Shown: positions 1 to 43,228 of the stretch, in pieces | Layout: every line of letters starts with the position of its first letter | Position numbering within the stretch: position 1 is the first letter of the stretch | Assembly: GCA_964565715.1 (NCBI GenBank) | Contig: CAZMGG010000003.1 | Location: forward strand, 64,368 to 107,595 | Direction: 5' to 3' | DNA length: 43,228 nucleotides | From: an uncultured candidatus Brocadiaceae bacterium | GTDB taxonomy: Bacteria > Planctomycetota > UBA1135 > UBA2386 | Made by a program: the position numbers and the translations under genes | The notes under the pieces: generated by a model | Told to the model about the DNA's origin: nothing | Seen by the model: only the letters and a program-made list of their open reading frames with translations | Database searches by the model: none

Positions 1-53
<53 letters not shown>

Positions 54-427
54 TCGGATAATGGCCCTGGCCCTTTGTGCTCCTTGGGATCGTATCTCAT
101 GGCCTCTTGCGCTGCTCGCCCAATTCGTATTGGAGCACAGCGTCCGCAGTCGCTCAACTGGCCGGCCGCAAGTTTTCGAAGGTGCCGGCGCTACGAAGGG
201 GTCTTGAAAACTCCTGATCGCAATGACCAGCCAGGCGTCAAGATTCGAACCCGTTCTGTGCCTGGAGAGCCGAACTGCTCTGCCCCACTGTTCGTGCCCT
301 TGAAGGACGCGTCGAGGATGGGCCTCTTCGAGGCTGAGCCGCTACTCGGCGCACGGGGCACCCAGGATCGTGCGCCACATGCCGCCTACAATGCCGTTAC
401 AATGTCGGCGCGCGGACCCTTTCCGGA

Positions 428-1852
428 GTGTTTGTGAGTCGGCTTCCAGGCATCCTCCGAGGTCTCGACAATCAGCGGCACGGCGCATCGCGATCTGGGT
501 ATCTTGCTGGCAAGTCTCAAGTGGAACCCGCGGATCACTCCAATTCGACAGGTGGATCGCGCGTGCCTCGGACACTTGTTCTGCTCATCGTGCTTGCTGC
601 TACAGCGTTGTTTTTCATGATCCGGATCTGGTATTGGGGTGCGGTGCACGAAGTCCCGTTCTCCGACATGCAGGACTATGATACGATAGCGCATAATATT
701 GTTGAACGAAGGTTCTTTGGCGTCGACCCGTTTTGGGCATCCTATTGGCCTCCGGTAACTCCGACTTTGCGCGCATTGAGCCTGTGTCTTGCCGAGGCAA
801 CAGGCGGAGACAGCATGTTCTGCTGGCGGATTCAGGCCGCCGTGCTTTGCTACTGCGCATGCCTTTGGCTGTGCCGCGAGCTTTGGCATGTCACGCGCGA
901 CGCATTCCAATCTGTGGCGCTGCTCTTGATGGCGGCGTGCACGGCATCATCCATTTTCTGGAGTCTGAAGATTGCCACCGAGAACACGGCTGAGACTCTT
1001 CTCTATGTGTATCTCGCGTCGCTGCTGCGCGCTCATCGGACGCAGTCCGGGTTGACTTGGCTGGTAGTAGGTGGCATAACAGTCGCCGCAACGCTGAACC
1101 GCCCGGCTTGCGCGACTCTGATAGTTCCCGCAGTGGCCGTCGCCCTTGCCATTCGGAGAAGGGTCTCAATCTGGCGGACACTGGGTCCGCTACTGGCGGG
1201 GTTGCTCCTCGCATGGGCGCCATGGTGCATCCGCGGAGCCGTGCGTTACGGCGCGTTCCTCCCGCTTACTACCCAGGCACCTTACTCCTTTCTGTCCGAA
1301 CTCGGAGAGTTCTCAGTTGTTATTGACGGACATCAGGTCGGCACCAGCCTGACCAAGCTCCAGATCGATCATCGATCGGAGTTCGAGAATGACTACCAGT
1401 CGATGTGCGCAGCACGCATGATCGCATGGGCCTGGATCACGCAGAATCCTGGCGAATTCGCGTACAGAGCCGTATCGCGGGCTGCTTACTCGACGCTCCA
1501 GGACACCGTGGCGCTCACCAGGGTGCGTCGATCGCCCCTCGCAGAGAGTCCGGTTGCACGTTGGCTTCCGGATCGAGGCGTGGGTCAGCTGATCTTGGGC
1601 GCCATTGGGATGATATGGCTGGCGCGCAAGCATCGCATCCTGCTGCTATCTGGGATCTCCATTCTACTTCCGTGGAGTGCAAGCATCTGCTTTATTGGCG
1701 CCCCGCGTCTATTGGATCCGGCCATTCCACTGTTGCTGCATGCCGCCTGTTGCTTTGCGGTATCGACGATCAAGGGACTGATTGCGGGCAGGATTTCAAG
1801 TTCCAAACAGGACTCAAAGGTGATGACTCGCCATCGGCGTGAGCAGGGGTAG
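428..1852 (+). CDS. Polytopic integral membrane protein, putative GT-C fold glycosyltransferase (ArnT/PMT-like); the start may instead be the GTG near 562
   Basis: 474-aa ORF with about 10 or more hydrophobic helices and aromatic-rich loops. GC is ~56%, against ~72% in the rest of the window. There are no coding-like competing frames. Confidence 0.55.
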   Translation: MFVSRLPGILRGLDNQRHGASRSGYLAGKSQVEPADHSNSTGGSRVPRTLVLLIVLAATALFFMIRIWYWGAVHEVPFSDMQDYDTIAHNIVERRFFGVDPFWASYWPPVTPTLRALSLCLAEATGGDSMFCWRIQAAVLCYCACLWLCRELWHVTRDAFQSVALLLMAACTASSIFWSLKIATENTAETLLYVYLASLLRAHRTQSGLTWLVVGGITVAATLNRPACATLIVPAVAVALAIRRRVSIWRTLGPLLAGLLLAWAPWCIRGAVRYGAFLPLTTQAPYSFLSELGEFSVVIDGHQVGTSLTKLQIDHRSEFENDYQSMCAARMIAWAWITQNPGEFAYRAVSRAAYSTLQDTVALTRVRRSPLAESPVARWLPDRGVGQLILGAIGMIWLARKHRILLLSGISILLPWSASICFIGAPRLLDPAIPLLLHAACCFAVSTIKGLIAGRISSSKQDSKVMTRHRREQG

Positions 1853-1898
1853 AAGTGCCGCAAAGCACGGCCGTGTTGGGGATCGCGTTCTCCACCAC

Positions 1899-2960
1899 TC
1901 AGCTGCCGAGCTGGCGCAGCGCCGCCGTGGCGCGAGCTGCGAGCTGCTTGTCAGTACTGCCGCTGGCCCTGCGCAGGGCCGCCCTCACCTCGTCGGAACC
2001 CTCTCCCAACATGCCGAGCGCCGTGGCGGCCTCCCGGGCCACGGCCAGCTCGGCGTCGTCCAGCGCGTGCATCAGGGCACCGGCCGAGGCCGCACCCGCC
2101 TTGCCGAGCAGGCCGAGGCCGCGGGCCGCCTCCTGGCGGCGGCGCGGGTCCAGGTGGCGGAGCTGCGCGCCGTAGCCCAGCCGGGCGTCCGGATCGGTGG
2201 GATCGAGCACGGCCAGCGCCCGCGCCGCGGCCGCGCGGATGGCGTCGCTCTCGCTGCAGCTGCCGCTGGTGCTGGCCTGGCTGCCGTTCCAGTCCCAGTT
2301 GAGCTTGAAGTCGCTGGGATGGTCGCCGTTCACCGCCTCGCGCAACGCCTTCTGCGCCGCGCTGCGTTCGCCGGGCGTGGCCCCGTCGCGCAGCCGCCGG
2401 GCCAGGGCCTCGGCGGCGAAGGCCCGCGCGAACGGGCCGGCATTCTGCAGGTCCTCGACCAGCTTCGGGATCGGCTTCGTCGGATCGCACTGCAGCCGCG
2501 TCAGCGCCCGGAACAGGTCGTCACTGAGGAACGAGTGGTCCTCGGCGGCGGCGCCGACCGCCTTGGCGACGGTGGCGATGCGGTCCGGGTGCCACGGGAT
2601 GCAGTTGCCGATGGCCTGCAGCATGAGGCCGCGCAGCCCCTGGTGGTCCTTGCGCTTCAGGCAGTCCAGCACCGAGTCGATGGCCGGCGCCGCGTCGGGG
2701 CCGAGCGCGCACAGCACCTCGCAGGCGGCCTGCCGGGCGGCGAGCGCCTCGCCCTCGGCGCCGACCTGTTCGTCGGCGAGCAGCCCGGCGAGGGCCTCGG
2801 CCGCCGGCGCGCCGAGCCGCAGCAGGGCCACGCTGGCGGCGGTGCGCTCGTTGGGATCGAGCAGCCGGCGCGCCAGTGCGGCGGGAGTGGGCGGTGCTGG
2901 CGTCTGCGCCGCGGCGAGGCCGGCGAGCGCGAGCGCGAGCATGGCCGCCCTGGCGTTCAT
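1899..2960 (-). CDS. Secreted HEAT-repeat (PBS-lyase-like) protein
   Basis: Internal ATG gives MNARAAMLALALAGLAAAQ, a signal peptide, followed by repeated A/L-rich HEAT-like helices. Its start overlaps the stop of the upstream gene as ATGA, so the two are translationally coupled. Confidence 0.7.
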   Translation of the reverse strand: MNARAAMLALALAGLAAAQTPAPPTPAALARRLLDPNERTAASVALLRLGAPAAEALAGLLADEQVGAEGEALAARQAACEVLCALGPDAAPAIDSVLDCLKRKDHQGLRGLMLQAIGNCIPWHPDRIATVAKAVGAAAEDHSFLSDDLFRALTRLQCDPTKPIPKLVEDLQNAGPFARAFAAEALARRLRDGATPGERSAAQKALREAVNGDHPSDFKLNWDWNGSQASTSGSCSESDAIRAAAARALAVLDPTDPDARLGYGAQLRHLDPRRRQEAARGLGLLGKAGAASAGALMHALDDAELAVAREAATALGMLGEGSDEVRAALRRASGSTDKQLAARATAALRQLGS

Positions 2961-4159
2961 GGCAGCACCACCGTCATCCGCACCTCCATGCTGGCGAGCT
3001 TGGCCGCGGCCGGCTCGCCATCCTCGAGATGCACGAAGGGCTGCGCCAGGAACGGGCCGGTCGCCGGGTGGCCGGCGGCCTGCAGCGCCGCCTGCAGGGC
3101 CTGCTGCCCGTTGCGCACCTTGTCGGCGAAGTCGGTGCCCTCCGGATAGACCACCAGCACGTTGGCATCGGGCTGCGGGCGCACCTGCCAGTCCGCCGGC
3201 GGCGTGAACGGCGCGGCGCCCTGACGTGGGCGGAACGGGATCACCATCCGGTCGCGTCCGCCCTCGCGCAGGAACCCGCCGAAGCCGGCCAGCGACTGGC
3301 CGTTCTCCTTCAGCACCGCGGCGTGGCGCCGGTAGACCGCCGCGCGCTCGGCCCACGAACCCGGGTCGTCGACCACGATCCACGAGGCGGCGCGGTTGCG
3401 GCCGGGCTGCGGCGTGCGCGAGCGAGCCTCGGGGCCCGTCGAGAGCACCGTCGGCGGCGGCGTGACGACGACCGGCGTCGCCACCGCGCCCGGGCGGGCG
3501 AAGAACGCCTCGTCCCAGCTCACGTCGAGGCTGCGGAAGGCCAGGGTGCAGCGGCCCAGCGGGGCCAGTTCGACCTGCTGCGGGATCCAGGTCGCCGAGG
3601 TGCGCAGGTGCTGGCGCAGATGCACGGCGGTGGCGCCCGACTGCAGGCGTTCGGGCAGCAGCGTGCCGGGCTGCAGGTGGATCTCCCAGGCCGTGCCGTC
3701 GCCCTGCCGCGCCAGCAGGCCGTCGGGCAGCCGTTCCACGGCCGTGCGCCGATAGAGCGGTCCCAGCGTCGCGGCATCGAGCAGCAGGCGCAGCGCGCGC
3801 AGCCGTTCGAGCGAGGTGGCGTCGACGGCCTGGGCCACCTCGCCGGCGAGGAGGAAGGCGTCGGCGCCGGTCAGGATCTGCGGCGGCGCCCCTTCCTGCT
3901 GCACGCGCAGGTGGTCGGGCAGCGCGGTGAACGCCTCCAGCCGGGCGCCGTCGGGCAGCGTCACCTCCACCGCCACCCGGTCCATGCCGAGCTGCAGCGG
4001 TCCGTGGCAGTGCTCGAGGATCGCCGCGGCGAGCTGGTCGGCGGTCATGCCGCCGGTATCGACCGCTGTGGGCGCGTCGGGTGGCGCCGGTCCGGGTTCG
4101 GGCCGCGGGTCGCCGCACGCCGTCAGCAGGACGAGCGCGGCGAGCGCCGTCCGCTTCAC
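2957..4159 (-). CDS. Hypothetical lipoprotein of about 400 aa
   Basis: GTG start gives VKRTALAALVLLTACGD, a lipobox with LTAC. A GTGA overlap joins it to the upstream HEAT gene and an ATGA overlap to the downstream one. Frame matches the long minus-strand ORF. Confidence 0.6.
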   Translation of the reverse strand: MKRTALAALVLLTACGDPRPEPGPAPPDAPTAVDTGGMTADQLAAAILEHCHGPLQLGMDRVAVEVTLPDGARLEAFTALPDHLRVQQEGAPPQILTGADAFLLAGEVAQAVDATSLERLRALRLLLDAATLGPLYRRTAVERLPDGLLARQGDGTAWEIHLQPGTLLPERLQSGATAVHLRQHLRTSATWIPQQVELAPLGRCTLAFRSLDVSWDEAFFARPGAVATPVVVTPPPTVLSTGPEARSRTPQPGRNRAASWIVVDDPGSWAERAAVYRRHAAVLKENGQSLAGFGGFLREGGRDRMVIPFRPRQGAAPFTPPADWQVRPQPDANVLVVYPEGTDFADKVRNGQQALQAALQAAGHPATGPFLAQPFVHLEDGEPAAAKLASMEVRMTVVLP

Positions 4160-5121
4160 GAGCCCTTGCGTTGGAACACCGCGCGCCACTCCGCAACGTC
4201 GTAGCCGCGATCGGTGCCGCCGGCCAGGGCCTCCAGGGCCTTCCGCGCCGCCAGCCGGACGTTGGCGTTGGTCTCGGCCGGCTCCAGCAGGGCGATCAGG
4301 GCCTCGTGCTGCTCCTGGGCGTTCATCCGGCCCAGCGCGATCGCCGCCATCCAGCGCACCCGCGGCGTGGGGTGCGTGGTGTAGCGCGCCGCCAGCGCGC
4401 CGTCGGTCGGCTCGCGGCCCAGGCCCAGGCCGCGCACCGCGCTGGCGACGATGCCGGGATCGACGTCGTGGAACGGCCGCCCCAGCAGGCTGCGCCAGAT
4501 GGCCAGGATCTCCGCCGCCACCGGGCTGCCCAGGCTGTTGGCCTCCTGGATGCGATAGAGGGCCCAGGCGGCCTGGATGCGCGACTCCGGGCGGAACGCC
4601 GCGTTCTCCATCACCGCCTGCAGCACGCCGGGCGGCGTGAGCGGGTTCTTCAGGATGGCGAGGCCGAGCACCGCGGCGTTGACCAGCTTCTCGTCGCCGG
4701 ACTGGGCGCCGGGCAGGATCGCATGCATGGCATCGGCCTTGCCGGAGTAGCCCAGCGCGCCGAGCGCGATGCGCTGGTGGGCCGGTTCGGCGGCGTCGGC
4801 GGCGGCGGTCACCAGGGCGTCGTAGTGTTCGATCGCCAGGTCCCGCAGGGTCTTCTCGATGGTCGCCGCCTGGCGGTCGGCCCGCAGCACCCCCTGGTTG
4901 GCCACCGCGCGCACGTGGCTGTCGATGAGCTGGTCCATCTGCACCAGGGCCGCGGGCAGGGCGCGGCGCTTCTGGTCGGCGGCCTGCTGCTCGGCGGCGC
5001 GTTGCTCGAGAGTGGGGTCGGCCTCCCGGCGCACCGTCGGCGAGCCGGAACAGGCGCCCAGGGTGGCGAGGGCGAGGGGGAGCAGGGCGGTGATCCGGGG
5101 GGACGGGTTCCTGTTGGGCAT
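4156..5121 (-). CDS. HEAT-repeat lipoprotein
   Basis: N-terminus MPNRNPSPRITALLPLALATLGACSG carries a lipobox. The body is made of HEAT-like repeats, for example VRLAARKALEAL and PRVRWMAAIALGRM. Confidence 0.7.
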   Translation of the reverse strand: MPNRNPSPRITALLPLALATLGACSGSPTVRREADPTLEQRAAEQQAADQKRRALPAALVQMDQLIDSHVRAVANQGVLRADRQAATIEKTLRDLAIEHYDALVTAAADAAEPAHQRIALGALGYSGKADAMHAILPGAQSGDEKLVNAAVLGLAILKNPLTPPGVLQAVMENAAFRPESRIQAAWALYRIQEANSLGSPVAAEILAIWRSLLGRPFHDVDPGIVASAVRGLGLGREPTDGALAARYTTHPTPRVRWMAAIALGRMNAQEQHEALIALLEPAETNANVRLAARKALEALAGGTDRGYDVAEWRAVFQRKGS

Positions 5122-5239
5122 CGCGGGGGCCTCCGACGGCGGCGGCGGCGGGATCTTCCGGCGCCGAGGGAGGGCACATTAGGCCCCGGGGTCGCGCCGG
5201 TCTGCCGCGGGAGCCACAATCTCCCTTCGGAGGTGCATC

Positions 5240-7669
5240 GTGCGGAAGCTCGTCCCCCTGGCCTGCTTGTTGGTGGCGTTCCTGGCCTGGGCCTTCTGGC
5301 CCGGCGGTGGGCCGACCTTGCCGTCGCCGGAGCCCGCGGCGCCGGGGCCGGCCGCGGCGAGCGCCGCAGGCACTGCGGAGGCCGCGCCGGGCACCGTCGA
5401 TGGCGAACGCACGGCGCTCGCGCCGGCCACGGCCGAACGGCCGGTTGATCCCGGCGTCGCCGTTCCCGCGCGCGGCCAGTTGCTCGTGCACGTGCAGTGG
5501 AGTGACCAGACGCCGGCGGCGGACGTGCGGCTGGCGGCGTTCCGCGGCGAGGGCCAGCCGTACGGTGTGGCCGCCGTCGCGGTGAGCGATGCCGACGGCA
5601 CGGCGCGCCTGCCGGTGCCGCCGGGGACCTACCGGCTGCGTTCGGATCGTGGTGGCGACGTGAAGGTCACCGTGGAAGCGGGGCAGACCCAGGAAATGAC
5701 CTTCCCGATCCCCGCGGGCCTCGCGGTGACGGGCACCGTGCGTGACGAGGCCGGCGCGCCGGTGGCCGCGGCCTGGATCTGGCTCACCTCGCATCAGGGC
5801 GGGCCCGCCGGTGGTCGGATCGTCGGCCAGTGCGATGACCGGGGAGCCTTCGCGCTGCGCGACGTGCCGAAGGACCAGTCGCTCGGCGCGCTGGCCACGG
5901 GCTTCGCGCCGTCGGAACTGGTCGACCTGGAGGAATGCGATGTCACCCGACAGCCGGTGACGGTGGACCTCCGTCTCACCCGGCCCGGCGGTGGGCTCCA
6001 GGGCCTGGTCCTCGATCCACAGGGCCAGCCGGTCGCCGGCGCCACCATCGCCGTCGGCCGCAGCGACCGCTACGTGGACTATCGCAGCAACCACACCACG
6101 CGGGAGTTCTGGCAGCCGCGCACGGCGGAGACCGGCGCCGACGGGCGCTTCGCACTGGCGGGTCTCGAGCCCGGCAAGCATCCGGTGGAGGCGCTGGCCG
6201 AGGACTTCCCGATCTGGCGCGGCGAGGTGGAGATCACCGCGAATGCCACGGGCGAACTGGTCGTGCGGCTCCGCGCCGGGGTTGCGGTTTCGGGCACCGT
6301 GCGGGGCAGCGGTGGCGTGCCGCTGGCGGCAGCCGTCGTGCGCGCCTACCCGCAGAAGCTGCGCGAGGACTTCCTGCAGTTCGGGCAGTTCGACTTCGAC
6401 AGCGTGTTCGGTTGCGCGTTCGCGGTGAGCGACGCCGCCGGTCGCTACCGCGTGGAGCACATCGCGCCGGGGACGATCCACCTCTATGCGGCGCCGAAGA
6501 CCGAGCGCAGCGCGCGGGAGGAGGTGCGGATCTGGGACGCCACCGAATTGCAGGGCGAGGATGGCGGAGAGCTTGCCTGGGATCCGTTGATCGATGCTGG
6601 CGCCGTGCTGGAGGGTGTCGTGACGTATCGCAACGGCGCGCCGATGTCCGACGTGTTCGTCACCGCGGCGGCGGAGGATGGCGACGACGCCACCGGGTCG
6701 GGGCGGCACGTCATCACCACCGACAAGCAGGGGCGCTTCCGGCACGTGCGGCTGCAGCAGGTGCGCTACGACGTGTCGGTGCAGTACTGGTCGCCGCCCA
6801 AGGGCACGCCGCCGCTGGTGCGGCGCGGCGTGTTCCCGGGGCAGGGGGAGCTGCGGCTGGTGGCGCCGTTCGACAAGGCGGAGAAGACGCAAACGGCCAA
6901 GGTGCGCGGCCGGGTGCGCGACGCGGCGGGCCGGCTGGAACGGCCGGCGGCGTTGGCCGTGACGCTGAACACGTCGTGGGGGCAGTACCACGGCAAGCTC
7001 GACGGCGACGCGTTCCTGTTCGACCGGGTCGAGCCGGGTCGGTGCCACGTGGTGGTGCGGTCCAACGAGGCACCGATCCACATCGGCTCGTGGTTCGAGG
7101 TGGAGGCCGGCGCCGACATCGACGTCGGCACGCTGGTCACCGAGCCGGGCGGCGGCCTGCACGTGCGGGTGGTGCGCGGGGCGGGCACCGAGGGGCGCAA
7201 GTTCAGCCTGTCGGTGAACCACGAGGGCGGCGGCTACCGGTCGGAGTCGGTGGACGGCGCCGCGTCGGAACTGCGCATCGACAACCTGTGCGTCGGCACG
7301 CAGTTCCTGTCGGTCCATGGCGAGGGCATCGCCGCCGTGCGGAAGCAGGCCTGCACCGTGACGGCCGGCGTGATGACGCCGGTGACGGTGAGCCTGGTGG
7401 CGGCGGAGAGCCGGCCGATCGAGGTGCTTTTCCGGGCCGACCAGGAGATCCGTTCGCTGCGGATCCGCGACGCGGCCGGCGAGGAGGTGTGGTCGTTCGA
7501 GCCGGGCAGCTACGCCCTGCCGCGGCCCTATCGCGGCAAGGTCCGGTTGCCGGCGGGCACCTTCGTGCTGCGCGCCGAGACCTGGGCGGACGCGAGCCAG
7601 GAGGTGGCGTTCGCGATGGGACCGCCGGGCGGCGAGCCGCAGCCGGCGGTGCGCCTGGACCTGCGGTAG
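5240..7669 (+). CDS. Large secreted or membrane-anchored protein made of carboxypeptidase-regulatory-like (CarboxypepD_reg) beta-sandwich repeats
   Basis: GTG start with GGAGG 7 nt upstream. N-terminal hydrophobic anchor LVPLACLLVAFLAWAF. Recurrent G-x-V-x-D-x-x-G-x-P-(V/L)-x-G-A motifs, as in GTVRDEAGAPVAAAWI, GLVLDPQGQPVAGATIAV and GTVRGSGGVPLAAAVVRA. Confidence 0.7.
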   Translation: MRKLVPLACLLVAFLAWAFWPGGGPTLPSPEPAAPGPAAASAAGTAEAAPGTVDGERTALAPATAERPVDPGVAVPARGQLLVHVQWSDQTPAADVRLAAFRGEGQPYGVAAVAVSDADGTARLPVPPGTYRLRSDRGGDVKVTVEAGQTQEMTFPIPAGLAVTGTVRDEAGAPVAAAWIWLTSHQGGPAGGRIVGQCDDRGAFALRDVPKDQSLGALATGFAPSELVDLEECDVTRQPVTVDLRLTRPGGGLQGLVLDPQGQPVAGATIAVGRSDRYVDYRSNHTTREFWQPRTAETGADGRFALAGLEPGKHPVEALAEDFPIWRGEVEITANATGELVVRLRAGVAVSGTVRGSGGVPLAAAVVRAYPQKLREDFLQFGQFDFDSVFGCAFAVSDAAGRYRVEHIAPGTIHLYAAPKTERSAREEVRIWDATELQGEDGGELAWDPLIDAGAVLEGVVTYRNGAPMSDVFVTAAAEDGDDATGSGRHVITTDKQGRFRHVRLQQVRYDVSVQYWSPPKGTPPLVRRGVFPGQGELRLVAPFDKAEKTQTAKVRGRVRDAAGRLERPAALAVTLNTSWGQYHGKLDGDAFLFDRVEPGRCHVVVRSNEAPIHIGSWFEVEAGADIDVGTLVTEPGGGLHVRVVRGAGTEGRKFSLSVNHEGGGYRSESVDGAASELRIDNLCVGTQFLSVHGEGIAAVRKQACTVTAGVMTPVTVSLVAAESRPIEVLFRADQEIRSLRIRDAAGEEVWSFEPGSYALPRPYRGKVRLPAGTFVLRAETWADASQEVAFAMGPPGGEPQPAVRLDLR

Positions 7670-7678
7670 GCGCGTGCG

Positions 7679-7710
7679 GGTGGCAGATTCGGGTCAGAGT
7701 GCCTGCCACC
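7679..7710. terminator. Bidirectional terminator-like hairpin between convergent genes
   Basis: GGTGGCAG, then a 16-nt loop, then CTGCCACC: an 8-bp perfect stem. It spans the stop of the AAA+ ATPase gene and lies just 3' of the CarboxypepD_reg gene. Confidence 0.5.
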
Positions 7711-8890
7711 AGGGCACCGCCAGCACGCCATCGGCCAGCCAACGCGTCTCGGTGCCGCCGTGCAACAGCAGGCCAGCGCTGCAGCGATCGTCGTACTCGG
7801 CGCGGAATGCGAGCAGGCCCTGGCAGTCCGAGCGACCCGGCCTCGTCGTGGTCTTGACCTCGATCGGCAGGAGACGATTGCGCCACTCCACCACGAAGTC
7901 GACCTCCTCGCCTGCCGCGGTCCGCCAGTACATCACCGCGGGTGGTTGCGATGGCTCGAGGGCTGCCCAGGCCATCAGTTCCTGGCAGATCAGGTTCTCC
8001 AGGTGATGCCCGTCGGGCTGCGGATTGCCGGCGAGATGAAGGGCCAGGCCGACATCGGCCCAGAAGGCCTTCGGCGACTTGATCAGGCGCTTGGTCCGGT
8101 TCTGCGCGAAGGCCGGCAGGCGGACCAGCTGGTAGGAGGCCTCGAGCAGGTTGAGCCAGCGATGGACGGTCGGCTGGGGGATGCCGGCATCGCGACCCAG
8201 CTCGGTCTGGTTGAGGATCTGGCCGACCCGATGGCTGCAGGCCTGCATCAGTCGTCGGTAGTCGACGAGGGAGGACACACTGGCGATCTCCTGGAGGTCG
8301 CGCTCCAGGTAGGTGCGGGCGTAGCCGGCCAGCCAGAGCGAACGCTCCTCACCGGTGCGGAGGCGCGCGGCCGGCACCGGGTACCCGCCGCGACGGGTCG
8401 TGGCACGCCAATCACCGCGGCTGCCGCGGTCGCGCAGGCTGCCGATCCAGTCGGTCGGTCGACGCTCGAACAGGGTGCTCCAGCAACCGACGCGACCATG
8501 GCCCTGCAGCTCGGCGCGGGCCATCGGCCACAGGGTCAGGTACACCGCTCGACCCGCCAGACTCTCGCTGACCTGCCGCATCAGGAGCAGGTTGGCCGAC
8601 CCTGTCAGCAGGAATCGTCCGGGGGTCCGGTCGCGATCGACGGCGCGCTTGATGGCGCTCAACAGGTCGGGCGCCCGCTGGACCTCGTCCAGGGTCACCG
8701 GGCGTGGGTCGAGCAGCAGGCTGTCCGGATCGGTGCGGGCCTGCTCCAGGATCGAGTGGTCGTCGAGGGTGAGGTAGGTGCGGCGGGCGCCGCCGACCGC
8801 CTGGACCAGGGTGCTCTTGCCGGTCTGGCGGGCGCCGGTCACCACCACCACCGGGGCCGAGCGCAGCGCCCGAAGCAGGGGGAGCTGCAT
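7694..8890 (-). CDS. AAA+ ATPase of the DUF4143 / AAA_14 family; the start may be the MNGSL Met at 8914 or MQLPLL at 8890
   Basis: Walker A in VVVVTGARQTGKSTL. A C-terminal DUF4143-like region, EVDFVVEW..PIEVK, of the restriction-endonuclease-like fold typical of this family. Confidence 0.75.
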   Translation of the reverse strand: MQLPLLRALRSAPVVVVTGARQTGKSTLVQAVGGARRTYLTLDDHSILEQARTDPDSLLLDPRPVTLDEVQRAPDLLSAIKRAVDRDRTPGRFLLTGSANLLLMRQVSESLAGRAVYLTLWPMARAELQGHGRVGCWSTLFERRPTDWIGSLRDRGSRGDWRATTRRGGYPVPAARLRTGEERSLWLAGYARTYLERDLQEIASVSSLVDYRRLMQACSHRVGQILNQTELGRDAGIPQPTVHRWLNLLEASYQLVRLPAFAQNRTKRLIKSPKAFWADVGLALHLAGNPQPDGHHLENLICQELMAWAALEPSQPPAVMYWRTAAGEEVDFVVEWRNRLLPIEVKTTTRPGRSDCQGLLAFRAEYDDRCSAGLLLHGGTETRWLADGVLAVPWWQAL

Positions 8891-8906
8891 GGCCCTGGTG
8901 AGCGAT

Positions 8907-8947
8907 CCATTCATGCGATGAATGATAATCATTCACGGCGTGAATGG
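8907..8947. promoter_or_regulatory. AT-rich 41-bp palindromic operator-like site in the divergent intergenic region
   Basis: ccATTCAtgcgaTGAATgatAatcATTCAcggcgTGAATgg: two ATTCA-N5-TGAAT palindromes arranged symmetrically about a central A. It is the only AT-rich patch in this region. It also creates the MIIIH pseudo-ORF starts on both strands. Confidence 0.55.
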
Positions 8948-9028
8948 AATGCTCAAGTGGCCTTGTGCTCGCCCCTGTGCCGGCGAGGGCCCGTTGAGCA
9001 CGGGATCCGGTCCCGGCACCATGGCGGG

Positions 9029-10195
9029 ATGGCCAGGTTCACCCGGGTCCCGTTCCTCGTCCTGCTCGCCGCGGGCTGCCTGCCGGCGCAGACCTACGTG
9101 GTCGATGGCGCCAACGGGCCCGGCGCCCACTTCACCAGCATCAGCGCGGCGGTGGCGGCGGTGCCCGACGGCGCGACGCTGCGGGTGCGGGCCGGCTCCT
9201 ACGGCGGCTTCACCGTGCAGGGGAAGGGCCTGGTGATCCTGGGCGAGCCCGGCGCACGCGTCGCGGGTGCCTTCTCCGTGCGCGGCACGACGGCGGCACA
9301 GGCGGTCGTGATCCGCGGCCTGCCGCTGTCGAGTGCCCTGGACACGGTGGGGGTCGATCAGTGCCAGGGGCCGGTGCTGCTGGAGGGCGTCCATTCCCAG
9401 GAATGGTGCGCTTGCAACCTGCTGCCGACGTTCTCGGTCTGGACGTCGGCGCAGGTGCAGATCCGTGAGTCCATCGCGCGCGGTGTCTTCGTGCTCGACT
9501 CGAACGTCGTGATCGAGGGCTGCGACCTGAACGGTTCTGGCGCGTCCTGCGCGCACGGCGTCTGCACACGAGGCTTCCCGACGCTGACGGTGATCGGCGG
9601 CGCGGTGCAGATCGTCGACTGCACGCTGACCGGCGGCATCGGCGGCGGCGGATTCTTCTACCCGCTGATCCCGAACGAGCCGGCGATCCTGTGCAGCGGC
9701 GGCTCGGTGCGGGTGCTGGCGCCCTCGGTGCTGAATGCCGGCGACCGGCTCGGCATCCCGCCGGTGGCGGCGGTGGCCGGCAGCGGTCATGTGCGGATCG
9801 ATCCGCTGGTGACGGTGCGCTCGGCGGTGAACCCGCCGGTGGTCGGCGCGACGGTGCGCTACGAAGCGATGCCGGCGGTGCGCAGCGGCGGGGCGGGGCC
9901 GGGCGGCAGCATGACCGGCTCGGCGCTGGGGCCCGCCGGCGCGCTCGCGGTGCTGGTGGTGGGCTGGCCCGGGCCCGAGGCGTTCGTGCCGGGCATCGCC
10001 GAGCCGTTCTGGATGGCGGTCCAGGGCCATCACTTCGCGGCGATCGGCGTGCCGCAGAACGGCGCGCCGCTCACCGCCACGGTGGCGGTGCCGAACCTGC
10101 CGGCGTTCGACGGCGTCCGCCTGGCGTGGCAGTCGGTGAGCCTGCTGGCCACGGGCCTGCAGGCGTCCAATCCGAGCGCCGCGGTGGTGCGATAG
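9029..10195 (+). CDS. Secreted right-handed beta-helix (pectin-lyase-fold-like) protein
   Basis: Signal peptide MARFTRVPFLVLLAAGCLPAQ. Repeated Gly-rich beta-helix rungs, for example VIEGCDLNGSGASCAHG, VDCTLTGGIGGGG and VRVLAPSVLNAGD. Confidence 0.65.
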   Translation: MARFTRVPFLVLLAAGCLPAQTYVVDGANGPGAHFTSISAAVAAVPDGATLRVRAGSYGGFTVQGKGLVILGEPGARVAGAFSVRGTTAAQAVVIRGLPLSSALDTVGVDQCQGPVLLEGVHSQEWCACNLLPTFSVWTSAQVQIRESIARGVFVLDSNVVIEGCDLNGSGASCAHGVCTRGFPTLTVIGGAVQIVDCTLTGGIGGGGFFYPLIPNEPAILCSGGSVRVLAPSVLNAGDRLGIPPVAAVAGSGHVRIDPLVTVRSAVNPPVVGATVRYEAMPAVRSGGAGPGGSMTGSALGPAGALAVLVVGWPGPEAFVPGIAEPFWMAVQGHHFAAIGVPQNGAPLTATVAVPNLPAFDGVRLAWQSVSLLATGLQASNPSAAVVR

Positions 10196-10228
10196 GGAAC
10201 GGAGCCGACCGGCGTGGCCGATCGGCTC

Positions 10229-11347
10229 CTAATCGTCGCCCTTGCCGGCGACGAGGCTGTTGAGCTGCTGGCCGAGGTCGCCCTGGCCGAGCACGAAGGT
10301 GACCTTGGCGCCCTTGAGGATGCCCTCGAAGGCCTCCAGCTCCTTCATGCGCAGCAGCACCGGGTTGTCGGCCAGCAGCCGGGCGGTGTTGGCCTGCGAA
10401 CGCGCCGCCGCGGTCTCCTCGCGACGACGGATCAGGTTGGCTTCCGCCTGCTTCTGCGCCTCCATCACCTGGTTCAGGATCGTCTTCATGTCGCCGGGCA
10501 GCACGATGTCGCGGACGCCGGCGCTGGCGACCGCGACGCCGAACTGGGCGGCGCGACGGCCGAGTGCCTGCCTGACCTCGCCGGCCACCGCGTCCTTGTC
10601 CGCCAGCAGGCGGTCCAGGTCGCGGCCGCCGACGGCGGCCCGCAGCGCCAGCTGCGCCTCGCGGTAGACCGCGATGCCGGCGTTGTCGACCACGGTCGTG
10701 GCCAGCACCGGATCGGTGATGCGCCACGCCACCACGAGGTTCAGCCGCAGCGTCACCTTGTCGGCGGTCATGATCTCCTGACCCTGGACGTCGGCGATCT
10801 GCTCGCGCAGATCGAGCGCCTTCCAGGTGATCACCGAGCTGCGGTTCCAGAACGCGTGACGGCCGGGACCGAGGGTGTTGACCAGCTCGCCGCCGCGCCG
10901 CACCAGCAGTCGTTCGTGCGGGTCGACGTCCACCGCCACCAGGTGCTCCTTGGCGGTGGGGACGGCGAGCACCGCGTCGAGCTGCGGGTGCCGGAAGAAG
11001 ATGTCGGCGACCGAGAAGACCTCGATGCGCAGACGGCACGGCTGCTGCCAGTAGGCGAAGCGGCCGCTGCCGACGAAGTCGAACAGCCGGCCATCGCGCC
11101 AGACCAGCGCCCGCTGATCCTCGTCGAGGTCGACGACCTGCAGCCGCTCCTGCAGCTCCGGCTGGCGGACCAGCAGGTCGAGCAGCGGGTGGCGGAAGCG
11201 GGTCTGCAGGACGTTGACGATCTCGAGCTTCTGCAGGCCGAACCAGAGACCCGGCAGGGTCCAGGTGCCCGGCCCGAGCACGCGACGGAAGTCGCCGCGT
11301 TGGAACAGCAGGCCGAGCTCGTTCTGCTTGATATGGGTGCGGAACAT
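10229..11347 (-). CDS. SPFH / band-7 (stomatin/HflKC-like) domain membrane-associated protein
   Basis: ATG giving MFRTHIKQNELGLLFQRG, preceded by AGGAGG. A central band-7 core; a C-terminal coiled-coil, EAQKQAEANLIRRREETAAARSQ. Confidence 0.7.
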   Translation of the reverse strand: MFRTHIKQNELGLLFQRGDFRRVLGPGTWTLPGLWFGLQKLEIVNVLQTRFRHPLLDLLVRQPELQERLQVVDLDEDQRALVWRDGRLFDFVGSGRFAYWQQPCRLRIEVFSVADIFFRHPQLDAVLAVPTAKEHLVAVDVDPHERLLVRRGGELVNTLGPGRHAFWNRSSVITWKALDLREQIADVQGQEIMTADKVTLRLNLVVAWRITDPVLATTVVDNAGIAVYREAQLALRAAVGGRDLDRLLADKDAVAGEVRQALGRRAAQFGVAVASAGVRDIVLPGDMKTILNQVMEAQKQAEANLIRRREETAAARSQANTARLLADNPVLLRMKELEAFEGILKGAKVTFVLGQGDLGQQLNSLVAGKGDD

Positions 11348-11773
11348 GGGATTGCCTCCTGATGGGAAGCACTTGTGATGGTCAGGAACGTGATCGGGGG
11401 AACACCGGTGCGCGCCGTTCCCGATCGCGCACAGGTGGGATGTCATTGCTGGAAGTCGGAGGAAAGGTGCGCCGCCGCCGAGGTGCTGGGACAGGTCCTG
11501 GTTTGCCGCGGAGCCGGCAGGTGGCCACGGGTTCCGGCGCCGGCGATCCCCGCCCCGTCCCGTCCCGCGCGACCTGCCGCGGACTCCTGCACTGGACAGA
11601 GGATCGGCCGTCACCGTGACCCGCGGCCACGATTGCCTGCTGCAGAGCGACTCACCAGTTCATTGCGGATGGCACGAGGCCATCCGCGCCGGACCTGCCG
11701 TCAGTTCCTCGGCGACGGCGACACGCGCGGAGCTTCCCTTGCGGGACCCTGTCAAAGGGTGGCCTTGCGGCCG

Positions 11774-11847
11774 GAGGTCGAGCGGGATTCGAACCCGCAA
11801 CTTCGAGATTACAGGTCTCGTGCTCTGCCAGTTTGAGCTATCGATCG
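11774..11847 (-). tRNA. tRNA-like gene with UGU anticodon (Thr-like) and an imperfect acceptor stem; it may be a pseudogene or contain sequence error
   Basis: Minus-strand read CGATCGA-TA-GCTC-AAACTGGCA-GAGC-A-CGAGA-CCTGTAA-TCTCG-AAGTT-GCGGG-TTCGAAT-CCCGC-TCGACCT-C. D-arm, anticodon arm and T-arm (GGTTCGAATCC) are perfect. Acceptor pairs 1-72 and 3-70 are mismatched, and position 33 is C. Terminator-like hairpins (GGCCGCAAGGCC, ACCCTTTGACAGGGT) follow the 3' end. Confidence 0.45.
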
Positions 11848-12012
11848 CGTGTCGGACGCCGGATGAACCCGGATGCGGGACGCGCCCCGGCGATGCGGAT
11901 GCAGCCGGAGCGCGCCGCCGGACGACGTCAGACGGAATGCTGGGGGTTGGGTTGATTCACGGGTCGGTTGCCTCCTGGGGAGAGGACGGCTGGGGGGATG
12001 CCGGAAAACGCA

Positions 12013-12087
12013 GAAAGCCTCGCGCGGGCGCACCCGGCGAGGCTTTCGTGGTCCCTGCGGTGCAGGGGTGCTGAGGGGTTCCTCAGC
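12013..12087. promoter_or_regulatory. Two tandem stem-loops in the non-coding region upstream of the dehydrogenase operon; function unknown (leader structure, sRNA or terminator)
   Basis: GAAAGCCTCGC-N13-GCGAGGCTTTC, an 11-bp perfect stem at 12013-12047, and GCTGAGG-ggtt-CCTCAGC at 12070-12087. Confidence 0.4.
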
Positions 12088-12269
12088 GCGGCAGCCTCGC
12101 CGCAGGCATGTCGCAGAGGTGCGACGGGCTCACTTCGAGCCGGTAGCACATCTGCCATGGATTGGGGCGGGGCGTGTTCATGGGGGTGGGGGAAGGGGCG
12201 GCGAAGGGTAGCGACTCATTTCGCATTGTCAAGCGTCCATCCATGAATTCCGGCGTCACGGGGGTCACA

Positions 12270-13280
12270 ATGGCCCTCGTGCTGGACCACGCCGACTTCG
12301 AGCAGCTGCAGATCCACCGCCGCGCCGGCTGCACGGCCGTGGTGGCGATCCACAGCACCGCGCTGGGGCCGGCCCACGGCGGCATCCGGCGCTCTGGCTA
12401 TCCCGACCTGGCCGCGGCCATCGCCGACGCCCTGCGTCTGGGCGAGGCGATGACGATGAAGTGCGCGCTGGCCGAGGTGGCGGCCGGCGGCGGCAAGGCG
12501 GTCATCCTCGACCACCCGGACCTCGATCGCCGGCAGGCCTATCGCCTGGTGGGCGAGGCCGTGGCGCAGCTCGGCGGGCGTTTCTTCACCGGTCCCGACG
12601 TCGGCACCACCGCCGACGACCTGCGCGAGGTGGCCGCCGTGACGCCGCACGTGGCCATCGGCGACGGCGAGGACGACCTGGCTGGCGCCACGGCCGAAGG
12701 CGTCCTTGCGTCGCTGCGGGCCCTGGCCGTGCGCCTCGGCCTTGCCGACCTGCGTGGGCTGCGCATCGCCGTGCAGGGCACCGGCGCGGTGGGCGGTCGG
12801 CTGTGCGCCCTGCTGGCGGCGGCCGGCGCGCGTCTGCTGGTTGCCGATCGCGACGAGGCCTTGGCCGCCCGGGTGGCCAGGGCCTGCGGCGCGGAAGTGG
12901 TCCCCGCGGACGCCATCGTCACCGCCGCATGCGACCTGCTGGCGCCGTGCGCCCTGGGCGGCGTGCTCGACGGCGCCGCGGTGGCGGCGCTGCGTTGCCG
13001 CGGCGTCTGCGGGGCCGCCAACAACGTGCTGGCCGACGAGGCGGCGGGCCTCCTGCTGCACCGCCGCGGCATCCCCATGGTCCCCGACTTCGTCGCCAGC
13101 GCCGGCGCCCTGATCGTCGGCGCCACCCGCAACCTGACCGGCCGGCCGCCGGCGCCGGGCCGGGTCGCGGCCATCGGCGAGACCGCCGGCGCGATCCTCG
13201 ACCGCAGCCGGGCCGAGGACCGGCCGCCGCGACAGGTGGCCCTGGCGCTGGCGCAGGAACGACTGGCGGCGGGCCGATGA
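12270..13280 (+). CDS. Amino-acid dehydrogenase of the Glu/Leu/Phe/Val dehydrogenase family (leucine/valine dehydrogenase-like)
   Basis: Substrate/catalytic motifs GPAHGGIR and KCALAEVAAGGGK. A Rossmann GTGAVG motif in the C-terminal half. Start ATG giving MALVLDHADFEQL. Confidence 0.7.
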   Translation: MALVLDHADFEQLQIHRRAGCTAVVAIHSTALGPAHGGIRRSGYPDLAAAIADALRLGEAMTMKCALAEVAAGGGKAVILDHPDLDRRQAYRLVGEAVAQLGGRFFTGPDVGTTADDLREVAAVTPHVAIGDGEDDLAGATAEGVLASLRALAVRLGLADLRGLRIAVQGTGAVGGRLCALLAAAGARLLVADRDEALAARVARACGAEVVPADAIVTAACDLLAPCALGGVLDGAAVAALRCRGVCGAANNVLADEAAGLLLHRRGIPMVPDFVASAGALIVGATRNLTGRPPAPGRVAAIGETAGAILDRSRAEDRPPRQVALALAQERLAAGR

Positions 13281-14038
13281 GCCACCCGCGCGATCCCGGG
13301 CTCCTGCGCAACGCGCAGGGCGAACGGCTCGACGCGACGTTCGTGCCCTCGGCATCGCCGGCCGCGGCGGCCCGGCCGCTCGTGCTGGTGGCCCACGGCG
13401 TCACCTCGCACAAGGAACGGCCGTGGCTGGTCACCCTGTGCGCCTGCCTTGCGACGGCCGGTTTCGACGCCCTGCGCTTCACGTTCGCCGGCAATGAGGG
13501 CTCCGAGGGTCGCTTCGTCGACGCCACCATCCAGAAGGAGGTCGGTGACCTGGGGTCGGTGATCGACGCCTGCGCCGGCCGCCCGGTGGTGTACTGCGGC
13601 CACAGCATGGGCGCCGCGGTGGGCCTCCTGCGCACGCTGCGCGACCCCCGCATCGTCGCGCTGGTGTCATTGGCCGGCGTGATCGACCCGGCGGGGCTGA
13701 TCTCCCGGGTCTTCGGCCATCTGCGGCCGGGCGAGCCGATGCTGGACAAGCCGAATTGCCCGTTCTCCGCGGCCCTGCGGGACGGCGCCAATGCGCTCGG
13801 CAGCCTCCTGCCGCGGGCCCGCGAGGTGACCGTGCCCTGGCTGCTGGTGCACGGCGACCAGGACGAGCTGGTGCCGCACGCCGAATCGGCGGCGGCGGCG
13901 GCCGCGGCCCCCCGGGCGAGCCTCGTCACCCTGCCCGGCGTCGACCACCGCTTCGCCGGCGCCCACGACGCGATGGCCGCCGCGGTGGTGCGCTGGCTCC
14001 TGGGCCTCCGTCCGCCGGGCCCAGGCGCAGCGGCCTGA
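13277..14038 (+). CDS. Alpha/beta hydrolase fold protein
   Basis: ATG overlaps the dehydrogenase stop as ATGA. Nucleophile elbow GHSMG; downstream D and H in HGDQDELVPH. About 253 aa. Confidence 0.7.
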   Translation: MSHPRDPGLLRNAQGERLDATFVPSASPAAAARPLVLVAHGVTSHKERPWLVTLCACLATAGFDALRFTFAGNEGSEGRFVDATIQKEVGDLGSVIDACAGRPVVYCGHSMGAAVGLLRTLRDPRIVALVSLAGVIDPAGLISRVFGHLRPGEPMLDKPNCPFSAALRDGANALGSLLPRAREVTVPWLLVHGDQDELVPHAESAAAAAAAPRASLVTLPGVDHRFAGAHDAMAAAVVRWLLGLRPPGPGAAA

Positions 14039-14063
14039 ACGCCCGGGCGGCCGGGCCACTGCG

Positions 14064-15089
14064 TCAGTGCGTGCCGATCAGGGCCGCCCCGCCGTTGCTG
14101 AAGACGATCCCGGTCACGTTCGCGGCCGGGTCGGGCGCGAAGGCCTGCTGGTAGAGGTTGGCGCCGATGGCGGCGGTCACCGCGGGGATCGGGAAGTCCC
14201 ACGTCGCCGACCCGGCGTTCGCGAACAGCACGAAGCTGAGCATCGGATCGGCATACAGGCGGCACTGCGGCATGCCGAACGCGCCAAGATCCAGGGGCAG
14301 CGAATAGGCGCCCGACGTCGTGTTGGAGAGGCCGACCCAGGCGATCGCGACGGGGCCCGGGATGTGGTCGATGCGGGTGCGGAGGTTCTGGCCGACGATC
14401 GGCAGGGATCCACCGAGCGCGGAGAGGGCCAGCGGACCGGTGCCGCAGCCGGTGCCGAACGATGCATACGATGACGGGCTGCCGGGCAGCTGGGTCACCA
14501 CGACGTTGTCATAGCGGTTGGTGTTGCCGTTGATCGCCTTGAGCCCGATGTAGCCGCTGGCGAAATGCGTCAGGCCCCCGAATGACAGGGCAGGAAGCCC
14601 GTCGATGAAGGCGTTGGCCGTCGTGCCCACGACCTCCAGCCGGAGATGGTGCCACGCGTGGGCGGTAGTCGAGAACGGGCTCGAGCTGAGCACGGAGCAG
14701 GCGCCATTGCTGTAGTTCATCCGGCAGATGCCGACGCCGGAGTCGAAGATGTGGAACTGGTAGTACCGCCCAGCATCGCACCCAGGCGTGCTCGTCTCGA
14801 TGCGGAAGAGCACGGAGGCGTGACGGTTCCCGGCGTACGAGTCGATGTAGAAATCGACATCGATCGCGTAGTCGGTCCAGGTGGTCGATCCGATCGTGGC
14901 CCGCGCATCGCCGCAGGAGGTGAGGCTCTGGACGTGCAGGGCGCCGTTCACGACGTTGAACGAGCCGTCGAGGAGTTGCCAGCCGTTGACGTTGCCGTCG
15001 TTGAAGTCGTCGGCGACGAGGACCTGGGCGGGCATCATCACCGACAACATGACCGAGGAGAGAGTTGCAAGAAGGAGGGTGCTGCGCAT
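14064..15089 (-). CDS. Secreted protein with an N-terminal LamG/DUF1080-like jelly-roll domain and a C-terminal domain of unknown function
   Basis: Signal peptide MRSTLLLATLSSVMLSVMMPAQ. DDFNDGNVNGWQLLDGSFNVVNGALHV and WTDYAIDVDF resemble the DUF1080 / 3-keto-disaccharide hydrolase-like fold. Confidence 0.5.
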   Translation of the reverse strand: MRSTLLLATLSSVMLSVMMPAQVLVADDFNDGNVNGWQLLDGSFNVVNGALHVQSLTSCGDARATIGSTTWTDYAIDVDFYIDSYAGNRHASVLFRIETSTPGCDAGRYYQFHIFDSGVGICRMNYSNGACSVLSSSPFSTTAHAWHHLRLEVVGTTANAFIDGLPALSFGGLTHFASGYIGLKAINGNTNRYDNVVVTQLPGSPSSYASFGTGCGTGPLALSALGGSLPIVGQNLRTRIDHIPGPVAIAWVGLSNTTSGAYSLPLDLGAFGMPQCRLYADPMLSFVLFANAGSATWDFPIPAVTAAIGANLYQQAFAPDPAANVTGIVFSNGGAALIGTH

Positions 15090-15232
15090 GAGAGAGGGGT
15101 CTCGGAAGGGGGCGCAGAGTAGCGGAGCGACTGGGCGGGACCAGTGGCTGTAATGGAGCCCGGGCTTGCGCCGAGCCGTAGTGGGATCCGGCTACGCAAG
15201 GGTGCGGTCGAGGCCGGCGTGGTCCGTGCCGC

Positions 15233-16459
15233 TCAGCCTTCGATCAGCGCAATGAGCTGATCCACCGCCGCGTCGACGAAGGCCGGATCCTCGGCGTGGG
15301 TGGCCATCTCCCGCACCGTCACCGTCGCCGGCAGGCTCGCCTTCAGCGCCGCGAAGAACGCCTGATCGCCCGCCGGATCGCGCAGCGGGCCGCCTTCCCT
15401 CCCATAGCGGCTGGTCCCGGCGGTCGGCAGGAACAGCACCGCCCTGCCCTTGGTGTGCTGCAACCGCCGGCCGATCTCGCGGCCGACCTCCTCGAACTGC
15501 GCCCGGTCCAGGCGCGGCGCCAGCACCACCGGGCTGTGGAACACGTGCAGATGGTTCCGCCACGCCGGCGGCACCTGGTGCTCGGGCACCAGCAGGCCCA
15601 CGTGCTCGGTGCCGCCCGGCACGATCACCTGCGGCAGCCCGAGCCGGCCCGCCACCGTCAGCCGTTCCGGCGTCCCGGCCCGCAGGGCCTCGTGCAGTTC
15701 GTCGCTGATCTCGCCCAGCGCATAGTCGAACACCGCGCCGATGATGCCCTCCTTCATCATCTGCTCCATCGCCCGGCCGCCGGTCCCCACCGCGTGGAAC
15801 ACGATCGCCTCATAGCCGCGCTCGGCGAAGCGCCGCACCGCGTGCAGGGCGCCCTCGGTCAGCACACCGAGATTGGTCATGCCGATCAGCGGCCTCTCCC
15901 GCTGCTCGGCCCGGATCGGCCCGCCCACCTGCGCCATGCCCCAGATCGCCCCGGCGGCGTTGGCCAGCAGCCGCCGCAGGAACAGGTTGAGGCCGAGGAT
16001 GTCGCCGATCGACGGCATCATCGTGATGTCCTTGATGTCGACGTAGGGCGCGGTGTTGCCCGACGCCACCGTCGACACCATCAGCTTCGGCACGCCATAG
16101 GGCAGCGTCCGCATCACCTCGCAGCACACCGCCGTGCCCTGCAGGCCGCCCAGCCCGAGCACGCCGTGCACCTCGTCCCGATCGATGGCCCGCCGCAGCA
16201 GCCCACCGGCGCCGGCCACCATCACCGGCTGCGCCTTCTCCCGCGTCGGATCCTGCTGCAGCTTCGCCAGTCCGCTGCCGCCGGCCTCGGCGATTGCCTG
16301 CCGCGTCACGTCGCCGGCCGCCGCCGGCCGGCCGAGCACGCCGATGTCGTACAGCTGGGCCCGCCCGCCCAGCGCCGCGATCTGGTCGCGCACGAACGAC
16401 GCCTCGTCGGCCTTGGTGTCGAGGGTGGCCAGGATGGCGATCGTCTTCGGGCTCGGCAT
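15233..16459 (-). CDS. UPF0261 (Tm-1-like) family protein
   Basis: About 408 aa, MPSPKTIAILATLDTKADEASFV... It is conserved as a gene pair with the downstream PEP-hydrolase-like TIM-barrel gene. Confidence 0.65.
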   Translation of the reverse strand: MPSPKTIAILATLDTKADEASFVRDQIAALGGRAQLYDIGVLGRPAAAGDVTRQAIAEAGGSGLAKLQQDPTREKAQPVMVAGAGGLLRRAIDRDEVHGVLGLGGLQGTAVCCEVMRTLPYGVPKLMVSTVASGNTAPYVDIKDITMMPSIGDILGLNLFLRRLLANAAGAIWGMAQVGGPIRAEQRERPLIGMTNLGVLTEGALHAVRRFAERGYEAIVFHAVGTGGRAMEQMMKEGIIGAVFDYALGEISDELHEALRAGTPERLTVAGRLGLPQVIVPGGTEHVGLLVPEHQVPPAWRNHLHVFHSPVVLAPRLDRAQFEEVGREIGRRLQHTKGRAVLFLPTAGTSRYGREGGPLRDPAGDQAFFAALKASLPATVTVREMATHAEDPAFVDAAVDQLIALIEG

Positions 16460-16468
16460 GGGCGTTCC

Positions 16469-17341
16469 TCAGGAGCGGTGGAAGCGCAGCGCGGCAAAGC
16501 GCTGCGCGGTCTCGAACACGGCCTTCTCGATCGGGATCCGCTCGGTCGACGAGCCGGTCCAGAAGCCGTCGCACGACGTGTGATCCAGCATGTACTGCGC
16601 GTCCTCCGGCGTCTCCATCGCCGCGCCGTGCGCCACCAGGATCACCTCGGGCATGATCCTCCGCAGCCGCTGGTTGGCCTGCTCGGTCCGCGCCGCCGTC
16701 TCCTCGATGGTCTCGCCGGAGTCGTAGCCCTTCAGCCCGCCCTTGGTCGTCCCGGCATGGAAGCAGAACACGTCGGGCCGCGCCTCGGCCACCAGCCGCT
16801 CCGAGTCCTCCTCGTCGAACGCCAGCCCGATGGTGACCATGTCCATCTCCTTGGCCGCCTTCAGCAGCTCGATCTCGTTCTGGAAGGTGATGCCCGACTT
16901 CGTCAGCACCCGGTAGATCTCGCTGTCCTTGTCGACGTAGCTGATCGACGGCCCGATGTTGGAGATCGACATCACCCCCATCGCCTTGCACCGCTCGATC
17001 ACCGTGATCATGTCCTTCAGCGGATCGTTGGCGTTGACGCACGCGCACACGAACGAATCGCCCTTCAGCGCCGGCATGATGTCCTGCTCGGTGTAGTCCA
17101 GCGTCTGCTTGTTGGAGTCGAGGATCGGCCACAGCATCGACATGGTGCCCATGCCGTTGGCCCGCAGCCGCGCGCCGCTGAACGTGTTGATGCAGTCGAC
17201 GCCGGCCTTCTCCAGCATCTGCGCCACGAGGCCGCTGCCGGCGCTGGCGATGAACACCGGCAGGCGCTGCCGGACCTTCTGCCGGAGCTTGTCGAGGATG
17301 CGGGAACGGGTGGTGCGGGGGACGATCACGCGCCGGAACAT
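16469..17341 (-). CDS. Phosphoenolpyruvate hydrolase-like TIM-barrel protein, the usual partner of UPF0261
   Basis: 290 aa, LPVFIASAGSGLVAQMLEKAGVDCI... It lies 10 nt upstream of the UPF0261 gene on the same strand. Confidence 0.6.
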   Translation of the reverse strand: MFRRVIVPRTTRSRILDKLRQKVRQRLPVFIASAGSGLVAQMLEKAGVDCINTFSGARLRANGMGTMSMLWPILDSNKQTLDYTEQDIMPALKGDSFVCACVNANDPLKDMITVIERCKAMGVMSISNIGPSISYVDKDSEIYRVLTKSGITFQNEIELLKAAKEMDMVTIGLAFDEEDSERLVAEARPDVFCFHAGTTKGGLKGYDSGETIEETAARTEQANQRLRRIMPEVILVAHGAAMETPEDAQYMLDHTSCDGFWTGSSTERIPIEKAVFETAQRFAALRFHRS

Positions 17342-17388
17342 ACGGCGTCGGCGTGCCGCCGCCGACGATCCGCGCTAGCTTCTTTCCG

Positions 17389-17784
17389 ATGTACCACGAA
17401 GTCCCCGCCGACGCCTTCCGCCACCGCCTCCGCGTGCGCTACTGCGAGACCGACCAGATGGGCGTGGCCCACCACGGCAGCCACGTGGCCTGGTTCGAGG
17501 AGGCGCGCACCGAGTGGCTGCGCGCCCGCGGCCGGACCTACCGCGAGATGGAGGACGCCGGCGAGTTGCTGCAGGTGGTGGATCTGGTGATCCGGTACGC
17601 GGGCACGGTGCGCTACGACGACGTGGTGGTGATCGCGGTGTGGGCGGCGGAGCGCAGCAAGGTGGCGGTGCGGGTGGCGTACCGGGCGACCCGCGAGGAC
17701 GGTGCGCTGGTGGCGGAAGGGATGACGCGGCTGGCGTGCGTGGGGCGGGACGGCAAGGTGCGGCGGCTACCGGCAGGCGTGTGA
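17389..17784 (+). CDS. Acyl-CoA thioesterase, YbgC/4HBT hotdog-fold family
   Basis: MYHEVPADAFRHRLRVRYCETDQMGVAHHGSHVAWFEEARTEWL carries the conserved D-x-x-G-V-x-H-x-x-Y motif region of 4HBT thioesterases. Confidence 0.65.
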   Translation: MYHEVPADAFRHRLRVRYCETDQMGVAHHGSHVAWFEEARTEWLRARGRTYREMEDAGELLQVVDLVIRYAGTVRYDDVVVIAVWAAERSKVAVRVAYRATREDGALVAEGMTRLACVGRDGKVRRLPAGV

Positions 17785-18059
17785 GGTGGGTGGGGATGGT
17801 GAAGGCGGGGTGATCGGGTCGGCGCGTGGATGGGGTATGGGGGGGTGGACGCGCTGCGGTGGGGTGACGTAGCGTTGGCGGTCTGGGTCATCCGCGCGAG
17901 GACGCGGGTGCAGACCAGGGTTGCCATGGAAGTGAAAACTGCTGCGATGGCCGACGTTCTCTCCGGGTCTCCGAGTCTCCGGGTCTCGAGGCCAGCTTCC
18001 ATGCCTTTCGGGCAAGCGCGGAAGGATCTGCCGCGCGGCTTCTGGACCAGCTGACGCCG

Positions 18060-18683
18060 TTGGTCCTCGGCTGGATCATCCGGGCGCGCCGGCAGCGTCG
18101 CCCTTGGCTCGGGACAGAGGACCTGACCCAGGAGGCGCTGATCAGGATCCACGAAGGGCTACCGGGGCTGCTTTCGAGCGAAGTGGGCGGCCTGCTGCGG
18201 TGGGCCTGGCGGGTGTCAGCGAACGTCGTCGAGGATGAGTACCGTCGGACCAAGGCGCGGCGGCGGTCGCTCAGCGGACGGGATCCGGCGGACCCAGCGG
18301 ACGTGGTCGGCCGTGAGGATCCGCCAGACCAGGCGGTTGCGCGAGGCGAGGCGATCCAGTGGGTCGGCAGCCTGCTGTCGGCACTCTCGCCGCAGCACGA
18401 GCAGGTCCTGAGGCTTCGTGCCGAGGGTCGCGACTTCGACGAGGTGGCATCCGTGATGGCGCTGCCGTCGTCGAATGCGGCCGAGTGCCTGCATCGGCGA
18501 GCGATGGTGGCGTTGGATGAGGGACAGGCCCGCCGCAGGGCGAGGGGCTGTGGCGCAGCATCTTATTGCGTCCATGGGGTCGTCCGCGGCGCTGGCCGCG
18601 CCTTCCATCTTCTTCCGTGCAATCCAAAGAGGTTCCCATGCAGATCCCGGGCAGGCGGTTCTCCAACAACGACAAGATCCTGA
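18060..18683 (+). CDS. ECF-type sigma-70 factor; the start is uncertain and a canonical initiation codon for region 2.1 is missing
   Basis: Region 2.2 LTQEALIRIHEGL and region 4 LSPQHEQVLRLRAEGRDFDEVASVMALPSSNAAECLHRRAMVAL. The in-frame upstream sequence ...SAARLLDQLTPLVLGW resembles region 2.1, but no ATG or GTG follows the preceding stop; only CTG and TTG are available. Confidence 0.5.
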   Translation: MVLGWIIRARRQRRPWLGTEDLTQEALIRIHEGLPGLLSSEVGGLLRWAWRVSANVVEDEYRRTKARRRSLSGRDPADPADVVGREDPPDQAVARGEAIQWVGSLLSALSPQHEQVLRLRAEGRDFDEVASVMALPSSNAAECLHRRAMVALDEGQARRRARGCGAASYCVHGVVRGAGRAFHLLPCNPKRFPCRSRAGGSPTTTRS

Positions 18684-19009
18684 CGGATTGGGCCCCGCGC
18701 GGAGGGGACAACATGATCATCCGGGCGGACCGGGTGGCCTCCACGGCGTCGGGCAGCTGCCGGGTCACGATCCGGGTGATCACCAAGAACGCCGACGAGA
18801 GCGGCGAGGGTGTTCCGATCCACAGCAGCACCAACCCGGTGAGCTTCCAGGTGCTGAACTCGAACGACTCCCGATGTAGCATCCTTGCAAGCGGTGAGAC
18901 GCATGCTGGCACAGTGAAGGCATACTGGGCAGTCGCCATTGCCCCATCAGGAATGAAGACATTCCAGATTCGATGCAGGTGCCCTTGGATCCCCGCGGAG
19001 CCGATGTGA
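18638..19009 (+). CDS. Hypothetical small protein of 123 aa; first gene of the lower-GC cassette
   Basis: AAGAGG lies 7 nt upstream of the ATG. The stop overlaps the next gene's GTG as ATGTGA. No recognisable motifs. Confidence 0.5.
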   Translation: MQIPGRRFSNNDKILTDWAPRGGDNMIIRADRVASTASGSCRVTIRVITKNADESGEGVPIHSSTNPVSFQVLNSNDSRCSILASGETHAGTVKAYWAVAIAPSGMKTFQIRCRCPWIPAEPM

Positions 19010-19446
19010 TCACCAATCGAACATCCAGGATCGGACTTCTCGTCCTGGTGGCCTTGTTGCCGGTGATCGCATTCATCTGGTGCGGACGCCAGAGATCGGA
19101 CACTTGTGGGACGGTAAGCCCATGTCAGGAGTATGGACAAGCCCTGTTCGGCGCGAGCGCAGCCGTTGGAAGCATCATTCCGTTTATTGGAGCCAACCAT
19201 CAGGCTGTGCCTTCCGAATGGCTGGCCTGTGATGGTCGGGAGGTCGAGTCGCAGGATCATCCGGAACTAGCTACGCTGCTCGGTTCTGGGCAGGCCGGGG
19301 CATTCAGACTGCCGGATTTTCGTGGGATCTCGGCCATGAGGTTGAAGGGATATGACGGTCCAGCGAGCATGGCGTTGACGCAGCGCATCCCCGAGGAGAG
19401 CCCCGTAGTTGCTGTTCCTGTTGTTTGGTTCGTCAAGGCACGCTGA
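19006..19446 (+). CDS. Membrane-anchored phage tail-collar domain protein
   Basis: N-terminal TM helix IGLLVLVALLPVIAFIW. The stretch SIIPFIGANHQAVPSEWLACDGREVESQDHPELATLLGSGQAGAFRLPDFRG matches the tail-collar consensus (I..F.G...P.GWL.CDG........LF.LLG.......F.LPDLRG). Confidence 0.65.
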   Translation: MITNRTSRIGLLVLVALLPVIAFIWCGRQRSDTCGTVSPCQEYGQALFGASAAVGSIIPFIGANHQAVPSEWLACDGREVESQDHPELATLLGSGQAGAFRLPDFRGISAMRLKGYDGPASMALTQRIPEESPVVAVPVVWFVKAR

Positions 19447-19568
19447 TGGTGCGGGCGCACGTTGCTACACGAAGCGCGTGGATTCCCTGGATTTCCCGGG
19501 CATCATGGCAAGGCCTTTGTGCGTCCCCACGGACCAGCACTTGCTCGCTTGCAGGGTCACGGAGCGCC

Positions 19569-19775
19569 ATGGGCTGTTCTGCCGGACATGACAGCGGGTC
19601 CGTAGCTGGGGACTGGACCATTCCCGACGAAGGCATGGGCCAGATCTGGGACCGCAGGATGGCGCCGGACAAGGGCCACGGCAGTGAGGGCGGCTCCGGC
19701 GGAAAGGCCGGCTGTGGTTGCTCTGCCGGCGGCTCCTGCGGATGCAGGGGCGGATGCAGCGGCGGGACCCCCTGA
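19569..19775 (+). CDS. Gly/Ser/Cys-rich small peptide, 68 aa from Met 19569; alternative starts at 19635 or 19659 give 46 or 38 aa. Putative RiPP/bacteriocin-like precursor or metal-binding peptide
   Basis: C-terminal core GGSGGKAGCGCSAGGSCGCRGGCSGGTP. GGAG lies 4 nt upstream of the 19569 ATG. The stop overlaps the next gene's ATG as TGATG. This is the only long open frame in the 210-nt gap. Confidence 0.45.
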   Translation: MGCSAGHDSGSVAGDWTIPDEGMGQIWDRRMAPDKGHGSEGGSGGKAGCGCSAGGSCGCRGGCSGGTP

Positions 19776-20506
19776 TGTCGGTGAAGTCCGGGAGCAATAC
19801 GAGAGAAGCGCCAGCGGGGCGTGTGGGGACCGCTCGATCTGCCTGGCTGGGTTGGAGGCGGCGTCGTGAATCTATTGCAGTATGGCTGGCCGTCGGAGCA
19901 ATGGCAGCGTACATCCTTCTGCTTGCCGTCAGTGTCACGACGGCGTTGATGCTGGCGGTGCTTATGGGGGTCGTTGCCTATTGTGGACTACGGTGCCCTC
20001 GCGGAAGCAGGGTATCGGCCAAGGCGAAGAGTCTGGTGGTGGGGGCCTGTCTGGGATTCACGGTGACATGGGGTGGCGTCCTTGCGGGGAGCACGTGCTA
20101 TCGCGAACTGTCGCCCGAGGCTCAGTTGGAGTGGGATCAGGCCTATCTTGAACACCATGATCCTCATGAGGTCTGGCGCACTGCTGTCGTGGCAGGTTGG
20201 CCGGTGTGCGGAGTGGAAGGTCACGACGACTTCTACTGGATACGACGATCCTGGCGGGAGCAAGGGATGGGAGAGCGGCCCATAATTGTCAGTCAAGCGA
20301 CGCAGCCCTGGCGCGTGCCGCCATCTAAAGGCGTATGGGTGCTGTGGATCAACTTCGCGATCCTGACATGGTGTGGATGGGGGCTGGCCATCCTCATGCC
20401 GGGCAGATGGGTGACTCTGGCGCTGCCGTGGTGTGCCGCGGCTGCTGCCGTTGCGGTGGTATGGTCCGTGTATTGGCTGTGGAGGAATGCACTCGGTAAT
20501 GTCTAG
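19775..20506 (+). CDS. Four-TM membrane protein A, a putative immunity/transport protein of the cassette
   Basis: MSVKSG... start is coupled to the peptide stop. Two N-terminal and two C-terminal TM helices flank a Trp-rich central domain, VVAGWPVCGVEGHDDFYW. Confidence 0.55.
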   Translation: MSVKSGSNTREAPAGRVGTARSAWLGWRRRRESIAVWLAVGAMAAYILLLAVSVTTALMLAVLMGVVAYCGLRCPRGSRVSAKAKSLVVGACLGFTVTWGGVLAGSTCYRELSPEAQLEWDQAYLEHHDPHEVWRTAVVAGWPVCGVEGHDDFYWIRRSWREQGMGERPIIVSQATQPWRVPPSKGVWVLWINFAILTWCGWGLAILMPGRWVTLALPWCAAAAAVAVVWSVYWLWRNALGNV

Positions 20507-20733
20507 GCGGCAGCCGGCGTCGCCGATTGGCTGCGTGGCTGTGCAGGCCGGTCGGACCCGTAGCCGAGTGGCGGCGGGGCGTCCGACACGACCGTGCCAC
20601 CCGCCACGGACCGGAGCAGTGGCTGTTCCGGGTCTACGGTCTACGCGGGTGGCGAACTCAGGCCGGCATGAAGGTCGCCCAACCGCAACCCGGGCGACCG
20701 GAAGGCAGAGTTGCCAGCATGTGAGGTTGCACA

Positions 20734-21423
20734 ATGGATGATGTCGGGGTGCATCGGAGAGGAGTCCTGGAGCACACGGTGACGGAGCCAGGCGTGTCGA
20801 TCCGGATCCGTGCCGTGATGTGGGTATTTCTCTTCGGTTTCGCTGCTGCACTGGCGGTCATGCTGAACGCGGGGTTTCTGCTCATCATCCGCGTCGTCTC
20901 GTTGCTCCTGGTGTGGGCATGTCTGCCGTTCCTGTTGCGGCGGTGTGGGATATGGGCACTCCGAGCGTCCCTCGCGGTGGTGGTCGCATGGGGCGGGACC
21001 GGCTGCCTCCTGCACCTGACGACGGTGGCGTACAAGGACCTCAATTGGTCGCAACGGGAGGCCTGGGAGCAGACGTGGGTGGGGGCGAGTAATCGGCCGA
21101 CGTGGGTGGTGGCAGGATGGTCGATATGGGGTGTGGAGGGTCGAGACCCGGTAACCGATGCGTGGTACAGAGGCTCGATTGTCGTCGAGGGAGGATCGCG
21201 TTACCGGGACCCGTGTTGGGGGCTCTACGGCGACAAGGGCGTCGTTGCGTACGTCGCCAACTGGACCATCCTGTGGCTGATGGTCATGGTCGCGCTGGCA
21301 GTCGTTGGGCGATGGCGGGCGCCCGGGCGCGTGTCACTGGTCCGTCCCTGGTGCATCGCGTCGGCCTTGTGGGCCTTGGGCACTCATCTCGAGTTCGAGT
21401 GGTTCCGCGAGTACGGCTGGTGA
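20734..21423 (+). CDS. Four-TM membrane protein B, a paralogue of A; an alternative start is Met at 20818
   Basis: Same architecture as A, with conserved central motifs: WVVAGWSIWGVEGRDPVTDAWY against VVAGWPVCGVEGHDDFYW, and LNWSQREAWEQTW against LSPEAQLEWDQAYL. Confidence 0.55.
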   Translation: MDDVGVHRRGVLEHTVTEPGVSIRIRAVMWVFLFGFAAALAVMLNAGFLLIIRVVSLLLVWACLPFLLRRCGIWALRASLAVVVAWGGTGCLLHLTTVAYKDLNWSQREAWEQTWVGASNRPTWVVAGWSIWGVEGRDPVTDAWYRGSIVVEGGSRYRDPCWGLYGDKGVVAYVANWTILWLMVMVALAVVGRWRAPGRVSLVRPWCIASALWALGTHLEFEWFREYGW

Positions 21424-21603
21424 AGGCACCCCGTTCCCGCGATCGACCCCTGCGCCATGTACACCCCAGACCGCCCCACAGCCCCGCGCCCACCCACACC
21501 CACCCACCCATCCGCCCGGCCGGAAGTGGCGCCGCCGGCCGGTTCCCGCTCGAATGCCGGCAACCCGGCGTATCCTCGCCCTCGCCCGTATTCCCGCCCG
21601 CCC

Positions 21604-22125
21604 ATGTCGCTTGCCCCCGAGATCGCCCTCGAACGCCACCGTGAGCGCCTGCTGTCGGTGATCTACCTGCGGATGGGGCCGGACCTGCGCACCCGGATGG
21701 ATCCCGAGGATGTCCTGCAGGACGTCGCCATCGAGGCCCTCAACTCCTGGCACACCCTGTCGGACCCCGAACTGGCCGGGCCGTGGCTGGTGACCCTGGC
21801 CCGACGCAAGATCGCGCGCATCCTGCGCGATCAGGTGGGGGTGGCGGCGCGGGATCCGCGGCGGGAGCACCCGATCCAGACGGACTTCCCGGTGGCGGAC
21901 CGGCGGACCGGGCCGGTGACCACCGCCGATCGGGGCGATCGCCTGCAGCTGCTGGAGGCGGCGTTGCAGCGGCTGTCCGACGATCACCGCGAGGTCGTGC
22001 TGGGGATGAAGATCGAGGGCCAGTCGGCGAAGGAGGTGGCCGACCGGATGGGGCGCAGCGAGAACGCCATCCACCTGCTGCTCGGGCGTGCGTTGAAGCG
22101 GCTGGCGGAAGAGCTGAAGCTCTGA
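21604..22125 (+). CDS. ECF sigma-70 factor
   Basis: Region 2 DPEDVLQDVAIEALNSW and region 4 LSDDHREVVLGMKIEGQSAKEVADRMGRSENAIHLLLGRALKRL. The kinase gene starts 3 nt after its stop. Confidence 0.7.
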   Translation: MSLAPEIALERHRERLLSVIYLRMGPDLRTRMDPEDVLQDVAIEALNSWHTLSDPELAGPWLVTLARRKIARILRDQVGVAARDPRREHPIQTDFPVADRRTGPVTTADRGDRLQLLEAALQRLSDDHREVVLGMKIEGQSAKEVADRMGRSENAIHLLLGRALKRLAEELKL

Positions 22126-22127
22126 GC

Positions 22128-24698
22128 ATGACCGAGGCCCGCCCCGAGGCGCCCGAGCCGGGACCGCCGGACAGCAGCGCCGACCGCCGCATGGCGGACC
22201 TGCTGGCGGACACCAGCAGTGCCGCGGAACTGCGGCGGCGGCTGCAGGGCGACGCGACGGCGGCGCCGGATCGCGAGGATCTGCTGGCGCGGGTGAACGC
22301 GCTGGAGTTCGTCGACGCGGTGGTGGGCGGCGTCGACCTGCCCGCAGCGATCGGCGGCTACCGGATCCAGGGCCTGCTGGGCCGCGGCGGCATGGGCACG
22401 GTCTACCTGGCGTTCCAGCAGCAGCTCGAGCGGATCGTCGCGCTGAAGGTGCTGTCGCCGAACTGGTCGGCGGATCCGACCATGCGCGAGCGGTTCCGGG
22501 CGGAGGCGCGCGCGACGGCGGCGCTGCACCACCGGCACATCGTGCCGATCTACGACTTCGGCGAGGCGCAGGGCAGCCTGTACTTCGCCATGGAACGGGT
22601 GGACGGACTGAGCCTCGACCGGCACATCGCCGCGGCGCGGCGGCGTGGACAGCCGCCGATGGCGCCGCTGGAGGCGGCGCGGCGCTTCGCCGGCGTGGCC
22701 GACGCGCTGGGGCTGGCCCACCGGCGGCGGATCCTGCATCGCGACATCAAGCCCGGCAACATCCTGGTGGGCCAGGACGGCACGCTGGCGTTGACCGACT
22801 TCGGGCTGGCCAAGGTGCTGGACCGGGCGTCGCTGCGGCTGACGTCGAAGTCGGGCGGCTTCCTCGGCACGCTGCACTACAGCTCGCCGGAGCAGGCGCT
22901 GGGCCGCGAGGTGGGGCCGGCCAGCGATCTGTACGGGCTCGGCGTGACGCTGTTCGAGGCGATCACCGGCGAACTGCCGCACCGGGGGCGCACGACGGAG
23001 GCGGTGCTGCGCGAGATCCTGGAGGGCGAACCGCGGCGCCTGCGGGAGTTGCTGCCGCGGCCGCCGCGGGACCTGGAACTGGTGCTCGACAAGCTGATGG
23101 CCCGGGAGCCCGGCGACCGCTACCAGGACGGCGAGGCGCTGGCGCGCGACCTGCAGCGCATCGCCGACGGCGAGCCGGTGCACATCCGGCGGCTGCCGGT
23201 GTGGGTGCGGGCCTGGCGACGGGCGCGGAAGAATCCGCTGCTGGCCGGCGCCATGGTCACCGCCGCGGTGCTGCTGCTGGCGACGCTGGGGCTGTGGAGC
23301 GGCCTGCGCCGCGAGAAGGGCCAGGGGCTGGTGTCGCGGCACCAGAACCACCTGGTGCAGATCGCCAACGACGTGAAGCGCGAGGCCGGCGATCCGGCGG
23401 GCCCGGCGGGCCTGCTGGCGTGCCTGACGGGCACCTCGCTGCCCCAGGCGACGGAGAACACGACGCTGCTGGCGGCGATCGCCGCGGCCCAGGCCGAGGT
23501 GCCCGACGACCCGGTGCCGGCGGCGTTGCGGGCGGCGTGGCGGGAGGATCCAGCGCCCGAGGTGAGCGGGCTGCTGCGGGCGGGACGCGGCTTGGCGGCG
23601 CTGCAACGGCTGCGCGCGCCGATCGAAGGCGCGCTGGCGGAGCGGACCGGCGGCGACCTGTCGGTGGAACTGCGGCTCTACCGGCTCTACCTGCTGCGGG
23701 CGGTGGCCAACCTGACCGGCGCCGTGGGCGACCTGCCGGCGGCGCGGATGGACCTGGCCCTGGCGACGTTCCTGCGGCCCGGCGCCACGTTCCCGCGGCT
23801 GCTGGGCGAGGTGCTGGACGTGGTGACGACGCGGGCGGTGGGCACGGCGCTCCTCTCGTTCGAGCAGGAACTGGGCCGACGGAGCGTCGAGGAACGGCGG
23901 GTGGCGGGGCTGCTGCTGCGGGCCGCGGCGGCGCTGCCGCAGCCGCCGGGCGCCAATCTGCTGCCGCTGCCGCTGCCCCACCCCGACCGGCACCTGCTGG
24001 CCGCCGCCGCCGAGGCGTTGCTGGCCGGCAGCGTGCTGCCGGTGACCGCTGGCGCGCCGTCGCTGGAGGCGCAGCTGCTCGGCGCCGCCATCGAAGCCTC
24101 GCGGCACGGCGGCGACCTGCTCGCCCTGCAGGGCGCGCTGCAGCGGGGCCGCGCGCTGCTGGCCGAGGTGGCGCCCGAGGCGCCGCTGCAGTGCTGGCGG
24201 CTGGTGCTGGACCTGATCGAGCAGACGCCGAGCGCCGACACGCCGATGCTGGTTGGCGCCGACGATCCGCCGGCGCTGGTGCTGGCGGCCTGGGAGCGGT
24301 TCGCCCTGCTGGGCACCGCGCGCTTCCGGGTCGCCGCCTGGCTGCCGTCGTTCGTGCGGTTCGAGCAGGAACATGGCGACCTCACCGGGCTGCCGCGGAC
24401 GGCGGCGCTGGTGCGGCGGGCGGCGGGCCAGCTCACCGAGCCGCTGGCCCAGGCGTGGGTGGATGCGGCGCCGCGGGATCCGGACGCGCTGCTCTGCCGG
24501 CTGGAGGCGCGATTGCTGCTGCGGCGTTTCCCCCAGGCGGTCGACGACGGCATGGCGGCGGTGCAGTTCGCCGCCGACCGCGCGACGGCGGCGCGGGCGG
24601 TGGCGGCGTTGTTCGCCGCCGCCACCGAGCGGGCGATGCTCGGCGAGAAGATCTACCTGCAGCGGGTCACGGCGGTGTTCGCGGAGGCCGGCACGTGA
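22128..24698 (+). CDS. Hanks-type Ser/Thr protein kinase with a TM helix and a large C-terminal, probably periplasmic, domain
   Basis: Gly loop GRGGMGTVYLA; VAIK-like IVALKV; catalytic loop HRDIKPGNIL; DFG; SPE. TM helix LLAGAMVTAAVLLLATLGLW, followed by ~470 aa A/L-rich. Confidence 0.8.
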   Translation: MTEARPEAPEPGPPDSSADRRMADLLADTSSAAELRRRLQGDATAAPDREDLLARVNALEFVDAVVGGVDLPAAIGGYRIQGLLGRGGMGTVYLAFQQQLERIVALKVLSPNWSADPTMRERFRAEARATAALHHRHIVPIYDFGEAQGSLYFAMERVDGLSLDRHIAAARRRGQPPMAPLEAARRFAGVADALGLAHRRRILHRDIKPGNILVGQDGTLALTDFGLAKVLDRASLRLTSKSGGFLGTLHYSSPEQALGREVGPASDLYGLGVTLFEAITGELPHRGRTTEAVLREILEGEPRRLRELLPRPPRDLELVLDKLMAREPGDRYQDGEALARDLQRIADGEPVHIRRLPVWVRAWRRARKNPLLAGAMVTAAVLLLATLGLWSGLRREKGQGLVSRHQNHLVQIANDVKREAGDPAGPAGLLACLTGTSLPQATENTTLLAAIAAAQAEVPDDPVPAALRAAWREDPAPEVSGLLRAGRGLAALQRLRAPIEGALAERTGGDLSVELRLYRLYLLRAVANLTGAVGDLPAARMDLALATFLRPGATFPRLLGEVLDVVTTRAVGTALLSFEQELGRRSVEERRVAGLLLRAAAALPQPPGANLLPLPLPHPDRHLLAAAAEALLAGSVLPVTAGAPSLEAQLLGAAIEASRHGGDLLALQGALQRGRALLAEVAPEAPLQCWRLVLDLIEQTPSADTPMLVGADDPPALVLAAWERFALLGTARFRVAAWLPSFVRFEQEHGDLTGLPRTAALVRRAAGQLTEPLAQAWVDAAPRDPDALLCRLEARLLLRRFPQAVDDGMAAVQFAADRATAARAVAALFAAATERAMLGEKIYLQRVTAVFAEAGT

Positions 24699-27490
24699 CG
24701 CCGCCGTGGAGCGGGCGGCGGCGCGCCTGGGCCATGGCCGTCGGCGTGCTGGTGCTGGTGGCCATCGCGTCGGTGACGGCGTGGATCCTGGTCCAGGGCG
24801 GCGGTACCGGGCGGCGCGCGGCACCGGCCTCGGCGGGCGCACCGGCCGGCGCCAGCGTCGCGCCGGTGCCGGCCCTGCCGGCGGGGCCGCTGCCGGCGCC
24901 CAGCGACGACGGCGGCGTAGCGGGCACCGTCCTGCGGCCCGATGGCCTGCCGGCCACCGGCGCCCGCGTGACCCTGCACCGCGCCCAGACGGCGTGGCCC
25001 GAGTGGCGGCGGCAGGCGCTGGAGGTCGCGGTCACCACCGCCGGCGGCCAGTTCCGCTTCCGTACCGCGCGCGGACCCGACCTGCTGCTCGAGTTCGAGC
25101 ACCCGGACTTCGCCGGCGACCTGATCGAGGCCTCGCCCCTGGTGCGTGACGTGCAGCTCCGCCTGCAGCCGGGCTTCGTCGTGTCGGGCTTCGTGGTGGC
25201 CAACCGCCGGCGCCAGTTCGGCTGCCGCGTCACGCTGGAACCGACCATGGGCGAATGGCGGCGCACGGTGGGCGTCGACACCGGCACCGACGGCGCGTTC
25301 CGCTTCGACAACGTGCCCGCCGGCAGCGTGCGCGTGGTGGCGCGGCATCCGGCGTGGCAGCCGGCGGTGCAGCCGCAGGTCACGGTGGGCGCCAGCCGCG
25401 GCCTGGAACTGCGCTTCGAACGGCCGCCGCTGTCGCTCACCGGCCGGGTCCTGGCGGGCGGCAGCCAGCGGCCCCTGGTCGGCGCCCGGGTCACGGCGCT
25501 GCCCAACGTGACCTACCGCGCCCTGTTCGAGCCGCTGGTGACGATGACCGGCGGCGACGGCCGCTTCACGTTCCAGGGCCTCGGGCCCGGCAACCTGCGC
25601 ATCGAGGTGACGCATCCGGAATGGTCGAGCGGCTCGCGTTCGGTCGCGGTCAGCGACTCGTCGGTGGAGCTGCTGTTCGAACTGCTGCCGCGGGCGGCGG
25701 TGCGCGGCCTGCTGCGCCGCGTCGATGGCGTGATCGGCGGCGCCCTCGACGGCGTCCTGCTGTCGCTGCGCTCGGCCAGCGGCGAGATGGGCCGCTGCGC
25801 GGTCGCCGTGGATGGCACCTTCGCCTTCCCCGGCACCTGGTCGCTGGGCAACGCGACGCTGGAGGCCGTCGATGGCGCCGTGGCGTTCGCGCGCACGTCG
25901 GGCGCCGACCTGCCGATCCGCATCGAGGAGGGCGGCGAGGACCTGCAGATCGACGTCACCGCGCCGTCGGTGCTGCGCGGCCGGGTGGTGGACGGCGGCG
26001 GCGCGCCGCTGCCGGGGGCGCAGCTGCTCATCTCCCAGGAACTGCTGCGCCTGCCGGCACCGGACCGGGTGGTGGCGGTGGCCCTGGCCGACGGCTGGTT
26101 CGAGGTGCGCGGCCTGGCGGCGCGCTCGATGTCACTGACCGCGTGCCATCCGGGTCGGGCGGCGCGCCGCGTCGAGGTGCAGGCGCCGGCGCCCGGCGCC
26201 ACCCTGACCGTGCCCGACGTCGTCCTGCTGCCCGGCGGCAGCATCCGCGGCGTGGTCCGTCGCGGCGAAGGGCCGCTGCCGGGGGCGCTGGTGCAGGCCA
26301 CCGGCGGCGTGGCGTCCGGCACGACGGTGGCCGGCGCCGATGGAGCCTTCCTGCTGACCGATCTGGCGCCGGGCAGCTACCGCGTGCGCGCCCGCTACTC
26401 GACCATGCCGCTGGCGTTCGCCGAGGGCGAACTGACGATCACGCCAGGGGCCGTGCTGGGGCCGGTCGAACTCCGCTTCGGCGCCGGCCGCACGGTGCGC
26501 GGCGTGGTGCTCGGGCGTGACCGCCAGCCCGTGGAGGGCGCGGCGGTCACGGCCCGCGGTCTCACCTCATCCGGTGCACCGATCGTCACCGACGCCGCCG
26601 GCGCGTTCGCGATCGAAGTGCCGCAACGCGAGGTCGAACTGCTGATCGCGACCAGCCACGGCGGCAGCCAGGTCCTGCAGCGGGTGCCGGCGGAGGTCAC
26701 CGACGTCGAGGTGACGCTGGACGTGGCGCCGACGGCGACGGTCACCGGCCGCCTGCTCACCACGGTCGGCCGGCGACCCCTGCCGGCGGTGCTGGTGCGC
26801 ATCGAGCCGATCGGTGGCGCCGGGCCCCGCGCCAGCCTGGTCCGCTGGCTGGATCTGGCCGGTGGCGCCCTGCGGCTGCCGTTCGTGCCGGCGCAACCCT
26901 GCCGGCTGATCCTGCAGGGCGAGGGCCTCCTGCCGGCGGTGTTCCCGCTCACCCTGGTGGCCGGGCAGGAACACGATCTCGGCGAGGTGCTGCTGGAACC
27001 CGGCGCCGTGCTGTTCGGCCGCGTCGTCGACGAACAGGGCGCGCCGGTGCCGGGCTGCACCGTCTTCTTCGGCCGCGAGGAGGACCTGCGCGACCACGCG
27101 CCGCCGGGCCGCACCGATCCGCAGGGCCTGTTCCGGCTCGGCGGCGTCAGCTCAGCGCTGCCGACCCTGGTGGCCGTGGCACCGGGCTTCGCGCCGCGCA
27201 CCGTCACCCTGCGCCTGCCGCAGGACGTGCTGGCGCGGGAACCGCTGCCGGTCGTGCTGTCCCGCGGCACCCGCCTCGAGGTGGCGGTGCACGACGGCAC
27301 CGCCGGCCAGATGGTCGTCCTGCAGCGGGACGGCGCGATCCTGCAGGTGGCCGAGTCGGAGGACTCGGGCGTGGCGCACTTCCCCAACCGCGCCGCCGGG
27401 GTCTACGAGGTGTTCCTGCTGGGCCGGCCCGAGACCCTGGTGCAGGTGGCGCTGGACGGCCGCGCGGAGACGCTGCGCCTCGACCTGTGA
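24695..27490 (+). CDS. Large membrane-anchored CarboxypepD_reg-like repeat protein, a paralogue-type of the 5240-7669 gene; an alternative ATG is at 24734
   Basis: GTG overlaps the kinase stop as GTGA. TM helix AMAVGVLVLVAIASVTAWIL. At least 8 repeats of G-x-V-x-x-x-x-G-x-P-x-x-G-A, for example GRVVDGGGAPLPGAQL, GVVRRGEGPLPGALV and GRVVDEQGAPVPGCTV. Confidence 0.7.
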   Translation: MTPPWSGRRRAWAMAVGVLVLVAIASVTAWILVQGGGTGRRAAPASAGAPAGASVAPVPALPAGPLPAPSDDGGVAGTVLRPDGLPATGARVTLHRAQTAWPEWRRQALEVAVTTAGGQFRFRTARGPDLLLEFEHPDFAGDLIEASPLVRDVQLRLQPGFVVSGFVVANRRRQFGCRVTLEPTMGEWRRTVGVDTGTDGAFRFDNVPAGSVRVVARHPAWQPAVQPQVTVGASRGLELRFERPPLSLTGRVLAGGSQRPLVGARVTALPNVTYRALFEPLVTMTGGDGRFTFQGLGPGNLRIEVTHPEWSSGSRSVAVSDSSVELLFELLPRAAVRGLLRRVDGVIGGALDGVLLSLRSASGEMGRCAVAVDGTFAFPGTWSLGNATLEAVDGAVAFARTSGADLPIRIEEGGEDLQIDVTAPSVLRGRVVDGGGAPLPGAQLLISQELLRLPAPDRVVAVALADGWFEVRGLAARSMSLTACHPGRAARRVEVQAPAPGATLTVPDVVLLPGGSIRGVVRRGEGPLPGALVQATGGVASGTTVAGADGAFLLTDLAPGSYRVRARYSTMPLAFAEGELTITPGAVLGPVELRFGAGRTVRGVVLGRDRQPVEGAAVTARGLTSSGAPIVTDAAGAFAIEVPQREVELLIATSHGGSQVLQRVPAEVTDVEVTLDVAPTATVTGRLLTTVGRRPLPAVLVRIEPIGGAGPRASLVRWLDLAGGALRLPFVPAQPCRLILQGEGLLPAVFPLTLVAGQEHDLGEVLLEPGAVLFGRVVDEQGAPVPGCTVFFGREEDLRDHAPPGRTDPQGLFRLGGVSSALPTLVAVAPGFAPRTVTLRLPQDVLAREPLPVVLSRGTRLEVAVHDGTAGQMVVLQRDGAILQVAESEDSGVAHFPNRAAGVYEVFLLGRPETLVQVALDGRAETLRLDL

Positions 27491-27632
27491 GTGCACCGGG
27501 AATTGTTGGCGGCGCGGCTGCAAGTTTCTGGCCGGCAGTGGCTTGCGTCCCGAATCGCCTCCTGCGGCCATCGCGTCACAAGTGCATTCTCGACAACCAC
27601 TTGCGACGTCCACCAACACCAGGTGGCGCAGT

Positions 27633-28922
27633 TCAGAAGCCGGCGAGCTTGTTGAGCCACACCTGCAGTTCCGGCTCGATGTCCTCGATCCGCCGGCCGA
27701 GCGTCTTGTCGAACGCGGTGCTGCTGTCGCCCTTCCGCTCGGCGAACGCCTGCCGCACGTACTCGAGGAACGGCCCGCGCAGGTCGGGCTTCTGGTCCGG
27801 GCGCAGCAGGAAGGCCACCAGCATCTGCGCCGCGCTCCAGTTGACTGCCGTCGGCGTGTCGTCCATCAGGTAGTAGCCGCCGTACATCGGCAGGTGGAGC
27901 AGGTGGGTGAGGCGGTAGCTGCGGCCGAGCGCCGCCATCGCCTGCAGGTCCTGGTAGCGCGGATCGCCCGGCGCGGCGCGGCCGGCGGGGCCCTGGAAGC
28001 GCGACTCGGCCCACATGCCGAGCCCGATCTCGAGCCAGGGGCAGACGCGGTCGCGGTCGTCGCGCAGCGATGGGTTGCCGGCGAGGCAGTGGTAGAGGAT
28101 GGCCTGGGTGCCGAGGAAGAACAGGAGGCGCGGCCGTTCGGGATCGGCGCCGTAGAACGTGCGGCCGACGTCGCCGTGCGGGTCGGGGACGTGGAACGGC
28201 AGCGGCCGCATGCCCCACTTGGCGAAGCTGCCGAGGTCGCGGCTCACCTCGATCGCCATCGGCGCCAGCGCCGGCTGCAGGCGCAGGGCCTCGCCGAAGC
28301 GGCTGAACCAGTCGGCATACAGGGCCTCCAGGTCGAGCAGCGCGCCGACCGCCTGCGGGAAGCCGGCGTCGGCCTGCAGGCGCCAGTGCTCGGAACGCAG
28401 CTCGTGGCGCCGGCCGCCCCACTGGGCGAGGAACTGCTCGCGGGTGAGCCAGCGGCCGTCGAGTTCCCAGAGCCAGCCCTTGCTGTGCCGACGATGGCCG
28501 AGGAACTCGTGGGCGCGATCGTGATCGTCGTGGCGCAGGACCAGGTCGAAGGCCTGCAGGCGCGCCAGTTCGGGCAGTTCGCGCGAGCGGGCCCACTCCA
28601 CCAGGATCCAGGCCATCGCCGGGCTGTCCGGCAGGCGGCGGCGGCGGGCGACGAACTCGGCGGTGCGGTCGTCGACCAGATCCATGGCGGTGACCTTGCC
28701 GCGCTGTACCCGCACGCGCTTGCCGCCCTGCACGATCAGCACCTCGTCGCCGTCGCCCTGGGTCGGATCGGCGAATGGCGTCAGCACGCGGCCGCGGATC
28801 TCCTGATCGGCGGTGCGGACGACGTCCCGCAGGTCGTCCTGGGCGGCGGTGGGCGTGGTGGCCAGGAGGGCGGCGAGCGGGCCCAGGAGCAGGCCGGCGA
28901 ACCGGGGCGTGGGGCGGGTCAT
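27633..28922 (-). CDS. Secreted hypothetical protein of 429 aa
   Basis: Signal peptide MTRPTPRFAGLLLGPLAALLATTPTAAQ. His/Trp-rich, with no confident family assignment. Confidence 0.5.
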   Translation of the reverse strand: MTRPTPRFAGLLLGPLAALLATTPTAAQDDLRDVVRTADQEIRGRVLTPFADPTQGDGDEVLIVQGGKRVRVQRGKVTAMDLVDDRTAEFVARRRRLPDSPAMAWILVEWARSRELPELARLQAFDLVLRHDDHDRAHEFLGHRRHSKGWLWELDGRWLTREQFLAQWGGRRHELRSEHWRLQADAGFPQAVGALLDLEALYADWFSRFGEALRLQPALAPMAIEVSRDLGSFAKWGMRPLPFHVPDPHGDVGRTFYGADPERPRLLFFLGTQAILYHCLAGNPSLRDDRDRVCPWLEIGLGMWAESRFQGPAGRAAPGDPRYQDLQAMAALGRSYRLTHLLHLPMYGGYYLMDDTPTAVNWSAAQMLVAFLLRPDQKPDLRGPFLEYVRQAFAERKGDSSTAFDKTLGRRIEDIEPELQVWLNKLAGF

Positions 28923-28989
28923 GGGCGGCCAATGTAGCCGCGGCAGCAGGCGCGGTTGCAGCAGGCGGGCGAGATGCCAAGACCGGCGG

Positions 28990-30598
28990 TCAGCGCGGCC
29001 GCAGCAGGCGGGCGAAGTTGCGCGCGCCGACGAGGCCGCCGGCCACCGCGGCGAGCAGCGCCGAGGCGCCGAGCGCGCCGGCCTGCAGCGCCGCGGCGGT
29101 GCCGAGCGGGATCGCGTCCTGGCCCAGCAGGTCGGCCAGGATCAGGGCGGTCACCAGGGCCGGCGCCAGCGCCAGTTCGAAGGCGAGCACCAGCAGCATC
29201 GCCGCCAGCAGCGGCCGCGCGCCCTGGCCGAGCCGGCCGCTCTCGTCGGGCCGCAGCAGCCACGGCATGGTGCCGACCAGGGCCAGCACGCCGAGCGCGA
29301 TGCCGTTGCCGAGCAGCGCCATGCCGAGGAACACCAGGACCGTGGCGAGTCCGGCGCCGAACACCTGCGCGCCGAGGAACGCCACCACCAGCACCGGCCA
29401 CAGCAGCAGCGTGGCGATCGCCTCGAGCTTGCCGCGCAGGATGGCGCCGGGCCGCGCCGGCGCGAGCTGGTAGAGCGACCACTGCGCGCCGTCCTGCAGC
29501 GCCACGCGGCCCATGTTGCCGTTCAGCGCCATCAGCGCCGCCAGGAACCACAGGCCGAGCATGGCGCCGCACTGGCGGGCGGGGAGCGGCAGCATCGGCG
29601 CGGTGAGGATCGGCCGCACCAGCACGCCGTTCCGGGCGAACACCCAGAGCAGCACGGCGAACAGCGCCATGCCGATCAGGTGGCCCGGCTGCTGCGCGAT
29701 CTGCGCCAGTTCCTTCTGTCGCACGGCGGCCACCACGGTGTCGGCGAGCGGGCGGCGGCGACGGCCGCGGCCGGCGCGGACCCGGGCGCTGTTCTCCGCG
29801 GCCCGGGGGTGCAGCAGCCCGACCAGCAGGAACAGCAGCAGCGGCAGCCCCAGCCAGCCGAGCAGGGCAGGCGCGGTGCGCGCCGGCAGCTCCCGGCCGG
29901 CGGTCCAGGCCAGCAGGTCGGCGCCCAGTCCGGCGGCGCCCGGCAGTTCGGGCTGCTGGCGCACGAACGTCGCCAGGGCCGCGGCCTGCTCGCTGGACGG
30001 CGCGAAGGCCGAGGCGGTGAGGAAGCCGGCGAAGGCGAGGCTGGCGAGACCGGCCAGCACGGTGGCCAGGGTCTGCGCCGCCGGACCGGCCAGGAAGCGC
30101 TGCATCAGGATCTGGGCCGCCATCACCATGGCCAGCGTCGGCAGCAGGCAGACCAGCACGGCGACGGGGACCATCAGCACCGCCGCCGGCGGTGCGCTGG
30201 TCAGGCCCAGCACGCGGAGGGCGAACGGCGTGCACAGCGCCGAGGCCCACAGCCAGCAAAGGAACAGGATCCGCAGCAGCACCTGCAGCGGCGGCCGCCA
30301 GGCCGGCAGCGGCGCCTGGCGCCAGAGCGGCAGTTCCGGCGTCTCGAACAGGGCGCGCCAGGCGTGGCCGAAGCCGAACCAGACCGCCACCAGGAAGCTC
30401 GGGCCCAGCGCCGCGCCGAGCAGCGTGCGGACGCCGCCGCCGCGGGCGTGCAGCACGGCGTCGCGCAGGCTGGGCTGCGCCAGCATGGCCTCGCCGAGGA
30501 TCGACGAGATGCCGGCCAGCACCGTCAGCGTGACCAGGTGGCCGAACAGCGGCCGCCGGCCCTCGCGGCCGCGCAGCACGTTGCCGAGCGCCTGCAGG

Positions 30599-30618
<20 letters not shown>
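28990..30618 (-). CDS. Multi-pass membrane protein, the putative permease of the ABC exporter
   Basis: MGLLAADLQ start overlaps the ATPase gene's 3' end by ~20 nt. About 10-12 hydrophobic helices. Confidence 0.55.
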
Positions 30619-31395
<777 letters not shown>

Positions 31396-31399
<4 letters not shown>

Positions 31400-32166
31400 C
31401 CGTCGAACTCCGCGGTGACCGGGCAGTGGTCGCTGGCCGGGCGCTTCAGCCGCACGTCCTTGTGCACGGTGACGGCCCTGCAGGCGGCGGTGGCCCGGGC
31501 CGAGGTCAGCACGTAGTCGATGCGCAGGCCCTCGTCCTTGAAGGCGGCGCCCGCCCTGTAGTGCCACCAGGTGTAGAGGCCGGGCTCGGGATGGAAACGC
31601 CGCGTCACGTCGTCGAGGCCCCAGTCCAGCAGCCGCCGCATGGCGGTCCGTTCCGGCTCCGAGCAGAGGATCTTGCCGCGCCAGGCCTCGGGATCGTGCA
31701 CATCCCGATCCTCGATGGCGACGTTGAAGTCGCCGAGCAGCACGACCTTCTCGTCGCGACGATAGTCCTCGTCGAGCATCGAGCGCAGCCGTTCGAACCA
31801 GGCGAGCTTCCGCCGATAGCTGTCGGTGCCCACCGCCTGGCCGTTCGGGCAATAGAGGTTGAGGACCATGAACTCGCCGACGTTGCAGCCGATCACCCGC
31901 CGCTCGCCGTCCGGCGGGTCGCCGGGCAGCCCGCGCAGGACCGCCTCCATGCGGTGCCGGGCCAGGATCGCGACGCCGTTGTAGGACTTCTGCCCGAAGG
32001 TCTCGAGGTTGTAGCCCTCGTCCTCCAGCGGCTCCCGCGGCAGCTGCTCGTCGACGACCTTGGTTTCCTGCAGGCACAGCACGTCGGGACGTTCGTCGCG
32101 CAGGAAGTCGATGACGTGGGCGAGGCGGGCCCGCAGCCCGTTGACGTTCCAGGTGGTGATCTTCAT
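31396..32166 (-). CDS. xthA: Exodeoxyribonuclease III (AP endonuclease of the Xth family)
   Basis: MKITTWNVNGLRAR, LCLQETK, NLYCPNG, LGDFNV and the C-terminal SDHCPV motif are all present. Confidence 0.8.
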
Positions 32167-32282
32167 CGGTGGGGGCGGGAGCGGGACGGCGGCGGCACGG
32201 AGGGGGCATTCTGGCGATCGTGCGTCCCGGCGGAAGGGCCTGCTTCTTGCCACCGCGCCGGTGGCCGGTTCTGCTCTCGCCC

Positions 32283-33560
32283 ATGCGATTCCCCCTCGCC
32301 GCGCTCTGGCTGTTCGCCCTGCTGCCCGCCTGCGCCGCGCCCGCGCGCTTCGTGGTGCCCAGCGACGATCGCGAGGTCGCCATGCGCGACATGGTCGCCG
32401 ATCTCGCCCGGAACGACGTCGTCGTGCTCGGCGAGACCCACGACAACATCCACGGCCATCGGGCCCACCTGGCGATCGTGCAGGCGCTGCACGCCGAACG
32501 GCCGCGCCTGGCGATCGCGATGGAGATGTTCGAGCGCGACGTGCAGTCGGTGCTCTACCAGTACCTGCTGGGCGACATCGAGGAGGCCGAGTTCCTGCGC
32601 GACAGCCGGCCGTGGCCGAACTACCAGACCGACTACCGGCCGCTGGTGGAGTGGGCGAAGCAGAACGGCGTGCCGGTGATCGCCGCCAACGTGCCGCGGC
32701 GCCTGGCCAGCAAGGTGGCGAAGGAAGGGCTCGCGGCGGTCGCGGGTGACCCGCTGACGGCGCGCGAGGTGTCGGCCCCCGAGGACCTCTACTGGGAGGC
32801 GTTCAAGGCCGAGATGGGTTCGCACATGGGCGCCGGCGGCGACGCGACGCGCCGCTTCTACGAGGCGCAGTGCCTCAAGGACGACACCATGGCCGAGTCG
32901 ATCGCCGACTTCCTGAAGGACGAGCGGCGGCAGGGCCGCGACACCCTGGTGGTGCACCTGTGCGGTCGCTTCCACTCCGACCACCGGCGCGGCACCGTCG
33001 CCCGGGTGCAGTCGCGTCTGCCGGAAGCGCGCATCGCCGTGCTGACGGTGGACGAGGTGCCCGAGTCGCACGAAGGCCGCTTCACGGTGAAGCCCGGCGT
33101 GGCGGACTACGTGGTGGTGGTGCCGCCGATGCCGAAGAAGGAGACGCCGGCGCGGCCGGCGCCGCCGGTGGCCGGCAAGCCCGTCAATCCGCACGAGCCG
33201 CGGACCGGCGCCACGCCGGCCAACCCACACGAGCCGAAGCCCGCGACGACCGCGAAGGCGACCGAGCCGCAGCGCGAGCCGCCGCCGCCGGGCGCCCGTC
33301 CGGCGCTCGGCCTGATGCCCGACTACGGCGCCGAGGGCGGCATGCGGGTCGGCGGCGTCACCGAAGGCGGGCCGGCCTGGGTCGGCGGCGTCAAGGAGGG
33401 CGACGTGATCGTCAAGGTCGCCGGCCTGCCGGTCACCGACATCACCACCTACAGCCAGGCGCTGGAGACGGTGAAGGTCGGCGAGCTGATCGAGATCGTG
33501 GTGAAGCGCGGCGCCGAGAACCACACCTTGAAGGTCGAGGTCGGCGTCCGCACGCGCTGA
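32283..33560 (+). CDS. ChaN-like (DUF399 / haem-binding uptake, Tiki-TraB superfamily) lipoprotein with a C-terminal PDZ domain
   Basis: Signal/lipobox MRFPLAALWLFALLPACAAP. ChaN-like VVLGETHDN and HxxR motifs. A Pro-rich linker. PDZ-like GVTEGGPAWVGGVKEGDVIVKVAG. Confidence 0.6.
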   Translation: MRFPLAALWLFALLPACAAPARFVVPSDDREVAMRDMVADLARNDVVVLGETHDNIHGHRAHLAIVQALHAERPRLAIAMEMFERDVQSVLYQYLLGDIEEAEFLRDSRPWPNYQTDYRPLVEWAKQNGVPVIAANVPRRLASKVAKEGLAAVAGDPLTAREVSAPEDLYWEAFKAEMGSHMGAGGDATRRFYEAQCLKDDTMAESIADFLKDERRQGRDTLVVHLCGRFHSDHRRGTVARVQSRLPEARIAVLTVDEVPESHEGRFTVKPGVADYVVVVPPMPKKETPARPAPPVAGKPVNPHEPRTGATPANPHEPKPATTAKATEPQREPPPPGARPALGLMPDYGAEGGMRVGGVTEGGPAWVGGVKEGDVIVKVAGLPVTDITTYSQALETVKVGELIEIVVKRGAENHTLKVEVGVRTR

Positions 33561-33584
33561 ACGCCGCCATCGCCGCCGTTCAGC
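33556..33584. terminator. Bidirectional terminator-like hairpin between convergent genes
   Basis: GCTGAACG-N13-CGTTCAGC, an 8-bp perfect stem, overlapping both stop codons. Confidence 0.5.
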
Positions 33585-36567
33585 CGCGCAGGGCGGCCTG
33601 GAAGTCGGCGGGCAGCAGCAGGCCGTCGGCGGCCACCGTCGGCGCCACGTGCTCGGCCTGCAGCACGAGCCGCAGCTGCGTCGCGGCATCGCGGCCGGCC
33701 GCCAGCAGGCAGAGGCCGGTCCACCAGCACCGGCTGCCGAACGCGCGCAGGCTCGGGCCGGCCTCCGCGGGGTCGAGGGCGCGGAGTTGCGCCGCGTAGT
33801 CGCCCAACGCCCGGTGCAGGTCGTCCAGCGGCGCTGACGGATCGGTGGTGCGGTCGTGGTCGAGCGCCCGGCGCACGGCGGCGGCGAGCTGCTCGCCCGC
33901 GGCCAGCAGCGCGGCCGGCAGCACCCGCGATGCCTCGGTGAGTTCCACCACCGCCGCGACCCGGTCGGCAGTGATCGCTGTGACATCGCGGTACCGGCCG
34001 AGCCGTTGCGCCACCAGGGCCGCGCCCCGGGCCTCGTCGCCGCCGGCGAAGGCGGCGTTGGCGAACAGGCCGGCGCCGACCACCAGCACCGCGGCGCCGG
34101 CGATGGCGAGGACCCGGCGCCGGCGGGCCCGGCCCCGACGGGCCAGCTCCTCCTGCTGGCGCCGTTCCAGTTCCCGCTCCGCGGCGGCGGCCACCTTGCG
34201 CCAGTGTTCCGCCAGCCGGAGCTGCCGGCCGGCGGGCTCCGCCGAGGCCACGCCCGGCCCGGCCAGCGCCTCCAGCGTCTCGCGGGCGATGCGCAATCGC
34301 ACCGCCGGATCGTCGGTGGCGTCGAGGTCGGTCTCGGCGCGGGCGGCGAGTTCCTGGGCCAGCATCGTCTCGACGTCGCGGAGGTCGTTGCCGTACAGCT
34401 CGCCGCGCTCCTGCTGCACCAGCGGCAGCAGGAATTGCAACAGGTCGCGCCGCTCGCGCAGCGCCCGCAACCGCTGGTCGGCGCCGCTGTGCGGGTCGTC
34501 GGCCAACTCGGCGTAGATCCGCGCCAGCTCCTGGTTGCGGCGGACGGCCTGTTCGATCTCCTGCTTGCGGCGGCGCGCCTCGTCGAGCCGCTGCCGCAGC
34601 CGCCGCGCCTCCGGCGTCTCGCCCTCGCCGTCGGCCGCCTCCTCGGTCAGGTGGTCGATGGCGCGTTCCATGTCGAACAGGCCGGTGGTCCAGTGGCCCC
34701 GGGCCAGGGCCTGCTCGGCGCCGCGCGCCAGGCGGTCGCGGGTGGAGCGGGCCTGGTCGAGCTGCATGCGCAGGGTCTCGATCCGGTCGAGGAGCTGGCT
34801 GCGCGGCCGTTCCGGCCGGTCCACCAGGGACTCCAGCATGCGCAGCGCGTCGAGCCGGTGCAGCGCGGTCTGCAACGGCCGCACCGGCACCGGCTCGGCG
34901 GCGAGCTTGTCCTGGGCCTCGGCCAGCAGGTCCCAGGCGCCGTCGGTGGTGCGCAGCAGGGCCTCGTCGAGCTGCCGGCGACACGGCTCGAGCCGGTCGG
35001 CCAGCGCCGGGTACTCGGTGGCGAGGTCGTGTAGGGCGAGGCCGAGCCCGCGCAGGCCCATCCCGCCGGGCTGGTCGGCGGCGGTGCCGCCGCTGAGCCG
35101 CCGGCCGCCGCACTCGCGCACGAACGACGCCACCGCGTCGAGCGGCGGCGCGGCGCCGGCCAGGAACATCTCGCGCAGTCGTTCGAGCCCGGGGCCGGCG
35201 CGGCCGATGCGCTCGACGTAGAACGCCAGGCGGTGCAGCCGGTCGCGGCAGCGCGTGACCACGGCGGCGGTGCCGCCGTAGGCGCCGGCGATGGCCTCCA
35301 GGGCCCGTTCCGCCGCAGCGAGGTCCAGTCCGGCCTCGGCCGCGGTCATCGCCGCCAGCAGCTCGTCGTGCTCGGCGTTGGCGGTGCGGATCTCGTCGTG
35401 CAGGCGCTGCAGCACCAGGCCCGGCTGGCGCTGCAGCGACGAGGGCATGCGGGGATTGCCGCGGTCGGGCAGCAGCAGCGGGCCAGGCGCCGCCAGGGCA
35501 CTGGTCAGCATGCCGGTGGCGCTGCCGATCAGCGCATGGGCCTCGCCGAACGCCCCCTGCCGGCGCAGTTCCGCCACCCGTTCGGGCAGCGTGGTCAGGA
35601 TCGTCGCCGCCGACGTCCGCGCCGTCTGCCGCAACTGCAGCGCCGGCCCGTGGCACGGGAAGCGGCGCAGGATCACCGCCGCCACCTGCAGCGCGCGTTC
35701 GACACCATTCGGGGTGGCGGTGACCTCGGGCAGCGCCTGCAGGGGCCACCGTTGCTGCTGCGCCAGCCGTCGCCGGGCCAGGGCCAGCAGCGCCTCGCGC
35801 CGTGGGCTGGCGGGCAGGGCCGCGCCGTGGCGGGCGGCCTCGGCCAGGTCGCCGCGCTGGATCTCGGCCAGCAGCGCCTCGGCCGGGTCCCGCTCGAGCC
35901 GCGCGCCGATGTCCCGCAGCGCGGCGGCCACCACCGCGGCCGCCGGGCGCCGCGCCACCAGCGGCGCACGACACGCATCCACCAACTCGCCCAACGCCGG
36001 GTCGTGACCCTGCAGCCGGCCGCGGGGATCACCGCACAGGGCGAGGTGCAGCGCCTGGCCGAGGCCGAGCACGTCCGCCGCCGCGTCGCCTGGCCCCCGG
36101 CTCGGGTGGGCGTGCTCCAGGTCGAGGAGCCGGATCTGGTCGCCATCGCACAGCAGGTTGGCGGGGCGCACGTCGCCGTGGACCACGCCGTGGGGCAGTT
36201 CCTCGGTGCGCAGCCCGTGCATCGCCGCGAGCGTGCCGGCGAGGCTGGCGAACAGGCGGCAGGCGCGGGCCGGTGGCAGGGCGCCCCGTTCCGCCAGCAG
36301 CGCCGACAGGTCCCGGCCGGGATGCAGATCCATCCGCACGCAGGGCCGGCCGGTCACCGGGTCGTGGCCGCTGCCGCGGTAGCGCACCACCGGCAGGTGG
36401 GCGAGCCGCTGCCCCATCTGGCACTCCCGGGCGGCGTCCTCCAGCGAACCCCGCGCGAAGATCTTCACCAACTCCACCTCGCCTCCGCCGGGCTCGCGGG
36501 TCCGCACCAGGGTCCGGTCGGGCGAGCAGTGCACCAACTGGTCCTGGGGCGCGGTCGGATCGGCCAT
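33580..36567 (-). CDS. Large protein with a divergent N-terminal protein-kinase-like domain (possible pseudokinase), a long coiled-coil, a TM segment and a C-terminal domain
   Basis: The kinase-like catalytic loop is VHGDVRPANLL; DLE replaces DFG; the Gly loop is not canonical. The Glu/Arg-rich coiled-coil covers ~residues 560-760. TM helix VLAIAGAAVLVVGAGLFANAAFAG. Confidence 0.6.
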   Translation of the reverse strand: MADPTAPQDQLVHCSPDRTLVRTREPGGGEVELVKIFARGSLEDAARECQMGQRLAHLPVVRYRGSGHDPVTGRPCVRMDLHPGRDLSALLAERGALPPARACRLFASLAGTLAAMHGLRTEELPHGVVHGDVRPANLLCDGDQIRLLDLEHAHPSRGPGDAAADVLGLGQALHLALCGDPRGRLQGHDPALGELVDACRAPLVARRPAAAVVAAALRDIGARLERDPAEALLAEIQRGDLAEAARHGAALPASPRREALLALARRRLAQQQRWPLQALPEVTATPNGVERALQVAAVILRRFPCHGPALQLRQTARTSAATILTTLPERVAELRRQGAFGEAHALIGSATGMLTSALAAPGPLLLPDRGNPRMPSSLQRQPGLVLQRLHDEIRTANAEHDELLAAMTAAEAGLDLAAAERALEAIAGAYGGTAAVVTRCRDRLHRLAFYVERIGRAGPGLERLREMFLAGAAPPLDAVASFVRECGGRRLSGGTAADQPGGMGLRGLGLALHDLATEYPALADRLEPCRRQLDEALLRTTDGAWDLLAEAQDKLAAEPVPVRPLQTALHRLDALRMLESLVDRPERPRSQLLDRIETLRMQLDQARSTRDRLARGAEQALARGHWTTGLFDMERAIDHLTEEAADGEGETPEARRLRQRLDEARRRKQEIEQAVRRNQELARIYAELADDPHSGADQRLRALRERRDLLQFLLPLVQQERGELYGNDLRDVETMLAQELAARAETDLDATDDPAVRLRIARETLEALAGPGVASAEPAGRQLRLAEHWRKVAAAAERELERRQQEELARRGRARRRRVLAIAGAAVLVVGAGLFANAAFAGGDEARGAALVAQRLGRYRDVTAITADRVAAVVELTEASRVLPAALLAAGEQLAAAVRRALDHDRTTDPSAPLDDLHRALGDYAAQLRALDPAEAGPSLRAFGSRCWWTGLCLLAAGRDAATQLRLVLQAEHVAPTVAADGLLLPADFQAALRG

Positions 36568-36716
36568 GGCAAGGGGGGTGGGAAGGGTCGCCGGGGGTGC
36601 GGCCGGCGAGGGTGCGGAAGTGTAACACGTTGCCCCGCATGGCCGTGCGTCATCCGACGGCTTTCCGACGGCGGCCCTACCCGGTTCGCCTGATGCAGGC
36701 GAGAATCCGACACCCT

Positions 36717-38597
<1,881 letters not shown>

Positions 38598-38602
38598 AGC
38601 CG

Positions 38603-38619
38603 CGGGCACGCCGGTTGCC
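38603..38619 (+). promoter_or_regulatory. Putative sigma54 (-24/-12) promoter directly upstream of the catalase gene
   Basis: cGGGCACGccggTTGCc matches TGGCACG-N4-TTGCW, with GG and GC spaced exactly 10 nt apart. It lies in the 36-nt gap between the bEBP stop at 38597 and the catalase ORF at 38634. Confidence 0.55.
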
Positions 38620-38633
38620 TGCGCCCCGCGACC

Positions 38634-41009
38634 ATGCCGCGCCGCAAGCCCAGCAAGCCCAGCAAGCCATCGCCCAGCCCGAAGACCAGCACCCGGAAGT
38701 CCGGCCGATCGGCGAAGCCGAAGGCCAAACAGGCGGGCCGGACTCCGAAGGCGAGGCAGCAGGAGGCGGTGGACGCCCTGGCGGCGTCCATGCCGCACAA
38801 TGCCGCGAAGCCGGGTGAGTTCGGCCGGCTGTCCCGTCGGCCCCCGGCCGGAGCGTTGGTGGCCGCCGGTGATGCTGCCGCCACGGCCAGCACGCTGTCC
38901 GAGGGGAGGGGCACTGCCAAGACCGGCGACTCCCTCGATCGCGTGCGCACCGATGCCACGGGACAACGCCTCACCACCAACCAGGGCGTGCCCATCGCCG
39001 ACAACCAGAACTCGTTGAAGGCGGGTCTGCGCGGGCCGACCCTGCTCGAGGACTTCATCCTGCGGGAGAAGATCACCCACTTCGATCACGAGCGCATCCC
39101 CGAACGCATCGTCCATGCCCGTGGCTCCGGCGCCCACGGCTACTTCGAGTGCTACCGGCCGCTCACCGAGCTGACCCGCGCCTCGCTGTTCGCCGCGGCC
39201 CGCAAGCGGACGCCGGTGTTCGTGCGCTTCTCCACCGTGGCCGGCGAGCGCGGCTCCACCGACACCGCTCGCGACGTGCGCGGCTTCGCCGTGAAGTTCT
39301 ACACCGACGAGGGCAACTGGGATCTGGTGGGCAACAACATCCCGGTCTTCTTCATCCAGGATGCGATGAAGTTCCCCGATCTGGTGCACGCGCTGAAGCC
39401 GGAGCCGCACCACGGCATGCCACAGGCTGCGTCGGCGCACGACACCTTCTGGGACTTCGTGTCGCTGATGCCCGAGTCGACCCACATGCTGCTGTGGCTC
39501 ATGTCCGACCGCGCCATCCCGCGCAGCTACCGGATGATGCAGGGCTTCGGCGTGCACACCTTCCGCTTCGTGAACGCGGAGGGCCGCGCCCGCTTCGTCA
39601 AGTTCCACTGGCTGCCGGCGGCGGGCACGCACTCGCTGGTGTGGGACGAGGCCGTTCGCATCTCGGGCGCCGATCCGGACTTCCATCGCCGAGACCTGTG
39701 GGAGGCCATCGAGGCCGGGGCCGGGCCGGAGTGGGAGCTGGCGATCCAGGTGTTCGACGAGGCGCAGGCCGAGGCGTTCAGCTTCGACGTGCTGGACCCG
39801 ACCAAGCTGGTGCCCGAGGAACTGGTGCCGCTGCAGCTGGTCGGCCGGATGATCCTGGATCGCAACCCCGACAACTTCTTCGCCGAGACCGAACAGGTGG
39901 CGTTCTGCACGGCGCACGTGGTGCCGGGCATCGACTTCAGCAACGATCCGCTGCTGGCCGGCCGCATCCACTCCTACGTCGACACCCAGATCTCACGGCT
40001 CGGCGGCGCCAACTTCCACGAGATCCCGATCAACGCGCCGCTGGCGCCGGTGCACAACAACCAGCGCGACGGCATGCACCGGCAGGCGATACCGCGCGGC
40101 CGTGTGGCCTACGAGCCGAACTCGCTCGGCGGCGGTGCGCCGTTCCAGGCCGGCCCGGCGGGATTCCAGTCGTTCGCCGAGCCGGTGGCGGAGGACAAGG
40201 TGCGGGGCAAGCCGGAGCGCTTCGCCGAACACTACCTGCAGGCCACCCTGTTCTACGAGAGCCAGAGCGACGTCGAGAAGCGGCACATCGCCGCGGCCTT
40301 CCGTTTCGAGCTGAGCAAGGTACAGGTGCCGGCGATCCGCGAGCGCATGGTGGCCGGTCTGTGCAACGTCAGCGAGGACCTGGCGCGCGCCGTGGCCGAC
40401 GGCCTCGGGTTCGGCGAACTGCCGAAGCCGCTTCCCAGGGTCCTGGCGCGGTCGCCCCGCCCCGAGATCACCCATTCGCCGGCCCTGTCGCTGCTGGCGC
40501 GACCCGGCAGCACCGGCATCGCCACACGCCGCATCGCCATCCTGGTCGCCGACGGGACCGATGGCCAGGCCGCCGCCGGGCTGCGCCAGCGGCTGCAGGA
40601 TGCCGACGCCGAGCCGCGCTGCGTCGGTGTCCGGCTCGGTCGCGTCAAGAACGGCACCGGCCGGATGCCGCTGCCGGTGGACGACACCCTGGAGACCGCG
40701 CCCTCGGTGACCTGGGACGCCATGGTCGTGCCCGGCGGCGCGGCCGCTGTCCGCGCCCTGGCGCAGAGCGCCCAGGCGCTCGACTTCCTCGCCGAACAGT
40801 ACCGTCACTGCAAGACGATCCTGCTGCTCGACGAGGCCGAGGCCCTGCTGGAGGCGGCGGGGATCCCGCGCTCCCTGCCGTCGGGCGCCGAGGACCCTGG
40901 CCTGCTGCTGGGTCAGGGCGGTGGCATCGGTCGCTGGTTCAAGGCCTTCGCCGCCGCGGTGGCGGCGCACCGCCACTTCGAACGCGAGACCGACCCGCCG
41001 CTCGTGTGA
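38634..41009 (+). CDS. katE: Large-subunit (HPII-type) monofunctional catalase with a C-terminal DJ-1/PfpI-like domain; the true start may be downstream, for example Met at 38790
   Basis: Catalase core motifs RERIPERVVHA-like ([19 protein letters not shown]), FDHERIPER, and the haem-proximal RLFSYxDT-like [12 protein letters not shown]. About 200 aa of C-terminal flavodoxin-like extension. The N-terminal 50 aa are Lys/Pro-rich. Confidence 0.85.
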
Positions 41010-41010
41010 G

Positions 41011-41781
41011 TCAGCGGATCACGCGGTCCATCACCGTCATCAGCAGGAAACCCAGCACCAGGCCCCAGGTCGCCACCCGCTCGCGGCCCCGCACGTGTGA
41101 CTCCGGGATCACCTCCTGCCCCACCACGTACAGCATCGCGCCGCCGGCGAACGCCATCGCCACCGCCACCGTCTCGATGCCGCCGCTGCCGACCACGATG
41201 CCGAGCAGACCCCCGCCCAGCTCGACCAGCCCCGTGCCTGCGGCCACCAGGAAGCTCCGCCATCGGCCGAGACCGACGGCGGCCATGGACGCGGCCGCCA
41301 CCAGGCCCTCGGGCAGGTTCTGCAGCACGATCCCGGCGGTGATGGCGTAGCCGGTGGCGACATCGGGCCCACTGAAGCCGATCCCCACCGCCAGGCCTTC
41401 CGGCAGGTTGTGCAGCGCGATCGCCAGCACGAACAGCCACGCGCCGCGCACGAACCTCGAACCCGGCCCATCGTGGCCCTTGATGAAGTGCTCGTGCGGC
41501 AGCGTCCGATCGGCCACCCACAGCACGAGGGCACCGGCCAGCACCCCGGTGGCGACCAGCAACGAAGCCGTGGCGTCGGTGCGGTGGGCCAGCAGTTCGT
41601 AGCCGCCGCCGAGCAGCGTGAAGGCCGACGCCGCCAGCATCACGCCGGCACCGAAGCCGAGCAACGCCGAGTTCACGCGGGGTGGCAGCCGCGGCACCAC
41701 CAACACGGGCAGCGCGCCCAGCGCCGTGGCCAGCCCCGCCACCACGCTGGCCACGATGGCCTGCTCGGTGCGGGGATCCAT
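41011..41781 (-). CDS. zupT: ZIP-family metal (zinc) transporter
   Basis: Two HNLPEGL-type motifs (ALHNLPEGLAVG, VLQNLPEGLVAA) and about 8 TM helices. Start taken at the MDPRTEQAIV Met. Confidence 0.75.
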   Translation of the reverse strand: MDPRTEQAIVASVVAGLATALGALPVLVVPRLPPRVNSALLGFGAGVMLAASAFTLLGGGYELLAHRTDATASLLVATGVLAGALVLWVADRTLPHEHFIKGHDGPGSRFVRGAWLFVLAIALHNLPEGLAVGIGFSGPDVATGYAITAGIVLQNLPEGLVAAASMAAVGLGRWRSFLVAAGTGLVELGGGLLGIVVGSGGIETVAVAMAFAGGAMLYVVGQEVIPESHVRGRERVATWGLVLGFLLMTVMDRVIR

Positions 41782-41863
41782 GGGCTTCAGGCCGCCTGCT
41801 GACGGGACGACATCGGCGCAGCGGACCACGGCAGCGTTGCCGGCGCAAGCCTGTCCCCGCCGG

Positions 41864-43081
41864 CTACTGCATCACCCAGGCCAGGCAGTTGCTCATCGCC
41901 GTGCCGATCGGCGGGCACAGCGCGATGCACTGCGAGGCCATCGGCGTGCCGGCGAACAGCGGGTTCGACGGCAGCGGCAACGGGAACGTCGTCGAGCCGT
42001 TGCAGCCGACGCCGCTGCTGGTCACGTTCATGCCGAGCGTGAAGGTGGCGGCGTTGAGCGGCACCAGCAGCACGCCGCACAGCGGCGTGAGCCCGGCGTT
42101 GCCGTTGCACGTGCCGAAGTTGAGCACGCACCAGGCCGGCACGTTCACCGGCGCCTGGTCGAAGCCGAGCTGCAGCGTCGTGCCCAGCAGCGGCGCGTTG
42201 CGCAGCAGGTGCACGTTCGGGCAGGACGGGCAGGCGCCGTTGGCGCAGGGCGCGCCGCTCGATGCCGCCGTCTGCCAGCGGATGCTCAGGTCGGTGTACG
42301 GATCGGGGAACGGCGCGCCCTGGATGCAGCACGGACCGGGGGTGAACGTCACCGACGGGCCGCTCGGGTTGTAGACGTAGTTCCAGGCCATCGTGCCGCG
42401 GCCGTTGGTCCAGTAGAGGATCGAGTTGGCCGCGTCGACGGCAATGCCGGTGACCAGCGACGGGTTGTTGAAGCAGTCCTGGTTGGGCGTGGCCTGGAAG
42501 AACGCGCAGGGGCTGCCGATCGGCGCCACGTAGAACGTGCCGCTGCCGTTGCTGAAGTCGCTGGTGCTGTAGAAGACCAGGCCACGGAGCTCGTCGATGG
42601 CGATGCCGGTGGTGGCGGTCCAGCCGGAGATGGCGAGCCCGGTGTTGCAGGAGCCGAGCACCGTCGGCGGACAGGTGTTGGTGCACCAGGTGATCCAGCC
42701 GGCGTCGTCGATCACCCAGAGCTGGTTCTGCGCGTCGTGCACGTCGAGGCCGGTGGCCTCGGCCAGCGGCGAGGACTTCGGGCACGGCACGACGCCGCAG
42801 GACACGGTGCAGCCGTTCATGCCGTAGCGGCCGAGCCACTGGCCGGTGGTGGCCCAGACGGTGTTGGTGGCGCCGTCCCAGGCGGTGCCGCCGGCCCAGT
42901 ACCAGGTCGTCGTCGGCGGCAGGCCGGTGGGCGTGCAGTTGGGCCCCGGCGTGCAGGCCAGGTGGTTGTGCTGCGCGAGGAGCGGGGTGTTGAGGGTGGT
43001 GCCGATCAGGTCGGCGTTCTGGGCGAGGACGGGGGCGGCGAGGATCGCGGCGAGGATCGCGGGGGTGGTGGGGCGGTGCAT
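41864..43081 (-). CDS. Secreted Cys-rich, Thr/Gly/Asn-rich hypothetical protein
   Basis: Signal peptide MHRPTTPAILAAILAAPVLAQ. 405 aa with more than 30 Cys and no recognisable catalytic motifs. Confidence 0.5.
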   Translation of the reverse strand: MHRPTTPAILAAILAAPVLAQNADLIGTTLNTPLLAQHNHLACTPGPNCTPTGLPPTTTWYWAGGTAWDGATNTVWATTGQWLGRYGMNGCTVSCGVVPCPKSSPLAEATGLDVHDAQNQLWVIDDAGWITWCTNTCPPTVLGSCNTGLAISGWTATTGIAIDELRGLVFYSTSDFSNGSGTFYVAPIGSPCAFFQATPNQDCFNNPSLVTGIAVDAANSILYWTNGRGTMAWNYVYNPSGPSVTFTPGPCCIQGAPFPDPYTDLSIRWQTAASSGAPCANGACPSCPNVHLLRNAPLLGTTLQLGFDQAPVNVPAWCVLNFGTCNGNAGLTPLCGVLLVPLNAATFTLGMNVTSSGVGCNGSTTFPLPLPSNPLFAGTPMASQCIALCPPIGTAMSNCLAWVMQ

Positions 43082-43228
43082 GGCGGGCTCCGGGGGATGG
43101 GGGCGCGGCCGGGATGGCCGCGTCCCCGAAGAGCCGGCGCCGGCGGAACCGCACGACCCGTCGGCCGGAGCCCTGCCCCTCAGGGCAGCATCGACAGCAG
43201 GGTCCGGGCCGGGACGATGCAGGGGGTG

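Follow-up and report, generated by a model that had tools for sequence, protein, structure and literature searches.

The window analysed here, a 43,228-nucleotide stretch of DNA from an uncultured candidatus Brocadiaceae bacterium, carries between two ECF sigma factor genes a co-directional string of five open reading frames, encoding a 123-aa protein (p123), a tail-collar domain protein (collar), a candidate Gly/Ser/Cys-rich small protein, and two Trp-rich polytopic membrane proteins (TM1 and TM2). This segment (18638-21423) has a GC content of 63.6%, against 72.7% in the remaining window, and no 2786-bp window elsewhere in the stretch falls lower (mean over such windows 72.4%, sd 3.1%). The sequence-only reading that preceded this work had described a ~2.8-kb island of 58-60% GC, of which the island itself stands, while the figure holds locally, being confined to ~18.8-19.4 kb, with TM1 and TM2 at 62-65%. 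Its placement of the segment between two ECF sigma genes was borne out by a TIGR02937 match upstream and by Sigma70_r2/r4 and Sig-70_plancto1 matches downstream. The overlapping stop/start junctions that it reported for these same-strand genes are tight for the first four ORFs, as read off the sequence (GTGA/ATGTGA at 19004-19009, TGATG at 19444-19448, and TGATG at 19773-19777), whereas TM1 and TM2 are uncoupled, being separated by a 227-nt spacer. All cassette ORFs are intact, with zero frameshifts, and SD-like motifs lie ahead of four of their starts. No tRNA or repeat boundary was found near the block, no terminator or promoter consensus above chance was found between the upstream sigma gene and the cassette, and no ECF-type promoter was recognised.

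The upstream sigma gene, a divergent ECF member designated sigA (18060-18683, plus strand), lies in a stop-to-stop ORF (17868-18683) that matches TIGR02937 (sigma70-ECF) with 47.7 bits, above the 42.9-bit cut-off, and its Pfam r2/r4 matches fall under the gathering score. The profile match starts nine codons 5' of the first ATG/GTG/TTG (18060), GC3 drops to 0.29-0.65 over the last ~50 codons, and the gene looks N-terminally truncated or degenerate. sigA is co-directional with the cassette, and the tail of its ORF overlaps the start of p123 (18638-19009, plus strand) by 46 nt. The p123 ATG is preceded at 5 nt by an SD-like AGAGG, and its product, a predicted all-beta protein, has no signal peptide and no matches in Pfam, NCBIfam, PHROG, PADLOC, or PDB; in the protein collection (NCBI and Logan) it forms a singleton cluster, and its AF2 model is unusable (pLDDT 37), yet contains strands throughout. 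The gene is compositionally chimeric, with a host-like GC3 of 0.95 in codons 1-78 and 0.60 in codons 79-123. The island had been taken to start with this gene; the compositional break instead falls inside it, at a change-point near nt 18872 (Fisher p = 2e-6).

Downstream of p123 lies collar (19006-19446, plus strand), whose product is 146 aa long from GTG 19006, the start chosen by the gene caller on contig L092, or 157 aa from an alternative ATG at 18973. The GTG follows a GGAG by 5 nt and overlaps the p123 stop as GTGA. The protein matches PF07484 (Collar) with an E-value of 2.6e-10 and a score of 40.5 bits, where 24 would suffice. Residues 66-118 span positions 1-54 of the 57-position profile, carry the W..CDG and LPD.RG signatures, and are followed by a short C-terminal strand. 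Hydropathy indicates a single N-terminal hydrophobic helix (aa 20-38); with this helix and the significant domain match, the claim of a TM-anchored tail-collar protein was upheld. PHROG tail fibre/collar families also match (E down to 3.5e-8), and the protein shares 27-37% identity with short tail fibres of cyanophages and with a tail protein from an Azospirillum prophage. Small stand-alone bacterial collar proteins, of the "microcystin-dependent protein" type, we take to be COG4675.

The stretch between the collar stop and the next candidate start (19447-19568) is either non-coding or a doubtful N-terminal extension of the Gly/Cys frame. In that frame GC is highest at codon position 2 (0.78, against 0.62 at position 3), so the first 41 codons of a 109-aa version are not coding-like; the stretch shows no stable RNA fold (z = +0.68) and no Rfam match. 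Most plausibly, then, the candidate Gly/Cys ORF is the 68-aa version (19569-19775, plus strand; 21 Gly, 6 Cys) picked by the gene caller on the identical contig L001. Its ATG follows a GGAG by 4 nt, and its stop codon overlaps the start of TM1 in a TGATG junction. In a six-frame scan of the window, no site outside this ORF reaches 4 Cys and 8 Gly within 22 aa; the ORF contains a 12-nt tandem repeat (2.3 copies), and its C-terminal 30 residues are nearly all Gly, Ser, Cys, and Ala. The likeness to microcin B17 that had been proposed for it is compositional only, as sequence similarity is absent. Searches of Pfam, NCBIfam, PHROGs, and PADLOC gave no family matches, a leader or signal peptide was not recognisable, and no gene for maturation or export, nor for a toxin, turned up next to it; no homologue was detected, and other copies of the stretch are all identical, offering no substitutions. 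At best, the candidate ORF encodes an accessory small protein.

The two membrane protein genes, TM1 (19775-20506, plus strand, 243 aa) and TM2 (20734-21423, plus strand, 229 aa), represent subtypes 1 and 2 of a rare family. That they form a tandem paralogous pair, as had been proposed, is confirmed by BLASTP (30% identity, E 1e-8), and the pair, both members of a very rare Trp-rich membrane family, diverged long ago. Hydropathy places TM1 segments, in a protein with 19 Trp, at 34-52/53-72, 87-105, 189-207, and 213-231; together with the family alignment this suggests five TM segments, including a hairpin at aa 34-72, plus a ~80-aa loop, rather than the four TM segments previously assigned. The AF2 model of TM1 is of low confidence (pLDDT 64.8), and fold searches were uninformative. 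In the NCBI entry TM1 appears only as a 79-aa C-terminal fragment, while the full-length protein is alignable end to end with P0007, P0008, and P0009. TM2 is present in the protein collection under NCBI, its ATG follows a GAGG by 7 nt, and its closest distant relative is P0010. A second lineage (L002) has an 86%-identical TM2 protein. Between these lineages, which are 11% diverged, TM2 shows a dN/dS of 0.53, its membrane helices hardly differ, the changes concentrate in the loop predicted to be periplasmic, and the junction of TM2 with the downstream sigma gene is kept; moderate purifying selection acts on TM2. The TM1-TM2 spacer (20507-20733, 227 nt) has a host-like GC of 0.71, no codon periodicity, and no Pfam match in its ORFs, and it is not alignable with L002 even though the adjoining TM2 gene is 89% identical.

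The downstream sigma gene, sigB (21457-22125, plus strand; GC3 0.88), matches Sigma70_r2/r4_2 in Pfam, TIGR02984 (Sig-70_plancto1) at 97.6 bits, and TIGR02937 at 58.4 bits. Its true start is probably downstream of 21457, because that ATG reads ACG in L002. The ATG of a Ser/Thr protein kinase gene (22128-24698, plus strand; Pkinase E 2.2e-41) lies 3 nt past the sigB stop, and ECF sigma factors paired with Ser/Thr kinases are a reported arrangement (PMC7826278). sigB goes with this kinase gene and not with the cassette.

Beyond this locus the TM family is scarce, with six matches among 1.84 billion representative proteins and just four distant members among them; viral contigs, phage genomes, and plasmids contain none of its members. 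Its invariant residues (Y-R-D-L..P...W, VVAG[WF]P..G.EG.D, and G...LW.N) lie in or beside one large loop. TM genes are tandemly duplicated on contig L003 too. On contig L004, a Cys-rich partner is coupled to the family as well: the distant TM member there is preceded by, and tightly coupled with, the gene of a 453-aa Cys-rich orphan protein, which has no Pfam, NCBIfam, or PADLOC matches and no significant similarity to the candidate Gly/Cys peptide. The TM gene on L008 is isolated, the 800 nt upstream containing no partner. The upstream partners of different members are mutually unrelated, and other members adjoin non-phage genes. The sequence-only reading had made co-occurrence of these genes in other genomes its own test, and within the reach of the data the outcome goes against it: no collar, p123, or Gly/Cys homologue accompanies the distant members on contigs L003-L009, which are short (1-2.2 kb), only L004 and L008 offering 0.8-1.4 kb of upstream sequence. 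Co-occurrence elsewhere thus lends no backing to a physical or functional interaction between collar and the TM proteins.

Functional annotation of the block was sparse. The Pfam scan, which covered the main candidate genes rather than all ORFs of the window, found no YcaO, radical-SAM, or peptidase domains in these ORFs, in agreement with the earlier statement that known maturation genes are absent. The sole ABC ATPase domain lies in a minus-strand ORF (30599-32449), ~9.5 kb away and unlinked to the block. No cassette protein matched toxin, immunity, RiPP, or defence families in Pfam, NCBIfam, PHROGs, or PADLOC, and no RiPP, toxin, immunity, defence, phage-structural, or mobility genes were found in or beside the block. 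Function-bearing homology is absent for four of the five cassette products.

We tentatively favour, at somewhat less than an even chance, a horizontally acquired orphan operon of envelope proteins, that is, an accessory cell-envelope module and not a peptide-antibiotic factory. The locus, in an uncultured Planctomycetota genome, is probably foreign DNA; as no syntenic relative without the block was found, we infer insertion from composition alone. The putative foreign DNA (~18,870-21,430) would sit directly downstream of sigA as one co-directional string of p123, collar, possibly the 68-aa Cys/Gly ORF, and TM1, then the spacer and TM2, and it may have become joined to the 5' two-thirds of a native gene beside sigA. 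With such a fusion the cassette would be transcribed, probably by read-through from the operon of this upstream ECF sigma gene, and translated by stop/start coupling. Under the positive-inside rule, with topology drawn from hydropathy, charge distribution read off the sequences, and AF2 helices, the collar domain and, in TM1 and TM2 alike, the large conserved loop are predicted to face the periplasm. There, a membrane-tethered, probably oligomeric, receptor-binding-type collar domain may partner the polytopic TM paralogues and might, for example, bind or sense an envelope or external ligand. Because four of the five products carry no function-bearing homology, it is solely their predicted location that points to an envelope module.

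Several other explanations deserve weighing against this one. A bacteriocin-like or toxin-immunity cassette, in which the Gly/Cys peptide or collar would be a secreted antagonist and the TM paralogues would provide self-immunity or export, appears unlikely. It would account for the translational coupling of a small Cys/Gly-rich candidate ORF to TM1, the tandem TM duplication here and on L003, the resemblance of the L004 Cys-rich orphan and its coupled TM gene to a toxin-immunity pair, the patchiness and rarity of the TM family, the atypical composition, and the concentration of between-strain TM2 changes in an exposed loop. However, immunity proteins normally co-vary with their toxins, whereas the Gly/Cys peptide and the L004 protein have no significant similarity; the L008 TM gene is solitary; the peptide is a candidate ORF only, with identical copies elsewhere; and neither a leader or signal peptide nor, in the scanned ORFs, a cyclodehydratase, dehydrogenase, protease, or dedicated exporter was seen. 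With zero toxin, immunity, RiPP, or defence matches, the earlier proposal of a bacteriocin/polymorphic-toxin locus with duplicated immunity or transport proteins was not sustained. There is a slim chance that the 68-aa ORF is genuine and that the rare Trp-rich 5-TM family exports, matures, binds, or neutralises the small protein or precursor it encodes. The two would then make up a previously unrecognised peptide/membrane-protein system, for instance a bacteriocin-immunity pair of a new kind or a thiol-rich metallopeptide and its membrane partner, free of any known RiPP enzyme. It is also rather unlikely that the cassette is an ECF sigma/anti-sigma sensory module in which p123, collar, or both would serve sigA as sensor and as an anti-sigma factor of a new kind, with the TM proteins as regulated targets or co-sensors. 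The start of p123 within the sigA ORF tail is the usual anti-sigma gene position, codons 1-78 look native to the sigA locus, and the next protein, collar, is a single-pass protein with a predicted extracytoplasmic domain, but neither p123 nor collar matches zf-HC2, RskA, or any other anti-sigma family at E up to 1, the cytoplasmic N-terminus of collar (~8-19 residues) leaves no room for an anti-sigma domain, the composition is foreign from the 3' third of p123 onward, and sigA itself looks N-terminally truncated or degenerate.

The foreign-looking, low-GC composition and a collar domain that is mostly a phage tail-fibre element, with best matches to phage and prophage tail proteins, might instead indicate a prophage or tailocin remnant, a truncated receptor-binding tip kept with membrane "moron" genes for, e.g., superinfection exclusion; membrane proteins encoded beside receptor-binding genes are known in phages. 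We consider this distinctly improbable, since the scanned ORFs include no further phage gene, be it structural, lysis, integrase, or repressor, and no tRNA or repeat boundary lies nearby, p123 and the TM family have no matches in PHROGs, 50,697 phage genomes, or viral-contig scans, relatives of the TM genes sit beside non-phage genes, and collar, unlike a fibre, carries its own membrane anchor. Least likely of these rivals is decay, whereby the block would be a non-functional leftover of transfer in which the Gly/Cys ORF, the 3' part of p123, and perhaps TM1 are no longer expressed. The collar, peptide, and full TM1 genes are missing from what the depositor annotated, collar and TM1 show little GC3 periodicity (0.63-0.66), the full sigA N-terminus has no canonical start, and dN/dS in TM2 is just moderately under 1. 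Yet all ORFs are intact, collar retains a significant domain match, TM1 aligns at full length with distant relatives, the TM2 helices have resisted change beside an unalignable spacer, and four starts keep SD-like motifs, which leaves decay very doubtful.

Compared with known systems, the cassette resembles each only in part. With microcin B17/LAP loci it shares a short candidate ORF with a Gly/Ser/Cys/Ala-rich C-terminal 30 residues, but the YcaO/E1-like cyclodehydratase, FMN dehydrogenase, exporter, and McbG-type immunity gene of those loci are missing from the scanned ORFs. Compared with the PF07484 tips of phage short tail fibres, collar matches the Collar profile nearly end to end, while an N-terminal transmembrane helix replaces the fibre shaft and only ~95 aa follow the anchor; its identity to phage or plasmid proteins is at most 37% over half its length, with tail genes absent nearby. 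In contrast to a phage tail, prophage, or tailocin module, no tail, baseplate, assembly-chaperone, lysis, or integrase neighbours occur in the scanned ORFs, and the four cassette products other than collar have no PHROG matches. Bacteriocin and polymorphic-toxin loci differ in having recognisable toxin, trafficking, or immunity domains, none of which was found here in Pfam, NCBIfam, or PADLOC, and the TM family differs from them in its unrelated upstream partners and one solitary member; the likeness lies in polytopic membrane proteins whose genes are tightly stop/start-coupled to a small or Cys-rich ORF, in tandem paralogues, in patchy distribution, and in atypical composition. Finally, although no anti-sigma domain like that of ECF sigma operons was detected and the bulk of the cassette is, by its composition, foreign to the sigma gene, the cassette starts, as in such operons, at the anti-sigma position overlapping the end of the sigma ORF, and the neighbouring sigB-kinase pair is itself a described arrangement.

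The cassette lying between the two ECF sigma genes is genuine: an orphan operon of foreign composition. Across 18638-21423 its GC content is 63.6%, against 72.7% elsewhere in the window (whole-window average 72.1%), and no other 2786-bp window has less (mean over such windows 72.4%, sd 3.1%); the 58-60% GC given by the sequence-only reading holds at about 18.8-19.4 kb, but not for the segment as a whole. Direct reading of the sequence confirmed the five plus-strand ORFs, namely p123 (18638-19009), a collar-domain protein (ending at 19446 and starting at GTG 19006 or, less likely, at ATG 18973), a candidate Gly/Cys-rich ORF ending at 19775, and the membrane proteins TM1 (19775-20506) and TM2 (20734-21423). 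Overlapping junctions, earlier ascribed to all five genes, occur at 19004-19009 (ATGTGA/GTGA), 19444-19448 (TGATG), and 19773-19777 (TGATG, where the candidate Gly/Cys ORF stop overlaps the TM1 start), but not between TM1 and TM2, which are separated by a 227-nt spacer. Antisense and alternative ORFs had no Pfam matches and were set aside as candidates for the true genes. Public annotation of the 107.6-kb source contig, as entered under NCBI in the protein collection, comprises only p123, a 79-aa C-terminal TM1 fragment (P0006), and TM2. It lacks the peptide, the collar gene, and TM1 at full length, a gap probably due to under-calling of the islet by gene finders that were trained on high GC3.

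Within p123, GC3 falls abruptly from 0.95 (codons 1-78), a value like those of nearby host genes (0.88-0.97), to 0.60 (codons 79-123), with the best change-point at nt ~18872 (Fisher p = 2e-6). This places a compositional boundary inside the gene and suggests that foreign DNA fused onto the 5' portion of a native gene adjoining sigA, the upstream ECF sigma gene. The protein itself had no family, PDB, or phage match and no close relatives in metagenome, viral-contig, and phage/plasmid searches, and its single-sequence structure model was unusable, yet all beta-strand. At the right edge, the upstream region of sigB, the downstream ECF sigma gene, comes straight after TM2 (GC3 0.79), and since this junction is kept in a related lineage (contig L002, 89% nucleotide identity), the block predates the split between the two. 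A search for a syntenic genome without the island, queried with the PEP-hydrolase-like gene nearby (80 loci), found only the PEP-hydrolase/UPF0261 pair in common, with synteny beyond the pair in no fetched genome.

The window's PEP-hydrolase-like protein is 84-90% identical to Planctomycetota MAG proteins, and the source organism is an uncultured Planctomycetota bacterium. The PEP-hydrolase-like/UPF0261 pair (15233-17341) shows unusual conservation and is apparently mobile, keeping 75-90% protein identity across loci L010-L089, whose MAGs range from 33% to 72% GC and bear the labels Planctomycetota, Bacteroidota, Acidobacteriota, Gemmatimonadota, and Calditrichia. Two near-identical assemblies of the same organism showed 8 differences in 7967 nt; in the UPF0261 gene, seven C-to-T differences fall within 31 nt (L090 2162-2192, corresponding to window 15398-15428), a cluster that could be a localised deamination-type artefact or a hypermutation patch. 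Another low-GC stretch (58-61%) occupies the left edge of the window (1-2000), where a 504-aa ORF (338-1852, GC3 0.64) has a weak, sub-threshold PMT_2 glycosyltransferase-like match.

The second gene bears out the earlier tail-collar assignment, matching Pfam Collar (PF07484) over a near-complete profile (E 2.6e-10, 40.5 bits vs a cut-off of 24) as well as several PHROG tail-fibre families. A single, strongly hydrophobic helix (aa 20-38) lies N-terminal to the domain, and the product is therefore read as a single-pass, membrane-tethered, minimal collar domain. Its preferred start, GTG 19006, has GGAG 5 nt 5' of it, overlaps the p123 stop (GTGA), and is used by the gene caller on contig L092. 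The nearest relatives in the phage/plasmid collections are the tips of far longer tail fibres (27-37% identity over half the length); no close relatives appeared in metagenome, viral-contig, and phage/plasmid searches, a word-indexed homologue search gave no match at E <= 1e-3, and a PDB sequence search gave nothing significant beyond a weak short-tail-fibre match. A literature search on tail-collar proteins in Planctomycetes found nothing relevant.

Across all six reading frames of the window, only the candidate Gly/Cys ORF packs at least 4 Cys and at least 8 Gly into 22 aa. GGAG stands 4 nt 5' of ATG 19569, and a 68-aa version was chosen by the gene caller on an identical contig; the depositor's annotation is without it. 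In the 41 codons from TGATG 19446 to ATG 19569, GC peaks at codon position 2, a pattern unlike that of coding sequence, and the Cys/Gly stretch holds a short tandem DNA repeat. All other copies found of this stretch are 100% identical, no library contained a family match, and literature on Cys-rich RiPPs yielded nothing relevant.

TM1 and TM2 are indeed paralogues (30% identity, E 1e-8), each with 19 Trp, but hydropathy and the family alignment indicate five transmembrane segments rather than the four first proposed: a two-helix hairpin, a third helix, an ~80-aa loop, and two further helices. Positive charges are concentrated at the N-terminus and between helices 2 and 3, which under the positive-inside rule predicts a periplasmic large loop. 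The family is extremely small, as an exhaustive HMM search of 1.84 billion representative proteins with a TM1+TM2 profile returned 6 matches, i.e., the window's own two and four distant relatives (P0007-P0010, E 8e-17 to 9e-4). Word-indexed searches recovered only TM2 itself and one 86%-identical variant or, with the family alignment, only two members, both already known; no further relatives were found in 185,579 species-representative genomes, JGI metagenomes, IMG/VR, phage genomes, and plasmids, and a PDB sequence search with the profile gave nothing significant. Family-wide motifs (Y-R-D-L-x-P...W, VVAG[WF]P..G.EG.D, and G...LW.N[FW]) lie within the large loop or on its borders. The members fall into two subtypes, TM1 with P0007, P0008, and P0009 and TM2 with P0010, which makes the duplication an old one. 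Conservation is lacking over the N-terminal ~15 residues of TM2, so its start is possibly an in-frame GTG at ~20779. Between the window and L002, TM2 has a dN/dS of 0.53, with near-invariant helices and most changes taken by the large loop. The TM1-TM2 spacer cannot be aligned with L002, in which a ~25-nt tandem duplication (GGGAGTCCTGGATCACACGGTG twice, about 150-215) lies at the 5' end of the TM2 gene.

The relatives of the TM family lie on short contigs (1-2.2 kb), one of which (L009) is too short to judge. On L003, the C-terminus of a second family member is found 110 nt upstream, again a tandem pair, with a convergent HD-associated gene downstream, and on L008 a divergent HEAT-like gene is all that lies in the 800 nt upstream, with no partner there. 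On L004-L007, a 453-aa Cys-rich orphan protein ends 1 nt before the TM gene; in L004 it spans 89-1450, its stop lying 1 nt 5' of the P0010 gene, an arrangement seen on four Logan contigs. This protein, which had no family or PDB match, carries 23 Cys, including an N-terminal cluster (CDCGGGCGHGCCESC) reminiscent of the Gly/Cys peptide; homology between peptide and cluster was considered and rejected, as the two lack significant similarity and the L004 protein is rich in Cys along its whole length.

Both flanking genes proved to be ECF sigma factors, as had been claimed. sigA (18060-18683) passes TIGR02937 (47.7 bits, cut-off 42.9), with Pfam sub-domain matches below threshold, and its ECF profile match starts 9 codons upstream of the first in-frame ATG/GTG/TTG (TTG 18060), so the gene may have either a non-canonical start or a truncated 5' end. 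A 16-nt near-perfect tandem repeat (TCTCCGGGTCTC...) lies in its ORF region at 17960-17991; a frameshift there was rejected, because deleting one copy restores no ORF with a start codon. sigB (21457-22125) matches Sigma70_r2/r4_2 and a Planctomycetaceae-specific subfamily model. Its ATG 21457 is ACG in the 89%-identical lineage (L002 870-943), the first ~49 residues are Pro-rich and of low complexity, and the true start is probably Met ~21604 (MSLAPEIALERH...). The Ser/Thr kinase starts 3 nt past the sigB stop, and an ECF sigma factor paired with a Ser/Thr kinase is a described ECF arrangement (PMC7826278); sigB goes with this kinase and not with the cassette. Across 21457-27490 the order is sigB, the kinase, and a 929-aa protein with six CarboxypepD_reg repeats, and the stretch 4156-7669 has another CarboxypepD_reg-repeat protein next to a HEAT-repeat one. 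This resembles a sigma-kinase signalling layout that recurs in planctomycetes.

The facts at hand concern location, namely the tethered collar, the polytopic proteins with a conserved exposed loop, the tight coupling, and the position after an ECF sigma gene; on them we tentatively favour an acquired accessory envelope module, as a leading possibility short of an even chance. Read-through transcription from the sigA operon would drive the cassette, the collar domain would face the periplasm and bind there, and the TM paralogues would be its membrane partners. No Rfam element and no promoter or terminator consensus above chance marks the block. Neither the spacers nor the region upstream of sigA had an informative site for an ECF-type promoter (GAAC-N15-18-CGT), and the spacers showed no Rfam match and no unusual fold. 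A new anti-sigma/sensor set for sigA would account for the same adjacency and is quite unlikely. The collar domain with its tail-fibre matches could come from a prophage or tailocin remnant, which we consider improbable, with no tRNA, integrase, or flanking repeat marking the block. Decaying, non-functional DNA has a slim chance of being correct.

The sequence-only reading had taken the locus as bacteriocin- or polymorphic-toxin-like, with a microcin-B17-like peptide and the TM paralogues as immunity or transport proteins. A peptide ORF coupled to TM1 would suit a bacteriocin/immunity pair, which we judge unlikely, and no collar, p123, or Gly/Cys homologue was detectable on the relatives' 1-2.2-kb contigs, so, as far as these contigs reach, the expected co-occurrence failed to appear. 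That the Cys-rich ORF and the rare TM family form a genuinely new peptide-handling system is similarly a long shot, and the locus does not amount to a demonstrated new peptide-antibiotic system.

The locus is best described as a probably acquired accessory islet combining one domain in an unusual architecture, a re-used phage domain, with one very rare membrane-protein family. As it stands, the cassette is one among many Planctomycetota orphan islets and opens no long-standing question to direct test; if functional, it would represent the re-use of a receptor-binding module from phage in a bacterial protein tethered to the membrane, together with a new, extremely rare Trp-rich membrane family with a conserved periplasmic motif. 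It also illustrates that genes within compositionally foreign islets escape gene callers whose training was on a 72%-GC genome. Set against known systems, the defining features of LAP/microcin-B17 clusters, and likewise those of sigma/anti-sigma pairs, prophage tail modules, and polymorphic toxin systems, were not found among the ORFs scanned, save that the candidate peptide has a composition fitting a LAP precursor, with no leader motif recognised; the only families to which products of this locus can be assigned are Collar and, for sigA, ECF.

What the first reader, a model, noticed from the sequence alone, without database searches (positions are those of the whole stretch)
19569..19775. 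Microcin-B17-like Gly/Ser/Cys-rich small ORF with leader-plus-core organisation
The frame encodes ...DWTIPDEGMGQIWDRRMAPDKGHGSE-GGSGGKAGCGCSAGGSCGCRGGCSGGTP. The C-terminus is almost entirely Gly, Ser and Cys, with CGC/CGC spacing, resembling linear azole-containing peptide (TOMM) cores or small metal-binding (metallothionein-like) peptides. A GGAG lies 4 nt before the first Met, and the stop overlaps the downstream membrane-protein start. High-GC genomes throw up spurious Gly-rich frames, so it needs validation.
Basis: seen in the sequence. Interest (0 to 1): 0.7.

Follow-up and report, generated by a model that had tools for sequence, protein, structure and literature searches.

The report
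Orphan Cys/Gly-rich small ORF, not a TOMM
A 68-codon open frame ending in a glycine/serine/cysteine cluster really does sit directly upstream of a rare membrane-protein gene in a high-GC Planctomycetota-like genome, but it has no relatives and no azole-forming enzymes nearby, so it is at best an orphan thiol-rich mini-protein and may be a chance frame.

Summary

The microcin-B17/TOMM reading is not supported. No YcaO enzyme, azoline dehydrogenase, radical-SAM enzyme, peptidase-ABC exporter or pentapeptide-repeat immunity gene was found in the 43 kb. No Pfam or NCBIfam precursor model matches. Similarity to McbA is compositional only.

Whether the ORF is translated is unresolved, about 50:50.

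Against translation:
- There is no homologue in any protein, genome or metagenome search.
- Codon and composition scores do not favour this frame.
- No such ORF lies upstream of three distant homologues of the membrane gene.
- Public gene calls omit it.

For translation:
- The Cys/Gly cluster is rare (none comparable in 1.24 Mb of other loci).
- It lies in a gene-free 329-nt gap.
- It is stop/start-coupled to a start codon confirmed by homologue alignment.
- Its internal DNA repeats are all in frame.
- At the closest homologue of the membrane gene, the gene ending 1 nt upstream also encodes a Cys/Gly cluster (NCDCGGGCGHGCCESC).

Best guess: a cytoplasmic thiol-rich partner peptide of a very rare roughly five-helix membrane family. 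Interest is modest.

The parts
19561..19564 (+). GGAG, a possible Shine-Dalgarno element 4 nt before the ATG
   Evidence: Read directly. Neighbouring genes X and unk have AGAGG and GAGG at 5-7 nt; the Collar-domain gene, memb and sigma2 have none.
19569..19775 (+). Small ORF of 68 codons plus TGA; coding status unresolved (about 50%)
   Evidence: Translation. GC by codon position is 0.60/0.74/0.78. No homologue was found and no family model matches. It is absent from public gene calls of the same contig.
19569..19688 (+). N-terminal 40 codons ('leader-like' part: MGCSAGHDSGSVAGDWTIPDEGMGQIWDRRMAPDKGHGSE)
   Evidence: GC1/2/3 of 0.62/0.57/0.78 looks coding-like. The composition score of 0.08 falls between true frames (0.30 +/- 0.18) and shadow frames (-0.23 +/- 0.31). 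AlphaFold2 on the single sequence gives no confident helix, pLDDT 54.
19689..19772 (+). Gly/Ser/Cys cluster of 28 codons: GGSGGKAGCGCSAGGSCGCRGGCSGGTP
   Evidence: Composition. Direct DNA repeats have spacings of 39, 144 and 12 nt, all multiples of 3. Rarity is shown.
19773..19777 (+). TGATG stop/start overlap between the small ORF and memb
   Evidence: Read directly. The memb start at 19775 is supported because its N-terminus aligns from residue 5 with residue 3 of homologue P0006.
19775..20506 (+). memb: 243-aa membrane protein with about five helices, member of a very rare family
   Evidence: Paralogue of 20734-21423 (E 1e-8). An exhaustive HMMER search found only 4 other clusters among 1.84 billion representatives. 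Helices are from AlphaFold2, mean pLDDT 59. No Pfam, NCBIfam, PADLOC or significant PHROG match.
20734..21423 (+). unk: 229-aa tandem paralogue of memb (context)
   Evidence: E 1e-11 to P0006. No Cys/Gly ORF lies in the 228-nt gap upstream of it, and that gap shows no similarity to the gap holding the small ORF.
18973..19446 (+). Upstream gene (context): membrane-anchored protein with a phage-tail Collar domain
   Evidence: Pfam PF07484, E 3.5e-10; PHROG tail-collar and tail-fibre families.

Best explanation
The ORF is most likely a genuine but orphan small gene. It would encode a 68-aa, signal-less and largely disordered cytoplasmic peptide whose C-terminal five-cysteine, glycine-spaced cluster (C-G-C-x6-C-G-C-x3-C) is the working part.

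It would be made together with the downstream membrane protein memb through the TGATG stop/start overlap. I infer that it acts as a thiol-rich partner of memb, either binding soft metals or acting as a redox-sensitive thiol switch. The cassette lies between two ECF sigma-factor genes on a low-GC island. It is not an azole-modified (TOMM/microcin B17) precursor.

Shown:
- the ORF anatomy;
- the coupling to a homologue-validated start codon;
- the rarity of the cluster;
- the absence of RiPP enzymes in the window;
- a second Cys/Gly cluster in the gene immediately upstream of the closest memb homologue.

Inferred: translation, cytoplasmic location, metal or thiol chemistry, and interaction with memb.
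For: 1. The ORF occupies a 329-nt gap with no better candidate on either strand. The other five frames are Ala-, Pro- or Arg-rich or contain stops.
2. Its stop overlaps the memb ATG. That start is corroborated because the memb N-terminus aligns with the P0006 N-terminus.
3. GGAG lies 4 nt upstream.
4. The highest GC is at the third codon position of this frame across 19550-19700.
5. All three direct-repeat families inside the ORF are spaced by multiples of 3: 39, 144 and 12 nt. By chance this has probability about 1/27.
6. The cluster is rare. No 34-aa stretch with at least 5 Cys and at least 10 Gly occurs in 1.24 Mb of other loci, and this is the only one in the window.
7. At the locus of P0006, the closest outside relative of memb and unk (E 8e-8 and 1e-11), the gene ending 1 nt before the homologue is a 453-aa ORF.
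   - Its N-terminus carries NCDCGGGCGHGCCESC, and that start has a GAGG at 5 nt.
   - Clusters of this density occur about 1-2 times per million codons in the control loci. That gives roughly p = 0.002-0.02 for finding one there, after allowing for a threshold chosen after the fact.
8. memb, unk and P0006 share a Cys at the inner end of the second helix. P0003, P0004 and P0005 lack both that Cys and an upstream Cys/Gly ORF.
Against: - No homologue of the peptide was found anywhere: the 5.8-billion-protein word search, JGI metagenome contigs, viral contigs, plasmids and PDB.
- Codon-usage log-odds are negative for this frame under both a genome model and an island model, and it is not the best of the six frames.
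- Amino-acid composition is uninformative for the N-terminal part and shadow-frame-like for the core. Cys, Ser and Gly are over-represented in shadow frames of this genome.
- No comparable ORF lies upstream of the homologues in L081, L086 and L087, or upstream of the paralogue unk.
- Similarity between the peptide and the 453-aa protein is not above composition (z 0.4-0.5).
- Public gene calls on the same DNA omit the ORF. They also truncate memb to 79 aa, so this counts for little.
- The only other copy of the locus has no variant in the ORF, so selection cannot be measured.
- The supporting context rests on a single independent locus.
Confidence: 0.5

Rival explanations
1. Chance open frame. 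On this view, 19447-19774 is an untranslated spacer or 5' leader of memb on a low-GC, fast-evolving island. The Gly/Cys/Ser 'peptide' is simply how a G+C-rich, short-repeat, low-complexity stretch reads in one frame.
For: - 14% of shuffles give an ORF this long in the coupled frame.
- Several other frames are also open across this gap.
- Codon models do not favour the frame.
- Cys, Ser, Arg, Pro and Gly are enriched in shadow frames of this genome.
- Weaker Cys/Gly stretches occur in five shadow frames of the window at the 34-aa criterion and in two at the 16-aa criterion.
- No homologue was found.
- The ORF is not conserved upstream of three homologues or of the paralogue.
- Gene callers did not call it.
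Against: - A cluster this dense is absent from 1.24 Mb of control sequence.
- It sits in a gap rather than in the shadow of a gene.
- It ends exactly on a validated start codon and has a GGAG.
- All its internal repeats are in frame.
- A second Cys/Gly cluster sits in the equivalent upstream position at the P0006 locus.
- There is no RNA-structure or Rfam signal that would give the spacer another role.
Confidence: 0.35
2. Remnant of a larger gene. On this view the ORF is the surviving N-terminal Cys-cluster module of a larger protein, like the 453-aa gene upstream of P0006. It would have been left behind by deletion or rearrangement on the island and may or may not still be expressed.
For: - The Cys/Gly cluster of the 453-aa protein lies within its first 69 residues, which are followed by an internal Met. 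That is the same size as the 68-aa ORF here.
- Both end directly at a homologous membrane-protein gene.
- The island is compositionally atypical, at 62-66% GC against 72-79% elsewhere.
Against: - There is no detectable sequence similarity beyond composition.
- tblastn finds no trace of the remaining 384 residues anywhere in the window.
- The precise TGATG junction looks functional rather than degraded.
Confidence: 0.07
3. Unmodified bacteriocin-like peptide followed by two tandem membrane 'immunity' proteins, i.e. a class-II-microcin-like cassette.
For: - A small Gly-rich peptide gene sits immediately before two paralogous multi-helix membrane proteins.
- The cassette is an orphan with island-like composition.
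Against: - Inspection of the 68-aa sequence shows no signal peptide and no double-glycine leader motif.
- No C39-peptidase ABC exporter is present. The only ABC ATPase, at 30599-32449 on the minus strand, is 11 kb away and has no peptidase domain.
- At the P0006 locus the upstream partner is a 453-aa protein, not a peptide.
Confidence: 0.05
4. True azole-type RiPP precursor (TOMM/LAP, microcin-B17-like) whose modifying enzymes are encoded elsewhere in the genome or are of an unrecognised type.
For: - The size and layout resemble McbA: 68 aa against 69 aa, with a Gly/Ser/Cys C-terminal core. McbA is described in PMC6722960.
- There are six Gly-Cys or Gly-Ser dipeptides in the core, against seven in McbA. 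The McbA sequence was recalled from memory.
Against: - No YcaO, scaffold (E1-like), FMN-dehydrogenase, radical-SAM, lanthionine or other RiPP enzyme is present in any substantial ORF of the 43 kb.
- No ABC2 exporter or pentapeptide-repeat immunity gene is adjacent.
- No precursor family model matches.
- The alignment to McbA is only marginally above a segment-wise shuffle (z 2.1).
- No helical leader is predicted.
Confidence: 0.03

Closest known systems
McbA, precursor of microcin B17 (linear azole-containing peptide, TOMM class)
   Same: - Almost the same length: 68 aa here against 69 aa.
- An N-terminal non-repetitive part is followed by a C-terminal Gly-rich core with Cys and Ser mostly preceded by Gly.
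- McbA is described in PMC6722960.
   Different: - There are no mcbBCD-type synthase genes, no McbEF ABC exporter and no McbG pentapeptide-repeat immunity gene in 43 kb.
- No predicted helical leader.
- Similarity is compositional only.
- The host is a Planctomycetota-like bacterium and the locus appears chromosomal rather than an enterobacterial plasmid operon.
Bacterial metallothioneins (SmtA/BmtA, PF02069; mycobacterial MymT) and Cys/Gly/His-rich metal-binding tails such as the C-terminus of E. coli SlyD (recalled from memory, not tested)
   Same: - A small or tail-like, low-complexity, thiol-rich sequence with C-x-C motifs spaced by Gly.
- A His lies just upstream of the cluster (KGHGSE).
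- No signal peptide, so the product would be cytoplasmic.
   Different: - No match to any metallothionein model.
- Only 6 Cys in 68 residues (9% overall, 18% in the core), fewer than typical metallothioneins.
- No metal-resistance gene is adjacent. The ZIP transporter at 41011-41829 is 21 kb away.
- Metal binding is untested.
N-terminal Cys/Gly cluster of the 453-aa orphan protein upstream of P0006 (L082:89-1450)
   Same: - A dense Cys/Gly cluster (NCDCGGGCGHGCCESC against SCGCRGGCSGG) is encoded by the gene that ends at the start of a homologous membrane-protein gene: a 1-nt gap there, a 1-nt overlap here.
- The cluster lies within the first 69 residues.
   Different: - It is part of a 453-aa protein, not a stand-alone peptide.
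- The cluster is N-terminal rather than C-terminal.
- There is no alignable similarity beyond composition.
- That protein is itself an orphan with no Pfam, NCBIfam or convincing PDB match.

Membership tests
TOMM / linear azole-containing peptide (microcin B17 type) | Precursor peptide with an N-terminal leader and a C-terminal core rich in Cys/Ser/Thr, often flanked by Gly | tested here: met
   A 40-aa mixed N-terminal part is followed by a 28-aa core with 13 Gly, 5 Cys and 4 Ser. This is a compositional match only.
TOMM / linear azole-containing peptide (microcin B17 type) | YcaO-domain cyclodehydratase with an E1-like/RRE scaffold partner and an FMN-dependent dehydrogenase encoded in the same cluster (McbB, McbC, McbD; PMC6722960) | tested here: not met
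   Pfam and NCBIfam scans of all substantial ORFs of the 43-kb window found none. Genes elsewhere in the genome could not be examined.
TOMM / linear azole-containing peptide (microcin B17 type) | Dedicated export and immunity genes (ABC2 transporter McbEF, pentapeptide-repeat McbG) | tested here: not met
   The downstream genes are two non-ABC membrane paralogues with no family match. The nearest ABC ATPase is 11 kb away on the other strand. No pentapeptide-repeat protein was found.
TOMM / linear azole-containing peptide (microcin B17 type) | Sequence membership in a known precursor family | tested here: not met
   No NCBIfam or Pfam hit at E <= 1. The McbA alignment has z = 2.1 against a segment-wise shuffle.
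TOMM / linear azole-containing peptide (microcin B17 type) | Azole or azoline heterocycles in the mature product (-20 / -18 Da per site) | not testable with these tools
   Needs mass spectrometry of the native peptide.
Bacterial metallothionein (SmtA/BmtA type) | Match to the family model and fold (PF02069) | tested here: not met
   No Pfam hit at E <= 1 and no PDB relative.
Bacterial metallothionein (SmtA/BmtA type) | Small, Cys-dense sequence with C-x-C / C-x-x-C motifs | tested here: inconclusive
   Two C-G-C motifs and five Cys fall within 16 residues, but Cys is only 9% of the whole peptide.
Bacterial metallothionein (SmtA/BmtA type) | Metal-thiolate cluster formation | not testable with these tools
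   Needs metal titration or ICP-MS on purified peptide.
Class II microcin / bacteriocin with immunity gene | Double-glycine or Sec leader, plus a C39-peptidase ABC exporter | tested here: not met
   No such leader is seen on inspection. No Peptidase_C39 domain was found in any ORF scanned.
memb/unk membrane-protein family (undescribed; defined here) | About five helices with a conserved outward loop: Y-[RK]-D-L ... W ... V-[AS]-G-[WF]-P ... G ... [KR]-G ... N-[WF] | tested here: met
   This applies to the two downstream genes, not to the small ORF. Alignment A2 shows the invariant columns. The profile search found 6 clusters in 1.84 billion representatives. Pairwise E-values are 1e-8 to 1e-11.

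The most novel reading that the evidence does not exclude
The Cys/Gly cluster and the membrane protein may form a previously undescribed two-gene module. A cytoplasmic thiol-cluster polypeptide would be translationally coupled to a very rare roughly five-helix membrane protein. In this window the polypeptide is a stand-alone 68-aa peptide; at the P0006 locus it is the N-terminus of a 453-aa protein. The module would sit under ECF-sigma control and serve metal handling or thiol/redox sensing at the membrane. An even more novel reading is not strictly excluded but is much less likely (no more than 0.03): the peptide is a RiPP precursor modified by unrecognised or distantly encoded enzymes.
Probability: 0.25. 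Interest if true: 0.5.

Novelty: new variant of a known kind. Interest (0 to 1): 0.3.

Why it matters
If the peptide is real, it would add an orphan thiol-rich mini-protein and a very rare membrane-protein family to the under-annotated small-protein repertoire of Planctomycetota-like bacteria. That family has six clusters among 1.84 billion representatives.

It would also be a concrete case in which standard gene callers miss or truncate several genes on an atypical-composition island. They omit the small ORF, the first 164 residues of memb, and the Collar-domain protein as delimited here.

If it is a chance frame, the case is a useful warning. A McbA-like composition plus a neat stop/start overlap can arise in high-GC DNA. 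RiPP calls should therefore require the biosynthetic enzymes.

Either way, this is not a new microcin-B17-type antibiotic locus.

Tried and rejected
**Homologue searches for the peptide — all empty**
- The 5.8-billion-protein word search.
- JGI metagenome contigs, viral contigs, plasmids and PDB.
- Pfam, NCBIfam, PADLOC and PHROGs.

**Orthologous loci for a conservation or dN/dS test**
- memb found nothing in genome contigs or metagenome contigs.
- Anchoring on the nearby PEP-hydrolase-like gene gave 80 loci. The best were Planctomycetota MAGs at 84-90% identity.
- Synteny in those loci ends before the island, and none carries any cassette gene.
- The one other copy of the locus (L088, Logan SRR10807893) is 99.9% identical with no variant in the ORF.

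**Other roles for the DNA**
- No Rfam family matches.
- RNA folding is not stronger than shuffles, z = -0.8.
- No sigma-70-like promoter or terminator lies in the gap.
- No crude ECF-type -35/-10 match, and no similarity to the memb-unk gap.

**Alternative genes on other frames or the other strand of 19447-19775**
- All are Ala-, Pro- or Arg-rich or interrupted by stops, and none scores convincingly.

**Other ideas rejected**
- A second, paralogous small ORF upstream of unk: none.
- A frameshift fusion with the Collar gene or with memb. The joining segment is junk-like in composition, and homologues have no Cys-rich N-terminus.
- A zinc-binding anti-sigma factor reading: no H-x3-C-x2-C motif and no helical domain.

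**Structure prediction**
- memb gave mean pLDDT 59 and the peptide pLDDT 54. Both are too poor for a fold search, so none was run.

- The A2 alignment was too divergent for a viral-contig scan.

Full report
**1. Observation**

The sequence is exactly as reported.
- An ATG at 19569 opens a 68-codon frame: MGCSAGHDSGSVAGDWTIPDEGMGQIWDRRMAPDKGHGSEGGSGGKAGCGCSAGGSCGCRGGCSGGTP.
- GGAG lies at 19561-19564, 4 nt before the ATG.
- The TGA at 19773-19775 shares its last base with an ATG at 19775 that opens the next ORF (19775-20506).
- The last 28 residues contain 13 Gly, 5 Cys and 4 Ser.

**2. Setting**

The window is 72-79% GC, but 18500-21400 is a 62-66% GC island with weak codon-position signal. 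The nearest relatives of a flanking housekeeping gene are Planctomycetota MAGs at 84-90% amino-acid identity.

All on the + strand, the local order is:

| Coordinates | Gene |
|---|---|
| 17353-17784 | thioesterase |
| 18060-18683 | weak ECF sigma factor |
| 18638-19009 | 123-aa orphan, 'gene X' |
| 18973-19446 | membrane-anchored protein with a phage-tail Collar domain (PF07484, E 3.5e-10) |
| 19447-19774 | the 329-nt gap holding the small ORF |
| 19775-20506 | memb |
| 20734-21423 | unk |
| 21457-22125 | second ECF sigma factor |
| from about 22118 | large protein with carboxypeptidase-regulatory-like repeats |

memb and unk are paralogues (30% identity, E 1e-8), so they are real genes even though composition-based signals are poor here. 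Public gene calls on the same DNA truncate memb to 79 aa and omit the small ORF. They also do not contain the Collar protein with the start used here. Gene callers are therefore unreliable on this island, and their silence about the small ORF carries little weight.

**3. Is it more than chance?**

ORF length is not significant. With the TGATG fixed, 14% of dinucleotide shuffles of the gap give an ATG-ORF of at least 68 codons in that frame.

The Cys/Gly cluster is unusual.
- It is the only 34-residue stretch in six frames of the window with at least 5 Cys and at least 10 Gly.
- None exists in 1.24 Mb of unrelated loci, including 404 kb at 66% GC or more.
- Weaker versions do occur in shadow frames. 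Five 4-Cys/8-Gly stretches were found, and two 16-residue stretches with at least 5 Cys and 4 Gly.

Intrinsic coding measures are equivocal.
- GC by codon position is 0.60/0.74/0.78 overall and 0.62/0.57/0.78 for the first 40 codons, which looks coding-like.
- Codon log-odds are nevertheless negative under both a genome model and an island model, and this is not the best frame.
- A true-frame versus shadow-frame amino-acid score puts the N-terminal part between the two distributions. It puts the core on the shadow side, because Cys, Ser and Gly are shadow-enriched in this genome.

The three direct-repeat families within the ORF are spaced 39, 144 and 12 nt apart, all multiples of three. At the protein level they produce GCSAG twice, GGSGG/GGSCG, and GCRG/GCSG. 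This is mild support for in-frame evolution.

No alternative role for the DNA emerged.
- No Rfam hit.
- No unusual RNA folding, z = -0.8.
- No promoter or terminator consensus.
- No convincing gene in any other frame.

**4. Comparative evidence**

The peptide has no detectable relative in any collection or model library. No orthologous locus could be recovered.
- memb finds nothing in 185,579 species genomes or in JGI metagenome contigs.
- Loci anchored on the neighbouring PEP-hydrolase-like gene lose synteny before the island.
- The single other copy of the locus is 99.9% identical with no variant in the ORF.

An exhaustive profile search with memb plus unk found only four other clusters among 1.84 billion representatives: P0003 to P0006. 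All come from contigs of about 2 kb or less.

| Homologue | Locus | What lies upstream |
|---|---|---|
| P0004 | L081 | C-terminus of another tandem paralogue |
| P0003 | L086 | no Cys/Gly ORF in any forward frame |
| P0005 | L087 | no Cys/Gly ORF in any forward frame |
| P0006 | L082 | 453-aa orphan ORF ending 1 nt before the homologue's start |

These contexts come for the first three, and for P0006.

P0006 is the closest outside relative (E 1e-11 to unk, 8e-8 to memb). The first 69 residues of the 453-aa ORF upstream of it contain NCDCGGGCGHGCCESC, and its start has a GAGG at 5 nt.

Clusters of that density occur about 1-2 times per million codons in control loci. Finding one in that position has a nominal probability of about 0.002. 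Allowing for a criterion chosen after the fact, I would put it at no better than about 0.02.

The two Cys/Gly segments are not alignable beyond composition (z about 0.4).

memb, unk and P0006 also share a Cys at the cytoplasmic end of the second helix. P0003, P0004 and P0005 lack it. The absence of a Cys/Gly ORF upstream of those three may therefore reflect a subfamily difference.

The memb-P0006 alignment starts at residues 5 and 3. This validates ATG19775 as the memb start, and so the TGATG overlap involves a real start codon.

**5. Test of the TOMM / microcin B17 reading**

The microcin B17 system is defined by three things (PMC6722960):
- a 69-residue precursor, with a 26-residue helical leader and a 43-residue Gly-rich core;
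- the McbBCD synthase;
- the McbEF exporter and the McbG immunity protein.

Only the compositional precursor criterion is met here.
- Pfam and NCBIfam scans of every substantial ORF in the 43 kb found no YcaO, scaffold, FMN dehydrogenase, radical-SAM or lanthipeptide enzyme.
- The same scans found no C39-peptidase exporter and no pentapeptide-repeat protein.
- The McbA alignment has z = 3.5 against whole-sequence shuffles but only 2.1 when the leader and core are shuffled separately. So the similarity is compositional (the McbA sequence was recalled from memory).
- No helical leader is predicted, though this was a low-confidence single-sequence model.

Enzymes encoded elsewhere in the genome cannot be excluded. 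I put this reading at about 3%.

**6. Most likely mechanism**

Weighing sections 3 and 4, I put translation of the ORF at roughly even odds and slightly favour it.

If it is translated, the product has no signal peptide and is predicted to be disordered. Its only distinctive element is a five-Cys cluster with Gly spacers, preceded by a His. That chemistry is characteristic of soft-metal thiolate sites or redox-sensitive thiol switches. Examples are metallothioneins and the Cys/Gly/His tail of SlyD, both recalled from memory and not tested here.

Stop/start overlap would tie its synthesis to memb. memb has an Arg-rich N-tail and a Cys-bearing loop (YCGLRCPRG) that would face the cytoplasm under the positive-inside rule.

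I therefore propose a cytoplasmic thiol-cluster partner of memb. The flanking ECF sigma-factor genes suggest envelope-stress or metal-stress control, but this was not tested.

Every step beyond the ORF anatomy, the coupling and the contextual recurrence is inference.

The main rival, at about 35%, is a chance frame in a low-complexity spacer. Minor rivals are:
- a remnant of a larger Cys-cluster gene (about 7%);
- a bacteriocin-plus-immunity cassette (about 5%);
- a TOMM precursor modified in trans (about 3%).

**7. Verdict**

- The microcin-B17/TOMM interpretation is not supported.
- The metal-binding suggestion remains open.
- The locus is an orphan, and its novelty, if it is real, is modest. 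It would be a new variant of thiol-rich mini-proteins paired with an undescribed rare membrane family.
- Interest: 0.3.

Noticed in passing
window 19775-20506 and 20734-21423; loci L081, L082, L086, L087: memb and unk belong to an extremely rare, unannotated membrane-protein family. Only six clusters were found among 1.84 billion representatives. The family has conserved motifs Y-[RK]-D-L, V-[AS]-G-[WF]-P and N-[WF]. Tandem duplication is also seen in L081.
   Followed up: partly
L082:89-1450 (+): A 453-aa orphan protein with an N-terminal NCDCGGGCGHGCCESC cluster ends 1 nt before the P0006 gene. It has no Pfam or NCBIfam match, and the only PDB hit is a weak one (E 0.0016) to NDUFA12.
   Followed up: partly
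window 15398-15428: Seven C-to-T differences are clustered within 31 nt between the window and the otherwise identical Logan contig L088. They lie inside the UPF0261 gene. The only other difference in 7967 nt is C-to-A at 19998, which changes Pro75 to His in memb. The cluster could be DNA damage, an assembly artefact or local hypermutation.
   Followed up: no
window 18638-19009 (+): 'Gene X' is a 123-aa orphan ORF with an AGAGG ribosome-binding site. In 150-nt windows the GC of its third-codon-position phase reaches 0.96. It is called in public annotation (P0007) but matches no family in four libraries. It overlaps the ends of both neighbouring genes.
   Followed up: partly
window 18060-18683 (+): The upstream ECF-type sigma factor scores weakly and carries an extension of about 55 aa after region 4 with four Cys and two His (RARGCGAASYCVHG...HLLPCNPKRFPC). 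This is reminiscent of the Cys-rich extensions of metal-sensing CorE-type ECF sigma factors, but that was not tested. The last 46 nt overlap gene X.
   Followed up: no
window 18500-21400: This low-GC island (62-66% against 72-79% elsewhere) holds only orphan or poorly conserved genes and is bracketed by two ECF sigma-factor genes. Public gene calls truncate memb to its last 79 aa, and the Collar-domain protein with the start used here is not among them.
   Followed up: partly
window 22118-27490 (+) and 5183-7669 (+): Two very large proteins carry multiple carboxypeptidase-regulatory-like domains. The first begins at the stop of the second ECF sigma-factor gene, an arrangement I recall as common in Planctomycetota.
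   Followed up: no

Follow-up and report, generated by a model that had tools for sequence, protein, structure and literature searches.

The locus considered here carries two adjacent genes for small Trp-rich membrane proteins in an uncultured Planctomycetota bacterium, and raises the question of whether the pair is genuine and what it does for the cell. A preliminary description had proposed tandem paralogues of four membrane helices belonging to an immunity-gene array, next to a candidate secreted peptide. The genes, P1 (19775-20506, plus strand, 243 codons) and P2 (20734-21423, plus strand, 229 codons), lie within the window, that is, the whole 43,228-nucleotide stretch of DNA that was analysed.

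An old tandem duplication

P1 was recognized from the list of open reading frames and by its paralogy to P2. The proposed tandem paralogy was borne out by pairwise alignment, with 30% identity over 199 aligned residues (BLASTP, E 1e-8), and the Smith-Waterman score of 152 stands against 46 +/- 8 in global shuffles (z 13) and 61 +/- 14 in shuffles of 20-residue blocks (z 6.5); the central loops compared alone give z 6.5. The alignment spans residues 38-224 and is interrupted by neither stop codon nor frameshift. A six-frame tblastn search of the window returned the in-frame paralogue as its sole match and no third copy. Identical residues other than Trp and Met use the same codon in only 19 of 58 cases, and it was therefore concluded that the likeness is maintained at the protein level, with synonymous sites saturated, and that the duplication is old.

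Composition sets both products apart from the host proteome, Trp making up 7.8% of P1 and 8.3% of P2 versus 1.14% in host genes (6,412 residues). Scored against host codon usage, the own frame of each gene ranks first of six, although that of P1, with third-position GC (GC3) of 0.66 versus 0.79 for P2, is weak (-0.70 bits per codon). The P1 ATG overlaps the stop codon of the upstream reading frame (TGATG), and P2 follows after a 227-nt spacer with its own ribosome-binding site, a GAGG 8 nt 5' of the ATG. P1 and P2 are true protein-coding genes that arose by an old tandem duplication and have since diverged. In the public record P2 is the NCBI protein P0001, on a 107,595-bp contig, and P1 is represented by its last 79 amino acids only (20267-20506, P0004). 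Because its codon adaptation is weak and gene callers retained just these last 79 codons, P1 may not be expressed in full.

Shared motifs and predicted topology

The central motif VVAGW-x3-GVEG-[HR]D, which had been reported as common to both proteins, occupies residues 138-151 of P1 and 125-138 of P2 and does not recur in any of the window's six frames; both also fit the relaxed form VV[AG]GW-x3-GVEG-x-D. The second reported motif fared less well. L-x-W-[SD]-Q is found in both proteins, but its register is ambiguous, as BLAST and MAFFT alignments pair LEWDQAY of P1 with EAWEQTW of P2 rather than with LNWSQ.

A layout of membrane segments on either side of a Trp-rich centre is likewise shared, but the count of two plus two segments did not hold. 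The first hydrophobic block is about 40 residues long, enough for two helices, and is followed by a third N-terminal segment, so that three plus two segments are likelier than two plus two, even with the fifth segment of P2 weakly hydrophobic. Charge is distributed accordingly along both chains: basic residues prevail at the N-terminus and in loops 2 and 4, both of which have no acidic residues, whereas the central loop is net acidic. In P1, the central loop carries 8 Lys and Arg and 12 Asp and Glu residues, and the short flanking loops are purely basic. Hydropathy and the positive-inside rule thus favour five membrane segments over four, with the N-terminus inside and the acidic Trp-rich loop predicted to face the periplasm. 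By hydropathy and charge, this loop would comprise residues 107-185 of P1 (20093-20329, plus strand), including VVAGWPVCGVEGHD (nt 20186-20227), and residues 99-169 of P2 (21028-21240, plus strand), including VVAGWSIWGVEGRD (nt 21106-21147). AlphaFold2 models, built on alignments of two and three sequences, are unreliable (pLDDT 49 and 46).

Distribution of the family and selection on P2

The view that the family is uncharacterised was upheld. P2 had zero matches in Pfam-A, NCBIfam, PHROGs, PADLOC and a PDB profile search, and P1 gave only sub-threshold noise in the same libraries, the best Pfam hit (E 0.072) missing its curated cut-off. Among 15 billion proteins one other member was found, a P2 orthologue (P0003, 85% identical at the protein level) carried on a 943-nt contig. 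Run SRR28842990 contains a relative, 88.7% identical in nucleotides, with a P2 orthologue, and samples SRR10807893, SRR10807626 and SRR34397405 contain the present genome. The profile built from P1 and P2 returned P2 and this orthologue and nothing further; P1 alone matched none of 5.8 billion cluster representatives, and an exhaustive phmmer search of 1.84 billion representatives with P2 retrieved P2 itself only. No homologues were found in GTDB species genomes or IMG/VR viral contigs, in JGI metagenomes searched with the profile and with a degenerate DNA pattern of the core motif, in a phage collection searched with P1 or in a plasmid collection searched with P2 (both tblastn). The low-GC segment that holds the two genes, described below, likewise had no blastn match in the phage and plasmid collections. 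These searches indicate that the family is a lineage-restricted orphan.

Comparison with the P0003 gene shows that P2 is under purifying selection, dN/dS being 0.48 overall, 0.13 in the C-terminal membrane part and 0.44 in the loop. A compensated frameshift near 21160-21190 distinguishes the two genes, and the central loop is the part of P2 that varies most between strains. Since dN/dS in the loop does not exceed 1 and dS is raised as well (0.41, versus 0.09-0.12 in the membrane parts), the variability of the loop would reflect recombination or a mutational patch, not positive selection. P1 offers a single observed polymorphism, which is non-synonymous (P75H).

A low-GC insertion in a variable slot

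Both genes reside in a 3.8-kb insertion (17785-21603) that is lineage-specific as judged by GC, GC3 and the contents of the same slot in relatives. Its GC content is 0.653 versus 0.721 for the window, and GC3 ranges from 0.63 to 0.81 versus 0.91-0.95 in flanking genes. On one side of the insertion lies a thioesterase gene, on the other a conserved module consisting of an ECF sigma factor, a Ser/Thr kinase and a CarboxypepD_reg gene. In six related Planctomycetota (L085, L088, L090, L091, L092 and L093) the thioesterase, sigma factor (sig2), kinase and CarboxypepD_reg genes are syntenic, and the slot contains either nothing or genes unrelated to those found here. Synteny with these relatives was established through sig2; when it was sought via the PEP-hydrolase neighbour, relatives had only that gene pair in common. 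P1 and P2 are accessory cargo in a variable slot of a conserved Planctomycetota backbone.

No tRNA, flanking repeats or integrase was found at the borders of the insertion, the sole tRNA of the window lying at 11773-11847. Rfam gave no match between 17 and 22.5 kb, and a scan for promoters and terminators performed at chance level.

The co-oriented run and the backbone sigma factor

An operon-like, co-oriented run of overlapping genes ends with P1; its order is sig1, orf123, a collar protein, CG109 and P1, with the last three junctions formed by GTGA, TGATG and TGATG overlaps. The run is headed by sig1 (18060-18683, plus strand), an ECF-type sigma factor that passes the TIGR02937 cut-off (44.8 versus 42.9 bits) and falls below the Pfam cut-offs for regions 2 and 4. 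It is possibly degraded: the sequence encoding region 2.1 lies 5' of the first ATG, GTG or TTG, and because region 2.1 has no canonical start sig1 may have ceased to drive the operon. The next gene, orf123 (18638-19009, plus strand), encodes a soluble 123-residue protein of unassigned family in a frame that is clearly the best-scoring one (GC3 0.81); it forms a singleton cluster (P0002) and has no match in Pfam, PHROG, NCBIfam or PADLOC family searches or in the PDB. Its stop codon overlaps the GTG of a membrane-anchored protein with a phage-tail Collar domain (19006-19446, plus strand; PF07484, E 2.6e-10), which is also matched by PHROG tail-fibre families. This protein has a hydrophobic N-terminal segment and little sequence after the domain; of several possible start codons, the GTG at 19006 was used, giving 146 residues. 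CG109 (19446-19775, plus strand) shares a TGATG overlap with each of its neighbours, the collar gene and P1. Its C-terminal tail is rich in Cys, Gly and Ser (GCGCSAGGSCGCRGGCSGG), its own frame is not the top-scoring one for host codon usage, no family match was found in the libraries scanned, and its coding status is uncertain.

Downstream of P2 lies the backbone gene sig2 (21604-22125, plus strand), which encodes a conserved ECF sigma factor with hundreds of Planctomycetota homologues that are likewise 173 residues long and 75-83% identical; the Ser/Thr kinase gene (22140-24698) comes next, and the order of sigma factor, kinase and CarboxypepD_reg gene is conserved among relatives. In relatives, sig2 is preceded by a promoter-like motif, GAATC-N15-CGTA, which is absent upstream of P1, P2 and sig1, as it is from the whole window. 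Kinase-associated ECF sigma factors have no anti-sigma partner (PMC7826278), and since sig2 is of this kind P2 is not required as its regulator.

What P1 and P2 may do

The reading that we favour, and hold to be probable, is that P1 and P2 are an orphan pair of five-pass inner-membrane proteins, descended from an old duplication and carried as accessory cargo, with a Trp-rich loop in the periplasm; any role in the envelope is a guess. Each protein would span the inner membrane five times from a cytoplasmic N-terminus and present to the periplasm a loop that is acidic, rich in Trp, 70-80 residues long and built around the shared VV[AG]GW motif. We infer that the pair may act in the cell envelope with the co-encoded collar protein, which would face the same compartment, and one may guess that the loop binds a ligand or partner. 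P1 and P2 would then be output genes of the island's operon rather than regulators of its sigma factors. They resemble the lineage-specific accessory genes usually annotated as hypothetical in their atypical GC and codon usage, their restriction to one strain lineage and their slot, which varies between syntenic flanks. Unlike many such reading frames, there is positive evidence of a real protein, in the form of an old paralogue pair and an orthologue under purifying selection.

The immunity-array proposal, in which P1 and P2 shield the producing cell against something made by the same cassette, such as the CG109 peptide or the collar protein, is unlikely. Bacteriocin immunity proteins, among them those for pore-forming colicins, SdpI of Bacillus subtilis and CdzI of Caulobacter, are small multi-pass proteins of the inner membrane, often duplicated or variable, that lack enzymatic motifs and are encoded on accessory DNA. 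P1 and P2 are comparable in being small, polytopic in the inner membrane, tandemly duplicated and strongly diverged, and in their location on a strain-specific low-GC insertion; strain differences cluster in the exposed loop of P2, and the start/stop overlap ties P1 to the small reading frames upstream. The Gly/Ser/Cys-rich tail of CG109 is, moreover, compositionally like the precursors of azole-containing peptides such as microcin B17. But the candidate secreted peptide is not sustained, as CG109 has no transmembrane, signal or double-glycine leader segment and another frame scores better than its own, and its candidacy as an azole-peptide precursor was rejected, the window having no YcaO or dehydrogenase. 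Nor did an array emerge from the rest of the 43-kb window, which yielded neither a toxin domain nor an exporter, a leader peptidase or an enzyme of peptide modification: Pfam detected no export, processing or modification genes (ABC/C39, YcaO, radical SAM) in its well-supported larger reading frames, a set from which 35724-38597 was left out and in which five had no Pfam match at all, and family and PDB searches gave no toxin domain in orf123 or the collar protein. P1 and P2 show no similarity to immunity proteins in Pfam, NCBIfam or PADLOC, and to our knowledge a Trp-rich periplasmic loop of 70-80 residues is not a feature of bacteriocin immunity families. The loop of P2, with its dN/dS below 1 and its elevated dS, also speaks against this proposal.

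It is similarly doubtful that the stretch from 18.9 to 20.6 kb, comprising the collar gene, CG109 and P1, is degenerating, with P1 unexpressed or a truncated pseudogene and only P2 functional. GC3 of 0.63-0.71 and poor codon scores across this stretch are consistent with decay, as are the loss of the canonical sig1 start, the brevity of the collar protein beyond its domain and the non-synonymous nature of the one P1 polymorphism. On a 7,967-bp Logan contig (L001), gene callers likewise reported only 79 codons for P1 and left 19009-20267 without a call. Against decay are the uninterrupted alignment of P1 with P2, the start/stop overlaps intact at all three junctions, and the P1 frame, which is still the best of six. 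On a shorter contig (L002), a partial reading frame was called from 18973.

A remnant of a prophage or other mobile element, with P1 and P2 as 'moron' membrane proteins that mediate, for example, superinfection exclusion or receptor masking beside a tail-fibre fragment, is quite improbable. A Collar domain is a typical component of phage tail fibres, and composition and slot would suit such an origin. However, such domains are also widespread in bacterial proteins that do not belong to phages, the insertion has no further phage gene, the borders have neither integrase, tRNA nor flanking repeats, and P1, P2 and the whole segment are unmatched in phage, plasmid and viral-contig collections.

Very improbable is the suggestion that the whole run plus P2 constitutes a novel Planctomycetota cassette for toxin/immunity or sensing directed at the envelope, in which the Trp-rich loops would neutralise or sense the collar protein or a Cys-rich peptide.

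Two known families were considered and rejected. ECF anti-sigma factors include polytopic ones such as NrsF (DUF1109) and classical single-pass proteins with an N-terminal anti-sigma domain, and like P1 and P2 they are membrane proteins encoded near co-oriented ECF sigma genes; but P1 and P2 are the fifth and sixth genes counted from sig1, which is directly followed by orf123, their cytoplasmic N-termini are only some 26-33 residues long, Pfam and NCBIfam detect no anti-sigma domain (ASD, zf-HC2, RskA, FecR, DUF1109), and sig2 is partnered with a kinase. TspO/MBR proteins are Trp-rich, with five helices in about 160 residues and no large extramembrane loop, and P1 and P2 are like them in helix number, about five, and in an unusual abundance of Trp, but a loop of 70-80 residues interrupts the helices, and PF03073 gives no Pfam match at E <= 1.

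Significance

The importance of the locus is small beyond annotation. Should the run prove to function in toxin/immunity or in envelope sensing, to which there is no specific pointer here, it would add a new case to a phylum from which such systems have hardly been described, and the P1/P2 family would represent a new class of polytopic proteins for immunity or sensing. In either case the public gene model of P1 is corrected, 79 residues having been recorded for what is a full 243-residue paralogue of P2, and a sequence-orphan family of membrane proteins is documented together with evidence of genuine coding constraint. A variable insertion slot is also identified, beside the highly conserved ECF sigma factor, Ser/Thr kinase and CarboxypepD_reg module of a widespread uncultured lineage of Planctomycetota.

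The paralogous pair

P1 (19775-20506, plus strand, a 243-aa ORF) and P2 (20734-21423, plus strand, a 229-aa ORF) are genuine genes for orphan, polytopic, Trp-rich membrane proteins, paired by an ancient duplication. Their products align with 30% identity across 199 residues (BLASTP, E 1e-8). Because membrane proteins have biased composition in common, shuffle controls were run, and the Smith-Waterman score of 152 compares with 46 +/- 8 in global shuffles (z 13) and with 61 +/- 14 expected from 20-residue-block shuffles (z 6.5); the central loop taken alone also reaches z 6.5 against shuffles. Alignment and shuffles agree, and bear out the tandem paralogy proposed in the preliminary description. 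Nucleotide similarity is limited to one 43-nt patch at the core motif, and the same codon is used at only 19 of the 58 identical residues (Trp and Met left out), so the duplication is old and likeness has been kept at the protein level. Six-frame tblastn of the whole window matched only the in-frame partner and revealed no third copy. Trp makes up 7.8% of P1 and 8.3% of P2, versus 1.14% in well-supported host genes (6,412 residues). The motif VVAGW-x3-GVEG-[HR]D, reported earlier as shared, does lie in both proteins (P1 138-151, P2 125-138), and a six-frame check of the window found it at no other position.

Scored against host codon usage, the frame of P2 clearly ranks first of six (-0.23 bits/codon, runner-up -0.66); that of P1 is also top, weakly (-0.70 versus -0.95 or lower). 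The same organism occurs at 99.9-100% identity in three additional sequencing runs, and in those run assemblies and in NCBI P1 is present as its last 79 residues only (20267-20506), so that the full-length paralogue amounts to a re-annotation. The sole P1 polymorphism seen, P75H, is non-synonymous.

The family, described beforehand as uncharacterised, remains so: neither protein has an above-threshold match in Pfam-A, NCBIfam, PHROGs or PADLOC, where P2 matched nothing whatever and P1 gave sub-threshold noise (best Pfam E 0.072), or among PDB sequences searched by profile. Exhaustive phmmer with P2 against 1.84 billion representatives of ~15 billion proteins returned P2 itself only. GTDB species genomes, IMG/VR, phage records and plasmid records gave no match, nor did JGI metagenomes, which were searched both with the profile and with a degenerate pattern of the core motif at DNA level. 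In word-seeded searches P1 matched nothing, and the P1+P2 profile retrieved P2 and one additional protein, P0003 (236 aa, on a 943-nt contig, L004, from another sequencing run). The family is thus an orphan restricted to one narrow lineage.

P0003, the orthologue of P2, shares 85% protein and 88.7% DNA identity with it, and its contig continues into the same sequence that lies 5' of the next gene in the window. Purifying selection acts on P2: dN/dS is 0.48 over the whole gene, 0.63 in the N-terminal membrane part, 0.44 in the central loop and 0.13 in the C-terminal part. Substitutions are packed into the central loop (window 21060-21195, L004 495-625), where gaps of 2 nt and 1 nt also make a compensated frameshift. 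Since dS is raised there as well (0.41 versus ~0.1 elsewhere, the membrane parts being near-identical even at synonymous sites), the clustered changes look like a recombination or mutational patch rather than positive selection.

Predicted topology and comparison with known systems

By hydropathy, each protein begins with a hydrophobic block of ~40 residues that has a polar turn midway (SVTT in P1, LNAG in P2), followed by a basic loop, a third hydrophobic segment, a 71-79-residue loop and two further segments, of which TM5 of P2 is weak. The N-terminus is basic, loop 2 carries charges of +5 (P1) and +3 (P2) with no acidic residues, loop 4 carries +1 and +4, and the net charge of the long central loop is negative. 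This distribution fits the positive-inside rule if there are five helices, the N-terminus is cytoplasmic and the Trp-rich loop is periplasmic, a topology inferred from hydropathy and that rule only. A four-helix reading is less likely, as it would place purely basic loops outside. The Trp-rich central domain of the architecture first proposed stands, while its helix number (2+2) gives way to a probable 3+2. AlphaFold2 models built on the sole alignments available, of two and three sequences, had pLDDT values of 49 and 46.

TspO is likewise Trp-rich and has five helices, and NrsF exemplifies the polytopic anti-sigma factors. P1 and P2 resemble TspO, such anti-sigma factors and the polytopic bacteriocin immunity proteins only in a general way, and none of the testable hallmarks of these systems was found in them. 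At the sequence level the family is new.

The gene run leading to P1

All genes between 18.0 and 27.5 kb lie on the plus strand. Window GC is 0.72, falling to 0.58-0.67 over ~18.7-21 kb, where GC skew is strongly positive. At the head of the run is the ECF-type sigma gene sig1 (18060-18683; TIGR02937 44.8 bits, barely above cut-off). Its region 2.1 sequence (…FHAFRAS…AARLLDQLTPLVLGW…EDLTQEAL…) sits 5' of the first canonical start, TTG 18060 (span 17814-18683), with no ATG, GTG or TTG between the upstream stop and that codon. Because this coding part precedes any such start, sig1 may be degraded; N-terminal truncation, a non-canonical start or a pseudogene may each account for it. There follow orf123 (18638-19009; good GC3, no known family), a collar protein (19006-19446) that joins a membrane anchor at its N-terminus to a phage-tail Collar domain (PF07484, E 2.6e-10), and CG109 (19446-19775), whose C-terminal end is GCGCSAGGSCGCRGGCSGG, with P1 next. 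The collar protein is only 146-157 aa long and tethered to the membrane, an unusual form for a domain that normally occurs in tail fibres. The junctions of the run, GTGA, TGATG and TGATG, are of the sort expected in operons with translational coupling, CG109 being tied to both neighbours by TGATG overlaps. P1 is thus linked through start/stop overlaps to a run headed by a sigma gene; P2 begins 227 nt after P1, with GAGG 8 nt ahead of its ATG.

Decay of 18.9-20.6 kb, leaving P1 non-functional, would account for the poor codon statistics, the gene callers' handling of this stretch and the damage to sig1, but the overlapping junctions are preserved and P1 aligns end-to-end with P2 without interruption, which makes this explanation unlikely.

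CG109 had been put forward as a candidate secreted peptide, with P1 and P2 as members of an immunity-gene array. Its coding status is uncertain: its own frame is not the top-scoring one for host codon usage, and the coding statistics are ambiguous. It has no hydrophobic leader and no family match. Its tail is rich in Cys, Gly and Ser (KAGCGCSAGGSCGCRGGCSGGTP), a composition reminiscent of azole-peptide precursors or metal-binding tails; no YcaO-type enzyme was found in the window. Immunity proteins may well be small, polytopic, duplicated and accessory with a variable loop, as P1 and P2 are, but these features are non-specific; toxin, exporter and modification enzymes were each looked for with Pfam among the larger, well-supported ORFs of the window and none was found, CG109 shows no leader, and recurrent toxin linkage was not seen, the sole additional family member lying on its 943-nt contig. 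An immunity array is accordingly improbable.

A variable slot beside a conserved module

The genes 3' of P2, all on the plus strand, are a second ECF-type sigma gene (sig2), a Ser/Thr kinase gene and a large CarboxypepD_reg gene. Sig2 has hundreds of homologues in Planctomycetota MAGs, at 75-83% identity; as these are exactly 173 aa, its true start is Met50 at 21604, and the ORF of 222 aa in the window is too long by 49 Pro-rich codons. The module (21604-27490), comprising the 173-aa sigma factor, a ~860-aa kinase and a ~950-aa CarboxypepD_reg repeat protein, recurs in six relatives (contigs L085, L088 and L090-L093), where thioesterase, sig2, kinase and CarboxypepD_reg keep their order and the thioesterase-sig2 interval varies. 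L090 and L091 have nothing in that interval. L088, whose record carries the label Planctomycetota UBA2386, and L092 each have one secreted protein there, of 354 aa and 453 aa respectively. L093 has a RidA-like protein (Pfam Ribonuc_L-PSP) together with one of 140 aa, and in L085 the interval amounts to 7.9 kb, with genes for a PPIase, a TPR protein, a protein of 576 aa and an S8 peptidase. Because slot contents differ and none among the six relatives resembles P1 or P2, window 17785-21603 fills a variable slot in a lineage-specific way, and both genes are borne on an accessory low-GC insertion.

The GC of this segment (0.653) and its GC3 (0.63-0.81 versus 0.91-0.95 in the flanks) single it out as foreign or quickly evolving DNA. 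It has none of the tRNA, integrase and flanking repeats of a classical mobile element. A prophage remnant or moron, for which the collar domain and the composition of the segment are the whole of the evidence, is a distinctly improbable source.

Elsewhere in the neighbourhood, a Glu/Leu/Phe/Val dehydrogenase gene lies immediately 5' of the thioesterase gene in relatives (L088 5322-6790, L090 5272-6751). In the window (12147-17784) the two are separated by ~4 kb of minus-strand genes (DUF1080-like, UPF0261, PEP-hydrolase-like), a second rearrangement or insertion. Within the UPF0261 gene (15398-15428), Logan contig L001, elsewhere identical to the window, has seven C-to-T changes in 31 nt (G-to-A as read along the coding strand), yielding G351R, S353N, G356E and R357K; a patch of local hypermutation, a recombination tract and an assembly artefact could each explain them. 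A further stretch of low GC (0.60) occupies 1-2000, where the translation of a 474-aa ORF (428-1852, plus strand) has several long hydrophobic stretches, suggestive of a multi-pass protein; this ORF at the edge of the window may be a further accessory gene for a membrane protein.

ECF sigma factors with a neighbouring Ser/Thr kinase form a described kind that is presumably regulated by this kinase instead of by an anti-sigma factor (PMC7826278). A promoter-like motif, AGTGGCG…GCAATGCCGG…GAATC-N15-CGTAGC, is kept ~10-20 nt ahead of the ATG of sig2 orthologues (L085 7862-8009, L088 7873-8009, L090 6752-6886, L091 5873-6009, L092 5860-6009) and looks like an ECF-type autoregulated promoter. Its window counterpart (21520-21603) reads GTATC-N12-CGTATT, with an altered -35-like element and shorter spacing; the relatives' motif was not found elsewhere in the window. 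As sig2 belongs to the kinase-partnered kind, P2 was rejected as a needed partner, and with the motif absent elsewhere in the window there is no sign that P2 belongs to the sig2 regulon.

Role of the pair

That the genes form a new cassette for envelope toxin/immunity or sensing is very unlikely, and there is no indication of a new kind of system. On balance we favour a duplicated orphan membrane pair on an accessory insertion, with a periplasmic Trp-rich loop and an envelope role, a picture whose weight lies mostly in what it says of structure and evolution, with little in the role. P1 and P2 are accordingly filed as lineage-specific accessory membrane proteins. They would be co-expressed with a periplasm-facing collar-domain protein, and may have an accessory function directed at the envelope, with the Trp-rich loop binding a ligand or partner.

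What the first reader, a model, noticed from the sequence alone, without database searches (positions are those of the whole stretch)
38598..38640. Near-consensus sigma54 promoter between an FHA-containing bEBP and an HPII catalase
cGGGCACGccggTTGCc fits TGGCACG-N4-TTGCW exactly in spacing. It sits in the 36-nt gap after the activator's stop and before the catalase ORF. This implies that catalase expression depends on sigma54 and on the adjacent FHA-GAF-AAA+ activator. The activator is in turn divergently paired with a kinase-like protein, so a phospho-Thr-sensing route to oxidative-stress defence would be unusual regulation for katE. If transcription starts ~12 nt past the GC, the annotated ATG at 38634 would be almost leaderless, which argues for a downstream true start.
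Basis: partly seen in the sequence, partly recalled or inferred. Interest (0 to 1): 0.65.

Follow-up and report, generated by a model that had tools for sequence, protein, structure and literature searches.

The report
Likely sigma-54 promoter before a catalase
A short DNA motif between a regulator gene and a catalase gene in an uncultured planctomycete looks like a real but oddly placed sigma-54 promoter; relatives of this catalase in other bacteria often carry the same promoter type, so it is a plausible, fairly ordinary regulatory site and remains unproven.

Summary
The motif is real. GGGCACGccggTTGCc lies at 38604-38619, with GG at 38605-6 and GC at 38617-8. It sits in the 36-nt gap between the activator's stop (38595-7) and the catalase ATG (38634). 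Window-wide the core is not beyond chance (0.28 expected), but a hit in this one spacer is unlikely (about 7e-5).

New support: in 84 loci with related catalases, canonical TGGCAY-N5-TTGC lies upstream and co-oriented 8 times against 0.3 expected. Burkholderia pseudomallei katE is reported to need RpoN2. Sigma-54 control of this catalase clade is therefore plausible and not unprecedented.

- The ATG at 38634 is the true start. The N-terminus MPxRKPSKPS is conserved and GC3 is 0.92. The promoter would therefore give a roughly 4-nt leader.
- About 35 orthologous kinase/activator pairs have no catalase and no sigma-54 site downstream, and no upstream activator-binding site (UAS) was found. The link to this activator is inferred only.
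- The activator's N-terminus has an FHA fold, but Pfam misses it and the canonical phosphothreonine-binding residues are not conserved.

Verdict: probably a functional sigma-54 promoter (about 0.55), activator unresolved. It is a new member of a known kind, of modest interest.

The parts
38604..38619 (+). Candidate sigma-54 promoter element GGGCACGCCGGTTGCC (-24 GG at 38605-6, -12 GC at 38617-8)
   Evidence: It matches the consensus at 14 of 16 positions with an exact core, and it is unique in the window.
38630..38633 (+). Predicted transcription start (about 38630-38631) and the resulting leader of about 4 nt (gacc)
   Evidence: Inferred from the usual 11-12 nt between the -12 C and +1 (established knowledge) applied. 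Not measured.
38634..41009 (+). Large-subunit (HPII-like) catalase, 791 aa
   Evidence: Pfam Catalase E=5e-181, plus Catalase-rel and Catalase_C. NCBIfam HPII 1013.6 bits against a 1102 cut-off. The identical protein is on record as a 791-aa product (P0001).
38634..38789 (+). Basic Pro/Lys/Ser-rich N-terminal extension of the catalase (codons 1-52), which fixes the start codon
   Evidence: It aligns with M[AP]xRK...SARSTVSGP...NAAKPSEFG in homologues. GC3 is 0.923.
36717..38597 (+). Sigma-54 activator (bEBP), 626 aa: FHA-fold + GAF + AAA+ + HTH_8
   Evidence: The start MPV... is conserved in 31 orthologues.
36717..37016 (+). N-terminal domain (about residues 1-100) with an FHA fold but degenerate pThr-binding residues
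   Evidence: AF2 pLDDT 85.8 with 11 strands. The top 50 Foldseek PDB hits are all FHA domains. There is no Pfam or PDB sequence hit.
37146..37553 (+). GAF domain (residues 144-279)
   Evidence: Pfam GAF E=1e-11.
37632..38126 (+). Sigma-54 interaction AAA+ domain (residues 306-470), including GAFTGA at 37851-37868
   Evidence: Pfam Sigma54_activat E=1.6e-70. GAFTGA located. Orthologues carry GAFTGA or GSFTGA.
38457..38570 (+). Fis-type HTH_8 DNA-binding domain (residues 581-618)
   Evidence: Pfam HTH_8. The recognition helix is nearly identical in all orthologues.
33580..36567 (-). Divergent kinase-like protein, 995 aa
   Evidence: Marginal Pkinase hit at residues 43-154. The sequence shows a G-rich loop, HGDVRPAN and DLE motifs and a hydrophobic stretch that reads as a likely transmembrane segment, untested. 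It is syntenic with the bEBP in about 30 genomes.
36655..36711 (+). Two copies of a conserved motif (CGACGGCTTTCCGAC at 36655-36669, AGGCGAGAATCCGAC at 36697-36711) just upstream of the bEBP start. It is a possible regulator-binding site or 5'-UTR element; any relation to the promoter is unknown.
   Evidence: two or more copies at about -51 and -10 in 24 of 30 orthologous loci.

Best explanation
The 16-mer at 38604-38619 is a genuine sigma-54 (-24/-12) promoter for the catalase gene. RNA polymerase with sigma-54 would bind it as a closed complex. An AAA+ enhancer-binding protein would use ATP hydrolysis to open it, and transcription would start at about 38630.

Because the catalase really starts at ATG 38634, the transcript would have a leader of only about 4 nt. 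It would have to be translated in a leaderless-like, Shine-Dalgarno-independent way.

The simplest candidate activator is the bEBP encoded immediately upstream, whose signal input comes through its FHA-fold and GAF domains and possibly the divergently encoded kinase-like protein.

Shown: the motif, its placement, the gene identities, the true start codon, and the recurrence of sigma-54 promoters in this catalase clade. Inferred: that the site is used, where transcription starts, which bEBP acts on it, and what signal it senses. The confidence of 0.55 refers to 'functional sigma-54 promoter for the catalase'. I put the further claim that the adjacent bEBP is the activator at about 0.3 overall.
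For: 1. The core GGCACG-N4-TTGC is exact and unique in the window. It sits in a 36-nt, 83% GC spacer, co-oriented with and directly upstream of a gene and directly after a bEBP gene. The chance of an exact core in this spacer is about 7e-5 (arithmetic).
2. In 84 loci with homologues of this catalase, TGGCAY-N5-TTGC occurs 8 times on the catalase strand upstream against 0.3 expected; no shuffle of 200 reached 8 and the maximum was 3. It occurs once on the other strand and never downstream. The hits fall in about 5 lineages.
3. In L083, L121 and L165 the site TGGCATG(C/G)GCGTTGCA is a conserved island in an otherwise diverged spacer. It is paired with a conserved reverse-oriented GGGCAYG...TCTTGCA site, which shows that G at -26 is tolerated.
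4. L084 carries GGGCATACCGGTTGCT in an 83-nt spacer before its catalase, nearly the same 16-mer as the window.
5. Precedent: B. pseudomallei katE has an RpoN box and is not expressed in an rpoN2 mutant (PMC4745423).
6. The bEBP has an intact GAFTGA loop, conserved as GAFTGA or GSFTGA in orthologues. Sigma-54 regulons are described in Planctomycetota (PMC12316311).
7. There is no terminator, sigma-70-like site, stable RNA structure or Rfam hit that would give the spacer another role.
8. Planctomycetes use few Shine-Dalgarno sequences, and leaderless or S1-dependent initiation has been proposed for them (PMC5397173).
Against: 1. The -12 GC is only 16 nt from the ATG, leaving a leader of about 4 nt. 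In the other catalase loci the same distance is about 35-59 nt by the measure. The start cannot be moved downstream.
2. Window-wide the motif is within chance, and it does not stand out with a background-corrected PWM.
3. Most catalase homologues (about 85-90%) have no such site. At a loose threshold of two mismatches or fewer, the zone around the catalase start shows no strand bias: 12 forward against 10 reverse.
4. No close relative of this genome is available, so the site itself has no phylogenetic footprint. The best bEBP orthologue is 73% identical, and P0001 is alone in its cluster.
5. The bEBP-catalase adjacency is unique to this genome among about 35 orthologous loci, and none of those has a sigma-54 site after the bEBP.
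6. No UAS was found. The only motif-like hit upstream (38504-38518) is explained by the conserved GNLT codons of the HTH.
7. Presence of rpoN in this genome could not be checked.
Confidence: 0.55

Rival explanations
1. Chance match. The spacer happens to contain a GC-rich string that fits the sigma-54 consensus. The catalase is then transcribed by read-through from the bEBP gene (36-nt gap, same strand, no terminator) or from an unrecognised housekeeping-type promoter inside the 3' end of the bEBP gene.
For: Exact-core matches are expected 0.28 times per 43 kb, and one-mismatch matches are at the chance level. The PWM score is unexceptional against the 72% GC background. The site was picked out by a reader looking for exactly this pattern, which is a selection effect. 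A 4-nt leader is atypical for sigma-54 promoters. No terminator lies between the genes. The adjacency is not conserved. Most homologous catalases lack such a site.
Against: The probability of an exact core in this specific 36-nt spacer on the right strand is about 7e-5. The spacer is 83% GC, yet it supplies the A at -22 and the TT at -15/-14 exactly where they are needed. The same catalase clade repeatedly carries canonical sigma-54 promoters elsewhere. A near-identical 16-mer precedes the catalase in L084.
Confidence: 0.33
2. The promoter is real but is served by a different bEBP. (This is a variant nested inside the best explanation.) The adjacent FHA-fold/GAF bEBP would then have a conserved regulon elsewhere, and it lies next to the catalase only through a lineage-specific rearrangement.
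For: The kinase/bEBP pair is conserved in about 35 genomes without a catalase or a sigma-54 site next to it. Its HTH recognition helix is nearly invariant, which implies a conserved target sequence. No such sequence was found upstream of the promoter. The other sigma-54-linked catalase loci examined with wide flanks have no bEBP nearby: L083 and L084 within 4 kb, L165 within 8 kb.
Against: bEBPs often sit next to their targets (established knowledge; examples are atoC-atoDAEB and norR-norVW). The promoter begins 7 nt after this bEBP's stop codon. UAS sites may lie inside the bEBP coding region, where I could not recognise them.
Confidence: 0.22
3. It is a sigma-54 holoenzyme binding site without productive catalase transcription. 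Examples would be a stable closed complex that modulates read-through from the bEBP gene, or a decayed relic of a promoter whose leader was lost when the genes were brought together.
For: The 4-nt leader is hard to reconcile with efficient translation. Many non-productive or intragenic sigma-54 sites are known from Salmonella and E. coli ChIP studies (my own knowledge, not checked here). Leaders in related loci are much longer.
Against: There is no direct evidence for this. The site keeps an exact core, which a decaying relic in an 83% GC spacer would tend to lose.
Confidence: 0.1

Closest known systems
Burkholderia pseudomallei katE under RpoN2 (PMC4745423)
   Same: It is a KatE-type catalase with a predicted RpoN box in front of the gene, and katE mRNA and activity are lost in an rpoN2 mutant.
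   Different: No activator was identified there, and no adjacent bEBP is reported. It is a proteobacterium. I could not fetch that locus to compare the promoter sequence, the leader length or the catalase subclade.
Classical bEBP-adjacent sigma-54 promoters (for example E. coli atoC -> atoDAEB, norR/norVW, pspF/pspA); from my own knowledge
   Same: The activator gene lies next to its -24/-12 target promoter. The activator has the AAA+ GAFTGA domain and a C-terminal Fis-type HTH.
   Different: Those promoters have mapped UAS sites and leaders of tens of nucleotides. Here no UAS was found, the leader would be about 4 nt, and the adjacency is not conserved in orthologues.
Myxococcus xanthus FHA-domain bEBPs coupled to Ser/Thr kinases (Jelsbak et al. 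2005); from my own knowledge, not read here
   Same: An N-terminal FHA-type domain sits on a sigma-54 activator, and a eukaryote-like kinase is encoded nearby.
   Different: Here the FHA is recognisable only by fold. The canonical pThr-binding residues are not conserved. A GAF domain is inserted between the FHA and AAA+ domains. The kinase is atypical, with a marginal Pkinase score, HGD for HRD and DLE for DFG.
E. coli katE (HPII) and the Salmonella yciGFE-katN operon, both sigma-S dependent; from my own knowledge
   Same: It is a large-subunit catalase. In several of the related loci the catalase is paired with a YciE/YciF-like (weak DUF892) ferritin-like protein.
   Different: Those are driven by sigma-S (a sigma-70 family factor) and need no ATP-dependent activator. 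Here, and in about 5 other lineages, the promoter motif is of the sigma-54 type.

Membership tests
Sigma-54 (-24/-12) promoter | GG and GC dinucleotides separated by 10 nt | tested here: met
   GG is at 38605-6 and GC at 38617-8.
Sigma-54 (-24/-12) promoter | Match to the extended consensus TGGCACG-N4-TTGCW | tested here: met
   14 of 16 positions match and the core is exact. The deviations are G at -26 and C at -11. G at -26 also occurs in the conserved reverse sites of L083, L121 and L165.
Sigma-54 (-24/-12) promoter | More than chance would give | tested here: inconclusive
   Window-wide, 0.28 exact cores are expected and 23 of 100 shuffles have one or more. For this spacer the probability is about 7e-5 (derived). 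A rough PWM did not single it out.
Sigma-54 (-24/-12) promoter | Upstream of and co-oriented with a gene, with a leader that allows translation | tested here: inconclusive
   It is co-oriented and lies 16 nt (GC to ATG) before the confirmed start, so the leader is about 4 nt. Related loci have 35-59 nt.
Sigma-54 (-24/-12) promoter | Conserved in related sequences | tested here: inconclusive
   No close relative of this locus exists in the collections. The class of site is enriched upstream of homologous catalases, 8 against 0.3 expected.
Sigma-54 (-24/-12) promoter | Enhancer (UAS) for a bEBP within about 200 bp | tested here: inconclusive
   No convincing repeat was found. The one motif-like hit at 38504 is explained by codons.
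Sigma-54 (-24/-12) promoter | Transcription start about 12 nt after the GC, dependent on rpoN and a bEBP | not testable with these tools
   This needs 5'-end mapping and genetics or in vitro transcription.
Bacterial enhancer-binding protein (NtrC-type sigma-54 activator) | AAA+ Sigma54_activat domain with the GAFTGA loop and a C-terminal HTH | tested here: met
   PF00158 E=1.6e-70 and HTH_8. GAFTGA is at residues 379-384. The best NCBIfam hits are all sigma-54 activators, and none reaches an equivalog cut-off.
FHA domain (phosphothreonine-binding) | 11-stranded beta-sandwich FHA fold | tested here: met
   The AF2 model has pLDDT 85.8 and 11 strands. The top 50 Foldseek PDB hits are all FHA domains, with probability 1.0 and TM up to 0.8.
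FHA domain (phosphothreonine-binding) | Recognised by the Pfam FHA model or by sequence profile | tested here: not met
   There is no FHA hit even at E<=10 for 17 family members, none in a PDB profile search, and hhalign to a GarA-like FHA sequence finds nothing.
FHA domain (phosphothreonine-binding) | Conserved Gly-Arg (beta3/4), Ser-x-x-His (beta4/5) and Asn (beta6/7) that bind pThr | tested here: not met
   Mapping onto the model's strands gives G26-S27 (G-G in most orthologues), [S/F/H/V]42-G-R-[L/V]45, and no Asn in 61-67 (EPGLPFP). The mapping uses strand order, not a structural superposition, so it is an inference.
Large-subunit (HPII, clade 2) catalase | Catalase core plus Catalase-rel and a flavodoxin/DJ-1-like C-terminal domain | tested here: met
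   Pfam hits to all three. The NCBIfam HPII model gives 1013.6 bits over residues 79-786, just below the 1102 equivalog cut-off.
Hanks-type Ser/Thr protein kinase | Full Pkinase domain with the catalytic HRD and DFG motifs and an activation segment | tested here: inconclusive
   Only the N-lobe and catalytic loop match (residues 43-154, 33.4 bits against 31.7). The sequence has HGDVRPAN and DLE and only a very short segment before the alpha-F-like helix.

The most novel reading that the evidence does not exclude
A clade of long-N-terminal HPII-type catalases, spread across several phyla, may be habitually under sigma-54 control rather than sigma-S or OxyR control. These catalases are often paired with YciE/F-like ferritin-like or CBS-domain stress proteins. 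In this planctomycete the module may have been captured by a lineage-specific signalling pair, an atypical membrane kinase plus an FHA-fold/GAF bEBP. It would yield an almost leaderless sigma-54 transcript, which would be a rare combination of an ATP-gated promoter with leaderless translation.
Probability: 0.25. Interest if true: 0.55.

Novelty: new member of a known kind. Interest (0 to 1): 0.4.

Why it matters
If the site is used, catalase in this organism is switched on by an ATP-dependent activator rather than by the usual OxyR, PerR or sigma-S routes. Peroxide defence would then be tied to whatever the FHA-fold/GAF activator senses.

The more general result is comparative. Canonical sigma-54 promoters recur upstream of this catalase clade in unrelated environmental bacteria. 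That extends a single report from Burkholderia and suggests an under-appreciated member of sigma-54 regulons.

The 4-nt leader would also be a test case for leaderless-type translation from a sigma-54 promoter in a phylum that rarely uses Shine-Dalgarno sequences.

None of this changes a major concept. It is a testable regulatory prediction in an uncultured lineage.

Tried and rejected
Rejected. The N-terminus is conserved across homologues, GC3 is 0.92, and there are no alternative in-frame starts. Some database homologues are called from the equivalent Met (P0044), but most have Phe there.
- **Conserved synteny of bEBP and catalase.** Absent in about 35 orthologous loci.
- **A conserved sigma-54 site near the orthologous kinase/bEBP pairs.** None in intergenic DNA. 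The recurrent hit at +1201 to +1219 lies inside the bEBP coding sequence. A recurrent AGGCATCGTGGTTGCC recurs identically downstream of the bEBP in three loci. I read it as the reverse complement of conserved GNHD codons in a metallophosphoesterase-like gene; that reading was not tested.
- **UAS search.** Repeats in 36400-38660 gave only low-complexity GC matches. The tandem motif upstream of the bEBP start is not found upstream of the promoter, except for a codon-driven look-alike.
- **Another role for the spacer.** No terminator or sigma-70-like site, no unusual RNA fold (z = 0.62), and no Rfam family.
- **Loose-threshold survey of sigma-54-like sites around catalase starts** (two mismatches or fewer). 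No strand bias, so uninformative. Only the strict consensus over the full upstream flank showed enrichment.
- **Home-made PWM.** It was approximated from memory and penalises G/C matches heavily in a 72% GC background, so I did not rely on it.
- **Sequence-based FHA detection** (Pfam, PDB profile, hhalign). All negative. Only fold prediction resolved the question.
- **Looking up the window's own contig by the catalase protein.** Not on record.
- **Wider context of other catalase homologues.** No bEBP neighbours.
Full report
**What is there.** The window is 72% GC DNA. Its nearest relatives are uncultured Planctomycetota MAGs. The bEBP gene ends with TAA at 38595-38597 and the catalase ORF begins with ATG at 38634, leaving a 36-nt spacer that is 83% GC. 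Inside the spacer, GGGCACGCCGGTTGCC occupies 38604-38619. GG is at 38605-6 and GC at 38617-8, which is the canonical sigma-54 -24/-12 spacing. Fourteen of 16 positions match TGGCACG-N4-TTGCW.

**Is it more than chance?** The core GGCACG-N4-TTGC is unique in the window, but 0.28 such matches are expected by chance on both strands and 23 of 100 shuffles have at least one. With one mismatch allowed, 7 are observed against 8.0 expected. A rough PWM written from memory and scored against the GC-rich background did not rank the site highly. In about 312 kb of related Planctomycetota loci the exact core occurs 3 times. On its own the motif is unremarkable. Its placement is not: the per-position rate, times the 23 possible positions in the spacer, gives about 7e-5 for an exact core on the right strand directly after a bEBP gene. 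This figure ignores the selection effect of a reader who was searching for such coincidences.

**The flanking genes.**
- The upstream gene (36717-38597, 626 aa) has GAF, Sigma54_activat, AAA_lid and HTH_8 domains. GAFTGA lies at residues 379-384, and orthologues carry GAFTGA or GSFTGA. Its start, MPV..., is conserved in 31 orthologues.
- The downstream gene (38634-41009, 791 aa) is a large-subunit catalase. It scores just under the NCBIfam HPII equivalog cut-off.
- The divergent gene (33580-36567, minus strand) encodes a 995-aa protein with a marginal Pkinase match restricted to the N-lobe and catalytic loop. The sequence shows a Gly-rich loop, HGDVRPAN, DLE in place of DFG, and a late hydrophobic stretch that looks like a membrane-spanning segment; none of these was tested.

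**The FHA claim.** Pfam finds no FHA in the first 187 residues even at E<=1. It finds none in 17 family members at E<=10, and a profile search of PDB sequences also finds none. An AlphaFold2 model of residues 1-120, built with 10 homologues, is confident (pLDDT 85.8) and has 11 beta strands. The 50 best Foldseek matches in the PDB are all FHA domains. The fold is therefore FHA. I mapped the canonical residues by strand order. The beta3/4 Gly-Arg becomes G26-S27 (G-G in most orthologues). The beta4/5 Ser-x-x-His becomes [S/F/H/V]-G-R-[L/V]. The beta6/7 loop (EPGLPFP) has no Asn. A phosphothreonine-reading function is thus not supported by the sequence, although several invariant arginines leave some phospho-ligand binding open.

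**The start codon.** The evidence says otherwise:
- The first residues, [12 protein letters not shown], align with MPARKPSKPS, MA(A/T)RK... and MPKKRPS in homologues from other phyla.
- The whole basic extension down to NAAKPGEFG is a family trait.
- GC3 of the first 52 codons is 0.923, identical to the rest of the gene.
- The 12 in-frame spacer codons contain no ATG, GTG or TTG.

With the -12 C at 38618, the start would be at about 38630. This rests on the established 11-12 nt rule and is not measured. The leader would then be about 4 nt. That is the main functional oddity. Planctomycetes are reported to use few Shine-Dalgarno sequences and to rely on leaderless or S1-type initiation (PMC5397173), so it is not impossible.

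**Is the arrangement conserved?** A genome-collection scan with the bEBP returned about 35 orthologues (59-75% identity), nearly all labelled Planctomycetota. The divergent kinase-like gene is present wherever the flank is long enough, but the catalase is absent from every one of these loci. The sequences after the bEBP stop show no -24/-12 motif and usually lead into a different gene. A scan of 21 full-flank loci found no conserved intergenic sigma-54 site. Synteny with the window is limited to the kinase/bEBP pair. The conserved job of this bEBP is therefore not control of an adjacent catalase; the juxtaposition is specific to this lineage. The HTH recognition helix is almost invariant, so a conserved binding sequence is expected, but I could not identify it upstream of the promoter. 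The one look-alike, at 38504, is produced by the conserved GNLT codons.

**The catalase clade and sigma-54.** This analysis changed my assessment. The closest catalase homologues (about 70% identity) come from many phyla. I collected 84 loci with their upstream DNA.
- A loose motif definition in the zone around the catalase start showed no strand bias.
- The strict consensus TGGCAY-N5-TTGC is found 8 times on the catalase strand upstream of the gene, against 0.3 expected. None of 200 dinucleotide shuffles reached 8; the maximum was 3. It is found once on the opposite strand and never downstream.
- The 8 hits fall in about 5 lineages:
  - L083/L121, directly upstream of the catalase.
  - L097/L137, promoter, then a weak DUF892 (YciE/F-like) protein, then the catalase.
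  - L141/L122, promoter, then two small ORFs, then the catalase.
  - L093, promoter, then a CBS-domain protein, then the catalase.
  - L152.
- In L083, L121 and a third contig, L165, the site is an island of identity in a diverged spacer. It is accompanied by a conserved, oppositely oriented GGGCAYG-N4-CTTGCA site facing a divergent DUF892-like gene.
- L084 has GGGCATACCGGTTGCT in an 83-nt spacer before its catalase, almost the window's 16-mer.
- In the literature, B. pseudomallei katE has a predicted RpoN box and is not expressed in an rpoN2 mutant (PMC4745423). A broad sigma-54 regulon survey that includes Planctomycetota does not mention catalase (PMC12316311).

Sigma-54 control of KatE-type catalases therefore has a precedent and appears recurrent in this clade. 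It is not universal: roughly 85-90% of the loci lack a site.

**Other roles for the spacer.** I found no intrinsic terminator or sigma-70-like site in 38000-39000. There is no unusual RNA structure (z = 0.62) and no Rfam match.

**Weighing.**
- For a functional promoter: the exact core in a tiny spacer next to a bEBP gene, the clade-wide enrichment, the near-identical site in L084, and the Burkholderia precedent.
- Against: the 4-nt leader (other loci have 35-59 nt by the measure), no footprint for this particular site because no close relative exists, non-conserved adjacency, no UAS, and rpoN unverified.

I put a functional sigma-54 promoter for the catalase at about 0.55, a chance match with read-through or another promoter at about 0.33, and non-productive binding or a relic at about 0.1. 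Given a functional promoter, the adjacent bEBP is the activator in perhaps half the cases, or about 0.3 overall.

**Novelty and interest.** Every component is of a known kind: a -24/-12 promoter, an NtrC-type activator, an HPII-like catalase, and an FHA-fold input domain next to a kinase. RpoN-dependent katE has been reported. I file the finding as a new member of a known kind. The points of some interest are the recurrent sigma-54/catalase/DUF892 association across lineages, the near-leaderless geometry, and the conserved kinase plus degenerate-FHA/GAF bEBP pair with an unknown regulon. Interest: 0.4.

Noticed in passing
L083:3934-3949, L121:1434-1449, L165:7933-7948, L097:290-305, L137:198-213, L141:413-428, L122:478-493, L093:361-376, L152:893-908: Canonical sigma-54 promoters (TGGCAY-N5-TTGC) lie upstream of and co-oriented with homologues of this catalase in about 5 unrelated lineages. 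This is 8 against 0.3 expected, counted over L081-L164; L165 was fetched afterwards and is not in that count. They often sit in front of a weak-DUF892 (YciE/F-like) or CBS-domain gene that precedes the catalase. L083, L121 and L165 also have a conserved back-to-back reverse site.
   Followed up: partly
window 36655-36669 and 36697-36711; same positions (about -51 and -10 from the ATG) in L001-L045: Two copies of a conserved motif (CGACGG-WWWW-CCGAC and GGCGA-NAAT-CCGAC) lie about 40 nt apart, immediately upstream of the bEBP start codon, in 24 of 30 orthologous loci. Further upstream is a conserved GGTGGTG...TA(C/G)CAGA block. This could be an autoregulatory site or a 5'-UTR element. It was not found near the catalase promoter.
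   Followed up: partly
L003, L004, L006, L012, L017-L020, L025-L027, L038-L040, L045: about 30-100 nt after the bEBP stop: In many orthologous loci the DNA after the bEBP stop carries a conserved GATACTCG ... CGCTA(G/C)C(C/T)TGC ... CCCTTG block. It precedes a gene whose product starts ...TLTVVGDVH (metallophosphoesterase-like, untested). This gene and the block are absent from the window.
   Followed up: no
window 38634-38789 and alignment A1: The catalase clade has a conserved basic, Pro/Lys/Ser-rich N-terminal extension (M[AP]xRK ... SARSTVSGP ... NAAKPSEFG) that E. coli HPII lacks. Its function is unknown, and some database entries are called from the internal Met instead.
   Followed up: partly
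window about 17800-21400: A lower-GC island (58-68% against 72%) with positive GC skew and weak codon-position signal. It holds a weak ECF-like sigma-factor ORF (18060-18683) and a protein with a phage tail collar domain (18973-19446). There are no RNA family hits.
   Followed up: partly
window 32169-33560 (+) and 41011-41829 (-): The module is flanked by metal- and haem-related genes. One is a ChaN-type haem-binding (Cofac_haem_bdg) + PDZ protein just beyond the kinase-like gene. The other is a ZupT/ZIP zinc transporter convergent with the catalase, with one base between the two stop codons.
   Followed up: no
window 21783-24698 (+) and 24686-27490 (+): A second, canonical Ser/Thr kinase (full Pkinase domain, E=3e-41) is followed by a large protein of CarboxypepD_reg repeats. 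A similar repeat protein lies at 5228-7669.
   Followed up: no
window 38595-38636: The bEBP and catalase ORFs are in the same reading frame. They are separated by a single TAA and 12 sense codons. This is probably a coincidence in high-GC DNA, but read-through would give a fusion protein.
   Followed up: no
window 11773-11847 (-): tRNA-Thr (anticodon TGT), the only RNA gene detected in the window.
   Followed up: yes
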